From the NCBI GenBank assembly GCA_965216565.1, contig OZ244170.1, positions 704,001 to 768,000 on the forward strand: DNA of 64,000 bases, read 5' to 3'. Position 1 is the stretch's first letter. Every line of letters starts with the position of its first letter. The notes beneath the pieces were generated by a model, which ran no database searches, was not told the DNA's origin, and saw only the letters and a list, made by a program, of their open reading frames with translations. The position numbers and the translations under genes are program-made. Below are positions 1 to 64,000 of this stretch, piece by piece. The DNA is from Bythopirellula sp. (GTDB taxonomy: Bacteria; Planctomycetota; Planctomycetia; Pirellulales; Lacipirellulaceae).

Positions 1-1175
1 CGAAGTGCTTCTTTGAAATCAATGTCGGTTAGAAATTCTTTGCCAACGAGTGAGCTTAGCGAAGCGAATTCCGGATCATCCGCCATTTCAGCGACTTCAG
101 ATTCAGTGAGGGTATAGCGGGCACCATGAAAAGCGTACGCACAAAGGCTAAGGCTAGCGATAATCCAGAGCATGCCCCAAAGTATGAGAGGCCGACGTCC
201 TAGTTTGTCGACTAGCATCAAGCCAAGCACGGTGAATATGACGCTCGTCAATCCAATCCAAATTGCCTGGACAAATGCCGCGTTTTCTCCGATTCCTAAT
301 TGTTTGAAAATAGTTTGGGCATAGAAGAGAACGGCGTTGATTCCAGAAGATTGCTGAGCGATGGCGATGGTCATCGCGATCACAAACGTCAAACGCATTG
401 GCCTGCTAAATATTCCTGCCAGCTGAGAGAGAGTCGAGTGATCCTGCGAACTCTGCTGCATACTCTCTTGGATCTCTTCCACGTGTGCGGAGATTTGACC
501 CTCGGGCATGATCTTCTGAAGTCGCAATTTTGCTTCGTCGACTCGTCCCCGATAAATCAGCCAATAGGGACTCTCAGGGATGATGAGAACCAAGCCCATC
601 CAAATTAGACAGACGGGAATTTCAGCGCCCAACATCCATCGCCAGCAATTGTCTGGAGTCACTCCGAGCGACTCCACCCAGGGGATCCCAGCTCCCGCCA
701 GATAATGGATGAGATAGGAAATGAAATAGGCCCCGGACAACCCAAAGACGATGTTGATCTGAGTCATTGAAACTAGCTTACCTCGCCACCTAGGCGGAGC
801 GATCTCTCCGATATACATGGATGCCAGGGTGATTGAACTCCACCCCACGCCACCAAGAAACCGTGCTGCTACTAACGTCCAATAGTCTGGAGCCCAGGCT
901 GAGCCGATCGCAGAGGCTAGGTAGAGTAGGGCAATCACAATAATCGCCTTCTTTCTACCAAACCGGTTGCATACGTAACTGGCGAATGGCAATGCCAACA
1001 GCACTCCCAAAGCGGGAGAAGCCACCGCAGTTCCCAACTGCTCGGCCGTCAGTTGGAACTCTGCTTTGATCATGTCGACTCCGCCAGAGATCAGGGCGGC
1101 ATCGAGTCCAAACACAAAGCCACCCATTGATACAATGGTGGCATAGATAAACGCGTTTCTAGTTTGCGACTCCAT
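1..1175 (-). CDS. Sugar porter family MFS transporter (partial; 3' end beyond the left edge)
   Basis: Not in the ORF track because it is truncated. Manual translation from ATG 1175 gives MESQTRNAFIYATIVSMGGFVFGLDAALISGG...NRFGRKK...MYIGEIAPPRWRGKL...QQSSGINAVLFYAQTIF...DKLGRRPL, which are sugar-porter motifs. Confidence 0.93.
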   Translation of the reverse strand, partial: MESQTRNAFIYATIVSMGGFVFGLDAALISGGVDMIKAEFQLTAEQLGTAVASPALGVLLALPFASYVCNRFGRKKAIIVIALLYLASAIGSAWAPDYWTLVAARFLGGVGWSSITLASMYIGEIAPPRWRGKLVSMTQINIVFGLSGAYFISYLIHYLAGAGIPWVESLGVTPDNCWRWMLGAEIPVCLIWMGLVLIIPESPYWLIYRGRVDEAKLRLQKIMPEGQISAHVEEIQESMQQSSQDHSTLSQLAGIFSRPMRLTFVIAMTIAIAQQSSGINAVLFYAQTIFKQLGIGENAAFVQAIWIGLTSVIFTVLGLMLVDKLGRRPLILWGMLWIIASLSLCAYAFHGARYTLTESEVAEMADDPEFASLSSLVGKEFLTDIDFKEAL

Positions 1176-1210
1176 ACTCTAGGTCTCAATTCTGGCGAGA
1201 GGACAGTCTT

Positions 1211-2704
1211 CTAAAGTTTTTCAATTTTCACTTGGTCGATAAACAGTGTTCCGCCGTTCCCTGAAACATCTTCCGGCTTGACGATTATGCGTGGACGGTC
1301 CTTGGGGCCCGAAGCATCGCGTCGACGAAAAGTACGTTCGAGAGTAACCCATTTGCCGGGCTCTACTTTAGCAAGTTCAAACGGCTTAAGCTCTACCCAA
1401 GGGTCCTCCAATAGTACCTGCAGTTTTCTGACATTGCAGTTTGGCTCCAGCCATACTTTCATTGAGAACGTGTACTCTCCGGGCTCGATTTTTGTAGAAC
1501 CATAGGGAGCAAACGCAACAGCCCGGTTTGGTATTTCCGCGGCGCACTCAAGTTTAAGAGCCTTGTTGCCACTGGAAGCCCTTTCGCCGACGATCGAAAA
1601 CATCGAACGAGAATCTTCTGGAATCCACCATTGCACAGACTTGCCGTCGACTGCAATCGGTTCTTCAAAGCTGAAGAATCGATCGCGCTCCGATAGGTCT
1701 GGTGCATTGTTAGCCCCTTCATTCTGCCAAACGCGTACATAGTCGATTTCAAAATCGACCACCCCGTCATCCTTCTCACCAGCCGGACTATTTTGCTCCA
1801 GATCCGCTTTGCTATCCGGCATGCCATGCCACGAAAAGGTTTCCATATCTAGCCAGATATGGATCGGTTTGGTAGCGACCCAGCCGTCGAAGGATCCCTC
1901 AACTTCTCGGTTTTCCCTGGTCCAGGCTCTTACTTCATCGGCAGAAACACTGGAGAACAATTTCCCATCGACGTAATACTTAACGCCTTTCTCGTCCCAC
2001 TCCACTCCATACACATGGAATGCATCGGCGACCCGGAACCCTAAGTCTTTTCGTTCCGTATATGCTGGTTTGCCCTTGAGCGTTTTCCAATCTCGGATTG
2101 ACCACCAAAGCTGGCTGTCCAGGTGGTCTTTCCCCTTGTTCCTACCATCGCCGAACTGTTCGAAGAAATCGAATTCTAAATTATCTCCGGTCGACCAGAA
2201 GGCACTGGAGATTTCCGCGTCAGCTGCTTTGCTTCTGGTTTCGATATAGCCGTACTTAAAAGATCTTCGCCCTATGAAACATGGCGTGGTGATATTTTCG
2301 TAGGGTAAAGCCTCACCAAATGTCGGCACTTTGATTTCGTCGCTGAAAGGAAAGTCTGGTTCCCAGCGGACTTCTAATTTGAGCACTCCGTCCTCTAAGC
2401 GGTAATTCCGACCAGAGAATTGTGAGGGGGCTCTGCCCTTCCAGACATTTTTTTGAGGGAGATCAGGATGTTTGTAGACAGGCTTACCATCTTCAAATTT
2501 ACCAACGATGTACCAGCGCTCTTCGTCGACAGCGTCATCTTCAAATTCGTCGCTAACGTCTTCGTTGTAGATCCACTCACCTACATTCTGAGCATCGGAC
2601 ATCGGGTGAACGTCGGTTAGATCCGCGGCGATACCGATCTGTACTGCATGAAGCGACAGCAGGGCCAAGGCTAGCAACGCTTGGGTTATATTGATAATGG
2701 TCAC
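1211..2704 (-). CDS. GH16 glycoside hydrolase (red-algal galactan type) with C-terminal CBM-like domain
   Basis: Signal peptide; SDEFE, WKGRAPSQF, catalytic E-F-D-F-F-E, FHVYGVEW, EIDYVRVWQ; ~150-aa C-terminal module ending LFIDQVKIE. Confidence 0.88.
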   Translation of the reverse strand: MTIINITQALLALALLSLHAVQIGIAADLTDVHPMSDAQNVGEWIYNEDVSDEFEDDAVDEERWYIVGKFEDGKPVYKHPDLPQKNVWKGRAPSQFSGRNYRLEDGVLKLEVRWEPDFPFSDEIKVPTFGEALPYENITTPCFIGRRSFKYGYIETRSKAADAEISSAFWSTGDNLEFDFFEQFGDGRNKGKDHLDSQLWWSIRDWKTLKGKPAYTERKDLGFRVADAFHVYGVEWDEKGVKYYVDGKLFSSVSADEVRAWTRENREVEGSFDGWVATKPIHIWLDMETFSWHGMPDSKADLEQNSPAGEKDDGVVDFEIDYVRVWQNEGANNAPDLSERDRFFSFEEPIAVDGKSVQWWIPEDSRSMFSIVGERASSGNKALKLECAAEIPNRAVAFAPYGSTKIEPGEYTFSMKVWLEPNCNVRKLQVLLEDPWVELKPFELAKVEPGKWVTLERTFRRRDASGPKDRPRIIVKPEDVSGNGGTLFIDQVKIEKL

Positions 2705-4164
2705 TGTGTGTCCTTAGTGTGTTCAATCGAGATGTCATCGATGTAGAGAGCACCGGCGCCCTCAGGGATGTCTTTCTTCAAGAAACGTAGACGTAGACGA
2801 TCCTTATCTCCTGAGGCAGAGTTGCGACTGAAATTCTGCTTGAGAGTAATCCACGTGCCTTTCTCCACTTTGGATAGGTCGAAAGGCTCGAGCGTCACCT
2901 CAGGATCTGCCAAGCTTACGTTAAGTGACTTCACATCGCAGTCCTCGGTAAGCAATACTTTTAAGGAGATCTGGTACTCCCCGGCGGGGATTTCTACCGC
3001 TTGGGTTGGCGTTACGATCGACACATTGCCCAGGATGTCCTTGGGGGCGAACTTTAAACTCTTGATTCCTTGGATAGCTTGTTCTTTGGTGTAAGAGAAG
3101 TACGGCAAAGCATGTTCGCCGATTTCCCAGAACTTCTGGTACTCGTTGACCTCACTGCTTTCAGGAACCAGGTCCAAGGGAATCGGCTGGTCGGTAAATA
3201 GAATGGGACCTTCGAATCCGAAAAACTGCCGGGCAAGAAGATTCGGCTGCGGCTTTTGCCAGACGCGGATATAGTCGATTTCATAGTAAGAGGGGAGTTC
3301 CTCCTGATGCGGCAAGCCTAGCCAGACAAAGATTTCGCTGTCGAAGTAGATCTCTAGCGGATTGTTCAGTACCCAATCTTTTCCTTCTGCCTTTTGGGTC
3401 GTCTCGTAGTAAAGCTCGCCATCGACAAACAGTTTCAAATAGTCTTCGCCCCATTCGCAACCATAAACATGGAAATCGTCTGCCACGCGGAACGGCAACT
3501 TCTTGTTAAAGCCAAACCGACGAGTCGGGCGCTTAGCCGGCGGAGACCAGTTGTGGACCGACGCTTTCCAATTGTCAGTTTGAATATTTCCCTCAATCTT
3601 TGGCTCCCCGATTTGCTCGTAGATATCGAGCTCCGATTCGTAGCCGAGGGCCCAGAAAGCACTAGTCATGTTGGAGTCTGAGGCCTTAGTACGTGCTTCC
3701 ATATATCCGTACAGAAAGCGGTGCTTGCTAATGATCCCGCCGGTGGTGATAGGCATCGGCTTGCCCTCCCACTCGCCATACTTGTCGTTGCGGGTGCCGT
3801 CGGCGTAGTTGCCCTCGTAGAATTCAAATTCGGGTTCCCATTGGGAGCGAATCTTTAGAACGCCGTCCTCTTGGTACACATTGTGAGCCGCATACTGCGA
3901 AGGGGGGCGGCCCTTCCAAATGTAATACTGATTATTCTCGCCCTGCACGAACCACTTATCTTGATCCAATTTTTCGTTGTCAAACTCGTCACTGACTCTT
4001 GGGTTGAGCGACCAGCCTCCCTCGTTCTCGGGATCGGAAAGAGGGAAGGCCTCTGAATCGTCAGCAGAGTTTGCGGCATCGACGCAAACAAAGCCTAGAA
4101 GTAACGGTATGAAGCACAGGAAGAATATGTTAGTCCGCAGCATTCTTGATCTCCAAACTTGCAA
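2701..4164 (-). CDS. GH16 glycoside hydrolase, paralogue of 1211..2704 (alternative start 4143)
   Basis: SDEFD, WKGRPPSQY, catalytic E-L-D-I-Y-E, FHVYGCEW, YEIDYIRVWQ; same C-terminal module (LYIDDISIE). Confidence 0.88.
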   Translation of the reverse strand: MQVWRSRMLRTNIFFLCFIPLLLGFVCVDAANSADDSEAFPLSDPENEGGWSLNPRVSDEFDNEKLDQDKWFVQGENNQYYIWKGRPPSQYAAHNVYQEDGVLKIRSQWEPEFEFYEGNYADGTRNDKYGEWEGKPMPITTGGIISKHRFLYGYMEARTKASDSNMTSAFWALGYESELDIYEQIGEPKIEGNIQTDNWKASVHNWSPPAKRPTRRFGFNKKLPFRVADDFHVYGCEWGEDYLKLFVDGELYYETTQKAEGKDWVLNNPLEIYFDSEIFVWLGLPHQEELPSYYEIDYIRVWQKPQPNLLARQFFGFEGPILFTDQPIPLDLVPESSEVNEYQKFWEIGEHALPYFSYTKEQAIQGIKSLKFAPKDILGNVSIVTPTQAVEIPAGEYQISLKVLLTEDCDVKSLNVSLADPEVTLEPFDLSKVEKGTWITLKQNFSRNSASGDKDRLRLRFLKKDIPEGAGALYIDDISIEHTKDTQ

Positions 4165-4167
4165 TAC

Positions 4168-5598
4168 TCAGTCGAGTGAAAAAGTTTCATCAAAATGGGG
4201 CATAGCTGCCTCGTTCCATTTGTCACGAGTCGTCAGGTCATGGAACCATTTTGGCTGAGTATGGCTGCGGCTTTTCTGCTCCGCCTTCTCGACCAACTTT
4301 GCAAGAATCTCTGGATGAGAATCACTTAAGTCCGTTGTCTCGCTAATATCCTTGTCGATGTTGAAGAGTTTCCACCCCTGTTGGTAGACTCGGCAGATCT
4401 TCCATTGGTCCTGGCGGGCCCCCACGTCGGTATAGCCATCGCGGTGTCTTACGGCGTAAATCATTTCCCCGGGACGGGAATCGCGTCCCTCCTGAAAATG
4501 AGGCCAGATATCCTTCCCGTCCAGGTGTTTCTCAGCGGGGATGACTGCGTCTGCCAGTCCCGCGAACGTAGGATAAAAGTCCAGTGCAGAAACTGGATAA
4601 TCGTAGCGTGTGCCAGCCTGGATACTACCCGGCCAGTGAAACAACATCGGCACACGATAGCCGCCTTCGTGCGCACTGCCTTTGCCTTCCTTGAGGGGTG
4701 TATTTCTACCGCCCTGATCTGTTCTGCCACCGTTGTCGCTTAGAAAAATGACAAGTGTGTCCTTCAACTCTCCTGATTCTTTGAGGGCATTAGTAAGATT
4801 CCCTACTCCGCGATCAATGGCGTGCACCATCGCTGCATATATACGTCGTTTTTCATCACGGATGTGTGAGTATTCCGCGATATCGCTTTCTTTCGCTTCG
4901 AGTGGTGTGTGGGGAGCATTGTATGCGACATAGAGAAAAAACGGTTGATCTCGTTTAGCGGCATCCTTTACAAACCGTACTGCTTCGCGCGACAGAGCGT
5001 CGGTAATGTATTCAGTTTCGTCCACCTCGGTGCCATTGTGCTCCAGTGGTGTGATGTAGTCCCAGATCTCCTTAGCACCCGATTCAAGTTGTTTCTCGTA
5101 AGCTGCCTTGTATTGTTCTGGAAAATAACGATGACCCCCGCCAAGAAAACCGTAGTAATCATCGAAGCCTCGATTATTCGGGTGATATTGCGGTTCGGTA
5201 CCCATGTGCCACTTACCAATGGCCCCGGTATAGTATCCGGCAGACTGTAGAACCGTGCTGATCAACGTTTCATTGACGTCGATGCCTTGTCGGTAATACT
5301 CCTCGTTTCCATTTCCAGTTCCTGGAAGATTAAACGGTGCCCCAAATTCATGCGGGTAGCGGCCTGTCATCATGCCCATACGGCTGGGACCGCAGAATGG
5401 ATGAGCCACGTACGCCGACGTGAAGGTCGCGCCGTTCTTGGCTAGCTGATCTAACTGGGGAGTCTTAATGTCGGTAGACCCATTAAATCCAACGTCGGCA
5501 TAGCCAAGGTCATCGGCCATGATCAGCACGATGTTTGGCCGGTCCGCTTGGGCGGTGGCAGCTACAAGAGTTAAAAGGAGTACTAACGTCGATTTCAT
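4168..5598 (-). CDS. S1 sulfatase, S1_19-like (probable carrageenan 4-O-sulfatase)
   Basis: Start moved to ATG 5598 (MKSTLVLLL signal peptide). PNIVLIMADDLG, YVAHPFCGPSR (CxPxR), GKWH, SDNGG. The HPFCGPSR...GRYPH...FNLP pattern recalls S1_19 carrageenan sulfatases. Confidence 0.9.
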   Translation of the reverse strand: MKSTLVLLLTLVAATAQADRPNIVLIMADDLGYADVGFNGSTDIKTPQLDQLAKNGATFTSAYVAHPFCGPSRMGMMTGRYPHEFGAPFNLPGTGNGNEEYYRQGIDVNETLISTVLQSAGYYTGAIGKWHMGTEPQYHPNNRGFDDYYGFLGGGHRYFPEQYKAAYEKQLESGAKEIWDYITPLEHNGTEVDETEYITDALSREAVRFVKDAAKRDQPFFLYVAYNAPHTPLEAKESDIAEYSHIRDEKRRIYAAMVHAIDRGVGNLTNALKESGELKDTLVIFLSDNGGRTDQGGRNTPLKEGKGSAHEGGYRVPMLFHWPGSIQAGTRYDYPVSALDFYPTFAGLADAVIPAEKHLDGKDIWPHFQEGRDSRPGEMIYAVRHRDGYTDVGARQDQWKICRVYQQGWKLFNIDKDISETTDLSDSHPEILAKLVEKAEQKSRSHTQPKWFHDLTTRDKWNEAAMPHFDETFSLD

Positions 5599-5608
5599 CA
5601 GGCGCTCA

Positions 5609-7009
5609 TTAATAAGTTGGGGAGGGTGGCTTTTGGAATTCGTCTGCTCGTCTGGCGGACCATCCTTCTTCTGCACGTCGCAACATGAAAAGGGGTCGCT
5701 CGAGCGTCAATTCCCAGGTGAACAGTTTTCTAAAGAGGGCAGCCACTCGATCCGGATACTCGGCAGCTAAGTTGTTCTGTTCGCTGGGATCTTTGCCGAT
5801 GTCGTAGAGTTGAGGAGGCCGATCGGGAAAGCGAAGCAGTTTCCAATCCCCGTCCCGGATTGCTCCCCGTGATTCCATTTTCCAATAGAGAGTTTCGTGC
5901 GGTCGCTCCTGCTTGTTACCTTGCAAATAGGGTATGAGATCTACGCCATCGATACCTTCGATAGATTCAGGATCACCTCCAGCTGCTTTTACAAAAGTGG
6001 GAAGTAGATCGAGCGCAGTCAAAGGCTTATCGTATCTCGAATCTGGGGCTAACTTGCCGGGCCACGAAACAATGCCTGGTACACGAATGCCACCTTCTAA
6101 TTGTGTCCCTTTCACTCCACTTAGTGGGTAGTTGCTGGATCCGTTTCGATCCATGGGGCCACCGTTGTCGTTCGTAAATACGATCAGCGTATTCTCTTTC
6201 AGGCCAAGCTGATCGAGTTTTTCTATAATCTGGCCGCAGGCGCGATCCAGGGAAAGCATCATCTGAGCCGCAACTTGCCGATCACCTTCGAGCTGTGAGA
6301 ACTTGCCTTTGTCTTGGGGGTTGGCCTGCATGGGAGTGTGGACCGCGTTGAACGAAACAAATGCAAAGAAGGGTTCATCCTGGTTTCTTTCGATGAATTC
6401 GCAAGAAGCATCTGCCAGGGCATTGGTCAAATAGCCCTCGTGTTCCTTGTAATTCTCAAAATCTCGTTCAATCAAATTCTCGTGCGGCTCGGAGCTAGGA
6501 TTGGAAAAGGGAAAGAAGCTTCTGGCACCTCCACGAAAGCCATAAAACTCGTCGAATCCTCGCTTCAAGGGGTGATATCGATTCGCTACGCCTTGGTGCC
6601 ACTTGCCAAACACGCCGGTACGATAACCGAGTGTCTGCAGGTGATCGCCGATAGTTTTCTGATCTATCGGTAACCCCATCTCATCGCCCAGCAGCTTACT
6701 ACTAGAGCTCATGACACCAGGCACGTTTATTTCTTCGTAGCCAAATCGTTGTTGATACTTCCCGGTGAGCATACCCGCTCGGGATGGTCCACAACTTGCT
6801 CCTGTCATATAGAACTGCGAAAGCAGAACTCCAGATTTCGCAAGTTCATCGAGATGGGGCGTTTCAAAATGATGGCTGTCGTGAAAACCGAAATCCCCGT
6901 ACCCAGCATCGTCGGCAAACAGCAGGACGATGTTTGGTTTCTGTGCAGCTATGGATTTCGTAGTCAGTACGCTAATCAGCGCGACGAAACAGAAAAAAAT
7001 TCGATTCAT
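5609..7009 (-). CDS. S1 sulfatase, S1_19-like
   Basis: KPNIVLLFADDAGYGDFG, CGPSRAGMLTGKYQQRFGYEEINVPG, GKWH; from memory this resembles Pseudoalteromonas S1_19B exo-4S-carrageenan sulfatase. Confidence 0.9.
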   Translation of the reverse strand: MNRIFFCFVALISVLTTKSIAAQKPNIVLLFADDAGYGDFGFHDSHHFETPHLDELAKSGVLLSQFYMTGASCGPSRAGMLTGKYQQRFGYEEINVPGVMSSSSKLLGDEMGLPIDQKTIGDHLQTLGYRTGVFGKWHQGVANRYHPLKRGFDEFYGFRGGARSFFPFSNPSSEPHENLIERDFENYKEHEGYLTNALADASCEFIERNQDEPFFAFVSFNAVHTPMQANPQDKGKFSQLEGDRQVAAQMMLSLDRACGQIIEKLDQLGLKENTLIVFTNDNGGPMDRNGSSNYPLSGVKGTQLEGGIRVPGIVSWPGKLAPDSRYDKPLTALDLLPTFVKAAGGDPESIEGIDGVDLIPYLQGNKQERPHETLYWKMESRGAIRDGDWKLLRFPDRPPQLYDIGKDPSEQNNLAAEYPDRVAALFRKLFTWELTLERPLFMLRRAEEGWSARRADEFQKPPSPTY

Positions 7010-7092
7010 ATCCCTTGGACCGATAATAAAGTGGGGAGTATTGGGCTTATCAAAAAAGATCAGGAGCCTTGAGAATAAAAAAATTGCCTCTG

Positions 7093-8181
7093 TTAACGCA
7101 CCACGCGCCCAGAGGCACTGCCACCCATGAGCGCCTCGACTTCAGCCCTTGTGGAGTAATTGAAATCACCTTTGATCGAATGCTTCAAACAAGAGGCGGC
7201 TACCGCGTACCTGACGGCTGTGGAGGGCTCGCTCAGCTCCGACGTTGTTAATGCAAAAATCAGCCCACCGGCAAACGAATCTCCCCCTCCCACGCGATCG
7301 ACAATGTTTTTTATTTCATGGGGCGAGTACTCGCCGTCCGCGTCTAGAGGTGCGTAATGGGCTTGTTGGTTCTGGGCATCGTAGAGCATCGCTCCCCAAT
7401 TGTTGTGGGTTGCGGAAACACTCTCGCGAAGTGTAATCGCTACTCGAGAGACGTTAGGAAACTGTTGCACAACTTGCCGCGCGACGTCAGGATAGCGAGA
7501 TGTATCGAGCTTTCCTTGATGAACATCTGTGTTGGCGGCCTGGATTCCCAAGACGTCGTGGCAATCTTCTTCGTTGGCAATCACTAAATCGATGTGTGGT
7601 AGTAGCTTTCGCATTGTCTCTTGAGCCAGTTCTCGCGGAGTATTTCCCTCGCTCCACTTCCACAGCTTGCCGCGAAAGTTCAGGTCGATAGAGACAGGTA
7701 TGCCTGCAGTCTTGGCTTTTTGAGCAGCCAGCAAAGTGGCCTCAGAGGCATTCTTCGAAATTGCTGGAGTGATCCCGCTGAGATGCAACCATCCGGCATC
7801 ATCAAAGATGGAGTCCCAGTCGTATTGATCGGGCGGAGTAAGCGCAACTGCGGAATCTGCCCGATCGTAGAGCACGTTGCTGGGGCGTTGATTGGCACCG
7901 GTTTCTAAAAAGTAAAGTCCCAGACGCCCGCTTTCAGTACGCAAGATGAATTGTGTATCAACTCCCAATGCCCGAACCGAATCTACGGTAGCATCTGCCA
8001 AGGCGTGCTTAGGCAAAGCGGTGACATAGCGGGCCGTTCCACCAAAGTTGCAGATCGATACTGCAACACTGGCTTCGGAACCAGCGTAGGTCATCTCGAA
8101 GTCACGAGCCTGACGCAATCGCAGGTTCTGAGGAGTCGCTAGCCGACCCATGATCTCACCGAATGTAACTACCGGTTTCAT
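7093..8181 (-). CDS. kdgK: PfkB-family 2-keto-3-deoxy-sugar-acid kinase (KdgK-like)
   Basis: TFGEIMGRL, DLNFRGKLW, ANEED, DRVGGGDSFAGGLI, AASCLKHSIKGD, C-terminal SGRVVR. Confidence 0.9.
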   Translation of the reverse strand: MKPVVTFGEIMGRLATPQNLRLRQARDFEMTYAGSEASVAVSICNFGGTARYVTALPKHALADATVDSVRALGVDTQFILRTESGRLGLYFLETGANQRPSNVLYDRADSAVALTPPDQYDWDSIFDDAGWLHLSGITPAISKNASEATLLAAQKAKTAGIPVSIDLNFRGKLWKWSEGNTPRELAQETMRKLLPHIDLVIANEEDCHDVLGIQAANTDVHQGKLDTSRYPDVARQVVQQFPNVSRVAITLRESVSATHNNWGAMLYDAQNQQAHYAPLDADGEYSPHEIKNIVDRVGGGDSFAGGLIFALTTSELSEPSTAVRYAVAASCLKHSIKGDFNYSTRAEVEALMGGSASGRVVR

Positions 8182-8219
8182 TCACACGCTCCAAATACTT
8201 AAATGCACAACCATGATCG

Positions 8220-8939
8220 TTAGATAGTTTCAATGACTGAACTAGGATTCCCATCAAAACTAGACGAAACCGGTGCGTGTTTGCGGTTCAGCACGTTTCG
8301 CACATCAGTAGCCTGGGCAATGATCTTTACCCAATCTTCGTTGATAACAGACTCGGATTGAACAATCCAAGAACCTCCGACGGCTGGTATGTTCGGCTCA
8401 CTTAGGTAGTCGAGAATATTCGTAGAGTTCACCCCTCCGAGTGGGAAGTATTCGATACCAAGGTGGCTATAGGGAGCCGCCATGCTGCGGAGATAGCGCA
8501 CCCCGCCTAATTGCTCAGCAGGAAAAAACTTTACGAATCGGCACCCTAGATCGACTGCGGATTCCAATTCTGAAGGAGTTGCAATTCCCGGAGCGAAGGG
8601 CAGTCCCGCCTGCTTGGCTGCTTTTACGACACGTGGATTTAAGCCTGGAGCAACTCCAAAATCTGCACCTAATTCTTTGACTTCAGTTGCTGCTTCGGGA
8701 GTGAGGATTGTGCCAACTCCAACGAGCATATCCGGCACTTCTTGGCAGACTGCTTTCACAGCCTGCAGTGCAATTGGTGTTCTTAGCGTGAGTTCGATGG
8801 CAGTCACACCGCCGGCCAGCAATGCCTCGGCAATCGGTACAGCGTGCTCGATCTTTTCGACAGAAAAGCCAGCTACAACGCCCGCGGCTCTTAATCGATC
8901 GAGGACTTCTTGAGGGAAAATATCTGACATTATGTTCAT
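8220..8939 (-). CDS. eda: KDPG/KHG-family aldolase
   Basis: IELTLRT, VGVGTIL, PGIATPSE, VKFFPAE, PLGGVN, VGGSW. Confidence 0.92.
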   Translation of the reverse strand: MNIMSDIFPQEVLDRLRAAGVVAGFSVEKIEHAVPIAEALLAGGVTAIELTLRTPIALQAVKAVCQEVPDMLVGVGTILTPEAATEVKELGADFGVAPGLNPRVVKAAKQAGLPFAPGIATPSELESAVDLGCRFVKFFPAEQLGGVRYLRSMAAPYSHLGIEYFPLGGVNSTNILDYLSEPNIPAVGGSWIVQSESVINEDWVKIIAQATDVRNVLNRKHAPVSSSFDGNPSSVIETI

Positions 8940-8951
8940 TTCGTTAGAGGA

Positions 8952-10352
8952 TCAATCGTCAATTAGTACCGACACACGTTTGAGAGTGAGGTACTCCTCT
9001 AAGCTGTACCGGGAACAGTCCTTGCCAATACCGCTTTGCTTGAGACCACCGTGAGGAAGTTGCACAGAATAGTGAGGTTCGTTGACGCAAACACTTCCTG
9101 CCTGAATTTCTCGTGCTGCGTGTAATCCAGTGGAGAGTTTGCTCGTGTAGACATAGGCAGCCAGGCCGTACTGTGTATCGTTAGCCAGCGCGATTTCGTT
9201 GTCATCATCGGTGTACTTAATCACTGGTAGCACAGGGCCAAATATCTCGTCCCGAGCAACCTTCATCCCCGTGGCAACGTCTCTCAAGATAGTCGGCTGG
9301 ATGAAATAACCATCGCCCTCAACCGCCTCGCCGCCACAAACGACCTTTGCACCTTCTGCGACTGCCGACTCGATCAGTCCCAGCGTATATTGTCGGGCTT
9401 CGTCGGTAATCATAGGCCCCATTTTTACATCTAGGGCACGTTCTTCGGCGTGTCGGATGAATTCGTCGTAGACAGATTCGTGGACAAAACATCGGTTGGG
9501 CGATACGCACACCTGGCCACAATTTGCAAACTTCAAATCAACAGTCTTGTTGGCTGCAGCTTGGATGTCTGCATCGGGATAGACGATTACAGGAGCATTG
9601 CCACCAAGCTCAACTGAAAAATGCTTGATGCTGGTGCAGGAAGAATTCATGACTTCCAGTCCGCCCCGAGTTGATCCGATCATCGTGACCATAGCGGGGA
9701 TTTCGCTCGTGAGCAGGCCTTTCGTCACGCTATGGTCGCTACACGTAATCATGTTGATCACGCCGTCAGGAATACCCGCTTCTTGAGCCAAGTAGACAGC
9801 CTCAAGCGATGCCAGTGGAGTCAGTGTTGAAGGTTTAATGATGGCACTGCAGCCAGAAGCAAGTACCGGACCTAGCTTGTAGCCAACATTCAGAAGCGGA
9901 AAATTCCATGCCAACATTCCCACAGCAACCCCCAAGGGTTGACGTAGGGTGTAGTGCAAGAATCGCCCTTCTGGGTCGTGCAGCACCGGTTGATCGAGTC
10001 TTTCAAACTCTTCCACAAAGAAACGTAAGCACGTGACGAGCATGCCAAAATCGTACTCCGCATTGTCCTGCGGCTTTCCAGTTTCGGCCATCAGCAGCGC
10101 AATAATACGCTCGCTATTCTGCTCCAAAACATCGGCGTAATTGAGAATTACCTTCTTACGATCGGCGGGAGTGGTGGACGACCATAACTTGAAGCCTTGC
10201 TGAGCAGACTCCAAGGACTTTTCGATTGAATCCGCATCCGCTTCCGGCACCTGGCCAATGACCCAACCCGTGGATGGGTCGGTCACGTCAATCGCTTTCT
10301 TCGTCGATACTTGCTTCCCACCAATGAGAATGGGATAAAGATTATCGGCCAT
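8952..10352 (-). CDS. NAD(P)-dependent aldehyde dehydrogenase, probable 3,6-anhydro-D-galactose dehydrogenase (DauA-like)
   Basis: ALDH motifs AWNFP, ELGGNAP, GQVCVSP, EIFGPV. Substrate inferred from context and the WNFPLLNxxYKLGP segment. Confidence 0.85.
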   Translation of the reverse strand: MADNLYPILIGGKQVSTKKAIDVTDPSTGWVIGQVPEADADSIEKSLESAQQGFKLWSSTTPADRKKVILNYADVLEQNSERIIALLMAETGKPQDNAEYDFGMLVTCLRFFVEEFERLDQPVLHDPEGRFLHYTLRQPLGVAVGMLAWNFPLLNVGYKLGPVLASGCSAIIKPSTLTPLASLEAVYLAQEAGIPDGVINMITCSDHSVTKGLLTSEIPAMVTMIGSTRGGLEVMNSSCTSIKHFSVELGGNAPVIVYPDADIQAAANKTVDLKFANCGQVCVSPNRCFVHESVYDEFIRHAEERALDVKMGPMITDEARQYTLGLIESAVAEGAKVVCGGEAVEGDGYFIQPTILRDVATGMKVARDEIFGPVLPVIKYTDDDNEIALANDTQYGLAAYVYTSKLSTGLHAAREIQAGSVCVNEPHYSVQLPHGGLKQSGIGKDCSRYSLEEYLTLKRVSVLIDD

Positions 10353-11508
10353 TGATAAGCTCCGATTTTCCTACGCAGTGTTTTTCAATAGCATCCAAAT
10401 CGGGAGCAACTCCTAGTCCTGAAGTAGTTGGAACTTGAAGTACTCCCCCAGTAATTTCTAGACCGTCTTGAAATAATTCATCTCGAAGTGGATTAGGTGT
10501 TCGGTCCACTTCCAACATCGGCTCGGTGATCTCAGCACGACCGGGTTCTACATAAGCGGTCGCGAGAAAGTGTGCTGCGCATGCCAGGTTTATCTGTGTT
10601 CCCCAGCAATGTGGGATGACATTCACACCATGGGAAGAGGCGATTGCCCGAATCTTGAGTGCCTCGGTTGGACCGCCGCAGTACGCCATATCGGGTTGCA
10701 CGATGTGAACGCCACCACTTGCGAGCAGTTGTTGGAAACCCCATCGTGTCTGCTCACATTCACCCGTCGCAATCGGAACATCCAACTTGTCGGCTAACGT
10801 TCGAAATAGCCCAGTGTTCTCAGGCGAAAGTGGCTCTTCGAACCAGGAGAATCGCTGCTCTTCGAGCACTCTGCCAATCTCTATTGCTTCGGGTAGATCG
10901 AAGGCATGGTTAGAGTCGGCCATCAGCCTTGTATTCGGAAATTTAGCTCGCATTTCACGGATCTGAAGCTTATCGAACTCCAGGTTCTTCCCGACCTTGA
11001 TTTTGAGAGCCTTGAAGCCTTGTTCGACATACTCAGCCGCTTCGGTGAGAATAGTATTCAGCAGCTGAGGCTCAGGTTCTTTCCGAAAGTACATGCCGGT
11101 GGCGTAACAATGCACTTGGTCCCGCACCCGTCCTCCCAGGAGCTCAGATGCAGATATATTGAGTAGCTTTCCCTTGAGATCGAGCAGGGCCATGTCGATT
11201 CCCGAAATCGCGCCCATCATGATCCCTTTGCGGGCAAAATCGAGAGATGCCCGCCAGCAGTGTTGCCAGATAGACTCGTTTTTTAACGGGTCACGACCGA
11301 CTACCAGGGGGGCATAGAAGGAATCGATGGCCGATTGGGTTACTGCAGAAGGGCCATAGCATTCTCCCCATCCTGATTTTCCGGTTTCGTCTTGCACCTC
11401 AACTAGCAATGCATTTCGCTTGCTATAATGCCACTGAGAAAAGCCAAAGGACTCTTCCAGCTGGTGTTGAAGCCAATAGGTACGGATAGCACGTATCATG
11501 CAATTCAA
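10342..11508 (-). CDS. Mandelate racemase/enolase-superfamily enzyme, probable 3,6-anhydrogalactonate cycloisomerase (DauB-like); alternative start 11499
   Basis: GWGECYG, GAISGIDMALLDLKGK, KIKVG, DSNH, WFEEP, TGECE, QPD, PHCWG; overlaps the ALDH gene start. Confidence 0.85.
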   Translation of the reverse strand: MNCMIRAIRTYWLQHQLEESFGFSQWHYSKRNALLVEVQDETGKSGWGECYGPSAVTQSAIDSFYAPLVVGRDPLKNESIWQHCWRASLDFARKGIMMGAISGIDMALLDLKGKLLNISASELLGGRVRDQVHCYATGMYFRKEPEPQLLNTILTEAAEYVEQGFKALKIKVGKNLEFDKLQIREMRAKFPNTRLMADSNHAFDLPEAIEIGRVLEEQRFSWFEEPLSPENTGLFRTLADKLDVPIATGECEQTRWGFQQLLASGGVHIVQPDMAYCGGPTEALKIRAIASSHGVNVIPHCWGTQINLACAAHFLATAYVEPGRAEITEPMLEVDRTPNPLRDELFQDGLEITGGVLQVPTTSGLGVAPDLDAIEKHCVGKSELINGR

Positions 11509-11691
11509 TCACTTACTTAAACGCAGGAAAAACCTGAGTAGTATTCGCATCGAGCTGCACAGCGAATGCTGTAGGGCTCGATTCGGGACATTGCGTCTCC
11601 CCGCTTTCATTCAAGCGAAAGCGCCCATTTGCGTGGGGGATAATTTAAGCCAAGTTGTCATACCTGGACCCCGTGTTCCACACCACGGTCC

Positions 11692-11705
11692 ACCAGTATA
11701 CCAGT
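11692..11705 (-). promoter_or_regulatory. Putative GntR operator 1, overlapping a TATACT -10 box of the catabolic operon
   Basis: ACCAGTATACCAGT, an imperfect palindrome matching the sites at 11871 and 17803. Only a weak -35 (TAGCGA) lies 17 bp upstream on the minus strand. Confidence 0.6.
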
Positions 11706-11851
11706 TGCGATTAGCTTTCGCTAGTACTTGGGGGGAGGCTAAAAAAAGGTTCCCCCGGAAGCAGTTGGCTGTAAGTGTCTGCATTATATAGAGTTGCGCT
11801 TCCAGCTGGGTTGAAAATAGGAGCGTGAGATTATTGTTGATGGCCAAAGTG

Positions 11852-11882
11852 TTGACTAGGTGACTTAGTTCCGGTATACCGG
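11852..11882 (+). promoter_or_regulatory. sigma70-like promoter of gntR with overlapping operator 2
   Basis: TTGACT(11852-57)-N17-TATACC(11875-80); perfect palindrome CCGGTATACCGG at 11871-11882. Confidence 0.7.
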
Positions 11883-12006
11883 TATGTAGGACTAGAGAGC
11901 GGTTCGCAGCTACATTTTCAGATCTGGTGTTACCGTTAACCTCAGAGTCCGTGATAACGCAGCCAAAGGTGCTAAGCCGTTTGGCCTTATCTGTAGAGGA
12001 TCGAAT

Positions 12007-12753
12007 ATGGCTACTGATGGAAAAGCATCGTTTCTTCGCCACGAAGCTTACGTCTATATCCAGGAGCAGTTGATCGCTGGTCGTTGGGGTCTGAATGATC
12101 GCATTTCGGAGAAGGCAGTTGCCGATGAACTGGGCATCAGTCGTACTCCTGTTCGCGAGGCAATTCGAAAATTGACCACCGAGGGGCTCCTCTATCAGGT
12201 CCCTTCCAGCGGAACGTTCGTCACTAAGCCCGATCGGCAGAGCATTGTCGAAATGTTCGAGGTCCGGTTGGCGCTAGAAGGACTTGCAGCTGAAAAGGCT
12301 GCTTTGATTATTCGTGCTCCGGAAGTGCGGGAGCTACAACGTCAGTTCATTGTGATGCGAAATGCTAGTCGTGCTTTTCGCGATTCTGGCGAGGATTTTA
12401 TGAGTGGAGAGATCTTGGATAGATTTCTCGTGGCCGATCGTTCGATGCACAAGACACTTCTGAGTGTTGCAGATAACAGAATGGCCTGGAATATCGTACA
12501 TAATAGCCGAATTCAAACGTTGATTTTTGGTCTTCACTCTTACGAGCGAGATCTTCACCACATCTCAATTTCTCTGCGTGCACATGGCCGAATTCTATTA
12601 GCGGTAAAGCAGCGAGATGGCATCGCGGCAAAGCACTGGATGGAAAGCCACGTGCGGAACAGTATGGGCGATGCACTTCGCGCTTATGATCATCAAAACA
12701 GTGCAAAGAATGTCGGTTCACGAAGGGAATCGCCTAATCCCGAAGTGCTGTAG
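12007..12753 (+). CDS. GntR/FadR (FCD) family transcriptional regulator
   Basis: ISEKAVADELGISRTPVREAIRKLTTEGL winged HTH; FCD-like C-terminus; divergent from the catabolic operon. Confidence 0.93.
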   Translation: MATDGKASFLRHEAYVYIQEQLIAGRWGLNDRISEKAVADELGISRTPVREAIRKLTTEGLLYQVPSSGTFVTKPDRQSIVEMFEVRLALEGLAAEKAALIIRAPEVRELQRQFIVMRNASRAFRDSGEDFMSGEILDRFLVADRSMHKTLLSVADNRMAWNIVHNSRIQTLIFGLHSYERDLHHISISLRAHGRILLAVKQRDGIAAKHWMESHVRNSMGDALRAYDHQNSAKNVGSRRESPNPEVL

Positions 12754-12855
12754 CAGCAGAGCATAAATAAGAATTTGAAATAACCTTTGATCCCAGTTCA
12801 AGATTATTTGCATTTCATTTTTTGATTTTTCATAACTTACACAGGAACCTATGAG

Positions 12856-13971
12856 ATGGACGGTTGTGCAATCAGCAACAAAAACGTTGGTGTCTCTTTC
12901 CTGAGGCCCAACCAGTCGAATGCATCGCGCTTTAGATCGATAGACGCGCGTTTAGCTATTCAACATCCTAGAAAGCAGGCTTTTACGCTAGTTGAATTGC
13001 TAGTGGTGATCGCGATTATTGGCGTGCTGGTCGCATTGCTGCTTCCTGCAGTGCAGTCGGCGCGTGAAGCGGCGAGACGGGCTCAGTGCCTGAATAAGAT
13101 TAAGCAAGCTGGTTTGGCCATGCTGAATTTTGAATCCGCATTCGGCCATTTTCCAGAGGGTACCCGCGGAACGGGGCTCGATACGACTTGCGAGCCTTGG
13201 CCTAGTCTGGCCTTTGGCACTCGTACGCCAAACAATCCCTGTCAAAACGGACCAGGATGGACGATCTTGGTCTTGCCATACTTGGAGCAGCAGGCCCTCT
13301 TCGACCAATTCGACCAGGCCGGCCCGTTTTCGTATATCTATGGACAATGTACGAATAGCGTAAACAATCCGATCCAGCAAACTCCGCTGGGGTTGTGGCA
13401 GTGTACTAGTCATCCTTATGCCCAACCTGACACTCTCCATAGTACCTACTCTGCCTGCACCGGCGGCGGCGATTACGCAGAGCCCGACACAAGTCTCAGC
13501 AGCCCAAGGCTAGGCTGGGAATGCATCACGTTTCGTCCCAGAAGGCCTATCTTTACGAATGGAATTACCGGCTACGATTCCAGAACTACATTCGGTCAGA
13601 TAGAAGACGGCTCTTCCAATACATTTCTGATCGGCGAAACGCATCTCGTCTATCATCCCGATACGCATCCCAACGGGCCTAACTGGTACTCAGGTTGGTC
13701 TTCGTCTTTCGATACCAATAAGAACTTTGGCATCACGATCAATGCGGCTGCAGCTAGCCGTCCAATCAACTTTAGTCCCTTCAACATTGACGAAACTATC
13801 TGGAATCCTCCCGGAGATAGGGCTACCGAATTCGGCAGCTACCATCCTGGCGGAGCGCATTTTGTGTTTGCTGACGGTTCGGCCACATTTATTTCAGAAG
13901 ATGTTGACGAGTTAGCCTACTGGGCATTGGGCAGCAAGGATGACGGTGTACCTACAGGAGTTATACAGTGA
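12856..13971 (+). CDS. DUF1559 prepilin-type N-methylation domain protein
   Basis: AFTLVELLVVIAIIGVLVALLLPAVQSAREAARRAQC; DGSSNTFLIGE; HPGGAHFVFADGS (H-X9-DG). Confidence 0.95.
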   Translation: MDGCAISNKNVGVSFLRPNQSNASRFRSIDARLAIQHPRKQAFTLVELLVVIAIIGVLVALLLPAVQSAREAARRAQCLNKIKQAGLAMLNFESAFGHFPEGTRGTGLDTTCEPWPSLAFGTRTPNNPCQNGPGWTILVLPYLEQQALFDQFDQAGPFSYIYGQCTNSVNNPIQQTPLGLWQCTSHPYAQPDTLHSTYSACTGGGDYAEPDTSLSSPRLGWECITFRPRRPIFTNGITGYDSRTTFGQIEDGSSNTFLIGETHLVYHPDTHPNGPNWYSGWSSSFDTNKNFGITINAAAASRPINFSPFNIDETIWNPPGDRATEFGSYHPGGAHFVFADGSATFISEDVDELAYWALGSKDDGVPTGVIQ

Positions 13972-14396
13972 CTTATCAACGAGCATTTTTGCTAATTGCG
14001 ATGGTGATTTCTATCTCGGCAATAGGGTGCAGCGATGGCGGTGTACCAAGAAATAACCTAGCTGGAACTGTCACCTACGAAGGCAAGCCGGTCCCTGCTG
14101 GCAGAATCATGTTCCGCCCAGACCGCTCTAAGGGAGGAAAGGGGCCAGCCGGATTCGCTCAAATTGTAGATGGTAAATACGATACAAGTAGTTCAGGAAA
14201 AGGCGCTATCACTGGGCCTGTTGAAGTCTCTATTGAAGGCTTTGTTAGTAACCAGCCCTTGGCTCCGGCAATGTTTGTCCCTTACAAGACCACGACGGAT
14301 GTTTCGGGGGACGCCGAAGAGGTCGACTTTGTGGTTCCCGAAGGAACAGCTCCTCCAAAAAGCTGGCGAGTGCCTGCGAAGAGGGACGACGGTTAG
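13968..14396 (+). CDS. Small lipoprotein, typical DUF1559 partner (carboxypeptidase-regulatory-like fold)
   Basis: Lipobox SAIGC; GTVTYEGKPVPAGRIMFRP; 4-bp overlap with the DUF1559 gene. Confidence 0.82.
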   Translation: MTYQRAFLLIAMVISISAIGCSDGGVPRNNLAGTVTYEGKPVPAGRIMFRPDRSKGGKGPAGFAQIVDGKYDTSSSGKGAITGPVEVSIEGFVSNQPLAPAMFVPYKTTTDVSGDAEEVDFVVPEGTAPPKSWRVPAKRDDG

Positions 14397-14521
14397 TTTT
14401 TTAGAGAGTGAATTACCGAATTACAACTTGAAGGCAGCAGCTTAGCTTGCATGGATATTGCCTCTTATTTCAACCAATTGGATTTAACAACTCGCATCGG
14501 CAACAGAAATAGTCAATTACC

Positions 14522-17500
14522 ATGAATTTTCGAAATACCATATTTGCAGTAGCCACGTTCTCGCTAGCCGTGACTGTCACAACTCATTCGAGTCGAGCCC
14601 AAGCCACGCCCAATGTCGTGATGATCATCGCAGACGACGCGGGTTATGCGGACTGGGGGTTCATGAACGGGGTCAACGGTAGTAATCCTACACCGACTGA
14701 TATTCCCACGCCGAACCTCGATGCACTGGCAAATCGTGGCGTTAAGTTCTCCAGAGCTTATGTGCATTCCAATTGCCAGCCAACGCGTGCCGGTTTGGTT
14801 ACGGGCGGATATCCCTATCGCATCGGCAACGAAGTCGTTGGCAATAACTACTACTTGCCATCACAAGGTTTTGCACCTGATGGAGTTCCCGAGGGAGTTC
14901 CAGCGGCTACCGAGACCATCTGGGAACGCATGAAGTCGCAGGGCTATTCCACAGGTGCGATTGGCAAATGGCATTTGGGGCAAACTGAGGGAATCAATCG
15001 ACCGCAACATCAGGGAGTCGACGAATTCTACGGAATCTGGCACGGATCAAGAACCTATAGCGTCGGCAATGCTGGCCTGCCCGCAACGCAGCTATTGCGT
15101 GCAACAACTGTTGATCCTAATGGCTTGGTGAATGATACGGTTGTCGAGACCGATCCGAACAATAACGGCGAATACATCACCAACACTTTTGGTGACTACG
15201 CCGTGCAGTTCATCAACGAACATCACGACGACGCCGATCCTTTCTTCCTGTATCAGTCATTTACCGCCCCGCACACTCCAGTTGGAAATTCGCCTGACAT
15301 TAACGACCCAAGTATTGCTGGACTCACGGGCCAGAGAAAACAGTATGCATCGATGATGCTCACCATGGACAAGGAGATCGGCCGAATCATCGACCGCCTC
15401 GAAGATCCTGACGGAGACGGAAACACAAGTGACAGTATCACCGACGACACCATGATTGTGTTCATCAACGATAATGGTGGTGCCGATGCACTCTCTTCTT
15501 CTCCTAACGGGGCCGATAATGGTGTTCTTCGCCGCGGCAAAGGTACCCCTTGGGAAGGCGGTATTCGTGTACCCATGATTATTGCTGGGGCCGGGGTCAA
15601 TCAAGCTGTCGAGGGAACGACTTACAACAAGCCAGTCCACGGCATCGACATCCTGCCAACCGTGTTTAACGCAGGAGGAGGAACTTTCGGACCTGGCGAC
15701 ACAGGCATAGACGGGGTCGATCTGCTCCCGTTCATCAATGGCACAGACACCAACAACCCGCACGAAACCGTGCTGTATCGGCAACGCTCCCAGTTTGCCT
15801 TGATCAAAGACGATTGGAAACTCGTATGGTCGGGTGGATCCCCTTCGCCGAATCACCACCTTTACAATTTGGGGACGGACATTAGCGAAACCAACAACGT
15901 GGCCGGAGCGAATCCAGCATTAGTGGCTGAATTGCAACGCGACTTGACTGATCACGAAGTCGAGTTCGACAAGCAACGTTACGAAATCCTGGGCCAAACC
16001 TCTGAAACCACGATTAATATTTTCGATCACTTTACTCTCAATCCCACTGATCCTGGGGGCGGAGTCACCGATATCATCGAAGGCTCAACAGGCAATGGCG
16101 ACTTCGAAGATAGCGAAGATCCCGGCAACCCAGCCACAGTGACTGGCGCCATTGACTTTGCAAACACAGCGAACTGGTTCCACGCGAACAATACGGGTCC
16201 CAACGAGGGCATCAACTTTACGAACGACAGCCAGACGAACGGCAGCTCGCAAGGTGGTTCGCGGGCTGGCATGCCATTCCAGAACAGATTTCAGATCAAC
16301 GATTCTGGGTTCACCGTTACCGCAGCTGGCGAAACATTCGATCTAAGCTACGACTTTGGTGCCGGCGGAAACGATCTGAATTGGGATGGCGACGAGTTCT
16401 TGCGAGCGTTCCTTTTCACATCTACGACAGGTGTTGATGGCGATACGGTCGTCGGGGATATGACGGAAGTGGCCGTCGATATCTACAACGTTCCCGATCC
16501 AACTTCGAATCCCCAGTGGACGACCCACTCCTCCACAGCCTTCTACACAACAACCGCGGGCGATATCGGGAAGACGTTCTACTTTGGCATGGAGTTCAAG
16601 GATCCGGCGGTGACGAGCCTGTTGTTCCCACGCATCGATGTCATCGATCTTAGTGTCACTTCACCTGGTGGTGGGGGGGCCTCGGTGTCCGATTGGTCGG
16701 ACAATAACGCCTGGTTTGAAGGAGGCACGAGCAACTCCGAAACTCTGCTAAACGCCGATGCATTTGCTGGGGCCATTCTGGAATTTCCCACAACCGAGAC
16801 CTTCAGCTACGTGTCCAATAACGACATGATCCGCAACACAGGTCTGGAATTTATGCTGAATAAGATCATTCTCAGCGGCAATTTCACTGGTGGGTCTGAT
16901 CAAAACGCTACCATCCAGGGTAACGACTTGCTGTTTACGGATGACTTGAGTGGCGTTGGTCCTCAAATCGCAGTGGACGCCACGAATGGTGGCGGGAACG
17001 GTTTTAGCTACGACATTGATCTCAACTTGGTGATGTACGACGACCTCACGCTCACCGGCAATGGCGACGTGACTGTGACAATCAATGGTGTTGTCAGCAG
17101 CTATTTCGATCCGAGTGGTTTAATCAAAGACGGGACTAGCACGGTGGTGCTAACTGCAGCCAATACTTACGCCGGCGATACCTCGGTGCTGGACGGAACA
17201 CTCTCGCTCCAGAACGACTTCCTGGCCGACTTGGCTGATGTGTTGCTCACTACAGGCGGCATCTTAGACTTAGATTTTATTGGAACCGATACGATCGATT
17301 CACTGTTTATCGATGGCAACTCGCAAGCTGTGGGTACTTGGGGAGGAATCGGTTCGGGAGCGGATAATGAAACGAGCCTGATCACCGGGAGTGGTTTGTT
17401 GATGGTCTCTACGCTAGCTGGTCTGGCGGGCGACTTCGACAACAGTGGCCGAGTCGATGGACTCGACTTTCTCCTGTGGCAGCAAAACCCAAGTGTCGGC

Positions 17501-17635
17501 AGCCTTTCCGACTGGGAAGCCAACTATGGAATGACAGCCCCCATAGCTGCAAATGCCTCTGCGGTTCCAGAGCCTTCGTCAGCTGTTTTGCTCCTAGCGG
17601 GACTGGGGCTCGCCATTTCGCGCCGACGCAGATAG
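14522..17635 (+). CDS. Modular sulfatase: S1 domain + inserted unknown domain + PATR-like repeat + dockerin-like motif + PEP-CTERM
   Basis: PNVVMIIADDAG, CQPTR, GKWH, NDNGG; GLIKDGTSTVVLTAANTYAGDT; GDFDNSGRVDGLDFLLWQ; VPEP-hydrophobic-RRRR. Confidence 0.92.
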   Translation: MNFRNTIFAVATFSLAVTVTTHSSRAQATPNVVMIIADDAGYADWGFMNGVNGSNPTPTDIPTPNLDALANRGVKFSRAYVHSNCQPTRAGLVTGGYPYRIGNEVVGNNYYLPSQGFAPDGVPEGVPAATETIWERMKSQGYSTGAIGKWHLGQTEGINRPQHQGVDEFYGIWHGSRTYSVGNAGLPATQLLRATTVDPNGLVNDTVVETDPNNNGEYITNTFGDYAVQFINEHHDDADPFFLYQSFTAPHTPVGNSPDINDPSIAGLTGQRKQYASMMLTMDKEIGRIIDRLEDPDGDGNTSDSITDDTMIVFINDNGGADALSSSPNGADNGVLRRGKGTPWEGGIRVPMIIAGAGVNQAVEGTTYNKPVHGIDILPTVFNAGGGTFGPGDTGIDGVDLLPFINGTDTNNPHETVLYRQRSQFALIKDDWKLVWSGGSPSPNHHLYNLGTDISETNNVAGANPALVAELQRDLTDHEVEFDKQRYEILGQTSETTINIFDHFTLNPTDPGGGVTDIIEGSTGNGDFEDSEDPGNPATVTGAIDFANTANWFHANNTGPNEGINFTNDSQTNGSSQGGSRAGMPFQNRFQINDSGFTVTAAGETFDLSYDFGAGGNDLNWDGDEFLRAFLFTSTTGVDGDTVVGDMTEVAVDIYNVPDPTSNPQWTTHSSTAFYTTTAGDIGKTFYFGMEFKDPAVTSLLFPRIDVIDLSVTSPGGGGASVSDWSDNNAWFEGGTSNSETLLNADAFAGAILEFPTTETFSYVSNNDMIRNTGLEFMLNKIILSGNFTGGSDQNATIQGNDLLFTDDLSGVGPQIAVDATNGGGNGFSYDIDLNLVMYDDLTLTGNGDVTVTINGVVSSYFDPSGLIKDGTSTVVLTAANTYAGDTSVLDGTLSLQNDFLADLADVLLTTGGILDLDFIGTDTIDSLFIDGNSQAVGTWGGIGSGADNETSLITGSGLLMVSTLAGLAGDFDNSGRVDGLDFLLWQQNPSVGSLSDWEANYGMTAPIAANASAVPEPSSAVLLLAGLGLAISRRRR

Positions 17636-17784
17636 GTCAATCAAGCTTGGAACGGAAATTATCGAGTTGAAATCCACATCGGACTTCCGTTTATGGTATT
17701 TCACCAATGCTGGAGGACGTTTCGAAGAATTCAGCCGTAAATGCTCATTTTTTGCGAGATAGGCAGGATATAACGAACAAATAA

Positions 17785-17816
17785 TTGACACCAATTTTAC
17801 CAACCGGTATACTGGT
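17785..17816 (+). promoter_or_regulatory. Near-consensus sigma70 promoter with overlapping putative GntR operator 3
   Basis: TTGACA(17785-90)-N17-TATACT(17808-13); near-palindrome ACCGGTATACTGGT at 17803-17816. Confidence 0.75.
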
Positions 17817-18074
17817 CTTCGTAATTGGTATCCGTCGAATCTGGAGCAGTCTATGCCTGCGATCAGTTCACGCTCGGAGCATCATACGTCTCATCTTTTT
17901 TCTGTTCACGAACTTAATCTGAGGGCTTCTCACTAAGCAGTTATTCAAAGCTCGATTTCATTGTCCTGCTGATGGATGACGCCCGCACTATTTCATAAAC
18001 AACACTGTTTTTCTCGATGCATCGAATGCATTGGATAACTTATCGTTACACACGGTCGAGGGAAGGAAGATCTA

Positions 18075-19694
18075 ATGAGCAACCTGATAAGACTGGCTCT
18101 CCTAGTCGTATTCATAACTGCCAGTAGCCAAGTTCAGGCGGTTGAGACCATCATCATAAATGGCACGGTTGGTGACGGCGACTTTGAGTTTCCAGAAGAT
18201 CCTAATAACCCTGGTTTAGTGACCGGAGCTGTCCCATTCACGGGGCATCCCAATTGGTTTCACGCCAACAATACCGGGCCAAATGAAACGATTCCTTTCT
18301 CACAAGATTCGCAAACTAACGGCAGTTCTCAGCCTGGTTCACGAGCCGGAATGCCGTTTCAAAATCGGGTTCAAATCAATAACACTGCCTATACCATCAC
18401 CGAGGCAGGAGTGCCATTCAACATCAGCTATGACTTTGGAGCGGGCGGTAACGCTGCCAATTGGACCGGCGACGAAGTAATGCGAACATTCTTGTTCGAG
18501 TCGTCAACGCCAGTCGATCCGAACACGATTGTTGGCGACATCACCGAACTCGGTGCCGATCTTTACAATATCGATCGAGCCAACGATCCCCAGTGGACAA
18601 CTAGATCGACAGATGCCTTCTATACGTCCACCGTTGGCGACATTGGCAAGACCGTGTATTTCGGAATGGAATTTCAAGACCCTGCGGGGCCCCTCCTTTT
18701 CCCCCGTATCGATGTCGTCCGCTTCACTGCGGGGACACCTGAAATCTACGATTTGGAATTCAATGCAGCCCTTAACCCTGCCGATGGCACGACCGCCTGG
18801 CAGCCCAATGTCGATCAAGGTCCGCAACCGGGTGGGCAGCCCACCGAATTCTTCACCTTCGCTGCTGCAGAATCCTTCGCTACGGTCAACGATCCTAGCG
18901 TTCCCGGAATTACGGGTAGCTACAGTGCCGGTGGAGTAGGGCGTCTGCCTGCCCCTTCGGAAGGTGCGGCCGGCCAGGTCGATAGTTCTTTTGAAGTTTG
19001 GTTCAAACCCAATAGTCTATTGGATGGCGAGCAAGTGATCGCTGATTTTGGCGGACTTTCAAATGGTTCGTACATTAGCCTCGATGACAATATCCTCAGT
19101 TTCTACACTACCTCGGGAGGTGCTTCCGGGACGGTATCGACTACGCTAAGCAGCGACGATTGGACACAAGTCGTTGCCAATTGGACCCCCACCGGTGACC
19201 TCGAACTGTTTGTGAATGGGCAGTCTGTTGACACTGCTTCGGGAACAGCGTTCAACAGATTTGGTGGCGGCAATCAGTGGGGACTTGGACAGGTGGGTGG
19301 CGACCCCAATGATGGACTTGCTATCGGAGGCCCGGTCACAACCGATCCCAACAATATCAGCGACGTCGATTTCGCTGGTGAAATTGGCCTATTCCGATAC
19401 TATCCGATTGCCCTTTCGGGTTCTCAAGTTCTAGATTCCTACGATGCCATTGCTGCTGCGGGAATCGCGGGCGATTTCGACGGTAGCGGTGTTGTAGACG
19501 GCCTCGATTTCCTGCTCTGGCAGACCGACCCCAATGTGGGTGATCTGGCTGACTGGGAGAATAACTACGGCACAGGCGGTTTGTCTGCGAATGTCTCTGC
19601 TGTTCCTGAGCCTGGTAGTTTGATGCTGTTTGCTTGTACGGCCATTTCTGTCGCGTTGCGGCGGAAGAGAGGTCTTACTTACTGCTTAAAGTAA
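18075..19694 (+). CDS. PEP-CTERM protein: unknown domain + LamG/ConA-like domain + dockerin-like motif
   Basis: Signal peptide; GMPFQNR...FPRIDV domain; SFEVWFKP...WTQVV...LFVNG...FAGEI; GDFDGSGVVDGLDFLLWQ; VPEP...RRKR. Confidence 0.88.
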   Translation: MSNLIRLALLVVFITASSQVQAVETIIINGTVGDGDFEFPEDPNNPGLVTGAVPFTGHPNWFHANNTGPNETIPFSQDSQTNGSSQPGSRAGMPFQNRVQINNTAYTITEAGVPFNISYDFGAGGNAANWTGDEVMRTFLFESSTPVDPNTIVGDITELGADLYNIDRANDPQWTTRSTDAFYTSTVGDIGKTVYFGMEFQDPAGPLLFPRIDVVRFTAGTPEIYDLEFNAALNPADGTTAWQPNVDQGPQPGGQPTEFFTFAAAESFATVNDPSVPGITGSYSAGGVGRLPAPSEGAAGQVDSSFEVWFKPNSLLDGEQVIADFGGLSNGSYISLDDNILSFYTTSGGASGTVSTTLSSDDWTQVVANWTPTGDLELFVNGQSVDTASGTAFNRFGGGNQWGLGQVGGDPNDGLAIGGPVTTDPNNISDVDFAGEIGLFRYYPIALSGSQVLDSYDAIAAAGIAGDFDGSGVVDGLDFLLWQTDPNVGDLADWENNYGTGGLSANVSAVPEPGSLMLFACTAISVALRRKRGLTYCLK

Positions 19695-19828
19695 TTTGAT
19701 TTCGGCCCTGCTCCGGGGCAGGGGTAGGGCTGAGAAAAAGTTTTTGTGTTTAGTGTTTTGAGTAGAATTGACTGGGGGCTTTTGCCTTTTCAACTATTTT
19801 TTGTTTCTTTTTGAGGGAGACGAGTCTA

Positions 19829-20566
19829 ATGAATTACATGACAAAATTCTTAGCGGCATTGGCTATCTTGGCCATGGCCACCAACGCCCAAGCGGTCAGT
19901 ATCATTGGTGGATCGCTGGGCAACGGTGATTTCAACGCTGGTGGTGGTGGTACTGCAGGTGGAGCTCAAACCTACAACCAAACAGTAAATTGGTTCAACG
20001 CGCAGGGCACGGCTGCTGACGATGACATCAACTTTACTAACTCATCGCAAATGGGTGGCAGCACCGATCCCGATAACGGGACGACTACACGAGGTGGAAT
20101 GCCTTTCCAAAATCGAGTCCAAATCAATGACACTGGCTACACGATCGGAGCCGCGGGTGAGGTATTTAGCTTGAGTTATGATTTCGGAGCTGGTGGTGGT
20201 CCCGCTTCTTGGAACGGTGGTGGTGACGAAACGATGCGGACTTTCTTGTTCACTTCGACCACCCCGATCGACCCTAACACGGTCGAAGCCGATATGACTG
20301 AACTCGGTGGCGACGACTACGACATCGATCGAGCCAACGATGGTCAATGGACGACTCGTTCCGTACCAGTCTTCTACACCTCGACACTCGCCGATGTTGG
20401 TAGCACTGTGTACTTCGGAATGGAGTTCCTAAACGATTCCGGGAACCTGCTTTTCCCACGCATCGACGTTGTCCAACTAGATGTAACACCAATTCCCGAG
20501 CCATCCAGTCTGGCTTTGCTGGGAACGATAGTTGCCGCGGGACTATCCGTGAGACGTCGACGCTAG
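19829..20566 (+). CDS. PEP-CTERM protein consisting only of the unknown domain
   Basis: ATG 19829 follows GAGGGAG; signal peptide; GMPFQNRVQIND...LFPRIDV; IPEPSSLALL...RRRR; no dockerin-like motif. Confidence 0.88.
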   Translation: MNYMTKFLAALAILAMATNAQAVSIIGGSLGNGDFNAGGGGTAGGAQTYNQTVNWFNAQGTAADDDINFTNSSQMGGSTDPDNGTTTRGGMPFQNRVQINDTGYTIGAAGEVFSLSYDFGAGGGPASWNGGGDETMRTFLFTSTTPIDPNTVEADMTELGGDDYDIDRANDGQWTTRSVPVFYTSTLADVGSTVYFGMEFLNDSGNLLFPRIDVVQLDVTPIPEPSSLALLGTIVAAGLSVRRRR

Positions 20567-20605
20567 CCTGAAGAGATTCTCTCTCTGTTTTTGTTGATCT
20601 ACATT

Positions 20606-20640
20606 GGATCGCCCCGCGATTGAGCGGGGCGGTCCTTGTT
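20606..20640 (+). terminator. Putative intrinsic terminator/hairpin
   Basis: GGATCGCCCCGC-loop-GCGGGGCGGTCC followed by TTGTT, 40 bp after the stop codon. Confidence 0.5.
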
Positions 20641-20916
20641 GATCTAAAACGGCACAGTGCCGGCATGCCTTAGCGGTTTGCCAGTTGTTGCTTGTTGTGG
20701 AATCTTTGCGCAATCACTGTCTGTGAACTTTGTTACGTGCAATCTTGTTAAGTTGCATTCGCTGCGCTCATCGAGCGCGTTAGAAACATCTGGTAAGGAG
20801 TTTTGTGACTCATTAAGTCAAATTTAGGGATCAATTTTGAACTAAGCCAAACACTAGCCTGAGAGCAAATCGGAACTTGTCGTTTGGTTGCAAACATTCA
20901 AGCAGGAGTCATACCG

Positions 20917-22542
20917 ATGAAACGTTGCAAGTGGTCAGCTCTATTAGCGATCCTTCTCATGTTGTCGACCAGTCGTGTGCAGGCAATAGAGACCTTTATT
21001 CTTGGAGACGGTTTCGGTGTGAATGGAATCGCATCGTCTGGGAATGGGAACTTCGAGGCAAACTCGGGAACGCTTTCGTTCGCTGATGTCACAAATTGGC
21101 ACAATATCAGTGGCGACGACTCGGCCGTGAATTTTGGCACCAGCTCAGGCATGGTCGGTAGCCCGGAGCCTTCTTCCCAGGGCGCATTCCTTACGGATGC
21201 CAAAGCTGGAAACGACTTTGGTTACACTATTCTTGCAGGTGATGTGGGTGTTCCGTTCAACGCTCGCCTGGCTTTGCATCGATTTGGCGGAGGATATAGC
21301 GGCAGTGAATTTGTGGAAGTGTCTCTTTTTACGTCTACCACCGGTGTCGACCCGAATACTGTGGCCGGTGATCTTACCACACTTGGTTCAGTGAACATCC
21401 CGATTACTGGCAGTTGGGTTCGAGAAGAGAGACTCAACTTTTACTCACCATCGCTCGCTGACGTGGGAAAAACGGTCTATCTAGGAATAGACTTGGAAGA
21501 TCCAAACGGAGTCGGATCAATTTTTCCACGTATTGATGTTGTTCGACTCTCGAAGGGCGCCGCTGATTCATTCGGCTTGCAATTCAACGCGGCTCTAAAT
21601 CCGGTGAATGGTACTGGACTGTGGGAGCCCAATATTGACACCGCCGCCGGAGGCGCATTTTTCCCAACCGAGTTCTTTACCTTTGGCTCCACCACAAGCT
21701 CTGTCGCTGTAAACGATCCTAGCGTTCCGGGTATCACAGCAAGTTACGATGTTGGTGCTCAAGGTCGACAATTCTTCGATCCGAACACAGGTTCCAACGC
21801 CAATGCCCCAGGCTACCAGGGTGGGTTCGATGCCTCGTTCGAAGTCTGGTTTAAACCGGATGATCTCGCTGGTGGCGATCAAATCATTCTCGAAATGGGT
21901 GGTAGTGGAAACGGTTCGTACTTTAGTCTGGAAGATGACGTCCTTTCGTTCTATTCGCGAAGTGGTGGCGTCAATGGTCCGACGCTGCAAACGACGCTCA
22001 CGACGGCAGAGTGGACTCAAGTGGTTGGCACCTGGGAAGGTTCCACCGAGACGCTTCAACTTTTCGTCAATGGTCAGTTTGTTACCAGTGCCGTTGCAGC
22101 CGGAGACCTAGTCGAATGGGCTGGTGGCAACGCCTGGGGCGTAGGCCAGATTGGCTCATCCGATAATCTGACTGGGCTAGACGACATTGCCACCGGTGGG
22201 CCCTTGGGTTCCGAAACGTCTGCCAACGACTTTGTGTTCGATGGTGAGATTGCCATCATCGAGTTGTATGACAAAGTTTTAAGCGCCTCGGAAGTGACCG
22301 ACGCTTACAACGCGGTTACCGGAATTGCCGGTGACTTCGACAACAGCGGCGTTGTCGATGGCCTCGACTTCCTCCTGTGGCAGACAGACACCAGCATTGG
22401 CGATTTGGCCGATTGGGAAGCCAACTATGGTACCGGCGGACTATCGGCGGCGGGCACGGCAGTACCTGAGCCTAGTGCACTCGCTTTGTTGATCCCACTG
22501 CTATGTGGTGCTGCCCTCCGACGAACTCGCGTCAGCGCATAG
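20917..22542 (+). CDS. PEP-CTERM protein: divergent unknown domain + LamG-like domain + dockerin-like motif (paralogue of 18075..19694)
   Basis: ATG 20917 follows AGGAG; GNGNFE, LFTSTTGVDPNTV, DVGKTVY, FPRIDV; SFEVWFKP; GDFDNSGVVDGLDFLLWQ; VPEP. Confidence 0.88.
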   Translation: MKRCKWSALLAILLMLSTSRVQAIETFILGDGFGVNGIASSGNGNFEANSGTLSFADVTNWHNISGDDSAVNFGTSSGMVGSPEPSSQGAFLTDAKAGNDFGYTILAGDVGVPFNARLALHRFGGGYSGSEFVEVSLFTSTTGVDPNTVAGDLTTLGSVNIPITGSWVREERLNFYSPSLADVGKTVYLGIDLEDPNGVGSIFPRIDVVRLSKGAADSFGLQFNAALNPVNGTGLWEPNIDTAAGGAFFPTEFFTFGSTTSSVAVNDPSVPGITASYDVGAQGRQFFDPNTGSNANAPGYQGGFDASFEVWFKPDDLAGGDQIILEMGGSGNGSYFSLEDDVLSFYSRSGGVNGPTLQTTLTTAEWTQVVGTWEGSTETLQLFVNGQFVTSAVAAGDLVEWAGGNAWGVGQIGSSDNLTGLDDIATGGPLGSETSANDFVFDGEIAIIELYDKVLSASEVTDAYNAVTGIAGDFDNSGVVDGLDFLLWQTDTSIGDLADWEANYGTGGLSAAGTAVPEPSALALLIPLLCGAALRRTRVSA

Positions 22543-22581
22543 CACTTTTTGCCACTTGGCATCATTGTTGATAGGTTATTC

Positions 22582-22620
22582 GGGGCCACTCCGTGTATTC
22601 ACGGGGTGGCCCCCCTATTT
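22582..22620 (+). terminator. Strong hairpin, putative terminator
   Basis: GGGGCCACTCCGTG-TATT-CACGGGGTGGCCCC followed by CCTATTT. Confidence 0.5.
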
Positions 22621-22658
22621 GAGTGTAGGGACTGTACTTGAACAGAGACGAAACTGTC

Positions 22659-25307
22659 ATGCAACTTCAATTCAAGGCTGCTCTGTGCACCGTATTTGTT
22701 CTGGCCACCTTTGCTACGAGTTTACAGGACATCGCACACTCTTCTCCGAACGTTATCGTCATCATCACCGACGACGCAGGTTATGCCGACTTCGGATTCA
22801 TGAACGGCCTCAGCGGCGAGACTTCTGAGATTCCGACGCCAAACCTCGATGCCCTGGCAGCCAGAGGCGTAAAATTCTCCCGGGCCTATGTTGCCGCTAA
22901 TTGCCAACCCACCCGAGCAGCGATCGTCACCGGTGGCTATCAACAACGTATCGGCAACGAGAGCGTGGGAAACAATCTCACTTATGCGGTGGATGACGCC
23001 CAGATTGCGACTCGCGGTTTCGAAGGTGTTCCCGTCGAGACCGACACGATTTGGGACCGCATGAAGGGACTTGGATATTCAACAGGAGCCATTGGAAAGT
23101 GGCACCTTGGTCAGCACGCGGATTCAGCCAATGGCCAGGTGCTGGGTAATCGTCCCCAGAATCAAGGCGTGGACGAGTTCTACGGTTTTTGGCACGGAGA
23201 CCGAAACTACAAATTGGGCACCTACGGGGCTAGCCAGGTAACTCGTTCGCTTCGTGAAACAATAGTCGATCCGAATGGCAACGTCACAGATACGGTTGTC
23301 GAGCACGCCCCGAAGCATACCCAGCCAAGCGATGCATACTTGACCGAGGCTCTGGGAGATTACGCAGTCGACTTTATCGATGACCATCACGATGACGCGA
23401 ACCCATTCTTCCTCTACCAATCATTCGGTGCTCCTCACAAGGTTTGGACTGAATCGCCGGATTACAATGACCCGGCAATCACTCACTTATCCGATCCACG
23501 CCGGAAAGTCGCATCGATGATGATCACGATGGACAAGCAAGTAGGCAGAATCCTCGACAAGTTAGACGACCCCGACGGCGATCCAAACACCAGCGACGGC
23601 ATTGCCGACGACACCTTGGTAGTCTTTATCAATGACAACGGCGGGGTTAACAATAACCCACCGGGGACGGATAACGGAGTCTTGAATCGTTGGAAAGGAT
23701 CTCCGCTGGAGGGTGGAATTCGAGTCCCGATGATTGTGGCCGGCGCAGGCGTCAACGCGGGAGTCGAAGGGACTACCTACACTAAGCCTGTTCACGGCAT
23801 CGACATTCTACCGACGGCATTTGCCGCGGCCGGGGGAACTTTTGGTCCCGCAGAAGACAAAATCGATGGCGTAGACATATTGCCTTTTATCAATGGCACT
23901 GACACTTCCAGTCCCCACGATGTTCTAGTCCATCGCTGGCGAGGAAATTTTGCGGTAGTGAAGGGCGACTGGAAACTCGTCAATAGAAAGAACCATAAGT
24001 CGAATCCGAATCAATATGAACTCTACAACGTTACCAATGATATTGGAGAAACGAATGACGTCATCGGGAATGCAACTCATTCAGCATTGGTTGCTGAGTT
24101 GAAGCGTGATTTGACCAACCACGAGGCGTTTTTTGACAAGCCTCGTTATGCAATCCTCAATCGGACTCCAGAGACAGAACCGCTGAACTTGTTCGACCAT
24201 TTCGTCTTTCGTCCTGGCGTCCATACGGATTGGTCTGGCGGTGCTGAGGATGGTGATCTCGAAACCGATCCGGGAGTTTCAACCAATTGGTTTGAAGCGG
24301 GCACTACGAATCAGAATTTACTTTTTCGTTCAGACTCCTTCGCTGGCGCAGTGCTGGAATTCCCCACACATAGCAGCAACTACACAGCAAATAACGACAT
24401 GGTGCGGAAGACTGGCCTAGAATTCATGCTGAACAAAATCATTCTCAGCGGCACGTTCAACAGTGGGTCGAATCGTTCGGCTACGATCCAGGGCAACAAT
24501 CTCTTGTTCACCAACGATCTGAGTGGCGTTGGCCCTCAATTCGCAGTAGATGCCACCGACACTGGTGGCGGTACCTTTACCTACGATATTGACCTGAACC
24601 TGATCATGTACGACGACCTCACATTCACCGGTGATGGCGACGTAACGGTCAATGTCAACGGCGTGGTCAGCAGTTACTTTGATCCCAGCGGACTCATCAA
24701 AGACGGCACCAGCACTGTTGCTCTAACCGCCAACAACACCTACACCGGCGATACCACGGTGCTGGACGGCACGCTTTCTCTCCAGAACGACTTCCTAGCA
24801 GACTTGGCCGATGTGTTTCTCACCACAGGCGGATTTTTGAACTTGGACTTTATTGGGACCGACACTATCGATTCGCTATTTATCGATGGCTCCACCCAAG
24901 CGGTGGGAACCTGGGGAGCCATTGGCTCGGGAGCGGATAACGAGACGAGTCTTATCACCGGTTCGGGGCTCTTGATGGTTTCGACCCTGGCTGGATTGGC
25001 AGGTGATTTTGACGGCAACGGACGCGTCGACGGTTTGGACTTCCTCAAATGGCAGACTGATGGCCTGTCGGCCAGTGATCTGGCCGATTGGGAAGCTAAC
25101 TACGGGATGGTTGCACCTAACACTGCCAACGTGACCACCGTGCCTGAACCAGCGAGCTGGGCGATTCTAGCTATTGCCGCCTGCCTCTTGGGATATGTTC
25201 GGTCTAGGCCTCTCGAATGCAAACTTAGGCCATTTTCCGTATCGACGCATTCACAATCATACCCAGGAAAGCTCACGTCTAGATTGCAAGAGCCTCCTCA
25301 AGTGTAA
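22659..25307 (+). CDS. PEP-CTERM sulfatase, paralogue of 14522..17635 without the inserted domain
   Basis: PNVIVIITDDAG, CQPTR, GKWH; PATR-like repeat; GDFDGNGRVDGLDFLKWQ; VPEP. Start set to ATG 22659. Confidence 0.92.
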   Translation: MQLQFKAALCTVFVLATFATSLQDIAHSSPNVIVIITDDAGYADFGFMNGLSGETSEIPTPNLDALAARGVKFSRAYVAANCQPTRAAIVTGGYQQRIGNESVGNNLTYAVDDAQIATRGFEGVPVETDTIWDRMKGLGYSTGAIGKWHLGQHADSANGQVLGNRPQNQGVDEFYGFWHGDRNYKLGTYGASQVTRSLRETIVDPNGNVTDTVVEHAPKHTQPSDAYLTEALGDYAVDFIDDHHDDANPFFLYQSFGAPHKVWTESPDYNDPAITHLSDPRRKVASMMITMDKQVGRILDKLDDPDGDPNTSDGIADDTLVVFINDNGGVNNNPPGTDNGVLNRWKGSPLEGGIRVPMIVAGAGVNAGVEGTTYTKPVHGIDILPTAFAAAGGTFGPAEDKIDGVDILPFINGTDTSSPHDVLVHRWRGNFAVVKGDWKLVNRKNHKSNPNQYELYNVTNDIGETNDVIGNATHSALVAELKRDLTNHEAFFDKPRYAILNRTPETEPLNLFDHFVFRPGVHTDWSGGAEDGDLETDPGVSTNWFEAGTTNQNLLFRSDSFAGAVLEFPTHSSNYTANNDMVRKTGLEFMLNKIILSGTFNSGSNRSATIQGNNLLFTNDLSGVGPQFAVDATDTGGGTFTYDIDLNLIMYDDLTFTGDGDVTVNVNGVVSSYFDPSGLIKDGTSTVALTANNTYTGDTTVLDGTLSLQNDFLADLADVFLTTGGFLNLDFIGTDTIDSLFIDGSTQAVGTWGAIGSGADNETSLITGSGLLMVSTLAGLAGDFDGNGRVDGLDFLKWQTDGLSASDLADWEANYGMVAPNTANVTTVPEPASWAILAIAACLLGYVRSRPLECKLRPFSVSTHSQSYPGKLTSRLQEPPQV
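25050..25150 (+). repeat. 101-bp direct repeat, copy 1 (dockerin-like/PEP-CTERM coding cassette)
   Basis: Matches 26291..26391 with 2 mismatches by manual comparison. Confidence 0.9.
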
Positions 25308-25321
25308 ATAAGGACTGATCA

Positions 25322-26464
25322 ATGGAACGGCCCCGGATGGCTTTGCCAATTTGTCTTGCTTCGCATGCAATCTTGACGTGCGCAATATCCGCGAATGCTC
25401 AGGACTGGTCTAGTTATTCTGTTCCAGCAAGCGCGGGAACGGGTCAGCATTGGGTACTAGATCCGAATCTGTCTGACGAATTCAACTACGACAGTGCAAC
25501 TCCCGCAGGCCAATCTGAATTCTTCGCTAACTGGCAGGACTGGAAGCCGAACTTCTTTCTCGGTCCCGGAGCGACATACTTTTCGCAGGAGAATTGGTTT
25601 GTGGATAGTGGTGCTATGACCATTTTTGGTTCTCGAGTTCCTCTGGAAGATCAGATCGTCAATACCTCCGATCCCAATTTCACTCGCACCACCTATACCA
25701 GCTTTATCACCTCCAAAGCCAAGCTCCAACCTGGAAGTTACACCGAGGCCATGATCAAGGGAGGTGGCACTGCCTTGTCGACAAATTTTTGGTTGATCGA
25801 CGACGGGGATGTTACTGAAATTGATGTTCTTGAGATCTACGGAGATACCGATTGGTTTCGTAAGCGGCCAAGAACGAATGCGATCTTTCAGATACGTGAT
25901 CAGAACGGAAATCTGATCCAGAAAATTGGGAGTCAGATGACTCATCCCAACAATGATATCAACTACTCACAAACCTGGCACCGCTATGGGGTTTACTGGG
26001 CCAGTACGACAGATCTTGAGTTTTATATCGATGGCAATCTAGTTCGAACCATCAATCTTCCGAGCGAAGTTGTCGACCCTACCGGGAACTACATGAACAG
26101 AGATCTGCGTCTTATCTTCGATATGGAAGCTCATGCTTGGCGCGGAGCAGCGGGAATTCCTTCTGACGCGGAATTGAATGACTGGAGTATCAACAATATG
26201 CAAATCGATTGGGTCCGCACTTATCGTGCTGCAGAACTAAGCGGCGATTTCGACTCTGACGGACGAGTCGATGGCTTGGATTTTCTCAAGTGGCAGACTG
26301 ATGGCCTGTCGGCCAGTGATCTGGCCGATTGGGAAGCTAACTACGGTATGGTTGCACCTAGCACTGCCAACGTGACCACCGTGCCTGAACCGTCCACATT
26401 GGTACTAATCACTCTTTCACTTGGCCTGATTCGGCGACAATCCAATAGAAACAGAAACGTGTAA
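25322..26464 (+). CDS. GH16 (beta-agarase-like) with dockerin-like motif and PEP-CTERM
   Basis: QDWSSYSVPASAG...LSDEFNY...GPGAT, catalytic E-I-D-V-L-E, WHRYGVYW, IDWVRTY; N-terminus resembles GH16_16 beta-agarases. Confidence 0.85.
   Translation: MERPRMALPICLASHAILTCAISANAQDWSSYSVPASAGTGQHWVLDPNLSDEFNYDSATPAGQSEFFANWQDWKPNFFLGPGATYFSQENWFVDSGAMTIFGSRVPLEDQIVNTSDPNFTRTTYTSFITSKAKLQPGSYTEAMIKGGGTALSTNFWLIDDGDVTEIDVLEIYGDTDWFRKRPRTNAIFQIRDQNGNLIQKIGSQMTHPNNDINYSQTWHRYGVYWASTTDLEFYIDGNLVRTINLPSEVVDPTGNYMNRDLRLIFDMEAHAWRGAAGIPSDAELNDWSINNMQIDWVRTYRAAELSGDFDSDGRVDGLDFLKWQTDGLSASDLADWEANYGMVAPSTANVTTVPEPSTLVLITLSLGLIRRQSNRNRNV
26291..26391 (+). repeat. 101-bp direct repeat, copy 2
   Basis: See 25050..25150. 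Confidence 0.9.
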
Positions 26465-26511
26465 GCGACGTAATCCAAAGCATTTGGTAAATTAGAAGAT
26501 GAGATCGACCT

Positions 26512-27564
26512 ATGAATAAGACTAGCTCCAACACGCTCTCGATCATCTGCAATGGTCGCCTTTTGCGGAAGGCTTTCACGCTTGTAGAACTCCTGGTTGT
26601 GATTGCAATTATTGGAGTTCTAATTGCTCTGCTACTTCCCGCTATTCAGTCAGCCCGCGAGTCGGCCCGGCGGATGCAGTGCATCAACAACCTTAAGCAG
26701 GTACTTTTAGCGACCCTTAACTATGAATCGGCCCGTGAAGAACTCCCGAGAGGCTCCCTCCTCATTGAAGAAAACAGTACCGGCGGCTTCGATCGAGTTG
26801 AGCAGCCAGGTGTTTTGGCTACCATACTCCCTTACGCTGAAAACTCGGCGTTGCACGGCCTTGTCGACTTCAACAAGAGCACCAACCAGTTGATACCTGG
26901 AACCACTCAAAATGTTGGCTCGATTGAGGTGGGAATGTACACCTGTCCCAGTGACCCAACAGAGCGAGTTGCGGAAAACCCAAACGCTACCGGCAGTGCC
27001 GTGGGGCTATTGTGGGCTATGACGAGTTACGCCGCGTCCAACGGTTCAGGAAGACTAGCCGACAACTCCGGTTGTTCATGTAACAAGCAACTCGAGTGGA
27101 ATGCATTCGCAGAATATCCCAAAAACCCAAACTTGAACGTAGTCAACGATTTCAAAAAACTCGATGAATACAGCGGACCATTTTCCAGGTTTGCCTTCCC
27201 GACCAAGCTGCGTCAGATAACCGATGGGACCTCGAATACAATATTCTTCGGAGAAGTCCGTCCCGACTGCTCCAATCATGTCCGCCGTGGATGGTTTCAC
27301 ACAAATAACGGCAGCGGTTTGGTAAGTACCATCGTTCCAATCAATTGGGATAGTTGCCAACTAGAAAGCAGTAGCGCTGATGGCTGTAACAAGCCGTGCA
27401 ACTTCAATTCTGAATTAGGCTTTAAATCGCTTCATCCTGGTGGTGCAAACTTCGGATTGGGGGATGGAAGTGCACATTTCATCTCCGAGAGCATTGATAC
27501 TTGGGCCTTTCAGTATTTAGGTGGTAAAGCGGATGGCCAAATTATTGTTGGCCATGAGTTTTAA
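26512..27564 (+). CDS. DUF1559 prepilin-type N-methylation domain protein
   Basis: AFTLVELLVVIAIIGVLIALLLPAIQSARE; CPSD; DGTSNTIFFGE; HPGGANFGLGDGS. Confidence 0.95.
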   Translation: MNKTSSNTLSIICNGRLLRKAFTLVELLVVIAIIGVLIALLLPAIQSARESARRMQCINNLKQVLLATLNYESAREELPRGSLLIEENSTGGFDRVEQPGVLATILPYAENSALHGLVDFNKSTNQLIPGTTQNVGSIEVGMYTCPSDPTERVAENPNATGSAVGLLWAMTSYAASNGSGRLADNSGCSCNKQLEWNAFAEYPKNPNLNVVNDFKKLDEYSGPFSRFAFPTKLRQITDGTSNTIFFGEVRPDCSNHVRRGWFHTNNGSGLVSTIVPINWDSCQLESSSADGCNKPCNFNSELGFKSLHPGGANFGLGDGSAHFISESIDTWAFQYLGGKADGQIIVGHEF

Positions 27565-27628
27565 ATAGCGCGTGATTCTCGGCTGATTCTAAAAACTCCT
27601 GAGCTGGTTGAGTTTTTGGAAGACGTAC

Positions 27629-28049
<421 letters not shown>

Positions 28050-28137
28050 AAACTCTGATAGAATAAGAATGTTAGCCCTGAACTAGGGCCATTGTCAATG
28101 CGGGAGTGGGCCCAAAAAGCGAGGAGCTGTCGAGAAC

Positions 28138-29193
28138 TTGGAACTGGCTATCAATAGTATTGTCTCGGCGATCCACCTCATGGCCATGGGCGTTGCGTCC
28201 GCAGGGCCATTAATATGTCTCCTTCTCAGCTGGCGTTCAGGCGAGGCCGATTTGGTCTCCCCCCGCGTGGGCCACCGGCTGGCATGGATTTCTGTGATAG
28301 GCCTCGCACTCGGCGTTGGCACCGGCGCGATTTCTCTGTTTTTGGTCCCTGAGAGATACTGGGACGTGTTGCGACAGATTCCCGAGCGGGCACTCTGGTT
28401 CGCGCTCGCAGAACTATTATTCTCGCTAGTTTGTTTGCTCGTCTATGCCTGTTGTTGGGCCTGCTGTTGGAAAAAAAAGTGGCAAGCTCCTTGGTTCGGA
28501 AACCTCATCGCATTCGCTTCCGCGACAAACCTGCTCTATCATTTCCCGCCACTGATGATCGTCCTAGGTCAACTCGCCTCGGGTTCGGCTCGAACAGATT
28601 CCGAGACACTCGACCGCGCTGCATTATTGGAACTGTTCTATCGTCCCGAAGTGATTGCCCCCTGGCTACACTTTAGCCTGGCGGCGATTGCATTCTCGGG
28701 GGGAGTGGCTTTATGGTTGTTCGAGGGAGCAATGAGTGATACGCAACCAGAGCCGTCCGCCACGAAACACACCCGCTCGGTGGCAGGCATTGTGTTCTTG
28801 GTGAGCCTGTTGCAACTACCAACGGGGCTGTGGTTGCTAACAACCATTCCCAATCATTCGCGTTCGGCGATTATGGGTAGCGCCCCTCTGGCCGGCCTGG
28901 TGTTTCTAGGCGCCATGATGGTTATGTTTATGCTATTGGGGCGTCTGTTGAAAATTGCGTTAGGTGAATTCGAAAAAGGAGATCTGAAAATGGCCTTCGT
29001 GATGATCTGTCTTATCGTCTTTTTGATGACAACCTCAACGCGAATCTCGCGAGATCACTCTTCTATTTCGCTCGATTCCTTCGAAGAACCACCGCTCTCC
29101 TCTTCTTTGTCTTCACCCTCTTTTTTGGGCTCTTTCTTTACCTCTTCTAAAGGCCCGCCGGGAAGCTTGTTCGCTTTGATCAAGTCGCCGTAG
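28138..29193 (+). CDS. Polytopic membrane protein, unknown function
   Basis: About 8 hydrophobic segments with His residues in or near TM helices; 3' end overlaps the convergent gene. Confidence 0.7.
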   Translation: MELAINSIVSAIHLMAMGVASAGPLICLLLSWRSGEADLVSPRVGHRLAWISVIGLALGVGTGAISLFLVPERYWDVLRQIPERALWFALAELLFSLVCLLVYACCWACCWKKKWQAPWFGNLIAFASATNLLYHFPPLMIVLGQLASGSARTDSETLDRAALLELFYRPEVIAPWLHFSLAAIAFSGGVALWLFEGAMSDTQPEPSATKHTRSVAGIVFLVSLLQLPTGLWLLTTIPNHSRSAIMGSAPLAGLVFLGAMMVMFMLLGRLLKIALGEFEKGDLKMAFVMICLIVFLMTTSTRISRDHSSISLDSFEEPPLSSSLSSPSFLGSFFTSSKGPPGSLFALIKSP

Positions 29194-29534
29194 GTGGGGC
29201 TCTTCTTGTCTTTTGGGTCAGTGTGGATTTTCTCCACCTTCTTTAGTGCAGCAATGATCTTCTCTTTGTCTTTCTTGTCTTTCTTCTTGTCGAGCAGCTT
29301 CTCTAGTTCTTTTCCATAAGGGTTTTGGTTTTTTCGCTTCTTGCCTTGATGACAGACGTAGCAGCCTGTCTTATTGCTCTTGATTAGCTTGGCGAACTCT
29401 TTGTCCGTCTCGTCGTTTATGTAGAGCTTCTCGAATTCCTTCTTGAATCCGATAATCGCCTGGGCCTCCTGAGGAATACTGCAGAGTGCCCAACTTCCGC
29501 ATAGGCAGGTAATAATCAGTCGTCGCATCATCAA
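29055..29534 (-). CDS. Secreted Lys-rich monoheme c-type cytochrome-like protein
   Basis: Signal peptide (AQA), CYVCH (CxxCH), NPYG motif, K/D/E-rich. Confidence 0.75.
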   Translation of the reverse strand: MMMRRLIITCLCGSWALCSIPQEAQAIIGFKKEFEKLYINDETDKEFAKLIKSNKTGCYVCHQGKKRKNQNPYGKELEKLLDKKKDKKDKEKIIAALKKVEKIHTDPKDKKSPTYGDLIKANKLPGGPLEEVKKEPKKEGEDKEEESGGSSKESSEIEE

Positions 29535-29597
29535 AGTCTCTCCTCATTATTTCTTCAATAGACTCGGCATTAATACTAAACCTAAGGAACCGGATAT

Positions 29598-30845
29598 CTA
29601 CATGTGTTTTACAATGGCCTGACCAAACTCGCTGCACTTTAGCAGTGTGGCTCCGTCCATCAATCGCTCAAAGTCGTAAGTAACGGTCTTCGCAGAAATG
29701 GCCCCGTTGATACCTTTGATAATCAGGTCTGCCGCCTCAGTCCAACCAAGATGCCTCAACATCATTTCTCCTGAGAGTATCACTGAACCGGGATTCACCT
29801 TGTCTTGATCGGCATACTTGGGTGCCGTACCGTGCGTGGCCTCAAAAATCGCGTGCCCCGTGTGGTAGTTGATGTTTCCACCCGGCGCGATCCCAATACC
29901 ACCTACGCAGGCGGCCAATGCATCGCTGATGTAATCGCCATTGAGATTCAGCGTGGCGATGACGTCGTACTCTGCCGGTCGCGTGAGGATTTGTTGCAGC
30001 ATCGCGTCGGCAATCACATCCTTGATAATAATGCCGGCACCCGGTTTGCCCTCGGGTATTTGACACCAGGGGCCACCGTCGAGTTCCGCTGCACCGAATT
30101 TTTCTTTGGCACAGTCATAACCCCAATCGCGGAAGCCACCCTCGGTGAACTTCATGATGTTGCCCTTATGCACAAGCGTCACGCTCTCGCGCTTGTTGTC
30201 GATGGCATACTGAATAGCAGCTTCGACCAGTCTTGAGGTGCCCTCTTGGCTAACTGGCTTGATGCCAATGCCGACCGAGTCGGGGAATCGCACTTTCTTC
30301 CACATCTCGGGAAACGTCTTACTGAATCCCTCTTTGAATTTGTTGCAATCCTCAGAACCTGCTTCAAATTCGATTCCCGCATAGATGTCCTCGGAGTTCT
30401 CTCGGAAGATCACCATATCGGTGAGTTCTGGTTGCCTGACGGGCGAAGGGACTCCCTCGAAGTATTGAACAGGCCTCAGGCAAACATAGAGGTCCAGGAT
30501 CTGACGCAAAGCGACATTCAAAGAGCGGATGCCACCTCCTACGGGAGTAGTCAATGGGCCTTTGATTCCGACCAGATAGGTCCGGAAGGCATCGAGAGTT
30601 TCATCCGGCAACCAACTGCCCACGGAATCGAAAGACTTTTGGCCAGCCAAGACTTCCTGCCAGGCGATGCTCCGCTCTCCTCCGTATGCCTTCTCGACCG
30701 CTGCGTCGAACACCAATTGGCTGGCCTTCCAAATGTCGGGGCCCGTTCCGTCGCCCTCAATGAAGGGGATAATAGGATGGTTCGGTACTTGCAGGCTGTC
30801 TCCAGAAAGCGTGATCGGCTGGCCGGCGGTTGTCTCTGTGGTCAT
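29598..30845 (-). CDS. icd: NADP-dependent isocitrate dehydrogenase
   Basis: [61 protein letters not shown]. Confidence 0.97.
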
Positions 30846-31057
30846 CTATTTGCTCCCAAGGTCTCTAGTTCTGAACTGAGTCAGTTAAGTTGTGTGGAAT
30901 AGTGCAACGGAAATTGCCCCCCAATTTTCGACGTTCGCTTGCCCGATGGTCAATGGTCCAGGAGTGGTTGTTACCAGATTCGAGCACATTTATACTCATA
31001 ATCGAAAGCCACAGAGCATTTTGAACCTCAATTCCTACGATCAGCAGGGGCCCAAGC

Positions 31058-32008
31058 ATGTCGATATCCATTTCCCGCCGCGAAGTTCTCAACAATCTGG
31101 CCGCAGCTGGAGCTAGTATCGCTTGCGGCGGGCCACTCGTATCCAAGGTGGTAGCTGAAGTGTCTAAATCCAAATCTGAACTGTTTAAGATCTCTGTCGC
31201 CGAATATTCCCTGCACCGCATGATCGCCGCCGGAGAATTGGATCCTCTCGATTACGGGCCATTCTGCAAGGAAAAGTTTGGCGTTGACGCGGTGGAGTAT
31301 TGGATGGGGCCCTTCAAGGACAAGGCCGAAGACCGCGAGTATATGGACCTGATGCACCAGAAGAGCGTCGACGCGGGAGTCGAGGAGCTGCTAATCATGG
31401 TCGATATCCCCGACAATAAAGGAAATCTAGGGAATCCAGACGAAAAGCAGCGCCGCGAAGCGGTCGAGGTCCATTTTCCCTGGGTCGAAGCGGCCAAGCG
31501 AATGGGTTGCCATTCGATTCGGGTCAATGCACGGTCGGAAGGTTCTCGGGAAGAACAAGCGAAGCTGGCTGCGGACGGTTTAAGGTCGCTCAGCGAATTC
31601 GCCGCCGATCGGGATATCAACATCATTGTGGAAAACCACGGCGGGTTGTCCTCGGACGGATCATGGCTGGCGGGCGTGATGAAGCGGGTCGATTTGCCAA
31701 ATTGCGGGACTTTGCCCGATTTCGGTAATTTCCGAGTCGAAGGCGACAACTGGTACGACCGCTACCAGGGCGTCAAGGAGCTGATGCCCTATGCCAAGGC
31801 CGTGAGCGCCAAGAGCCACAAATTCGATAAGGAAGGCAACGAGGTGGATACGGACTACCAAAAGATGATGAAAATCGTCCTCGATGCTGGCTATCACGGC
31901 TACGTAGGCATCGAATGGGAAGGCCCCGAGCCGAAGTCGGAAATCGAGGGCGTGCTCTTGACCAAGCAACTCTTGGAACGGGTCCGCGACCAGCTGGCAA
32001 ACAGCTAG
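31058..32008 (+). CDS. Tat-exported sugar-phosphate isomerase/epimerase (xylose isomerase-like TIM barrel)
   Basis: SRREVL Tat motif; ENHGG, LPDFGNF, SAKSH, GIEWEG. Confidence 0.88.
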   Translation: MSISISRREVLNNLAAAGASIACGGPLVSKVVAEVSKSKSELFKISVAEYSLHRMIAAGELDPLDYGPFCKEKFGVDAVEYWMGPFKDKAEDREYMDLMHQKSVDAGVEELLIMVDIPDNKGNLGNPDEKQRREAVEVHFPWVEAAKRMGCHSIRVNARSEGSREEQAKLAADGLRSLSEFAADRDINIIVENHGGLSSDGSWLAGVMKRVDLPNCGTLPDFGNFRVEGDNWYDRYQGVKELMPYAKAVSAKSHKFDKEGNEVDTDYQKMMKIVLDAGYHGYVGIEWEGPEPKSEIEGVLLTKQLLERVRDQLANS

Positions 32009-32041
32009 CCCAAATTCACTTTTAATTCTCTCCGAGCAAAC

Positions 32042-32079
32042 GGCCCGGACTGTCCATCCGACAGTCACGGGCCTTTTTT
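32042..32079 (+). terminator. Intrinsic terminator
   Basis: GGCCCGGACTGTC-loop-GACAGTCACGGGCC followed by T6. Confidence 0.7.
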
Positions 32080-32385
32080 ACGGCTCGTTTTTCTCTAAGA
32101 GCCTGTATATGAAGTCTTTGCCGTAGTTTTCAAACCGCTCAGCTGGAAGTGGACACTATCGATTATGGGAGTCATGCGACTGCCTAAAAAGTGTGCAGGC
32201 GGCCGAGAGGTGGGCTAGGCAGCGTTTGCCCGATTATAGGCACGCCCCGGCAATCGACGTAAGTGCAAGCAATGCAAGGACCTATGTGATGCACTTGCCC
32301 GCTAGCGAAAACTTCCCCAAACACGGAGGCCATTGCGGTCTATCGGACACGACCACTCAAGCTGAATTGGAAGGAGACATCAGCC

Positions 32386-33021
32386 GTGCTGACTCAATCA
32401 ACGGAGACCTACAGGGAAGTATTACAAGTCGCCGAGAACCTCTATCGTCAGACACCCGACTGGGTGACGTTTTTCCGGGAAGTCCTGGGAATCGACGGGG
32501 CTGTTCGCAAGCGATTCCCCACTTTCGAAGAGTTGTCTGCTTTTGAGAAAAGCGACGAATTCGACCAAATCCAGAAAATGCTAGTTAAGCTTCGCGAGAA
32601 GCGGACCACGGGTGATAGCGATGCGGAGCCAACCCGGGTCATCACCGTGCGACTCCCCAAGAGCATGCACGAGTACCTTCGGACCGAAGCCCACGACATG
32701 CGTACTAGCATGAACAAGCTCTGCATCTCGAAGTTGCTGCAAGTGATCGGCGAGGAGATGATCCCCAACGAGCGAACAGGCGGTTCGAGTGGCGGTGGAT
32801 CGAATGCCGGTGGTGGCAATACCGGCCAGGCGCCAGCCAGCGGGCTCCCTCAGCAATCGACACCTCAGCCACAGCAGAACAGTGGCATTGGGCTGCATCA
32901 GCCGCCACGTCAGCAACCACCACTGCAGCAACCTCCGTTGCCGCAGACCCCGCTGACGCAATCGCCCCCGGCAGGCACCCCCTCGCCATTCAAGCCGACC
33001 AATAATCAACCACGATTCTGA
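32386..33021 (+). CDS. Hypothetical protein with RHH/HicB-like DNA-binding segment and G/P/Q-rich tail
   Basis: RVITVRLPKSMHEYLRTEAHDMRTSMNKLCISKL ribbon-helix-helix pattern; GGAG RBS before GTG. Confidence 0.75.
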   Translation: MLTQSTETYREVLQVAENLYRQTPDWVTFFREVLGIDGAVRKRFPTFEELSAFEKSDEFDQIQKMLVKLREKRTTGDSDAEPTRVITVRLPKSMHEYLRTEAHDMRTSMNKLCISKLLQVIGEEMIPNERTGGSSGGGSNAGGGNTGQAPASGLPQQSTPQPQQNSGIGLHQPPRQQPPLQQPPLPQTPLTQSPPAGTPSPFKPTNNQPRF

Positions 33022-33062
33022 TCTTCCTTGAGAGTTCAGCATGGTCAGCACGGACGCGAACA

Positions 33063-33093
33063 GCCGCCCCTGGTTTCAGGGGCGGTTTTTTTT
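33063..33093 (+). terminator. Intrinsic terminator
   Basis: GCCGCCCCTG-GTTT-CAGGGGCGG followed by T8. Confidence 0.85.
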
Positions 33094-33346
33094 GTACCAG
33101 TCTGAAGTAGGCGTCGACAGAGGGCCGCAAAGAGAAGTTCCTCAATAACCGTCAGACTACGTCTCACCGGGGCCCGAGAGAAAGTGATCCAAGGGAATAG
33201 GATAGGTGCGGCACCTACCCAACATGACTGACGCAGAGGAACAATCCGAGAGCGTCGAGAAAACAATCTCCCTTTGGTAAGATGAAACCTCGACTACTTC
33301 GCCCGAAGAGAGCCCGAAGAGAAACGACGAGAAGGAGAGCAATTCC

Positions 33347-34279
33347 ATGAGACAGTTCAAAAATATTCTGGTGGGAGTCGACTTGTCTTGGGGAGATCGG
33401 TATGTTTCCGAAAAACTTTCCGAACCCAATGCCGAAGCAGTTCGCCAGGCACTGTGGCTAGCCAAGCTGAATTCCGCTTCCGTCCACTTTCTCTTCTCTC
33501 TAGATCTGTCGGTAAAGGTTCAACAACTAATCGCAGAAAGCAATACCGACGAACCCACGGTTCTGAGCGAAGCGGCACAACAGCTCGAGGTACTAAAGAG
33601 TGAAGCACGACAGCAGGGAATCGAAGCCCAGAGCCATGTTGTAGTGGGCGAGAGTTCGATCAATATCATTCGTCAGGTTCTTCGCCAGAAACACGACTTA
33701 GTGATCGTAGGCACCCGGCACCTGGGAGCGATCCAGGGCTTGCTGCTCGGTAGTACGGGGATGACCTTGTTACGAAAGTGCCCTTGCGCGGTGTGGGTCA
33801 CGCAATCACCGTTTGGAAAACTATTCGATCATATCCTTGTTGCTCACGACCTACGACCAGTCGGCGATCTGGCAATGGAACTCGGCTGCGCCATGGCCGA
33901 GCTGCAAGAGGCTAAACTTCATGTGGTTCATGCTGCCGAATATCCCGATGACCCTAACGCGCCTGCGAGTGACGAGGCAGAAGTCAAGAAATTGTATCGC
34001 GACAAGGCACGAGCGCAGATTGATGCTCAACTCGCTACAGCCAACTTGTCTCAAGCTGCCCAAGTGAATCTCTCGGAGGAAGCTCCTGACGTTGCCATCT
34101 TGAATAGCATCGAGCAGCACGCTGTGGACCTGGTGGTGATGGGCACCGTAGGACGCACAGGAATCCCGGGGCTCATTACAGGCAACACGGCCGAACGCCT
34201 GCTGCCGCAAGTCGACTGCTCCCTGTTAGCCGTGAAGCCAGAGGATTTCGAGTCACCCGTGCAGCTTGATGAAGATTAA
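33347..34279 (+). CDS. Universal stress protein, tandem Usp domains (UspE-like)
   Basis: NILVGVD, DLVIVG...LLGST...[23 protein letters not shown]...GNTAERLL...CSLLAVKP. Confidence 0.93.
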
Positions 34280-34384
34280 AAAGACCTGCAACGAATCGCC
34301 ATCGAAGCGGGTACTCGCTTTATAGATAGCAGCCAATAGCCGCGAATCGCCGATTCGCCGGTTAAGTTGGGTAGAGAAAGAAAT

Positions 34385-34519
34385 TAGAAGCAGTTACAAA
34401 AATAGAAATCACGACTTTTGAGCCGACGGCGCTAGCCGCGGGCAGCAGGAGCGTTGATGTTAATTCGAGTTCAGCCCGCGGCTAGCGCCGTCGGCTCACT
34501 ATTTCTGAAACTGCTTCTA
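34385..34519. mobile_element. MITE/REPIN-like element with terminal inverted repeats and an internal 25-bp inverted repeat
   Basis: Outer TAGAAGCAGTTACAAAAATAG / CTATTTCTGAAACTGCTTCTA (19/21). Inner TGAGCCGACGGCGCTAGCCGCGGGC at 34419-34443 is perfectly inverted at 34474-34498. Confidence 0.75.
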
Positions 34520-34571
34520 GAAATATCCTCGACAGATCCATAGCTCGATCTAACTTGACCATTATATCAAA

Positions 34572-35102
34572 CTATTCCTCGGTACTACCATCTGCAGAAA
34601 ACTCAAGGACATTCTCCGGCTCTCTATCACGGCCAAGTCTTAGCTTCGACAAATTTGAGAACGTATTCTGTTGCCCCATGTAAAAACTGTATTCCGAAAA
34701 AATCATATCGTTTATTAAGCCACTACCTTGAAAATTGCCTACTTCTTTGCTGATGCGGTCGTTGATCTGCGTTCTTAGAGAGGCCAAGTGAGGATCGCAA
34801 TTCTCTTCGTACGGAATTTCCTAGATTGTTGAGATAATGTGATGTCGGATTGCCTGCTGTCTGGCCCGTGTTCTTTCTTTAAGAATGTCGTAGTAGTTAG
34901 TTGAAGCATACAATTTGAATTTACAATGATGCGTAATGTCACCTTCTCTCGTTGGGATGTGATAGCTACCAAGGTGAAGCTCACGAGGTAAAGAATGATA
35001 GTAGAGATATCGGTTAAAAAAGAACGCTACTATTCCTGCAATTGTCATCAGGACCAAAAGCGACTTTAAGCTGTAACGGAGGCGCGAGCTTGATTTGATC
35101 AT
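34572..35102 (-). pseudogene. FliL-like gene split by an in-frame TAG
   Basis: ORFs 34821..35156 and 34572..34787 share a frame. Joined they read TM...AIRHHIISTI*EIPYEENCDPHLASLRTQINDRISKEV...INDMIFSEYSFY, which resembles the FliL C-terminal pattern. Confidence 0.6.
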
Positions 35103-35592
35103 TGAAAAGTCTCTCGGAGAATTGAATCGTCTAGTAATCCGACAAGATTCAGTCAAGAGAGCAATATTGACTAAGGTATTCTGGGTGTTCTCCCCGAATC
35201 CCGCACGCCCGCGACGTCAACTCCCAATTCTTAAGCCACTTCGAACTAAGCCGGCACACAACTTGTAGTGGAACAGCAAAAAGCTTTCACACAAAATTGC
35301 GTCGGCCGAACCTCTTCCCGCTTGTGCGTCTGCCCCCCTCGCACCACAAGATATGCCTCCCCACTTTCGGAGGCATTTGCAAGATACACGGGAAATTCGA
35401 TCCCCAGTCAAAAAACAAACGAAGAAGCCGCCGCTCGGAGCTGGTCTAGCTTTCAACTTGCTTCTATCTATCACAAGGCCTGACCAAATCTGAGACTCTG
35501 TCTTTGGTCATTACCTACACAGCCCGGCGACGCGTAGCGTTGCGATCATCCCCTCGATCCCCAATCCTCGCTCCTCACCCCTCAAAAAAAAA

Positions 35593-36054
35593 CCCCAGAG
35601 AGGACCGATAAGCCGGGTCTTGTTGCAACGCTCGCGCGTCGCCGGCGATCATTCATCTAGGACACCGATTGCTCGGCATCTCAAGCGTCCTACCCGAGAG
35701 TCGTAACGAGCCGGACCGGCTCTGCTCTCTGCTTGGACTTGCACCGGGTGGGGTTTACCGAGCCAACCGAGTCACCTCGATTGCTGGTGCGCTCTTACCG
35801 CACCTTTTCACCCTTACCTGTGAAGCTGTCAGCTTTCGGCGTTCAGCTTTCAGCTTCATGTCGGGGAAGTTCCCGGTGACTGAGAGCTGACCGCTGAACG
35901 CTGAGAGCTGACAGCTCCCATCGGCGGTTTGTTTTCTGCGGCACTATCCCTGACCTTGCGGTCGGTGGACGTTATCCACCACCCTGTCCTGCGGTGCCCG
36001 GACTTTCCTCCCGTTCGCCGAGGCGAACCGGCGATCACCTGGTCCTCTCTGGGG
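35593..36054 (-). ncRNA. rnpB: RNase P RNA (type A)
   Basis: GAGGAAAGTCCGGGC, AGGGTGAAAAGGTGCGGTAAGAGCGCACC, GGTAAACCCC, ACAAGACCCGGCTTA; 14-bp P1 helix between 35593-35606 and 36041-36054. Confidence 0.97.
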
Positions 36055-36201
36055 ACTCTATTAATGGTACGTTTCGCGAGGTGTTTCCGCAAATTGGATT
36101 CTAATCGGTAGGACGCGGTTACTTCTCCGTTTGCTCGCGCTTGCCTAGAATTTCTGCAGGCTGTCACTCATCTCCCCTCTTCTCAAAATGGAACAGCAGC
36201 C

Positions 36202-37488
36202 ATGGAAATGACTTCTCCTGCGCAAGAACCGCGTATGCCAATTCAATTTGGCTTGAAGACCCTTCTGGCAATCACCGCGGTAAGTTGTCTCATTCTTGTG
36301 CCCTACCAATGGTTCGGGGTGCTTTACCTCATCTCGGCGGGCGTATCTACCCTACTGATCTATGTATGTGTGAGAAGCTACTGGCAGAAAAAGTCTGCCC
36401 AAACCATCTGTACCGCGATCGTCGGGACTCTGCTGGGCGTGATGTGTGGCATTGGGTCGATCACTTTCTTCTTCCACGGTGTGGCAAATTTCTTTGCGGT
36501 GCTATTAGGAATCGGAGTCGGAGTCCGCCCGCGGACTATGGCGGTGATGCTACTCACAACTGTGCTTGGTGTTTACGGATTTGCCTTCCTCAGTGCTTAC
36601 AACGAATATCTGAATATTGAGCAAATGCGGCGGGACTATCCGATTGTGTCGCTTGCCGATCGATTAGAATTCGACCCGCCGGATAGAGTGTTGCATGATG
36701 CTGAGGCCACCAAGGAATTGTTCTATTCTCTGCCGGTAATGCAGACACTAAAGGATCGCGAACAAGTGGCTTCCAGGTACGGCTATCGTGACTCGATGTT
36801 GGAGAGGCTCCATCACGATGTCTCGTTGCAATTCACCGTGGCTGCGGGGTTCGGCTTTGCTCGCATGGCCTTTGTGAGACCCGGATACATTGATATCGAG
36901 ACGCCGCCCGCCATTTCGCTATCTCAACCCATGGAATTAACTAACCAACATATCGACTCAGGAACGAGAGCAGTCGGCGACAAATTGCACAATATAGTTG
37001 TCAATGACTTTCTCGATTCAGAGATGATGGGCTATGTGTCGTCGCACCGAATGGCAGCCGGCTTCGAGCCGCACGGATTCCGTTCCTTGGAAAGCGACAT
37101 TGAGCCATGCGGCACAGCCACGAGGGAGTGGCGTTTGGTACGACTGGAACTCGTCAGTCTCTTGCGGCACGACTCACCGCGGGTTTACGTCTCCGATACT
37201 CTGCCCACGATGGACGAGCTGGAAGAGATTCCGCACCGCGATCTGGGCGACTTCGAGGTGACTGCTCTCGCTCAGCTACGCTTTCAAAAAGATCTAGTTG
37301 CGGAGGAGCAAGAGGATCGGATTGTGATGTTGGGAGCCCTGCGTGCAAACTCCGACTGCCTGCAGTGCCACTCGGGCGAGCGGGGACGACTCCTTGGTGC
37401 TTTCTCCTACGAACTGATCAAGTTGAACGAGAATTCCAAGGAGAAGGCAGCGACAAAGGACTCTTCGTCCTTATCGGTGGCGCTATAG
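36202..37488 (+). CDS. Membrane protein with C-terminal CxxCH heme-binding segment (DUF3365/Tll0287-like)
   Basis: N-terminal QFGLKTLL motif, ~5 TM segments, LRANSDCLQCH...LLGAFSYEL. Confidence 0.7.
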   Translation: MEMTSPAQEPRMPIQFGLKTLLAITAVSCLILVPYQWFGVLYLISAGVSTLLIYVCVRSYWQKKSAQTICTAIVGTLLGVMCGIGSITFFFHGVANFFAVLLGIGVGVRPRTMAVMLLTTVLGVYGFAFLSAYNEYLNIEQMRRDYPIVSLADRLEFDPPDRVLHDAEATKELFYSLPVMQTLKDREQVASRYGYRDSMLERLHHDVSLQFTVAAGFGFARMAFVRPGYIDIETPPAISLSQPMELTNQHIDSGTRAVGDKLHNIVVNDFLDSEMMGYVSSHRMAAGFEPHGFRSLESDIEPCGTATREWRLVRLELVSLLRHDSPRVYVSDTLPTMDELEEIPHRDLGDFEVTALAQLRFQKDLVAEEQEDRIVMLGALRANSDCLQCHSGERGRLLGAFSYELIKLNENSKEKAATKDSSSLSVAL

Positions 37489-37489
37489 A

Positions 37490-38971
37490 TTACTCCGCCC
37501 GATATTGCACCAGCACATTCCATACTTTGTGTCGGAGATCAAAGACCGGTTTGGCGCGACCAAGATAGCCATTCGCTAAGAGCGAAAAGGCAAGCTGTCG
37601 ATCATCGAGCGTTTCTATATAGCCAGAAATGGTCGACACGCCACTCATCCCCCCTGGCTTCGCGTGGACGCGGATTGCATCGAATTCTTCTGCGGGTTGA
37701 TCAGGCCAATGGATCTTCTTGAGTTTCAATTCATATTCAGGCAGGGCTTTGAAGAACGTCTCGTAATGTTCGTGCTCACGCATATGAGCGAGCAACTTCA
37801 CCGAGGAGTCGGCTGAAATGAGGCTATAGCGAGACAGTCCCGAGCCATCGACCAGTCGGAAGGAACCAGGTTCGAGCCCGGCGTGCTTTGTCAACCAACT
37901 GGTGATTGCCTTCGCGCCGTCCGACCACTTCGGTTGGTCCGTACCGTGGGCGATGGCGATCTCGTGTAGCAGCACTTCACCGATGGCGTTTTCACTCTTA
38001 TGGTTAAAATGACGGAGGGTCTTGGAGAGTGATTGGCCTTGAAAAGTGATCTCGTCAATAACTTTCTTCCCTTTTGTCCCTCTTCCTACCAGTTCTCCTC
38101 TCTTGTTTCTCCTCGCAAACAAATCATCAGTAACTTCCACGGATCGCTGTTCAAGTAAATCTTGAAAGACACTGGCGATCCAGCGTCCAGGATCATGAGG
38201 GGTGAGCCTGGGCGTCTCATCTTTCTCCAGTGAATCGAGGTATTCCTTCACATCCCCACTCTTAGCGAGCAGAATTGGATCAGTTCCCGGTTCCCGCCAA
38301 AAAAGTCTGTCTCCGGGGAGAGATCCTGGATTAACAGACTCAATGTACGGGTACGCAGCGGCTAGGGTTTTGCGTGCCGAAAGTTGACCCTCGAGCTCCT
38401 GCGACAGTTTTAACTCGAGGACATTGAAGTCCAGCATCAAAGGCGTCACTGGCATGTTGTAGTAGTCTGGGTCATCGTCCCACATCCAACCTGGACCTTT
38501 TTGAGGTGGGGCATAGCGAGAATTATCGACGCGCACTCCGTGAGTGATCTGCTTGAGTTGCCACTTCTCTACCGCTTGATCCGCCAGAGTGTTAAGGTCC
38601 TCGGCCGAGAACATGGCATCACCGCCACCCACCAACACGAGCTCGCCCTTGAGCACACCTTGGTCGAGAGTTCCGACGGCCTGCAACGTCGTGGTAAATC
38701 GATGATTGGGACCGAATGTATCGAGCGCGCAGGCCGAGGTGTAGATCTTAAGATTCGAAGCAGGCGTCATTAACCGATCCCCACCGCGATCATAGAGAAC
38801 ATCTCCCGACTTGAAATCGACAACCTTGAGAGCGACCGTTGTCCTTCGCGCCGTCGAGTGCTGGTCGATGGTAGCATCGAGCGTGGCTTGAAGAGCATCA
38901 CGGTCTAGCGGTTCCGCACAGAGAGAGCAAGCTAACGCGCAGTAAATCAAAGTGACGGAAAGATATCTCAT
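37490..38971 (-). CDS. dacB: D-alanyl-D-alanine carboxypeptidase/endopeptidase (peptidase S13)
   Basis: PASNLK (SxxK), GGGD, KSEN (SxN), DGSGLSR, AKPG; start at 38971 overlaps the upstream stop (ATGA). Confidence 0.9.
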   Translation of the reverse strand: MRYLSVTLIYCALACSLCAEPLDRDALQATLDATIDQHSTARRTTVALKVVDFKSGDVLYDRGGDRLMTPASNLKIYTSACALDTFGPNHRFTTTLQAVGTLDQGVLKGELVLVGGGDAMFSAEDLNTLADQAVEKWQLKQITHGVRVDNSRYAPPQKGPGWMWDDDPDYYNMPVTPLMLDFNVLELKLSQELEGQLSARKTLAAAYPYIESVNPGSLPGDRLFWREPGTDPILLAKSGDVKEYLDSLEKDETPRLTPHDPGRWIASVFQDLLEQRSVEVTDDLFARRNKRGELVGRGTKGKKVIDEITFQGQSLSKTLRHFNHKSENAIGEVLLHEIAIAHGTDQPKWSDGAKAITSWLTKHAGLEPGSFRLVDGSGLSRYSLISADSSVKLLAHMREHEHYETFFKALPEYELKLKKIHWPDQPAEEFDAIRVHAKPGGMSGVSTISGYIETLDDRQLAFSLLANGYLGRAKPVFDLRHKVWNVLVQYRAE

Positions 38972-39939
38972 ACTTGGAACTCTTTCCCTTGCCAAGTGTC
39001 TCGGCGCTCAAACTCCGCCTCAATCGCAGCCTTGACGGCTGGTTTGTCGAGGCACCATTCAGGACCCACGAAATAGTCGGGTGGGGCATCTCCGCTGATT
39101 CGCTCTACCACCATCGAGGGCGGCAGGAGTTCTAGAAAATCGACAACTGCGGCGACGTAATCGTCACGTTCCATCAATTTGACTTCGCCGGCTGCCACTT
39201 GTTCTGCGAGTGCCGTGTTCTTTACGCAGTAGAGATTGTGGATCTTAACCGCGTCGATGTTCACTCGCGCCAACTCCCGGGCTGTGGCCATCATGTCGGC
39301 GTGGGATTCACCAGGCAAACCTAGGATCGCGTGGGCACAGATCTCAAAGCCCCGTCCGCGACTTCGCTCGACCGCATCAAGAAACGAATCGTGATGGTGG
39401 CCTCGATTCATCCAGTCCAGCGAACGATCGTGGATCGTTTGCATGCCGTATTCGACGGAAAGATAAGTGTTCTGGGCGAGTTCTTCCAACAGGTCGAGTA
39501 CCTCGTCGGGGACGCAGTCACTTCGCGTGCCAATCGCCAAACCAACGACTTGCGGGTGCGCCAGTGCCTGCTCGTAAAGGGGGCGAAGCTTCTCAACAGG
39601 TGCGTAGGTATTGGTGGCAGGTTGGAAGTACGCTAGGAATTTTCGACAATTCTTGTAACGCTTTCGCATTCGCGCGATGCTTTGATCGATCTGTCCAAAG
39701 ATGTCGGCCCGTGGCAGGCGACGACTCGGACTAAAGCTACGGTTGTCGCAAAACGTACATCCTCCTTTGGCGACTGTGCCGTCGACGTTTGGGCAAGTGA
39801 ACCCGGCATCGAGACTTACCTTCTGGACACGGCAGCCAAAACGTTCGCGGAGTACCAGGCTGTAGGCCTGATATCTATGGCCCATTTCGCGCCATTTGTG
39901 CCTTTTACTGCAGGAATTAGGTGTGTTGGTTGACGACAC
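38968..39939 (-). CDS. TIGR01212/YhcC-family radical SAM protein
   Basis: DAGFTCPNVDG..GGCTFC, YFQPATNTY, IGTRSDC, ILGLPGE, VKIHNL. Confidence 0.92.
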   Translation of the reverse strand: MSSTNTPNSCSKRHKWREMGHRYQAYSLVLRERFGCRVQKVSLDAGFTCPNVDGTVAKGGCTFCDNRSFSPSRRLPRADIFGQIDQSIARMRKRYKNCRKFLAYFQPATNTYAPVEKLRPLYEQALAHPQVVGLAIGTRSDCVPDEVLDLLEELAQNTYLSVEYGMQTIHDRSLDWMNRGHHHDSFLDAVERSRGRGFEICAHAILGLPGESHADMMATARELARVNIDAVKIHNLYCVKNTALAEQVAAGEVKLMERDDYVAAVVDFLELLPPSMVVERISGDAPPDYFVGPEWCLDKPAVKAAIEAEFERRDTWQGKEFQV

Positions 39940-40077
39940 GAAATGGATTGCCTAGAGTGAAATGTAGGATTTGGGTGACAGGAGCCGGCCAGCGAGTCGC
40001 TCGGAGTCCGCAGACAGTCCTTATCGTTCCCGTTTTTATTCTGGGGCACAGTTTATCCAATTTAAGAGTATCTAGCT

Positions 40078-40569
40078 ATGTATGGTGAATTGATTCCGCT
40101 TGGAGGCGGCGATCCGATCCCATTGATCAAGAAACAACTTCTTATCGGTCGTCGCGAAAGCTGCGATATTGTCCTGAGATTTGCCAACGTCTCAGCCCAC
40201 CATTGTCAGCTGTTCGTTAACGGTGGCTATTGGTATGTCCGCGATATGCAGAGCCGAAACGGCGTAAAAGTCAACGGCGTCCGCGTGCAGGAAAAGCGGA
40301 TTGATCCGGGTGACTCCGTATTTGTGGCGAAGCATAAGTACGAGTTGGACTATTCGCCCGCCGATTTGGGCGCGGTGGGTCCACCACCGGCAGACGATCT
40401 TCCTGCTGAGATTATGACCGAATCGTTGCTCGCCCGAGCAGGACTACGGTCGAGTGGGCCCGACAGTAAAGACAAGCCTGCCGGCCGCACAGATAAGTAC
40501 AACACAAAGCGGTACGATGTCATGGACAACAGCGCGGGGCAGATTAAGCTTCCCGACGATCCAGTTTAA
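40078..40569 (+). CDS. FHA domain protein
   Basis: IGRRESCD...VSAHHC...SRNGVKVNG. Confidence 0.92.
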   Translation: MYGELIPLGGGDPIPLIKKQLLIGRRESCDIVLRFANVSAHHCQLFVNGGYWYVRDMQSRNGVKVNGVRVQEKRIDPGDSVFVAKHKYELDYSPADLGAVGPPPADDLPAEIMTESLLARAGLRSSGPDSKDKPAGRTDKYNTKRYDVMDNSAGQIKLPDDPV

Positions 40570-40629
40570 GCGTTCGTTCCCTAATCACTGGAAGCCGCGG
40601 GCAGAGGAAGACTGGTTCTCCGCTTATTT

Positions 40630-41766
40630 ATGGCGAAGAAAAAAAAGAACAGACTTCGAGCCGAGTTCCGAAAGAATCGGAACGTTCGTACCCGGGTTAA
40701 CGATCTCACGAAGAAGTTCGACCAAAATCAAGAATCGGTCGAGGATCTGCGCTCCCATCAAAGTGTCAGTGGCAAAGGGGAGCTTACCCGCAAACGCACT
40801 CTAGCAGGCGCGGAGGTCGCGGAAGATGCGTCTGGGGCCATTGTGTTGCCGGAGATCGACGAGCAGCTCTGCGAACGCGGTCGAGTTCTTCGTGTCCAGG
40901 GATTGGTGAGCACTGTCCTATGCGAAGATGGAATCACGCGGCAGTGTGCCACACGCCGATTGCTGAAGACACTTCAGACGGATCAACGGCACGTTGTGGC
41001 CGCGGGAGATATCGTGTGGGTTCGCCCCGAGGGCGACTCTGAGGGCATTATCGAACGTGTTGAGCCACGCCAGGGAGTGTTAGCCCGGAGCAGTCGTGGT
41101 CGACAACAATTGTTAGTGGCCAATGTCGATCAATTCTTGATCGTTACTAGCGCTGCTCAGCCACGACTCAAGCCAGGATTGTTGGATCGATACTTGGTCA
41201 CTGCAGAGCGGGCAGATATCGAGCCCATCTTGTGTATTAACAAGGTCGATCTCGTCGAGCGTGGCGACTTGCAACCCTTGGTGGGCGTTTATAGCCAACT
41301 CGGCTATCGGGTAGTATTGCTCTCGGCCACGAAAGGCTGGGGAATTGACCAATTACGTTGGCTTCTCAAGGGGCGACAATCTGTGCTGACGGGGCAAAGT
41401 GGCGTTGGCAAATCTAGCCTACTTAACACGGTCGACCCCGCACTAGAACTTCGAGTGCAGACAGTGAGCAACGAAACTGAGAAGGGACGTCACACAACAA
41501 CCACGGCAGAACTAATCCCGCTATCGTACGGCGGCTTTGTGGTGGACACCCCCGGTATCCGCCAACTACAGCTTTGGGATGTGATTCCCGAGGAAGTGGC
41601 TGGCTTCTTCCGCGATTTGCGGCCCTATGTCAGCGATTGCCGTTATCCCGATTGTACGCACACTCACGAGGAACCGTGTGCCGTGAAGGACGCAGTTGCT
41701 GATGGGTATATCGATGTGCGCCGCTATGAGAGTTATCTCAAAATTCACGCCGGCGACGAAGCCTAG
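40630..41766 (+). CDS. rsgA: Small ribosomal subunit biogenesis GTPase
   Basis: NKVD, GQSGVGKSS, GRHTTT, DTPGIR, CRYPDCTHTHEEPC. Confidence 0.96.
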   Translation: MAKKKKNRLRAEFRKNRNVRTRVNDLTKKFDQNQESVEDLRSHQSVSGKGELTRKRTLAGAEVAEDASGAIVLPEIDEQLCERGRVLRVQGLVSTVLCEDGITRQCATRRLLKTLQTDQRHVVAAGDIVWVRPEGDSEGIIERVEPRQGVLARSSRGRQQLLVANVDQFLIVTSAAQPRLKPGLLDRYLVTAERADIEPILCINKVDLVERGDLQPLVGVYSQLGYRVVLLSATKGWGIDQLRWLLKGRQSVLTGQSGVGKSSLLNTVDPALELRVQTVSNETEKGRHTTTTAELIPLSYGGFVVDTPGIRQLQLWDVIPEEVAGFFRDLRPYVSDCRYPDCTHTHEEPCAVKDAVADGYIDVRRYESYLKIHAGDEA

Positions 41767-41790
41767 GCAGCGTACCCCAGAAAATGCAGC

Positions 41791-44133
41791 TTATGCTGCT
41801 TGAGATTTCTCGGGCAAGCCGACTTCAGATTGAGATTCTTCATTGGGCATAACCCGCACTTCCAATGGCTTGAGTGTATCGAGATGAACGTCCCGCTGCG
41901 GGAAGGCGATGCATATTTCAGCGTCGCGGAAATACTGGTCGATCATAAATCGCATATCACTTTCAATACGGCGACGTTCGGAGAGCGACCGAATAGTGAT
42001 GAAGAAATAGAGTTCGAAGTTGAGCGAGTTATCCCCGAAACCGGCAAACCAAACGAACGGCTCTGGCTTGTTGAGCACCAACCCATGTTCGTCTGCAGCC
42101 CGTTTGAGTTGCTTGGCGACTTCTCGGCAGGGTGAGCCGTAGGCTACGCCAATTTGAACAGTACAGCGAACTGTAGAGTCCGCGAGGGTCCAATTGACGA
42201 CATTGTTCTCCAGGAACGTACTGTTAGGAACAATGATTTCATAGTTGCTCCCAGTCCGAATTCTTGTACTTCGCATGCCAATCGAATCAATGGTGCCTAC
42301 GACATCATCTAGCTCAATCAAGTCGCCAACACGAACTGGCTGCTCGGTTAGCATGATCAATCCACTAATAAAATTATTCAGTACATTTTGACTTCCAAAA
42401 CCAATACCGATAGCAGCCGCACCCCCTAGGAAGGTAAACATCGTAAGGGGGACGTTCACCACCTTTAGAGCCATCAGGGTCGACATGAATAAGAAAGCAT
42501 AGAACGAAAGAGACTGTAGTGCCGATATGCCTCCATCATTGATTCCAAATCGCGACAGAACCCTCTTGCCAAGCACTCCACTTAGGAGACGGGACACACG
42601 GTACCCCAAGACTAGCAATAAAATGCCACATAGGACTGAACTGACTCTTAATGGAGGCTGGTCCTCTGCAGGCGTGGTGAGCTCATAATCCCAAACATAG
42701 GCGGCCTTTTCCCAAGCCACTCCAAACCATTCAGATAGTGAAAAATGACTAGTACGCGCTTTGATTTCCGCAGCAAGCTTTTCTGCAAGGCGAGCCGTGG
42801 ACTCTGAGCGAGCCATGTGTTTATTGACAAATTCAATCTGGTCTCGAATGACTTGCTGCTGATGTTTCGTCCAACGGTCCGCGGCAGTTGGCTTTTTCTG
42901 TGCTTCTACCAAGTCGTTATCGGCCAGAACTTTTCTGAGCTCATCCAAGGTCGATTCGTTCAAGGAACGCTCTGTTGCGAGATCTTGCAATAAGGCCTCG
43001 GTTTCATCAAGCCATTTGTAGAGATCCGCAGTTTGATAGTCGGCAGTGGCAACACGGTAACGCCAAATCCACAAGTCACGCATTCTCTGGACCCAAGCAC
43101 TTTGCTTGGTGAAATAGTCACTTCGAACAGTACGTAAGCTATGCGCCTGCTTCTTCGCTGCAACTTCTGCCCGTAGGGCTTTACTGGCAGTGGCGGGGTC
43201 CTCTCTATCGAGCCGCTCACGAGCCTTGCTCCATTCTGAGAATAGAATGCTGACTTCTGTCTCATTTTCTTTTTGGCGACGCTCACCCTCGATCTCTTTT
43301 TGCGTTAGCTCGTGGAATTTCGAGTCTAAATCGTCCTGTGAAAATGTCACCTCGCTATCAATAAGCTGCAGTTTTTCTGTCAGGTAGTCTAATCTAGTTT
43401 GAAGAATCTCCTTTTCGAGCCGGACATTGGCGCGTTCTGTCTTGCGAATTTCCACTTTTGCTGCGGCAATGTCGCACTCGCGTTTGGTGAGATTGGCTTT
43501 CTGCTTGGTTGCAAGTTTTTCTGGAGGATCCTCGGCACTTTCTGCTTTTTCTTCCAGTAAGCGTTGCTGTTTGCATTTAGCTTCGTAAGCATCCTTGGCA
43601 CGACTGAGTGAATCTTCAACGGATTCAGTTGCCTTTGTGAGTGAGCGGAGTCTTTCGCCTTCTAGGGTGAGCGTGTCCTGGATCTCTTCACGGAGGAAAA
43701 AGGAATATGGTTTAGGCTCTTCTGGTCCAGAGTTTTTAAGTTGTATTAGCGCTTCCTTCTCTGTGGAAAGCTCGTCTTCAAGTTCTTTCGTCCGGCTGGA
43801 AAGAGACTCTTGCTGTTCATATACCAAACTCAATTGCTTCAGCAGGCTAATCTTCTCTGCATCCTGGGAAGACGCGTCCGAAGCGTCGGACTTAGTTTCG
43901 GGAGAGTTTTGCCGAGCAATTCTTAGCTGCTCTAATACCTCCGCCCGCTTTTCAGGGAGTGCCAATTCTTTTGAGTCCTCCGCGACTGGATCTTTGGGGG
44001 TCGTCGGAGATTCTGATTTGGTGCTATCGTCTAAGACATTGCCCAAGCCAGGAATTGCAGCAAATGCGGGAGTACTGCTCAGTACTAAGAGGCAGATTAG
44101 GAGAATAGGAAATTGACGCAAGCAAGCGGACAT
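41791..44133 (-). CDS. MscS/MscK-like mechanosensitive channel with periplasmic coiled coil
   Basis: GIGFGSQNVLNNFISGL, VGDLIE, IIVPNS, NWTL, IGVAYGS, FPQRDVH. Confidence 0.92.
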   Translation of the reverse strand: MSACLRQFPILLICLLVLSSTPAFAAIPGLGNVLDDSTKSESPTTPKDPVAEDSKELALPEKRAEVLEQLRIARQNSPETKSDASDASSQDAEKISLLKQLSLVYEQQESLSSRTKELEDELSTEKEALIQLKNSGPEEPKPYSFFLREEIQDTLTLEGERLRSLTKATESVEDSLSRAKDAYEAKCKQQRLLEEKAESAEDPPEKLATKQKANLTKRECDIAAAKVEIRKTERANVRLEKEILQTRLDYLTEKLQLIDSEVTFSQDDLDSKFHELTQKEIEGERRQKENETEVSILFSEWSKARERLDREDPATASKALRAEVAAKKQAHSLRTVRSDYFTKQSAWVQRMRDLWIWRYRVATADYQTADLYKWLDETEALLQDLATERSLNESTLDELRKVLADNDLVEAQKKPTAADRWTKHQQQVIRDQIEFVNKHMARSESTARLAEKLAAEIKARTSHFSLSEWFGVAWEKAAYVWDYELTTPAEDQPPLRVSSVLCGILLLVLGYRVSRLLSGVLGKRVLSRFGINDGGISALQSLSFYAFLFMSTLMALKVVNVPLTMFTFLGGAAAIGIGFGSQNVLNNFISGLIMLTEQPVRVGDLIELDDVVGTIDSIGMRSTRIRTGSNYEIIVPNSTFLENNVVNWTLADSTVRCTVQIGVAYGSPCREVAKQLKRAADEHGLVLNKPEPFVWFAGFGDNSLNFELYFFITIRSLSERRRIESDMRFMIDQYFRDAEICIAFPQRDVHLDTLKPLEVRVMPNEESQSEVGLPEKSQAA

Positions 44134-44286
44134 GGAAAGTGCTCATGGTTCGAATCTGGTACTAGAGTCATACCCACTTTGACAGCGGGAAGGTGAAAAA
44201 GTAGGTAAACGGGCGCGATCCGTCAACAGACACGCCCCACCTGCTAGCTGGGCGATTATTTAGTTTCGCAGATAGCAGCTACGGCT

Positions 44287-45348
44287 CTACCGCGGCGTGA
44301 AATCGTCGGCAGCTTGAATGCCACTGGCGAAGGTTGCCAATAGATTGGCAGTGGCGTCGATGTCCTCTAGCGAGATCATTTCTACGGCGCTATGCATGTA
44401 GCGATTGGGAACGCTGACGAGTCCGGCGGCCACGCCCGCACGTGAAAGCTGCATAGCATTTGCGTCAGTGCCCGTGCCGCGCCCTATGGCTCCCCACTGA
44501 CAGCGAACATCGGCGTCATCCGCTGCCTGATGAAGATGTTCGACCACGACAGGATTCATGTTGGGTCCACGATAGATTACGGGGCCGCCACCGAGCTTGA
44601 TATCGGATTCTTGGTTCTTATCAATCGTCGGACAATCAGTGGCGTGAGTGACGTCGACCGCAATTCCGACGTGAGGATTCACACCGTAAGCACTAGTTGT
44701 TGCACCCCGCAATCCAATCTCTTCTTGGACCGTTGCCACAGCATATAGCGAAACATTCAAGCCTTTGGACTTCGCGCGTCGCAACGCTTCCATGCAGACC
44801 CATAGCCCAGTTTTGTCGTCCATGCCTGGGGAATTAGCAAATCCATTGCGCATTTCTTGGTAGCCCAATTCAAGCGTTACTGGGTCGCCGATGCGGACAA
44901 CCTCCGCAGCCTCTTCCTTGCTCTTAGCCCCAATATCGAGCCACATCTCCTTATGCTTCACAACTTGCTTGCGTTCATCTTGATCGAGCAAGTGAATAGG
45001 CTTGCGCGAAATTACCGCTGGTATGGGACCGCTTGTTGCGTAGATCGTCATCCTCTGCCCAATAAGCTGCTGAGGATCCCAGCCACCAATCGTGTTTGTA
45101 TAGATAAATCCCGATTCATCAATGTGCGTAATAAGTAAACCAATTTGGTCCGCGTGCCCAGCAAACATCACTCGCAACTCCGCCCCAGGATTGCAACAGG
45201 CAATCACATTGCCGTGAAGATCCGTGGTAACCTCATCGGCAAACTGTCCGGCGTATTCGCGGACTATGGCTTGCACAGGCTGTTCATAGCCTGAGGGGCT
45301 GGGAGTTTCCAAGATTTCTTGAAAAAACGACTTGGCCGATTCTTCCAT
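44287..45348 (-). CDS. M42 family metallopeptidase
   Basis: PSPSGYE, GHADQIG, MDDKTG, VQEEIGLRGA, DVTH, GTDA, RYMHS; start set to ATG 45348. Confidence 0.93.
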   Translation of the reverse strand: MEESAKSFFQEILETPSPSGYEQPVQAIVREYAGQFADEVTTDLHGNVIACCNPGAELRVMFAGHADQIGLLITHIDESGFIYTNTIGGWDPQQLIGQRMTIYATSGPIPAVISRKPIHLLDQDERKQVVKHKEMWLDIGAKSKEEAAEVVRIGDPVTLELGYQEMRNGFANSPGMDDKTGLWVCMEALRRAKSKGLNVSLYAVATVQEEIGLRGATTSAYGVNPHVGIAVDVTHATDCPTIDKNQESDIKLGGGPVIYRGPNMNPVVVEHLHQAADDADVRCQWGAIGRGTGTDANAMQLSRAGVAAGLVSVPNRYMHSAVEMISLEDIDATANLLATFASGIQAADDFTPR

Positions 45349-45444
45349 TGTTGAACTCCAAATAGATGTCGCACGCAGCAATCGTCACCGGATTATTAAC
45401 TTAACCAGTGATTGTAAGTGAAAAGAATCAAAGTTATCAGGGGG

Positions 45445-45915
45445 TTAAGTATCTCCTTGGTCTTTGGCCGTTGAGGAACTCTCCTCGGCCTCCCTTTCAT
45501 GCTGGCAAACCATGTCATGAATATCGGGCCATGAGCCGAGTTCGATGAGGTTACCATCGGGATCGCGAAAGAAGATTTGTCGATAGCCGTAGTCTGGCAA
45601 GGAGCGTTCCACAAATTCGATTCCTCTCAGCGTTAGCTCATCAACGACCGCATCGGTGTCCTCGCATTGGATGGCAAAATGAGATCCAAGAGTTCGTATG
45701 GGACCTCTCGGAACCTGGTGAGTTGGTACATGAATCAAGTGGATCATCGGCCCAACCCGCTCTCGGTAGAGCCAGCGACCATCAAAGGAAAAAGAGGGCC
45801 GAGGGACGACCCGGAACCCAAGCAATTCGACGTAGAACTTTTCTGCCAAAGAGGGGTCGAGCGTGGGCAACGCGATATGGTTTAACTGCCCTGGGCTTAG
45901 AGGTTTGCGGGTCAT
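45445..45915 (-). CDS. VOC/glyoxalase family protein
   Basis: LNHIAL, FYVELLG, HFAI, QIFFRDPDGNLIEL. Confidence 0.9.
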   Translation of the reverse strand: MTRKPLSPGQLNHIALPTLDPSLAEKFYVELLGFRVVPRPSFSFDGRWLYRERVGPMIHLIHVPTHQVPRGPIRTLGSHFAIQCEDTDAVVDELTLRGIEFVERSLPDYGYRQIFFRDPDGNLIELGSWPDIHDMVCQHEREAEESSSTAKDQGDT

Positions 45916-46104
45916 GCAATTGGCTCATGGGTGAAGTAGACCATGCCAGAACTGCTAGCGAAGTGGTGATAATCTTTGCCGATTCTATCGATTTTCTGGC
46001 CTCTCGCGAACCACTGAGCCGATAAATCTCCACGAACGTCTCCGTCAGTAACTGTTCAGGCGGGGGGGCTACGTTTTTCAGATTTCTTGTCGGAGTATCA
46101 AGTC

Positions 46105-46734
46105 ATGTCCACGCGACAACTCTTTTCTCTTGTCAGTGCTCTTGTTTGCCTTTCCAGTGTGGGCTGTTGCATGATGCCCTATGGTGGTTGCGGAATGGGA
46201 GCTTGCGGCCCAAGTTGCGGCATTGCCGAGCCAGGTTGTTGTTGTCCAGAACCAGCCTGCGGCTGCTGCGATACCTGTTGCGAGCCAGCATGTGGATGTT
46301 GCGACAGTTGTTGCGAACCGGCTTGCGGCTGTTGCGATAGTTGCTGTGAGCCTGCTTGTGGTTGCTACGATTCCTGTTGCGAACCTGCCTGTGGATGCGG
46401 AGATGTTGGCTGTGGATCAGGAGTTGGAAACTGTCCGATTCTAGGAAACTGTTGGTTCATGCAACGTTTGCGCAGGGCGTTCAGCGGCTACGGCTACTAT
46501 AGCGGCTGCAACAGTGGTTGTTGCGGCGGATGCTCCAGTTGCTCTGGCTGCTCCGACGAAACCTACTACAACGAATGGCACAACGATCCGCCTTGCAATT
46601 GCCACTCGGCAGCGAAGACGGGCGGACACTACGGTGGCGCCTATGGACGACGTGCGTTCTTGGCCAAACAGCACCAGAATCTTACCGAAGACCTGCGCAC
46701 TGCAAATCAAAGCTCAGGGCCAATCTTGAGATAG
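46105..46734 (+). CDS. Cysteine-rich tandem-repeat putative lipoprotein
   Basis: ATG 46105 follows GGAG; hydrophobic leader ending SVGC; 5 copies of EPACGC at 11-aa spacing. Confidence 0.8.
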   Translation: MSTRQLFSLVSALVCLSSVGCCMMPYGGCGMGACGPSCGIAEPGCCCPEPACGCCDTCCEPACGCCDSCCEPACGCCDSCCEPACGCYDSCCEPACGCGDVGCGSGVGNCPILGNCWFMQRLRRAFSGYGYYSGCNSGCCGGCSSCSGCSDETYYNEWHNDPPCNCHSAAKTGGHYGGAYGRRAFLAKQHQNLTEDLRTANQSSGPILR

Positions 46735-46769
46735 TACCATCAGGCCCACTGCGTCTACCTGGGCCGAGG

Positions 46770-47549
46770 CTAATCGTCCGAAATGCCGAACACTTTCATG
46801 GCATTGGCAGTGGTTTGCTCGGCTAGTTGTTCGAGGGTAGTTCCCCTTGCGGCCGCGACGCATTCAGCTGTGTGGAGCAGATGAGCTGGTTCGTTGGGCT
46901 TCTTGCCCCGTACCGGTTCTGGTGAAAGGTAAGGGCTATCGGTCTCCAGCAGAATCCGATCGTCTGGAATGCTGGCAGCACAATCACGTAGAGCCTGAGA
47001 CTTCTTAAAGGTAACCATTCCGGCAAAACTAATATGCATGCCAAGCTGGACACATTCATCGGCCATTACTAGATCGCCGGTGAACGAATGCATAATTCCA
47101 TGCAGTAGACCACGTTGACGAGCTTCTCTTAGCATCACCATGATGTCTGAGTCACAATCGCGCATGTGAACTACAAAGGGTAGGCTACGGCGTTGTGCCA
47201 ATCGAATATGGCGGTCGAAGTAGTCTTGCTGCAATTCGAAGGGTGTAAAATCCCAATACCGATCGAGCCCAGTCTCGCCGACAGCAACAACTCGCTTGGA
47301 ATCGACCATCTCGACGACTTTGTCCCAGTCGCCCTCCTGAGCCTCTGCTACATAGTTAGGCTGAATGCCTACGGCTGCGTAGACGGATTCGTATTGGCCC
47401 GCGATCTCAACACATTTACGACTCGCAGCTGCAGTGGTACCAATACAAACCGAGCGGGTGATCCCCGCCGTTGCGGCTCGTTGCAGGACGTCGTCCAGTA
47501 TCTCGTCAAATTCTTCCTGATCGAGATGGGCGTGGGTGTCAAACAGCAT
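46770..47549 (-). CDS. tatD: TatD family hydrolase
   Basis: DTHAHL, VGETGLD, VVHMRD, HSFTG, ETDSPYL, NEPA. Confidence 0.95.
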   Translation of the reverse strand: MLFDTHAHLDQEEFDEILDDVLQRAATAGITRSVCIGTTAAASRKCVEIAGQYESVYAAVGIQPNYVAEAQEGDWDKVVEMVDSKRVVAVGETGLDRYWDFTPFELQQDYFDRHIRLAQRRSLPFVVHMRDCDSDIMVMLREARQRGLLHGIMHSFTGDLVMADECVQLGMHISFAGMVTFKKSQALRDCAASIPDDRILLETDSPYLSPEPVRGKKPNEPAHLLHTAECVAAARGTTLEQLAEQTTANAMKVFGISDD

Positions 47550-47593
47550 TGGAAATCTGTCGAGAGAAACCTGCGATTTCGAAAAGAGTTTTT

Positions 47594-48037
47594 CTAGTTC
47601 TTGCTCGGCTCGACCTGAACTAGCTCTCGTAGCGATTCTAGGTGTCCCTTGGCCATGCCGAGAGCCTCTTCGGCGAGCGCCTTGGCGGCAGGGAATGCTT
47701 GAAGATTTTCAACAATCTCGGAGACTGTTTCCACATCTTGTTGCTGATAGGCGACGGCTGCTCCAACCAAAAAGTCGATGCCCAAGTCGTGCATGTCGGT
47801 AAATTCCATTGGGAAATCACCGGTTCGAATCGAAGCGTCGGCATCGATTTGCATTTGAGTGATGCGGTCACCTAAAACCACCTGGTCTTCAGCAATTGCG
47901 TCCAGCGTCTCAATAATTTCGTTCCTGCCGGGAGGAACATAAGGACGCGAATACTGCAGATACTGAGGGAACGAATGCCCCACCAGCGCTAGCAAGCGAT
48001 TCAGTTCCGAAGCGGGCGTGGTTTGTTTCATGGCCAA
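47594..48037 (-). CDS. Hypothetical helical (ferritin-like) protein, last gene of the nuo block
   Basis: All-helical acidic sequence ending HLESL; starts 4 bp after the nuoN stop. Confidence 0.65.
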   Translation of the reverse strand: MAMKQTTPASELNRLLALVGHSFPQYLQYSRPYVPPGRNEIIETLDAIAEDQVVLGDRITQMQIDADASIRTGDFPMEFTDMHDLGIDFLVGAAVAYQQQDVETVSEIVENLQAFPAAKALAEEALGMAKGHLESLRELVQVEPSKN

Positions 48038-48041
48038 TTCT

Positions 48042-49718
48042 TTAACTCAGGATGTTGGAGACCGCTTCACTTGCCCATTGGGCGAGTGGATCGGGCCAAA
48101 TGCCCAATAGAATTACTGGTACGCAAACCACCAACGCATAGGCTACAGGGAGAAAGCCGATTGAAACAGGCCCGCGTGTGTCGGGCTCGTCGTCAATACA
48201 CATCGTTTTTACGACGCGAAGATAATACACCAGTGAGATTGCCGTATTCAAAGCGGCGGCCACTAGCACGGAATACATTAAGGTTCCACCGGCCATATAG
48301 AGGGCTTGCAAGACTCGCAGCTTAGGCCAGAATCCTGCCAGAGGTGGTAGGCCAATCAGACTTACTAAAACTGCAACCATCAATACAGTAACTAGCGGGT
48401 TGCTGCGAATAAGGCCTGCGTAGTCGGCGATGTCTTCGCTGCCCATAGAATTTCGCAGGAACGCAACAATTGCAAACGCGCCCAGATTCATGAATAGATA
48501 GAAGGCGATGTAGAGCATGACTGCGGACAGCGCTTCTTTGGCGAGTTCCTGATCGGTGCCCTGCAAAGAGACTGCCGCTGCGACCGCCATCATCATGAAT
48601 CCAGCATGGGCAATCGTCGAGTAGGCAAACATGCGTTTGATGTTCGATTGCCCATAGGCAGCCAAATTACCAAAGGTGCATGTGACGATCGCTACGATAG
48701 CCGTGAGGATTACGATGAACCGTCGCACCGGAGACAACGGAGCAGGCTCTGCTGAAGATTCTTCTTGCACTGTTTGCAGGGGAGAATTGGAAACCAAACT
48801 CACCGCGGCGGGCGGACTAGCGGCAATTTGATCTACTGCTGCTGCGTCGTGATAACCTAGCCCGATTCCCACGCGGATCAATAATACCAACGCTGCCGCC
48901 TTAGAAGCGACCGAAAGGAAGGCATCCACCTCTGCAGAGGCACCTTCGAACACGTCCGGGCACCAAAAGTGAAATGGCACGGCTGAAAGCTTAAAGGCCA
49001 AGCCAACACCCAGCATCAAGCCACCTAGGGCCAGCCCCATCAGAGGTAAATCTTCTCCCCCAGATGCTAAGGCGGTGGGAATGTCCATTTCCCACAACCG
49101 GCTGGCCATGGTTGGCAGGTGGGCGGAGCCTAGGATGCCGCACAGCAGGCTAATGCCGTAGAGCATGACGCCGGCGGTTCCCGCACCATAAATCGCGTAT
49201 TTCAGAGCGGCCTCGCTACTGCGACGACGTCCTTTCACCATTCCTGCGAGAACATAAGAGGGCACACTCGCCATTTCGATTCCCAAAAAAATCGCCAGCA
49301 TATGATTGGCCGAGGCCATGACACACATGCCAAGGGTGGAACCCAAAACCAATGTATAGAAGTCTTGGCCATCGCTACGATCGGCGAGTCCAGTTAATCT
49401 TGCTAGAAGAATAAATAGCACGGCAAACGCGAGTAGAAAGACTCGCATTGAGGCCGTCAGAGAATCGAAGACCAGCATGCCCGTGAAAATTTCCTGGGCA
49501 GGTGGGCTTTCCATCGAAGTTTTCACTGCCGACCACAAAGCGAAACTACTACCGGCCAGGGCCAGGAAAAACGAGGGAACGTATTGGCCACCCTTAAACA
49601 CACGCACCAGCAGCATCACGATGATCGTGCTGCAAATGGCAAGCTCAGGCTTAAACAGCGGCAAGCTGCCATCAAGCGTGTCTTTTAAAAGCTCGTCGAT
49701 GAGTGTCGTAAAGTTCAC
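48042..49718 (-). CDS. nuoN: NADH-quinone oxidoreductase subunit N
   Basis: SEAALKY, FKLSAVPFHFWCPDVFEG, KRMFAYSTIAHAG, GLPPLAGF, YYLRV. Confidence 0.95.
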   Translation of the reverse strand: MNFTTLIDELLKDTLDGSLPLFKPELAICSTIIVMLLVRVFKGGQYVPSFFLALAGSSFALWSAVKTSMESPPAQEIFTGMLVFDSLTASMRVFLLAFAVLFILLARLTGLADRSDGQDFYTLVLGSTLGMCVMASANHMLAIFLGIEMASVPSYVLAGMVKGRRRSSEAALKYAIYGAGTAGVMLYGISLLCGILGSAHLPTMASRLWEMDIPTALASGGEDLPLMGLALGGLMLGVGLAFKLSAVPFHFWCPDVFEGASAEVDAFLSVASKAAALVLLIRVGIGLGYHDAAAVDQIAASPPAAVSLVSNSPLQTVQEESSAEPAPLSPVRRFIVILTAIVAIVTCTFGNLAAYGQSNIKRMFAYSTIAHAGFMMMAVAAAVSLQGTDQELAKEALSAVMLYIAFYLFMNLGAFAIVAFLRNSMGSEDIADYAGLIRSNPLVTVLMVAVLVSLIGLPPLAGFWPKLRVLQALYMAGGTLMYSVLVAAALNTAISLVYYLRVVKTMCIDDEPDTRGPVSIGFLPVAYALVVCVPVILLGIWPDPLAQWASEAVSNILS

Positions 49719-49763
49719 GGAAGCTGTTGGGGTGTTGAGTGTTTCGTTTTATTTATTCGGCTT

Positions 49764-51575
49764 CTAATTCTTATTCAACAGGGCTGCCATTTGGCCCTCG
49801 CTCAGTGGGTTAGCGGCCGTTTCGCGTTGATCGTGTTCTTTGGTCCATGCAGCTAACTGTTCAACCTGTAGATCGACCGACGGCTGCATGTATCGCAGGA
49901 CGCTAGTGGGATAGACCCCAAAAACAATGGCCAGTGTCAGCAGAGGCGTAGCAATCAGCAATTCACGCATGGTGATTGGTGTCAGCGCCTCGCCATGCGG
50001 GCCTCGATACTCGGCACCCAAGTAGACGCGCTGAATCGCCCATAAGATATAGCCGGCAGTTAGAATCACGACGGCCGCCGAAATGATCGCCAGCACGTAG
50101 CTGTACTTCCACACCGAAAGCACCACCAATACTTCGCCGATGAAGCCGCACAACCCAGGTAACCCCAGGCCGGCAAAGAATATGCCGACGGCCAAGCCAC
50201 TGTAAACCGGCATCTTGGAGAACAATCCTCCAAACTCGTCCAGGTTTCGATGATGCACTCGGTCGTACACCACGCCTACCATAAAGAACATGCCGGCGGA
50301 GCTGATGCCGTGGCCGATCATTTGGAACATGGCCCCGTTGACGCCCATCTGCCAATAGTAGGGATTGTAGTTGGTGTCGGCCATCGCACTCCACACACCA
50401 AAGCCAAGCACGACATAGCCCATATGGCTTACCGAGCTATAGGCAACCATGCGTTTAAAGTCTTTCTGTGCCAAGGCAGCGAAGGCTCCGTAAACCATGC
50501 TCAATACGCCGATAAAGCAAACGACGTACGCCAGGTCGTAACCTGCCTGCGGGCAGATGGGATAGCAAATGCGAATAATGCCGTAGCCACCCATTTTCAG
50601 AAGGATGCCGGCCAGGATCATGGAGATCGGTGTCGGAGCTTCGACATGGGCATCGGGAAGCCAGGTATGCAGCGGCACACTAGGTACCTTGATAATAAAG
50701 CCAATTCCTAGCAGCACGAACGCCCACCACTGCACGCTCTGGCCAAACAGCACTTCTCCATCGAACAGATCTGTGTGTTGCCCCATCTGCTGGAGTGCCA
50801 GAATATTAAATGTATGAAGCGGTTTGCGTTTGGTCGGATCGGGTTCGTCGCCGTTAGCCGCAAATTGTTGAGCTAGGGCATCGTCGGTCTCCAGCCAATC
50901 GTCGAGTGCTTGTTCAGCAGTCGTATCCTCAGCCGTGCTAATGATGCCCGCCATGGCAAGTTGCCCGGCATTGAGTTGGGTCAGATCGCTATTGAAGTAC
51001 AGCATCAATATCGCGATTAGCATCAACACACTACCGACTAGCGTGTAGAGGAAGAACTTGATCGCGGCGTATTCCTTACGCGGTCCACCCCAGACGCCAA
51101 TCAGGAAGTACATCGGCAACAACATCACTTCCCACAGGACGTAGAATAGGAAGAAGTCGAGCGCCATAAACACGCCCAGCATGCCTGTTTCCAGGAGCAG
51201 GAACAGAATGCAGTAGGCTTTCACATGCTTGCTAATCGGCCAACTCGCAGCCATTGCCAGCACACATAAGAAGGCGGTCAAGGCTACAAGCGGAAAGCTG
51301 ATGCCATCGAGACCCATGAAGTACTGGATGCCGAAAGAGGGGATCCACGATACGTGGAACATGTTCTGCATCTCGGCAACGCCGGCGTGGAAGTCAATGC
51401 CTACACCGATGCGCATGAGTCCTAACGAAAGCAGAAAAACCATGATCGTCACAGCTAGTGAGATCAGCTTGATCGCTTCGTCGGAAACTTTGGGGAGAAA
51501 CGCCAGCACCAACGCGGCTATTGCCGGTAGGAAAACTAGCAGACTCAAATAAACCACCGGTTCGCTGAGAGTCAT
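49764..51575 (-). CDS. nuoM: NADH-quinone oxidoreductase subunit M
   Basis: GLDGIS, AAIKFFLYT, HTWLPDAHVEAPT, LLKMGGYG, AYSSVSHMG. Confidence 0.95.
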   Translation of the reverse strand: MTLSEPVVYLSLLVFLPAIAALVLAFLPKVSDEAIKLISLAVTIMVFLLSLGLMRIGVGIDFHAGVAEMQNMFHVSWIPSFGIQYFMGLDGISFPLVALTAFLCVLAMAASWPISKHVKAYCILFLLLETGMLGVFMALDFFLFYVLWEVMLLPMYFLIGVWGGPRKEYAAIKFFLYTLVGSVLMLIAILMLYFNSDLTQLNAGQLAMAGIISTAEDTTAEQALDDWLETDDALAQQFAANGDEPDPTKRKPLHTFNILALQQMGQHTDLFDGEVLFGQSVQWWAFVLLGIGFIIKVPSVPLHTWLPDAHVEAPTPISMILAGILLKMGGYGIIRICYPICPQAGYDLAYVVCFIGVLSMVYGAFAALAQKDFKRMVAYSSVSHMGYVVLGFGVWSAMADTNYNPYYWQMGVNGAMFQMIGHGISSAGMFFMVGVVYDRVHHRNLDEFGGLFSKMPVYSGLAVGIFFAGLGLPGLCGFIGEVLVVLSVWKYSYVLAIISAAVVILTAGYILWAIQRVYLGAEYRGPHGEALTPITMRELLIATPLLTLAIVFGVYPTSVLRYMQPSVDLQVEQLAAWTKEHDQRETAANPLSEGQMAALLNKN

Positions 51576-51647
51576 AATTACGCCGTTATCTTTCTAGTTG
51601 AATAATTTGCACGTTGATCCCCTGCCGGAGGGAAAGGCCATTTTTCG

Positions 51648-54161
51648 CTAACCCGCCGGGAGGTATCCCTTCAATACGCCGACAGCAACGAACAACACGA
51701 CTGTGCCTACCACGATAAACATCACGTATTGTCGTAAACTTCCTGTCTGAATCTTGCGGAGCCACAGCCCCAAGTCCCAAGTGCCACGGGCAAATCCGTT
51801 GACAGAACCGTCAACCACCGTGCGGTCCAAAAGCACGTCGACAACCTGGGAAACACCCCGACAAGTGGCAGCCGAGCCGTGCAATATCGAATCGATTACC
51901 CCGCGATCGAACTTAGAAATCAAGTTTGATACGAGCATCGTGGGTTTCACAAAGATGATTTCATAGAGTTCATCAAACCACCATTTGTTCCAGAGCGCGC
52001 TGTGCACTGGCTTGAAGCTCTGCTTCAGCTCTTGCGCGTTTAACAATTTCCACAAGTAAATAATCGCCGCGAGTAGCACACCCGAAAGTGCCGTGCCGAA
52101 AGCAAATAGCCCGGCGGGAACCCTGAATTCGGGATTGTGGCTATCAGGCTCACTGGGAATCGTCAGGTCCGTGAGTATGACGCCTTCCGTCGTGGCCAGG
52201 GTGCCGACAGGCCGAGCCTGACTTAGCAAGTTGATGACGTCGAGGTTCGTGCCAGGCAGAGTCCAGCCGACGCCGATCGCAAACACGGCGAGCAACAGCA
52301 GCGGGCCGGTCATGATACTAGGCGATTCGTGGGCATGATCGAAGCGGTGCTTATCGCGGGGCTCGCCGGCAAAGGTCATGAACCACAATCGGAACATATA
52401 GAACGCCGTGATAAAAGCACCCGCCACGGGAGCCCATTGCAAAATGATGTGCTTCGGATTGGAGCTACCAAAGCTAAACGCTTGTTCGATAATTGCGTCC
52501 TTCGAGTAATAACCGCTGAAACCGATCGTGGTCAGAGGGATCCCTGCACCAATAATGGCAAGACAGCCTACAAGCATCGTGTAAGCAGTGATGGGCATCT
52601 TCTTCCGCAATCCGCCCATCTCAGTCATCTCGTTTGTGTGCACCGCATGGATTACGGAGCCACTGCAGAGGAATAATAAGCTCTTGAAAAAAGCGTGAGT
52701 AATCAAATGGAACATACCAGCTACCCAGCCACCCAGGCCGAGCGACAGCATCATGTAGCCTAACTGGCTAACCGTCGAATAAGCCAACACACGCTTAATG
52801 TCGGTGGCCGTGATGGCAATGGTCGCTGCGATCAGCAGCGTAATACAGCCAATGTAGGCGATTACCAGCAGGGCCTCGGGCGAAAAGGCCGGGTAGAATC
52901 GTCCCACGAGATAGACGCCTGCCGCCACCATCGTTGCCGAGTGGACCAAAGCGGAAACGGGCGTGGGCCCTTCCATCGCGTCCGGCAACCACACATGTAG
53001 CGGAAATTGGGCACTCTTGCCGACGCAGCCGCAAAAGATACCGACGCCAGCGATCAGCAGGAGCCATTGGCCGGCAGTGTTTTTCTCATTGGCATCGTCC
53101 GCAGGAGCAACCTCACCGAGTTCCTCATCAGTGGCGAGTTCTGGACCGGTGGCCATTCGAGCTTCTTCTTCGACCATGCTTTGCGTAGGCTCGAGATGGT
53201 ATTCGTTCTCTTCGGTTCGCAGCTGGCTAAAGATGCCGGGTGATGTGTTGCCCTCGGCATCGACTGAATCTCCAAAGGAGAAAGTTCCCAGGCTCGACCA
53301 TAAGGCCATCATGCCAATGAGCATGCCAAAGTCGCCAACGCGGTTGACGATAAACGCTTTGTTGGCTGCGGTCGAAGCAGAATGCCGCTCAATGTAAAAG
53401 CCAATTAGGAAGTATGAGCAGATGCCTACCAGTTCCCAGAACACGAAGACCATTGCTACGTTGCCGGCAATCACAATGCCAAACATGCTGAAGCAGAACA
53501 GCGAAAGGTACTGGAAGAACCGATGGTAACGACCAGCTCGATGCAGTTTCTCGCCGTTGGAAAGCGTGACTTCCGAATCGGTGAAGTCGTGCAGCTCGTC
53601 GTGCATGTAGCCCATCGCATAGAAATGCACGCACGATGCAATTAGCGAAACCATGCAGAACATGCCGACCGTCAGTGCATCAATGTAGTAGCTCAGCGTT
53701 AGCTTTAGATCGCCAAATTCCGCCAGGGTATACATCTCGCCGGAAACGGCTGCGGGCGGCGGATTATTGGCGTGGTGCTCGTCGCCTTCGTGTTCACCCC
53801 CGTGTCCCGAATCCTCGGCAATAAGGGTCGTGCTTGCAGCCAACTTAAATGGGGACTTGGCTACGACAGCTTGGTTCTCACCTTCGTGCTCCACAGACTC
53901 TTCATGGCCATCTCCATGGTGCGAGGCATCTGCGAGTGGATGGGCTGGCAACCAAACTGCGAATAGGGCAAAGAAACTCAGTGCCACCGAGGTCACGATC
54001 GCACCAGTGGCCACGTAAGCACCTAAAGTGCTTGTCGTATACGACGCGCGCTTGCCTGCCATCTGTGGCAAGCTATAGCCCACCCAGATAATGCAGAACG
54101 ACGCCAACGGCACAAGCCAGGCGGCACCCAAGAGCAACGGCAAATAGAATTCGGGATCCAT
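51648..54161 (-). CDS. nuoL: NADH-quinone oxidoreductase subunit L
   Basis: KAFIVNRVGD, GKSAQFPLHVWLPDAMEGPTPVSALVHSATMV, THAFFKSLLFL. Confidence 0.96.
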   Translation of the reverse strand: MDPEFYLPLLLGAAWLVPLASFCIIWVGYSLPQMAGKRASYTTSTLGAYVATGAIVTSVALSFFALFAVWLPAHPLADASHHGDGHEESVEHEGENQAVVAKSPFKLAASTTLIAEDSGHGGEHEGDEHHANNPPPAAVSGEMYTLAEFGDLKLTLSYYIDALTVGMFCMVSLIASCVHFYAMGYMHDELHDFTDSEVTLSNGEKLHRAGRYHRFFQYLSLFCFSMFGIVIAGNVAMVFVFWELVGICSYFLIGFYIERHSASTAANKAFIVNRVGDFGMLIGMMALWSSLGTFSFGDSVDAEGNTSPGIFSQLRTEENEYHLEPTQSMVEEEARMATGPELATDEELGEVAPADDANEKNTAGQWLLLIAGVGIFCGCVGKSAQFPLHVWLPDAMEGPTPVSALVHSATMVAAGVYLVGRFYPAFSPEALLVIAYIGCITLLIAATIAITATDIKRVLAYSTVSQLGYMMLSLGLGGWVAGMFHLITHAFFKSLLFLCSGSVIHAVHTNEMTEMGGLRKKMPITAYTMLVGCLAIIGAGIPLTTIGFSGYYSKDAIIEQAFSFGSSNPKHIILQWAPVAGAFITAFYMFRLWFMTFAGEPRDKHRFDHAHESPSIMTGPLLLLAVFAIGVGWTLPGTNLDVINLLSQARPVGTLATTEGVILTDLTIPSEPDSHNPEFRVPAGLFAFGTALSGVLLAAIIYLWKLLNAQELKQSFKPVHSALWNKWWFDELYEIIFVKPTMLVSNLISKFDRGVIDSILHGSAATCRGVSQVVDVLLDRTVVDGSVNGFARGTWDLGLWLRKIQTGSLRQYVMFIVVGTVVLFVAVGVLKGYLPAG

Positions 54162-54173
54162 CTTCGTGGAAGC

Positions 54174-54533
54174 TTATCCTTGCAATTGATCGGCGCGGTC
54201 GACGTCGATCGAGTCGTAGTTGTTATAAAAATTCAATGCGATTGCCAAAGCGACTGCAGCCTCCGCTGCGGCAAGCACAATCACAAACAACGCAATCAGT
54301 TGGCCATCGAGACCCAGCGAGTAAGCATCATTCCGCAACCAGGGACTGCCAAAGGCAATGAAATTCAAATTGGCCCCGTTCAGAACTAGCTCGATGCCCA
54401 TCAGGATGCCGAGTGCGTTTCGCTTAGTGGCCATGCATAGCACACCACAAACGAACATGATGGCACCAACAGCCATATAGTGGGCGACGCCCACGGGTTC
54501 GGTTAGCAAATTGGCAAGTGGAAGTAGGTGCAT
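54174..54533 (-). CDS. nuoK: NADH-quinone oxidoreductase subunit K
   Basis: LMGIELVLNGANLN, AAAEAAVALA. Confidence 0.95.
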   Translation of the reverse strand: MHLLPLANLLTEPVGVAHYMAVGAIMFVCGVLCMATKRNALGILMGIELVLNGANLNFIAFGSPWLRNDAYSLGLDGQLIALFVIVLAAAEAAVALAIALNFYNNYDSIDVDRADQLQG

Positions 54534-54538
54534 GAATA

Positions 54539-55147
54539 CTAAGTCGATGATGTCGGAGGATTGATTTGTTTTGTTTTACGCTTTGCTCGAGCCAAGTAAG
54601 CAGCGCCTACGAGCACCACCAGTAGGTGGACCGAGACGATTTCGAACGGCAGCAGGTAGCCTGAAAGCCCGTCTTGCACGGCATCTTCGCCCAATTTGTC
54701 CACACGAGCACCTACTAAGGCCATGCCCAAAGGTGTTGCGGTCTGGGGCGACGCGATGGCTTCTGCCTCAGCACGTTCGATTCCACGCCATTCGGGCACG
54801 CTGAACGCGGTATAGATCAATATCACTAGCAATGCCCCGCCAGCCATAAAAGCCCATACCCAATCACCAGCCCAGGTTTTCATTTCCACGAAACGTTCTT
54901 GGGAAGTGAGCATCACACCAAAAATCAGCAGAACTAGTGTTCCGCCGACGTAGATCATTAACTGCATGGCTCCAACAAAATCCGCGCCGGCTAAGAAAAA
55001 CAGCGCCGATGTCGATGCCAAGGACATCACCAGATAGAAGGCCATGCGAACGATGTTCTGCGATACCAACACGGCCACAGCAAACACGCAGGCCAGTCCG
55101 CTAAAGAACAGGAAAAAGAACGATGGCCAATAGATCCCAGATTCCAT
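54539..55147 (-). CDS. nuoJ: NADH-quinone oxidoreductase subunit J
   Basis: QLMIYVGGTLVLLIFGVML, YLLPFEIVS. Confidence 0.95.
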   Translation of the reverse strand: MESGIYWPSFFFLFFSGLACVFAVAVLVSQNIVRMAFYLVMSLASTSALFFLAGADFVGAMQLMIYVGGTLVLLIFGVMLTSQERFVEMKTWAGDWVWAFMAGGALLVILIYTAFSVPEWRGIERAEAEAIASPQTATPLGMALVGARVDKLGEDAVQDGLSGYLLPFEIVSVHLLVVLVGAAYLARAKRKTKQINPPTSST

Positions 55148-55149
55148 GA

Positions 55150-56409
55150 CTAAATAGCCTCCTGGGATAAAGTTCGGACGGCGAGCGTTCCATCATCGAC
55201 GGCGGGAGCCAAATCTTCGTCAGAACTCCAGCCTTCGCGCAGTTCATGGACTGCTTCGGGGACGGGGGTGAATCCGAAGAAATTTCTATCTGGCAGTTGA
55301 AAGTGCCAGTAGGTAGCGCCGAGGAACATTGCCGCGGCGATTGGTGTGCAGTATTTCAAACAAGTAGCCATCACCTGGTCAATTCGTAACCGGGGCAGCG
55401 TCCAACGAATCCAGATCATCACGCATACGCCGACCACGCCCTTGAATAGCACGTTGCAGACGCCTAGCAATTGACCTAAATACCAAGCCAAGTCGCCATT
55501 TTCAGCCGTCAGCCCCAACATAGTTGCCACCGGAATCGGTCCGTGCCAGCCACCCAGGAAGAGAATGGATGCCAAGATACTTACTAAGAGCATCGAACCA
55601 TACTCGGCCATGAAGAAAAAGCTCCATCGCAAACCAGAGTATTCTGTATGGAAACCAGCAACCAATTCGCTTTCGGCCTCGGCCAGATCGAAAGGAGCAC
55701 GATTCACACTGGCTGTCGCACAGGTGAAGTACACCCAAAAGGTGATGAAGGTGAAAGGATCGTGGAACACCAGCCAATTCGTGAACCACCCAGCTTGGCG
55801 ATCGCCAATGACCACCATGTCCATCGATCCAGCGATCAGCACCGGAACAACAACGCACATCCCTAGGGGCACTTCGTAGCTAACCACTTGGGCCGCTTCT
55901 CGCATTGCTCCGAACAGCGACCATTTGGACGCTGAAGAATAGCCAGCGAGTATCACGCCAAACACTTCCAGGCCCAAGACAGCGAGTACAAAGAAAACAC
56001 CGGCGTTGACGTGCAGTGCAATAAATGGGTACTCACCGCCAGCAAACGGAATAGCAATGAACGCCGAAATGGAGGCGGCAAAACTCACGTAGGGTGCAAT
56101 CTTAAAGAGAAAACCATCGGCCCCCTCGGGCATCAAGTCTTCTTTGGTCAGTAGTTTTAAGCCGTCCGCCAAGGTTTGCAGCCAGCCGAACTTGCCGCCT
56201 ACACGGGTTGGACCCAAGCGATCCTGAATTCGGCCAGAGATTTTGCGTTCCAGCCAGATGAAGACCAGAGCACTAACGGCTACTAGATTGAGGATCAATC
56301 CAATGTGAATGAGTGGAGCAATGAGATAGCCTGCCCACGCATCGTGCGCAACAGAAGAGCCCACCCAAGAGAGCAGCCAATTTAAGACATCATTAATAAG
56401 GCCAGCCAC
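55150..56409 (-). CDS. nuoH: NADH-quinone oxidoreductase subunit H
   Basis: ERKISGRIQDRLGP, QTLADGLKL, SYEVP, RAPFDLAEAESELVAGFHTEYSG. Confidence 0.96.
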   Translation of the reverse strand: MAGLINDVLNWLLSWVGSSVAHDAWAGYLIAPLIHIGLILNLVAVSALVFIWLERKISGRIQDRLGPTRVGGKFGWLQTLADGLKLLTKEDLMPEGADGFLFKIAPYVSFAASISAFIAIPFAGGEYPFIALHVNAGVFFVLAVLGLEVFGVILAGYSSASKWSLFGAMREAAQVVSYEVPLGMCVVVPVLIAGSMDMVVIGDRQAGWFTNWLVFHDPFTFITFWVYFTCATASVNRAPFDLAEAESELVAGFHTEYSGLRWSFFFMAEYGSMLLVSILASILFLGGWHGPIPVATMLGLTAENGDLAWYLGQLLGVCNVLFKGVVGVCVMIWIRWTLPRLRIDQVMATCLKYCTPIAAAMFLGATYWHFQLPDRNFFGFTPVPEAVHELREGWSSDEDLAPAVDDGTLAVRTLSQEAI

Positions 56410-56530
56410 GAAGTTACTTCCCTGATTTTCTCTTCAAGCGTTCGAGCAAGTTATCTGCGGAAATGATAGCTGTCACTACAAAACCTTTGCCTAACACCAT
56501 TTACACTTAACGTGTGCGACAGACCAAAAG

Positions 56531-56550
56531 ATTGTGAAATATGGCACAAT
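56531..56550. promoter_or_regulatory. Rex/CRP-like palindrome between nuoD and nuoH
   Basis: ATTGTG-AAATATGG-CACAAT (TTGTG-N8-CACAA). Confidence 0.45.
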
Positions 56551-56603
56551 CACCTGCGAAGCGACAAGCCCCTGCAGCGGAAATAGGGAGAAATAAGCAT
56601 GAC

Positions 56604-57809
56604 TTACCGGTCGATCTCACCCATCACAATGTCGAGCGAGCCCACAACGGCCGGAACGTCAGCGATCAGGCAATCTCGGCATAAGTCGGAGACTACGCAA
56701 AGATTGCTGAAGCAACTGCTACGAGCCCGGGCTCGCCAGGGAATCGCGCTGCCATCGCTCACCAGGTAAAAGCCCATTTGGCCGCGCGGAGCTTCGGTCT
56801 CTAGGTAAACCTCTCCAGCAGGCAACTTCGCATTGAGCTTCACGGGTTCCCCGTAGCCATCCGTCGCCGTGCTGTAGCGATCCATGGCCTGACGAACCAG
56901 ATCGATGGATTGCATCACTTCCAGCATTCGCACATAGAACCGATGCCAACAGTCGCCTAGCACCGCTTCGTGGGGGACCGCAGGGTAGTTGTGATCGTCG
57001 GGATAATGGCCGTTGCGTTCGGTAATGACTTCGAAGGCATAACCATCGTACATGGCCGTGTAAATCTCTTCGCCGTCGCGACGCAAATCGTGGTCGACGC
57101 CACTTCCGCGAAGGACTGGCCCGCTGGTGCCAAAATCGATTGCCATTTCCGGTGACATGATGCCAATGGATGCCGTACGTTTTACGAAAATGGAGTTCGT
57201 GGTCAACAACGTGTGATATTCGGTGATAATCGGCAGCAACTCATCGAGAAACTTCTCGCATTTAGCAAGCCACCCTGGAGGCAGATCGGCAGTGGCTCCT
57301 CCGACGGTTAGGTAACTGTAAGTCAACCGAGCGCCACAAGCTTCCTCGAACAGGTCAAGAATTTTCTCACGTTCGCGAAAGGCATACAGGAAGGGGCTGA
57401 ACGAGCCAAGATCGAGGCCGTAAGTACCCATGCCAACTAAGTGGCTGGCAATACGTCCCATCTCTGAAATAATAACTCGCAGGTGACGCCCCTTCTCAGG
57501 CGGCTCGTATTTCATGAGCTTTTCGACGCACAGAGCCCAGCCCAAATTCATATTCATTGCCGCCAGATAATCCATCCGGTCGGTGTATGGAATCCATTGC
57601 CGAGGAGTGAGATTCTCACCAATTTTCTCAGCACATCGGTGCAGATAACCAATGTGAGGCGTAACTTCAGAAACAACTTCGCCATCGGTCCGCAACACCA
57701 ACCGCAGCACACCGTGCGTACTGGGATGCTGTGGGCCCATGTTTACCAACATTTCGTCGGTGCGAACGTCAAACTCGATTTCGCGAGGATCATCAACTGT
57801 CATCGACAT
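56604..57809 (-). CDS. nuoD: NADH-quinone oxidoreductase subunit D
   Basis: NMGPQHPSTHGVLRL, GYLHR, DRMDY, RIASHL, DIVMGEIDR; no NiFe CxxC motifs. Confidence 0.96.
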   Translation of the reverse strand: MSMTVDDPREIEFDVRTDEMLVNMGPQHPSTHGVLRLVLRTDGEVVSEVTPHIGYLHRCAEKIGENLTPRQWIPYTDRMDYLAAMNMNLGWALCVEKLMKYEPPEKGRHLRVIISEMGRIASHLVGMGTYGLDLGSFSPFLYAFREREKILDLFEEACGARLTYSYLTVGGATADLPPGWLAKCEKFLDELLPIITEYHTLLTTNSIFVKRTASIGIMSPEMAIDFGTSGPVLRGSGVDHDLRRDGEEIYTAMYDGYAFEVITERNGHYPDDHNYPAVPHEAVLGDCWHRFYVRMLEVMQSIDLVRQAMDRYSTATDGYGEPVKLNAKLPAGEVYLETEAPRGQMGFYLVSDGSAIPWRARARSSCFSNLCVVSDLCRDCLIADVPAVVGSLDIVMGEIDR

Positions 57810-57811
57810 CG

Positions 57812-58342
57812 CTATCTTCCCCTAATTCCGTGATAATCCAACGGCATCTCGTAATCTCTGCGGAGCGGATAGCCAACCCAATCTTCCGGGCAAAGGATGC
57901 GTCGTAGGTTTGGATGATCGGTGAAGGCCACCCCAAACAAGTCATATACCTCCCGCTCGTGCCAATCGGCAGTACGCCAAACTGAGGCTACTGACGGTAC
58001 TTCGGGAAGTGAATTCACCTCATCGTCTTTCCACCTTGGCAGCAACACTTTAAGCACCAAGCTGTGCTTATGCTGCATACTGAACATGTGGTAGACGATC
58101 TCTAGGTGGGGCTCCCAGTCGACCTTGGCAGCTTTTTTTTCGTCCGTGTGAAGATAATCAACACCCGAAATCGAATTGAGATAATCAAAAGCCAAGCTCG
58201 GTTCATCCTTCAGGTGCGTACACACCTCAATCAAACCATCCGGAGCCACTTCGATCCAAGGATCGATGTTCTCCAGATTCGAACTGGTGATCTTGTCGCC
58301 GAACTTCTGTTTCAGCTGGTCGACAAAAGACTGTCCACTCAT
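57812..58342 (-). CDS. nuoC: NADH-quinone oxidoreductase subunit C
   Basis: ADWHEREVYDLFG..F..HPNLRRIL....W.GYPLRRDY. Confidence 0.96.
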   Translation of the reverse strand: MSGQSFVDQLKQKFGDKITSSNLENIDPWIEVAPDGLIEVCTHLKDEPSLAFDYLNSISGVDYLHTDEKKAAKVDWEPHLEIVYHMFSMQHKHSLVLKVLLPRWKDDEVNSLPEVPSVASVWRTADWHEREVYDLFGVAFTDHPNLRRILCPEDWVGYPLRRDYEMPLDYHGIRGR

Positions 58343-58381
58343 AGAGGAATCAAGGGTAGGGGGGTGAAGTATTGGTAAATG

Positions 58382-59059
58382 TTAAGCCGACAAAATGGAG
58401 CCCGCTGCTCGTGGTCGATCAATGACTGTAGTGGGTGGTGCGCGTTCAACCACGCCACCTTGCTGACTATTAATCGCCCGAACCCAATCAAGATCGCCTC
58501 GCCGCCAGACATAGGCGAAGCCAACCATCAGCACGGCAAAAAATACGGCGATATCTGCAAACGAAGTCAGGGCCACCTTGCGCGATGTGTCTCTTAATGC
58601 CGCTTCAGCAGCAGCCACCGAACCGGCCGCTACACCTAGCTCTTCCAGCTTTTCCGCAGAGAGCGAAGGAGCCGTGCCATCCCTCACGCCTAGCTCAAGC
58701 AAACGCTCTTTGGCTAGCGGTGAGTAAGCGGGTTGGCCATCTTCCAGCTCGGCGGAAACGACAGGCAGGTTGTCTGAGGTTAAAGCAACCGACTTGCCAA
58801 AAACCGTGGCCCAGGGAAAGAAGAATGCTACCTCGACGTCAAAAATGATGAAGAGCAGAGCCACCACATAAAAACGCAAGTCGAATTGCACAAAGCTCGA
58901 GCCGATTACTGGCTCGCCGCATTCGTACACTTCAAGCTTCTCTTTGTTTGGCAGCTTCGGCCTGACAAACTTACCCACTAGCAAGTTGACGAACAGAAAA
59001 GCGATCGCCACGCCCGCAAACAGAGCCAAATAAGCGACAATTGCAGTTGGTGTTGCCAT
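58382..59059 (-). CDS. nuoA: NADH-quinone oxidoreductase subunit A (long loop insertion)
   Basis: YECGE, RFYVVALLFIIFDVEVAFFFPW, WRRGDLDW. Confidence 0.94.
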   Translation of the reverse strand: MATPTAIVAYLALFAGVAIAFLFVNLLVGKFVRPKLPNKEKLEVYECGEPVIGSSFVQFDLRFYVVALLFIIFDVEVAFFFPWATVFGKSVALTSDNLPVVSAELEDGQPAYSPLAKERLLELGVRDGTAPSLSAEKLEELGVAAGSVAAAEAALRDTSRKVALTSFADIAVFFAVLMVGFAYVWRRGDLDWVRAINSQQGGVVERAPPTTVIDRPRAAGSILSA

Positions 59060-59124
59060 GTTTTCGATACTTTAGATAGTTTCAGCGGGCCGACGGGTCG
59101 CCGTTGTTGGCTATTGGTAGTTGG

Positions 59125-59673
59125 CTATTGATTGGGTCCGCCATGGACCGGTTCTGTAATGACTTTTGATTGAGCGACCGCCGTCGGATTGAGTGAGGCA
59201 CGGCCCCACGCCACGTCGAGGGGAAGTCGAGAGAAATCGACGATCGAGCCATCGCGGCTGTAACAACTCAAATCGTGCGTGGCGCCCATGAAAATGCAAT
59301 CTACGGGGCAGGGCTCGACACAAAGGGCGCAGAACATGCACTTCGTATAGTCGATCGTGTAGCCCGTGATCTTGAAACCTTTGCTACCCTCAACCCGTTC
59401 TTTGCCAATGTAAATACAATCTACGGGGCAAGCTTTTGCGCACTGATCGCAAGAGATACAAGTGGTTAAGTCAAAGCGATGGAAGCCACGGTAGCGAGCA
59501 GCCACGGGTACCGGCAACTCTGGATACTCGAAGTGTTCGGTAAACGTCTTGCGTTCCGGTTGATACGTTTTCATCCAGGTTCGCAGCGTAATCCACATAC
59601 CGTTTGTCACGGTGTAGATGGCATCAAAAATGTTGCCTAACCATGGGAAGACTCTCTTGAGCCAAGCAATCAT
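59125..59673 (-). CDS. nuoI: NADH-quinone oxidoreductase subunit I
   Basis: RYRGFH; two CxxCxxCxxxCP motifs. Confidence 0.92.
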
Positions 59674-60485
59674 TGGTATCGAAATCCTTATCCTTCGAAG
59701 AATGATCGAAGGGACTCTGCGGCGGAATTATTGTAATCGGGTTTTCAAGCTGCAACTCTGGCGAGTGGGCCCACGCTTTTAGCTGCGGAGACTCTACTGA
59801 ATTGCCAGCAACGCTTTCTGCTCTTCACAATCCAGTGGATTATATGTTGCCCGCTTTTGCTCGCAACCACTGTTGTGGATTTAACTCAAAGTGGGGAGAG
59901 AACTTCCAAGCATTCTACGAACCGTGAGCTGGGCGATTCAGCAATCCTTGGTCGGTGCAATCGGAGAGAGGAGATATACCCCCCCCGATCCTTCTGATTG
60001 GGGGACCTCCGTCTCGCAACTCAAGTGACTCGCGAAGCCGCCTAGTTTTGCGGTTGCCATGAAGTTCTGTACCACCCTGCTTAGGGGGTCGCCAGATTCT
60101 CTTGTTGAGGCTGAAATTGAACCAGCTCTAGGTATTAGTGTCTAGGCTGTAAGTTGTTGATGCATCATGTGTTAGATGGCAATTCATGAGCGAGGGTATC
60201 GGCGTTTAGAAGAACTTGGTGGAACAGGCAAAATGGGTCCGAAAAGACTAATATCGCGTCAAAACGGGCCTAGTCGCCTAAAAAAGGCCCATCTCCCTAG
60301 CATCTTTGCTTGACTATAGTCAATCACCACGTAGAGTGGATTGAAGGGACACATCGTGTGCGCCCTGGCCTACCTATCTTTCTTGCTGAAAACGGCTTAC
60401 GAAGAGAAGGACGGGCGAGCCTGGATTGGACGCCGACGCGGCCAGTGAAGTGCTGCCGGCTAATGCTGACGAAGGAATCGATTTC

Positions 60486-60692
60486 ATGTTGGTACTCTCG
60501 CGGAAGAAGAACGAGAGCATCGTTATCAACGACGACATCACAATTGTCGTGGTTGAGATTCGAGGCGACAAGGTACGCTTGGGCGTGGAAGCCCCCAAGG
60601 AAGTGCCCGTTCACCGGAACGAAGTTTACGAAGCGATTCGCCGCAATCAACAGGTTGCTGGGGAAGCTGACGCGGGAACCCCCGCCGAATAG
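60486..60692 (+). CDS. csrA: Carbon storage regulator
   Basis: MLVLSRKKNESIVI...VRLGVEAPKEVPVHRNEVY; ATG 60486 follows GAAGGA. Confidence 0.96.
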   Translation: MLVLSRKKNESIVINDDITIVVVEIRGDKVRLGVEAPKEVPVHRNEVYEAIRRNQQVAGEADAGTPAE

Positions 60693-60978
60693 TCTTTCTC
60701 GTCACTCGTTTCGCTGAATTTCTCTCTAGCTGTCTATCGCTCCGGCAGTGTTTCTAGCGGTATTTTCACGACTACGGTCGCATTCAACCGCCAAACTTGC
60801 ATTCGTTCCCTTAGGAACTGAGTGAGTTCAAACCCAGCCTGCTTCTTCTCGGGGGAAATAATAGGGTGGCAAAGTGCGAATCTGCCGTTGCCCTTGACCT
60901 TGTCCAACGGTTGCCTTACTCCTATAGTCTTCTCATCCACACGAGCTTAGCTGCCGTGGGATGCATTCAAGAAGAGTT

Positions 60979-61051
60979 GGCCCCTTCGTCTAGCGGTCTA
61001 GGACTCCGGCCTTTCACGCCGGCAACACGGGTTCGAGTCCCGTAGGGGTCA
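60979..61051 (+). tRNA. tRNA-Glu(TTC), CCA not encoded
   Basis: GGCCCCTTCGTCTAGCGGTCTAGGACT-CCGGC CT TTC AC GCCGG-CAACACGGGTTCGAGTCCCGTAGGGGTCA. Confidence 0.97.
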
Positions 61052-61219
61052 CTTTTTCTTTTCTCTGCCTTATCGGAATCCTCTTCTTCGAGTCCGAACG
61101 AAAGGCCATTCACCCAAGAAGGATGGCCAAATTGTGCCAGAAAATAGGTGAGGCTGGGCCAAAACTATATCTTGTGTTCATCAATTTTTGCCATACAGCG
61201 GATGGTGTTTTTGCGAATT

Positions 61220-61579
61220 CTATTTTTCGAAAAAATAGCTTCGAGCCGAAAAAACCAGCCCGACCATCAACAGGTTGACTAGCACGGCGACGATGTTGAT
61301 GCCCAAAAAACCGATCACGTGGTAACCGGCGATGATTAGAAACAGGAAATAAACCCACCGCCAGCCCTTGAGTAATCCCGTGATGAATAGGACTTTCGCC
61401 AGGAGCCAATACAGGGCAATCGGCTGATCCAGCACGGAGAGCAGATTTCCTAAGCCCTCCAAGCCGAGGAGTACCACGACCACCCAAATTTGCCAGGGAA
61501 CAGAACTCGGCGAGTTTACCGAGGATTGTTCGCTATCCAAATTTTCGGCTGTGCTGGGAACTTGATTTTCTACGTTCAT
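61220..61579 (-). CDS. Small membrane protein
   Basis: GAGGA RBS upstream; ~4 hydrophobic segments; ends ARSYF. Confidence 0.65.
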   Translation of the reverse strand: MNVENQVPSTAENLDSEQSSVNSPSSVPWQIWVVVVLLGLEGLGNLLSVLDQPIALYWLLAKVLFITGLLKGWRWVYFLFLIIAGYHVIGFLGINIVAVLVNLLMVGLVFSARSYFFEK

Positions 61580-61929
61580 CGCCGCGCTTCCTCATTGTCG
61601 ACTGGCGAACCCGTCGACTGGCATAACCTGAAACAACCGGTTGATGGCATTGGCATCCTCGGTGCCGCATTTATTCTATCAATTTTTAGATGCCAAAATG
61701 AGAGGCCCCCCTGGTCCGTCGAAAAAAAAAGGACTGGCACGGTGACACAATGTGCGCGAAGGACTGAAACCGAATTCGGGCATCGAGCCAGTCCCTATTT
61801 GTGTGACTCATGTCTGTAGCCACCGTCGCCAAACGGTGGATTCGCAGTACCGTATCAAATGACGGGTTGTCATCGGTTCAAACCGGTCAACAATGACGAT
61901 GTATCAAACCTCTTTAAAGTGAGCAAAAA

Positions 61930-62967
61930 GTGACCTCATACGATGCCATTCTGTTGGTTTCATTCGGAGGGCCCGAGGGTCCCGACGAGGTGATGCCATT
62001 TCTGGAAAACGTTCTCCGTGGCAAGAACGTACCGCGCCAGCGGATGTTGGAAGTTGCCGAGCACTATCAACATTTTGGCGGCGTGAGTCCCATCAACGAG
62101 CAGAACCGTCAGTTGATAGCCGCCTTAGAAAAAGAACTAAAAGAGCACGGCCCCCGATTGCCCGTGTACTGGGGAAATCGCAATTGGCATCCCCTGTTGC
62201 CAGATACGCTGCAAAAGATGGCCGACGATGGCGTTCAGCGGGCGATTGCTTTTTTCACCAGCGGTTTCAGTTGCTATTCGGGTTGTCGGCAGTATCGCGA
62301 AGATATTGCCCGCGCTCGAGAAGTGGTTGGCGACCAGGCTCCGGAGATCGACAAGCTGCGCGTTTTCTTTAATCACCCCGGCTTTATCGAACCTCAGGTG
62401 AAATCGATTCAGAATTGCTTGGAGGAAATTCCGCAGGAGCGGCGCGAACAGACGCAGATTCTGTTCACCGCTCACAGTATTCCGATGTCGATGGCCGACA
62501 ACTGCCGCTATGTCGCGCAACTGGAAGAGGCGTGTCGGTTGGTTGCCGAGGGGGCAGGGCACGAGCGATACGAACTGGTGTACCAAAGCCGAAGCGGTCC
62601 GCCTCAACAGCCTTGGCTGGAGCCGGACGTTTGCGATCGCATTCGAGAGCTGCATGCGGACGACGGACTACAGGACCTGGTCGTTCTGCCGATTGGATTT
62701 GTTTCCGACCACATGGAGGTACTCTTCGACATCGACACCGAAGCGAAAGAACTCTGCGACGAACTGGGCGTGCATCTCTATCGCGCAGCCACGGTGGGCA
62801 CCCATCCGCGTTTCGTACAAATGGTCCGCGAACTCGTCGAAGAACGCATGGCCGACAGCCCGGTCCGCCTCGCGTTAGGCGAGATGGGCCCCAGCCACGA
62901 CGTCTGCCCCACAGACTGCTGCCTCTACACCCCAACGCGACCGCCGATGGCTGGTAAACCTAGTTAG
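61930..62967 (+). CDS. hemH: Ferrochelatase
   Basis: SFGGPE, HYQHFGGVSP, FTAHSIP, YQSRSG..WLEPD, PIGFVSDHMEVLFDID. Confidence 0.96.
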   Translation: MTSYDAILLVSFGGPEGPDEVMPFLENVLRGKNVPRQRMLEVAEHYQHFGGVSPINEQNRQLIAALEKELKEHGPRLPVYWGNRNWHPLLPDTLQKMADDGVQRAIAFFTSGFSCYSGCRQYREDIARAREVVGDQAPEIDKLRVFFNHPGFIEPQVKSIQNCLEEIPQERREQTQILFTAHSIPMSMADNCRYVAQLEEACRLVAEGAGHERYELVYQSRSGPPQQPWLEPDVCDRIRELHADDGLQDLVVLPIGFVSDHMEVLFDIDTEAKELCDELGVHLYRAATVGTHPRFVQMVRELVEERMADSPVRLALGEMGPSHDVCPTDCCLYTPTRPPMAGKPS

Positions 62968-63059
62968 TGCACAACAAAACCGGCCCGGAAAGTTGAGACT
63001 CTCGCCGAGCCGATGTGAATTGTATGCTCAAGCCAGACGAAACCCTCAACCGTTGAAGT

Positions 63060-63083
63060 TGAGCCGACGGCGCTAGCCGCGGG
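63060..63083. repeat. Solo copy of the REP-like arm found at 34419
   Basis: TGAGCCGACGGCGCTAGCCGCGGG, 24 bp identical to 34419-34442. Confidence 0.85.
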
Positions 63084-63164
63084 TTGAGTGAGACTGAGTG
63101 TCGATCTGTCGCTCCCCGATGTACGCCAGTACGGATTCGTACCTAGAGCGAGCCTTTTGTCGTC

Positions 63165-63224
63165 GTAGCGGGATTCACAAGAATTCCGCGGCGTTGCTGA
63201 CTGAATTCTTGCGAATTCAGCTAC
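63165..63224. repeat. GTAG-type REP doublet (REPIN-like)
   Basis: GTAGCGGGATTCACAAGAATTC ... GAATTCTTGCGAATTCAGCTAC (imperfect inverted pair). Confidence 0.65.
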
Positions 63225-63309
63225 CTCTTCATCTACAGGACCTAGGGTGGGTGGAGCACGTGCAGTTGTTTGGGTTTTGTTAACTAGTCGATTCAAAGAG
63301 CCAGCGCAT

Positions 63310-63348
63310 AAAAAAACCGGCCCGGAATGGTTTGCTTTCCGGGCCGGT
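63310..63348 (-). terminator. Intrinsic terminator of the PEP-CTERM gene
   Basis: On the minus strand, ACCGGCCCGGAA-loop-TTCCGGGCCGGT followed by a T run, 10 bp after the stop. Confidence 0.8.
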
Positions 63349-63358
63349 GCAATGATCG

Positions 63359-64000
63359 CTAGAGTCGTCTGCGGCTGGCCACGGCGAGCAAGCCCACCGC
63401 CACGATGAGCAGGGTGCTTGGCTCGGGGATGGTTGCGTGCTGACGCAGTGTGAAGACAGCCATCGTCGGGTCGTTGTTGACCTCGGGGCTGCCAAAGAAA
63501 TCGGCCGGCACGTTGACTCCTAACCAGAAGAAAGGTGTTTGGCCAGGAGCCACACCTGGAGCTACCGCATTGGGGTCTGGGTTGCCAGGATCGGCAAACC
63601 AATTGACTCGATCTGGAGCAGGAAGCTCGTCAAAAGTGGGGGAATCCTTGAAAAACCCAGTGTGTTCTGACGGGGCAGGATTCTCTTTGAAGAACAAACC
63701 GTCAGATTCTGTCGATTCCTCGAATCCACCAATGCCTTCGCCAATTCCGCGTCCCAGCGCCATATGGAAGTCGGTCCATAGATAGGGCGTTTGGTTCAGC
63801 ACATCCTTGTCGATGGAGATCATCGCATCTTGGCCAATCATATTGCTACTGACGGTGACCTTCACTTCGAGATCCCACCAAAGTTGATTGGGATCGGTTG
63901 CCCCGACAGCTTCGTCGACTTGAAGCGTTGCTAAGAAGAAATGGGCTTCTGGGTCGTTAGGATCTAGGAAAATACTATCAGCTTCGATACGTCCCGCCGT
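63359..64000 (-). CDS. PEP-CTERM protein (partial; start beyond the right edge)
   Basis: Frame is open to 64000; ends IPEPSTLLIVAVGLLAVASRRRL. Confidence 0.85.
   Translation of the reverse strand, partial: TAGRIEADSIFLDPNDPEAHFFLATLQVDEAVGATDPNQLWWDLEVKVTVSSNMIGQDAMISIDKDVLNQTPYLWTDFHMALGRGIGEGIGGFEESTESDGLFFKENPAPSEHTGFFKDSPTFDELPAPDRVNWFADPGNPDPNAVAPGVAPGQTPFFWLGVNVPADFFGSPEVNNDPTMAVFTLRQHATIPEPSTLLIVAVGLLAVASRRRL

What the first reader, a model, noticed from the sequence alone, without database searches (positions are those of the whole stretch)
12856..27564. SusC/D-free galactan system built from PEP-CTERM/dockerin-tailed proteins bracketed by DUF1559 pilin-like genes
Seen: six consecutive PEP-CTERM genes (two sulfatases, one GH16, two LamG proteins, one single-domain protein) lie between two DUF1559 genes, divergent from a catabolic operon. 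No TonB-dependent receptor or SusD is present in the window. Established: Bacteroidota PULs use SusC/D; PEP-CTERM is an exosortase-linked sorting signal; DUF1559 genes are abundant in planctomycetes with unclear function. Inference: this is a planctomycete-specific surface apparatus that binds, desulfates and cuts the polymer, with DUF1559 plus lipoprotein as possible capture or uptake components.
Basis: partly seen in the sequence, partly recalled or inferred. Interest (0 to 1): 0.8.

Follow-up and report, generated by a model that had tools for sequence, protein, structure and literature searches.

The report
Carrageenan regulon with dedicated pilin module
A planctomycete with no detectable TonB/SusCD sugar importer keeps, beside its genes for likely digesting the red-seaweed polymer carrageenan and likely under the same genetic switch, a pilin-like gene with a predicted partner lipoprotein and six likely surface proteins, four sharing a new predicted sugar-binding domain, which would give a direct test of how these bacteria take up polysaccharides.

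Summary
Observation confirmed, with corrections. The block is the surface half of a kappa/beta-carrageenan locus (DauA/B, S1_19B orthologue, GH16_13-like pair, GH127). No TonB receptor, TonB or SusD was found genome-wide. New here: (1) a palindrome, likely the GntR operator, precedes the catabolic operon, the GntR-DUF1559 genes and the PEP-CTERM genes; its only other strict copies lie upstream of the genome's one GH167; it recurs in four related loci. (2) Four proteins share an unannotated ~190-residue domain X with a predicted CBM-like fold, fused elsewhere to four carrageenan enzyme types. (3) The first DUF1559 belongs to a clade found in the same 4 of 120 family genomes as X, and is predicted to bind its lipoprotein (0.77 vs control 0.00). 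Corrections: the tails fail the dockerin test; the second DUF1559 and GH16 are absent from three syntenic loci; X is not planctomycete-specific; DUF1559/PEP-CTERM cassettes recur genome-wide (29 of 63). The scan already noted DUF1559-lipoprotein cassettes here and in another genome, and SusCD-less planctomycete carrageenan loci are published. Uptake by the pilin is inferred (about 40%); export adaptor and adhesion remain open.

The parts
1..1175 (-). 5' part of sugar-porter MFS gene (continues left of the window, followed by GH127, sulfatases, FG-GAP proteins, galactonate dehydratase and transporter down to about 14 kb left of the window)
1211..2704 (-). GH16 with signal peptide, paralogue of the next gene
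2701..4164 (-). GH16_13-like beta/kappa-carrageenase (best PDB match 9ijc/9int, E 2e-55)
   Evidence: 9INT named as GH16_13 in PMC13168452
4168..5676 (-). S1 sulfatase, no PEP-CTERM tail
5609..7009 (-). [quoted passage not shown]
7093..8181 (-). 2-keto-3-deoxy-sugar kinase (DauC-like)
8220..8939 (-). KDPG/KDPGal aldolase (DauD-like)
8952..10352 (-). aldehyde dehydrogenase, best PDB match 6pnu/6pop (E 1e-111), entries of the carrageenan paper that solved DauA
10342..11508 (-). enolase-superfamily cycloisomerase (DauB-like; assignment by family and position)
11693..11704 (.). likely GntR operator 1 (palindrome), upstream of the catabolic operon
11871..11882 (.). likely GntR operator 2, upstream of gntR-DUF1559a-lipoprotein
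12007..12753 (+). GntR/FCD regulator
12856..13971 (+). DUF1559a: type IV pilin helix, large inserted head, H-X9-DG C-terminus; clade tied to this carrageenan locus
13968..14396 (+). predicted lipoprotein (Cys21), no Pfam family; predicted partner of DUF1559a
14522..17635 (+). S1_19-like sulfatase + domain X (about residues 518-713) + PATR + EF-hand-like loop + PEP-CTERM
17785..17815 (+). best sigma-70-type promoter match of the block (11 of 12), its -10 box inside likely operator 3 (17804-17815)
18075..19694 (+). domain X + LamG + EF-hand-like loop + PEP-CTERM; terminator-like hairpin at 19700-19735
19811..20566 (+). domain X alone + PEP-CTERM (no EF-hand-like loop); terminator-like hairpin at 20606-20635
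20884..22542 (+). divergent domain X + LamG + EF-hand-like loop + PEP-CTERM
22638..25307 (+). second S1_19-like sulfatase + PATR + EF-hand-like loop + PEP-CTERM (no X; about 30 extra residues after the tail); present in 1 of 3 syntenic loci
25322..26464 (+). GH16 closest to beta-agarases, EIDVLE motif intact, PEP-CTERM; absent from the 3 syntenic loci
26512..27564 (+). DUF1559b: separate, wider clade, often but not only beside red-algal galactan genes; no lipoprotein partner here
27975..28049 (-). tRNA-Val whose 3' end faces the locus (possible insertion site; no duplicated end found)

Best explanation
This block is the likely cell-surface module of a likely GntR-repressed kappa/beta-carrageenan regulon, in which PEP-CTERM proteins are predicted to bind and desulfate the polymer and a locus-specific DUF1559 pilin with its predicted lipoprotein partner would capture the products for uptake in place of SusC/D. 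Steps: (1) shown in sequence: pathway genes, no TBDR/TonB/SusD, shared palindromes, a DUF1559 clade that travels with the pathway. (2) Inferred: an anhydrogalactose-derived signal lifts GntR from three operators here and two at the remote GH167. (3) Inferred: Sec export and exosortase processing place the six proteins at the envelope; X and LamG domains hold the polymer. (4) Inferred from family knowledge: the S1_19-like enzymes strip galactose-4-sulfate first, because the genome's GH16 set has no kappa-carrageenase match and GH16_13 enzymes need a desulfated -1 sugar. (5) Predicted: DUF1559a binds the lipoprotein through the residues after its H-X9-DG motif. (6) Least certain: DUF1559a acts as a substrate-matched minor pilin of one of the genome's type IV filament machines and brings chains or oligomers through a secretin into the periplasm, where S1_19B, GH16_13 and GH167 work; MFS import, GH127 and DauA-D finish.
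For: Pathway; five GH16 in the genome, two glucanase-like; GH16_13 need for desulfation (PMC13168452 passages; PMC6923384 passages). No TBDR/TonB/SusD; 1 exosortase, 5 secretin genes over cut-off, 10 T2SSE ATPases of which 2 have a PilT-like His-box (PilT motif recalled). Operator: strict motif 5 times in 5.2 Mb, 3 here and 2 at 528-561 bp upstream of the only GH167 homologue; reversed-pattern control 1; overlaps the best -10 box; loose form at matching places in G033 (4), G228 (2), G281 (3) and in the differently built G307 locus. All 5 DauB-like loci found in 120 family genomes have a DUF1559 + lipoprotein pair. DUF1559a relatives at E<1e-55 in 4 of 120 genomes, the four that carry X; 8 of its 13 closest database relatives share a longest-contig length with an X protein. 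Pilin scaffold: 21 of 23 structural matches are pilins/pseudopilins, best Z 4.5. Complex 0.77 vs best control 0.00, partner pLDDT >=80, runs share >=54% of contacts; mark reached by 116 of 157 solved and 2 of 215 mismatched pairs, counts only rough here. X: pLDDT 91 beta-sandwich, Z 12.5 to CBM4-2, 11.3 to a porphyran CBM; 23 of 38 X proteins over 450 aa carry a catalytic domain and all 23 are of four types present in this regulon. A cobalamin riboswitch sits directly upstream of another DUF1559 gene in this TBDR-less genome.
Against: Nothing here shows transport, surface exposure or sugar binding. Four of the five loci descend from one locus, so co-occurrence is not independent. DUF1559 next to PEP-CTERM is a genome-wide habit (29 of 63). 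A lipid-anchored partner on the pilin head is hard to square with travel along an extending filament. The DUF1559 head has no fold match that suggests a sugar site. X's fold is shared by many non-CBM domains (EphA, HpiC1 cyclase Z 13.4). In Akkermansia PEP-CTERM proteins were more abundant in intracellular than outer-membrane fractions (PMC4960237 passage). The operator core resembles a -10 box, 15 of 19 loose matches genome-wide are intergenic, the GH167 homologue of G228 has no such site, and two strict matches in G281 lie in coding sequence. No operator precedes 22638-27564, and two hairpins split the block. 38 of 120 family genomes do carry TonB plug domains. The PEP GH16 looks like an agarase although no GH50/GH86 homologue was found in the genome.
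Confidence: 0.4

Rival explanations
1. DUF1559a and its lipoprotein are a cargo-specific type II secretion adaptor (a GspK-like tip pseudopilin) that exports the neighbouring PEP-CTERM proteins; sugar enters by another, unlinked route.
For: 29 of 63 DUF1559 genes abut PEP-CTERM genes; best NCBIfam hit of the N-terminus is GspG and GspK, EpsG and PulG are among the structural matches; five GspE/PilB-type ATPases and five secretins. T2SS export of GlyGly-CTERM proteins is a recalled precedent, not checked here.
Against: 34 of 63 DUF1559 genes have no PEP-CTERM gene within 500 bp and 20 none within 5 kb; in G307 the pair heads an operon with GH2, RhaT and DauB rather than PEP-CTERM genes; it leaves uptake in a TBDR-less cell unexplained.
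Confidence: 0.22
2. DUF1559a is an adhesin subunit that only attaches the cell to carrageenan-rich algal walls; degradation is extracellular and small oligomers pass through general porins.
For: Substrate-matched clade and co-regulation fit adhesion equally well; a type IV-like pilus for glycan attachment is proposed for Akkermansiaceae MUL2 (PMC13174399 passages).
Against: A cobalamin-riboswitch-controlled DUF1559 gene fits nutrient capture better than surface adhesion; most depolymerases of the locus lack a surface tail.
Confidence: 0.2
3. DUF1559a never enters a filament: it stays anchored in the inner membrane by its pilin helix and, with the lipoprotein, forms a periplasmic receptor or scaffold for oligosaccharides; PEP-CTERM proteins are periplasmic too.
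For: Predicted stable complex with a lipoprotein; N_methyl + SBP_bac_10 proteins of Tuwongella fall in detergent-soluble membrane fractions (PMC8567305 passages); PEP-CTERM location unproven.
Against: Canonical prepilin cleavage site with Glu5 invariant in 119 of 119 aligned relatives suggests assembly into a filament.
Confidence: 0.13
4. The DUF1559 genes are passengers of a mobile carrageenan island with no role in its function.
For: Patchy spread (0 of 26 same-genus genomes carry DauB or X), low GC (50.8 vs 53.6%; 6 of 124 windows as low) and a flanking tRNA.
Against: Kept at 50-59% identity through a rearrangement (G228) and a duplication beside another GH16 (G281); a different DUF1559 clade fills the same place under the same regulator in G307.
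Confidence: 0.05

Closest known systems
Carrageenan utilization systems of Zobellia galactanivorans (Ficko-Blean 2017, PMC5698469) and Pseudoalteromonas fuliginea CarPUL (Hettle 2019, PMC6923384)
   Same: DauA-D-like core, GH127, S1_19 sulfatases, GH16_13, GH167, MFS, regulon with remote members. Section 11 of PMC5698469 already reports such loci without susCD in other phyla, Planctomycetes included, and lists GntR-like regulators in its figure key.
   Different: Those systems use SusCD or a TBDT; here none exists in the genome, and the locus holds a DUF1559 pilin, a lipoprotein and PEP-CTERM proteins with domain X. No GH16_17 kappa-carrageenase match.
Bacteroidota SusC/SusD pair
   Same: Works like it in gene logic: many paralogues per genome, locus-matched clades, a lipoprotein partner, first genes after the regulator.
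   Different: No homology; pilin scaffold instead of a beta-barrel; no TonB.
Type IV pilins / type II pseudopilins (GspG, GspK); Akkermansia MUL2 pilus; the planctomycete 'fishing rod' hypothesis (Boedeker 2017, seen only through review PMC12078418)
   Same: Prepilin motif, long N-terminal helix, pilin-like C-terminal sheet; assembly ATPases and secretins in the genome; proposed glycan capture.
   Different: A ~230-residue inserted head with no fold match, 63 paralogues, a predicted lipoprotein partner; the passages read name no gene family for the fishing rod. A source name 'DUF1559 family PulG-like putative transporter' shows that a transport role has been guessed in annotation.
Beta-sandwich CBMs (CBM4, CBM16, CBM22, porphyran-binding module 8xmz)
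   Same: Jelly-roll fold of X, appended to polysaccharide enzymes, sometimes in tandem.
   Different: No sequence match of X in Pfam, NCBIfam or PDB; 10-14% identity in structural alignments; ligand untested.
PEP-CTERM/exosortase sorting (Haft 2006)
   Same: Signal peptide, VPEP motif, hydrophobic helix, basic tail; one exosortase.
   Different: About 243 targets by my pattern, many enzymatic; final location unknown.

Membership tests
Carrageenan utilization locus | dagA (GH127) plus dauA, dauB, dauD core | tested here: met
   GH127 Pfam, DauA-like best hit 6pnu/6pop, enolase-family cycloisomerase and aldolase; dauB by family and position only
Carrageenan utilization locus | carrageenan-specific sulfatases and GH16/GH167 | tested here: met
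   S1_19B orthologue E 1e-176; GH16_13-like; GH167 homologue E 1e-68 to P0070, itself matching 6ptm/9whd
Carrageenan utilization locus | induction by and growth on carrageenan | not testable with these tools
   no expression data examined
Bacteroidota PUL (SusC/D) | susC/susD pair or TBDT | tested here: not met
   (genome 94% complete, one contig)
PEP-CTERM/exosortase targets | signal peptide, PEP motif, TM helix, basic tail; exosortase in genome | tested here: met
   (Pfam over cut-off for 3 of 6, below cut-off for 2, motif by eye for 1)
PEP-CTERM/exosortase targets | processing and surface display | not testable with these tools
   none
Type I dockerin | two Ca-binding repeats, PF00404 match | tested here: not met
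   no PF00404 at E<=0.01 in the six proteins; none of 33 genome matches in the block, 150 of 208 candidates scored; one canonical loop only
Type I dockerin | cohesin partner | tested here: not met
   no PF00963 in the genome
Type IV pilin / pseudopilin (DUF1559a) | prepilin cleavage motif with Glu5 and long N-terminal helix | tested here: met
Type IV pilin / pseudopilin (DUF1559a) | pilin globular fold | tested here: inconclusive
   21 of 23 matches are pilins but best Z 4.5, rmsd 3.7, 122 aligned; Foldseek none at E<=0.001
Type IV pilin / pseudopilin (DUF1559a) | assembly into a filament | not testable with these tools
   machinery genes present
Known CBM family (domain X) | sequence match to a described family | tested here: not met
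   Pfam, NCBIfam, PDB profile search; CAZy itself not available
Known CBM family (domain X) | beta-sandwich CBM fold | tested here: met
   Z 12.5, rmsd 3.1, 152 aligned to CBM4-2 4bj0; shared with non-CBM domains
Known CBM family (domain X) | carbohydrate binding | not testable with these tools
   only the partner census
Sulfatase subfamily S1_19 (two PEP sulfatases) | closest to S1_19 members, CxPxR intact | tested here: inconclusive
   top hits all S1_19 and motif intact, but far more distant (E 3e-76) than the true S1_19B orthologue; SulfAtlas not available
Beta-agarase GH16_16 (25322-26464) | closest to agarases, catalytic ExDxxE, agar pathway in genome | tested here: inconclusive
   no GH50/GH86 homologue and only one anhydrogalactose pathway; GH117 not tested

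The most novel reading that the evidence does not exclude
DUF1559 proteins are the planctomycete replacement for SusC/D: a family of substrate-matched tip pilins, each with its own lipoprotein, that a retractile type IV filament uses to pull specific nutrients (here carrageenan, elsewhere cobalamin) through a secretin, fed by PEP-CTERM surface enzymes bearing a new carrageenan-binding module (domain X).
Probability: 0.27. Interest if true: 0.92.

Novelty: new variant of a known kind. Interest (0 to 1): 0.64.

Why it matters
How planctomycetes bring polysaccharides across the outer membrane without SusC/D is open, and DUF1559 is one of their most expanded families with no function (41 or more prepilin-motif genes per genome; PMC8567305). 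This locus ties one DUF1559 clade to one defined substrate, one regulator and one predicted operator, so induction, binding and knockout tests have a known input. Source names place both the clade and domain X in a cultured species (Adhaeretor mobilis; P0095, P0101, P0040, P0048). Domain X is a candidate new CBM family for carrageenan, and the two surface sulfatases are candidate polymer-level desulfating enzymes.

Tried and rejected
Dockerin/cohesin scaffold: rejected. Two-DUF1559 bracket as a conserved design or tandem duplicate: rejected; the two are 35% identical, in separate clades, and the second is missing from three syntenic loci. TBDR just outside the window or elsewhere: not found. 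DUF1559b as carrageenan-specific: not supported; of 21 loci examined 5 have GH86, GH50-type or anhydrogalactose genes, 3 GH110/beta-helix genes, the rest other or no glycan genes (only selected large neighbours were scanned; no background rate measured). tRNA-targeted island: no duplicated tRNA end found. Fold search of DUF1559a gave no known fold for the head, which excludes nothing. The search for related loci gave little: 2 loci for DUF1559a, neither shown to be an orthologue, 3 short loci for X. A class-wide DauB search (3 of 371) added no independent locus. G307's PEP-tailed GH16 looks glucanase-like and is not counted as a carrageenase. ESM Atlas gave only leads. No earlier scan note matched domain X by sequence. 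The Kiritimatiellia preprint 10.64898/2026.10.06.756941 had none of six terms. DUF1559a-X binding was not tested (one complex job). No read-based expression search was run.

Full report
Observation. The genes are as described. After a GntR/FCD regulator (12007-12753) come DUF1559a (12856-13971), a predicted lipoprotein (13968-14396), six PEP-CTERM genes and DUF1559b (26512-27564). A tRNA-Val follows. The genome is one 5.21-Mb contig, 94% complete. It has no match to the TonB receptor barrel, plug, TonB C-terminus or either of two SusD families, while the controls rang. It has one exosortase, five secretin genes over cut-off and ten T2SSE ATPases, two with a PilT-like His-box (motif recalled). 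Plug domains occur in 38 of 120 family genomes, so their absence is not family-wide.

How special is the layout? 65 Pfam matches give 63 DUF1559 ORFs; my pattern finds 243 PEP-CTERM proteins. 29 of 63 DUF1559 genes lie within 500 bp of one, against 8.1 +/- 2.6 (maximum 19) in 1000 rotations. 20 of 34 sulfatases lie within 10 kb of a DUF1559 gene, against 8.0 +/- 3.6. The block is thus one of many such cassettes. The scan noted this before in this genome (e1-9938452, e1-9829741) and in another (e1-9724971); these notes were leads. I confirmed the riboswitch position and ran my own complex prediction.

The tails are not dockerins. Five of six proteins have one EF-hand-like loop before the PEP motif and a degenerate second half. 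Pfam Dockerin_1 does not score on them, none of its 33 genome matches is in the block (150 of 208 candidates scored), and there is no cohesin.

Substrate. [quoted passage not shown] Both PEP-CTERM sulfatases have S1_19 enzymes as top hits but are distant (E 3e-76 and 7e-69). The genome has five GH16: two glucanase-like, the two above and the PEP-tailed one. The last is closest to beta-agarases, yet no GH50 or GH86 homologue and no second anhydrogalactose pathway were found (GH117 untested). As GH16_13 enzymes need 4-sulfate removed first, sulfatases at the surface fit a desulfate-then-cut order (inference).

Regulation. Reading the intergenic DNA showed a palindrome at 11693, 11871 and 17804. 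Its strict form occurs five times in the genome; the other two are tandem, 528-561 bp upstream of the only GH167 homologue, 1.95 Mb away. The motif was defined on the three local sites, so the GH167 sites are the out-of-sample test; a random site would fall within 700 bp of a given gene start with probability about 1e-4. The third site contains the -10 box of the best promoter match in the block. The loose form recurs at matching positions in G033, G228 and G281 and as a perfect palindrome between the GntR orthologue and a DUF1559 gene in G307. Against: the strict motif appears 0-4 times by chance in most family genomes, its core resembles a -10 box, G228's GH167 homologue lacks it, two G281 matches are coding, and no site precedes 22638-27564.

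Domain X. Four proteins share about 190 residues with no Pfam, NCBIfam or PDB sequence match; 47 representatives at 50% identity exist among 1.84 billion. The model (44 sequences, pLDDT 91) is a beta-sandwich: Z 13.6 to a GH51 accessory domain, 13.4 to a cyclase, 12.5 to CBM4-2, 11.3 to a porphyran-binding CBM, 11.2 to CBM16; Foldseek ranks Eph ligand-binding domains first. Of 38 X proteins over 450 aa, 15 carry this sulfatase type, 3 the type of 4168-5676, 2 a GH16 like the left pair, 3 GH167, 7 LamG and 8 none of these; Pfam found no catalytic family in those 8 (GH167 assignment). Sources assign some to Roseibacillus, Luteolibacter, Opitutaceae and Pontiellaceae. X is therefore a candidate new carrageenan CBM of PVC bacteria; binding is untested.

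Conservation. X was found in 4 of 401 order genomes. All three others carry the catabolic genes, GntR, a DUF1559a orthologue (50-56%), the lipoprotein and the sulfatase-X gene, in G228 in a different order; none has the PEP GH16 or DUF1559b there, and only G281 has the second sulfatase. DUF1559a relatives at E<1e-55 occur in the same 4 of 120 family genomes; a second G281 copy lies beside a PEP-tailed GH16. In the protein database 13 relatives at 51-59% stand apart from the rest (E<1e-92 vs >1e-62); 8 share a longest-contig length with an X protein (indirect). DauB-like genes were found in 5 of 120 family genomes; the fifth, G307, has a DUF1559b-clade gene plus lipoprotein at the head of an operon. 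A class-wide search added none. DUF1559b's clade is wider (26 of 120); of 21 loci examined 5 have red-algal galactan markers. A quick tree (93 rows; own paralogues outside 270-470 aa or without the pilin motif left out) puts a and b in separate clades, all five marker loci in b's subclade (support 99). Four of five loci share descent, and none of 26 same-genus genomes has the pathway, so the locus is probably mobile: GC 50.8 vs 53.6%, tRNA at the edge, no duplicated end.

DUF1559a and its lipoprotein. The model (119 sequences, pLDDT 92) has a 54-residue N-terminal helix; 21 of 23 structural matches are pilins or pseudopilins spanning helix and C-terminal sheet, best Z 4.5, Foldseek none at E<=0.001. 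It reads as a pilin scaffold with a large inserted head. The complex with the lipoprotein scored 0.77 (three runs 0.77-0.80) against 0.00 for three controls; partner pLDDT at least 80, runs share at least 54% of contacts; the mark was reached by 116 of 157 solved and 2 of 215 mismatched pairs, and these counts hold only roughly as my alignments were used. The interface centres on residues 305-311, just after the H-X9-DG motif. This supports binding; it does not show it.

What is known. SusCD-less carrageenan loci in Planctomycetes are published (PMC5698469, passages and section 11; supplements not read and may show such genes). Pilus-mediated polysaccharide uptake is a standing hypothesis (review PMC12078418, passages; Boedeker 2017 itself not read), and a type IV-like pilus for glycan attachment is proposed in Akkermansiaceae (PMC13174399, passages). 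DUF1559 proteins are expressed, membrane-associated and often flanked by signal-peptide genes (PMC8567305, passages). PEP-CTERM location is unsettled (PMC4960237, passages). Searches found no paper with both DUF1559 and PEP-CTERM, four with DUF1559 (listings only) and four with its synonyms (one read in passages); (listings) showed none linking the family to a carrageenan locus or describing X. The library lacks most subscription journals. An annotation name already calls the family a putative transporter.

Verdict. A real carrageenan locus of a known kind (about 90%), with a new surface module: a likely operator that joins DUF1559 and PEP-CTERM genes to the pathway (about 75%), a candidate new CBM family (about 60%), and a locus-specific pilin-lipoprotein pair (binding about 75%). 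That the pilin takes up the sugar is my best single reading (40%), ahead of export adaptor (22%), adhesion only (20%), periplasmic receptor (13%) and passenger (5%). Interest 0.64: the cassette idea is not new to this scan, but this locus gives it a defined substrate, regulator and test.

Noticed in passing
G000:C1:2674651-2677617 (L040): The genome's only GH167 homologue lies 1.95 Mb from the locus among four PEP-CTERM genes, with two tandem copies of the operator upstream; three of those PEP-CTERM proteins have no Pfam family at E<=1e-5.
   Followed up: partly
G000:C1:3592097-3595218 (L039): Cobalamin riboswitch directly upstream of a DUF1559 gene and two PEP-CTERM genes (lead from an earlier scan note; position confirmed, binder identity not tested).
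   Followed up: partly
L063/L064 (G307:C1:1253820-1277314): Differently built anhydrogalactose locus: same GntR (66%) and a perfect operator, DUF1559b-clade gene, lipoprotein, GH2, RhaT, DauB-like gene, and PEP-CTERM beta-helix proteins.
   Followed up: partly
L012:8183-13943 (left of the window): Two FG-GAP/ASPIC-UnbV proteins flanking a FAD-dependent oxidoreductase inside the carrageenan locus; the oxidoreductase has 70-74% identical relatives beside GH16/GH86 genes in G444, G241 and G281. Role unknown.
   Followed up: no
P0046, P0061, P0062, P0086, P0064, P0075, P0008: Domain X occurs with interchangeable C-terminal tails: PEP-CTERM, a two-repeat dockerin-like tail (PF00404 hits for P0061, P0062) and other short tails.
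   Followed up: no
window 25002-25150 and 26243-26391: The tail-coding DNA of the second sulfatase and the GH16 is 91% identical over 149 nt, suggesting the GH16 recently acquired its tail by local duplication.
   Followed up: no
window 25200-25307: The second sulfatase reads about 30 codons past the usual end of its PEP-CTERM tail.
   Followed up: no
L037 (G281:C1:2190053-2190727): The X+LamG gene is represented only by a 224-aa C-terminal piece in G281; apparently broken.
   Followed up: no
L128, L129, L132: A tight DUF1559b subclade sits in a conserved cassette with PEP-CTERM and beta-helix/GH110 genes in three genomes: another possible substrate-matched pilin clade.
   Followed up: partly
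G000 whole genome: About 243 PEP-CTERM proteins by my pattern but a single exosortase; 20 of 34 sulfatases lie within 10 kb of a DUF1559 gene against 8.0 +/- 3.6 in rotations.
   Followed up: partly
window 27975-28049, 35593-36050, 60979-61052, 48042-59673: tRNA-Val, RNase P RNA, tRNA-Glu and an NADH dehydrogenase-like gene run; ordinary.
   Followed up: no
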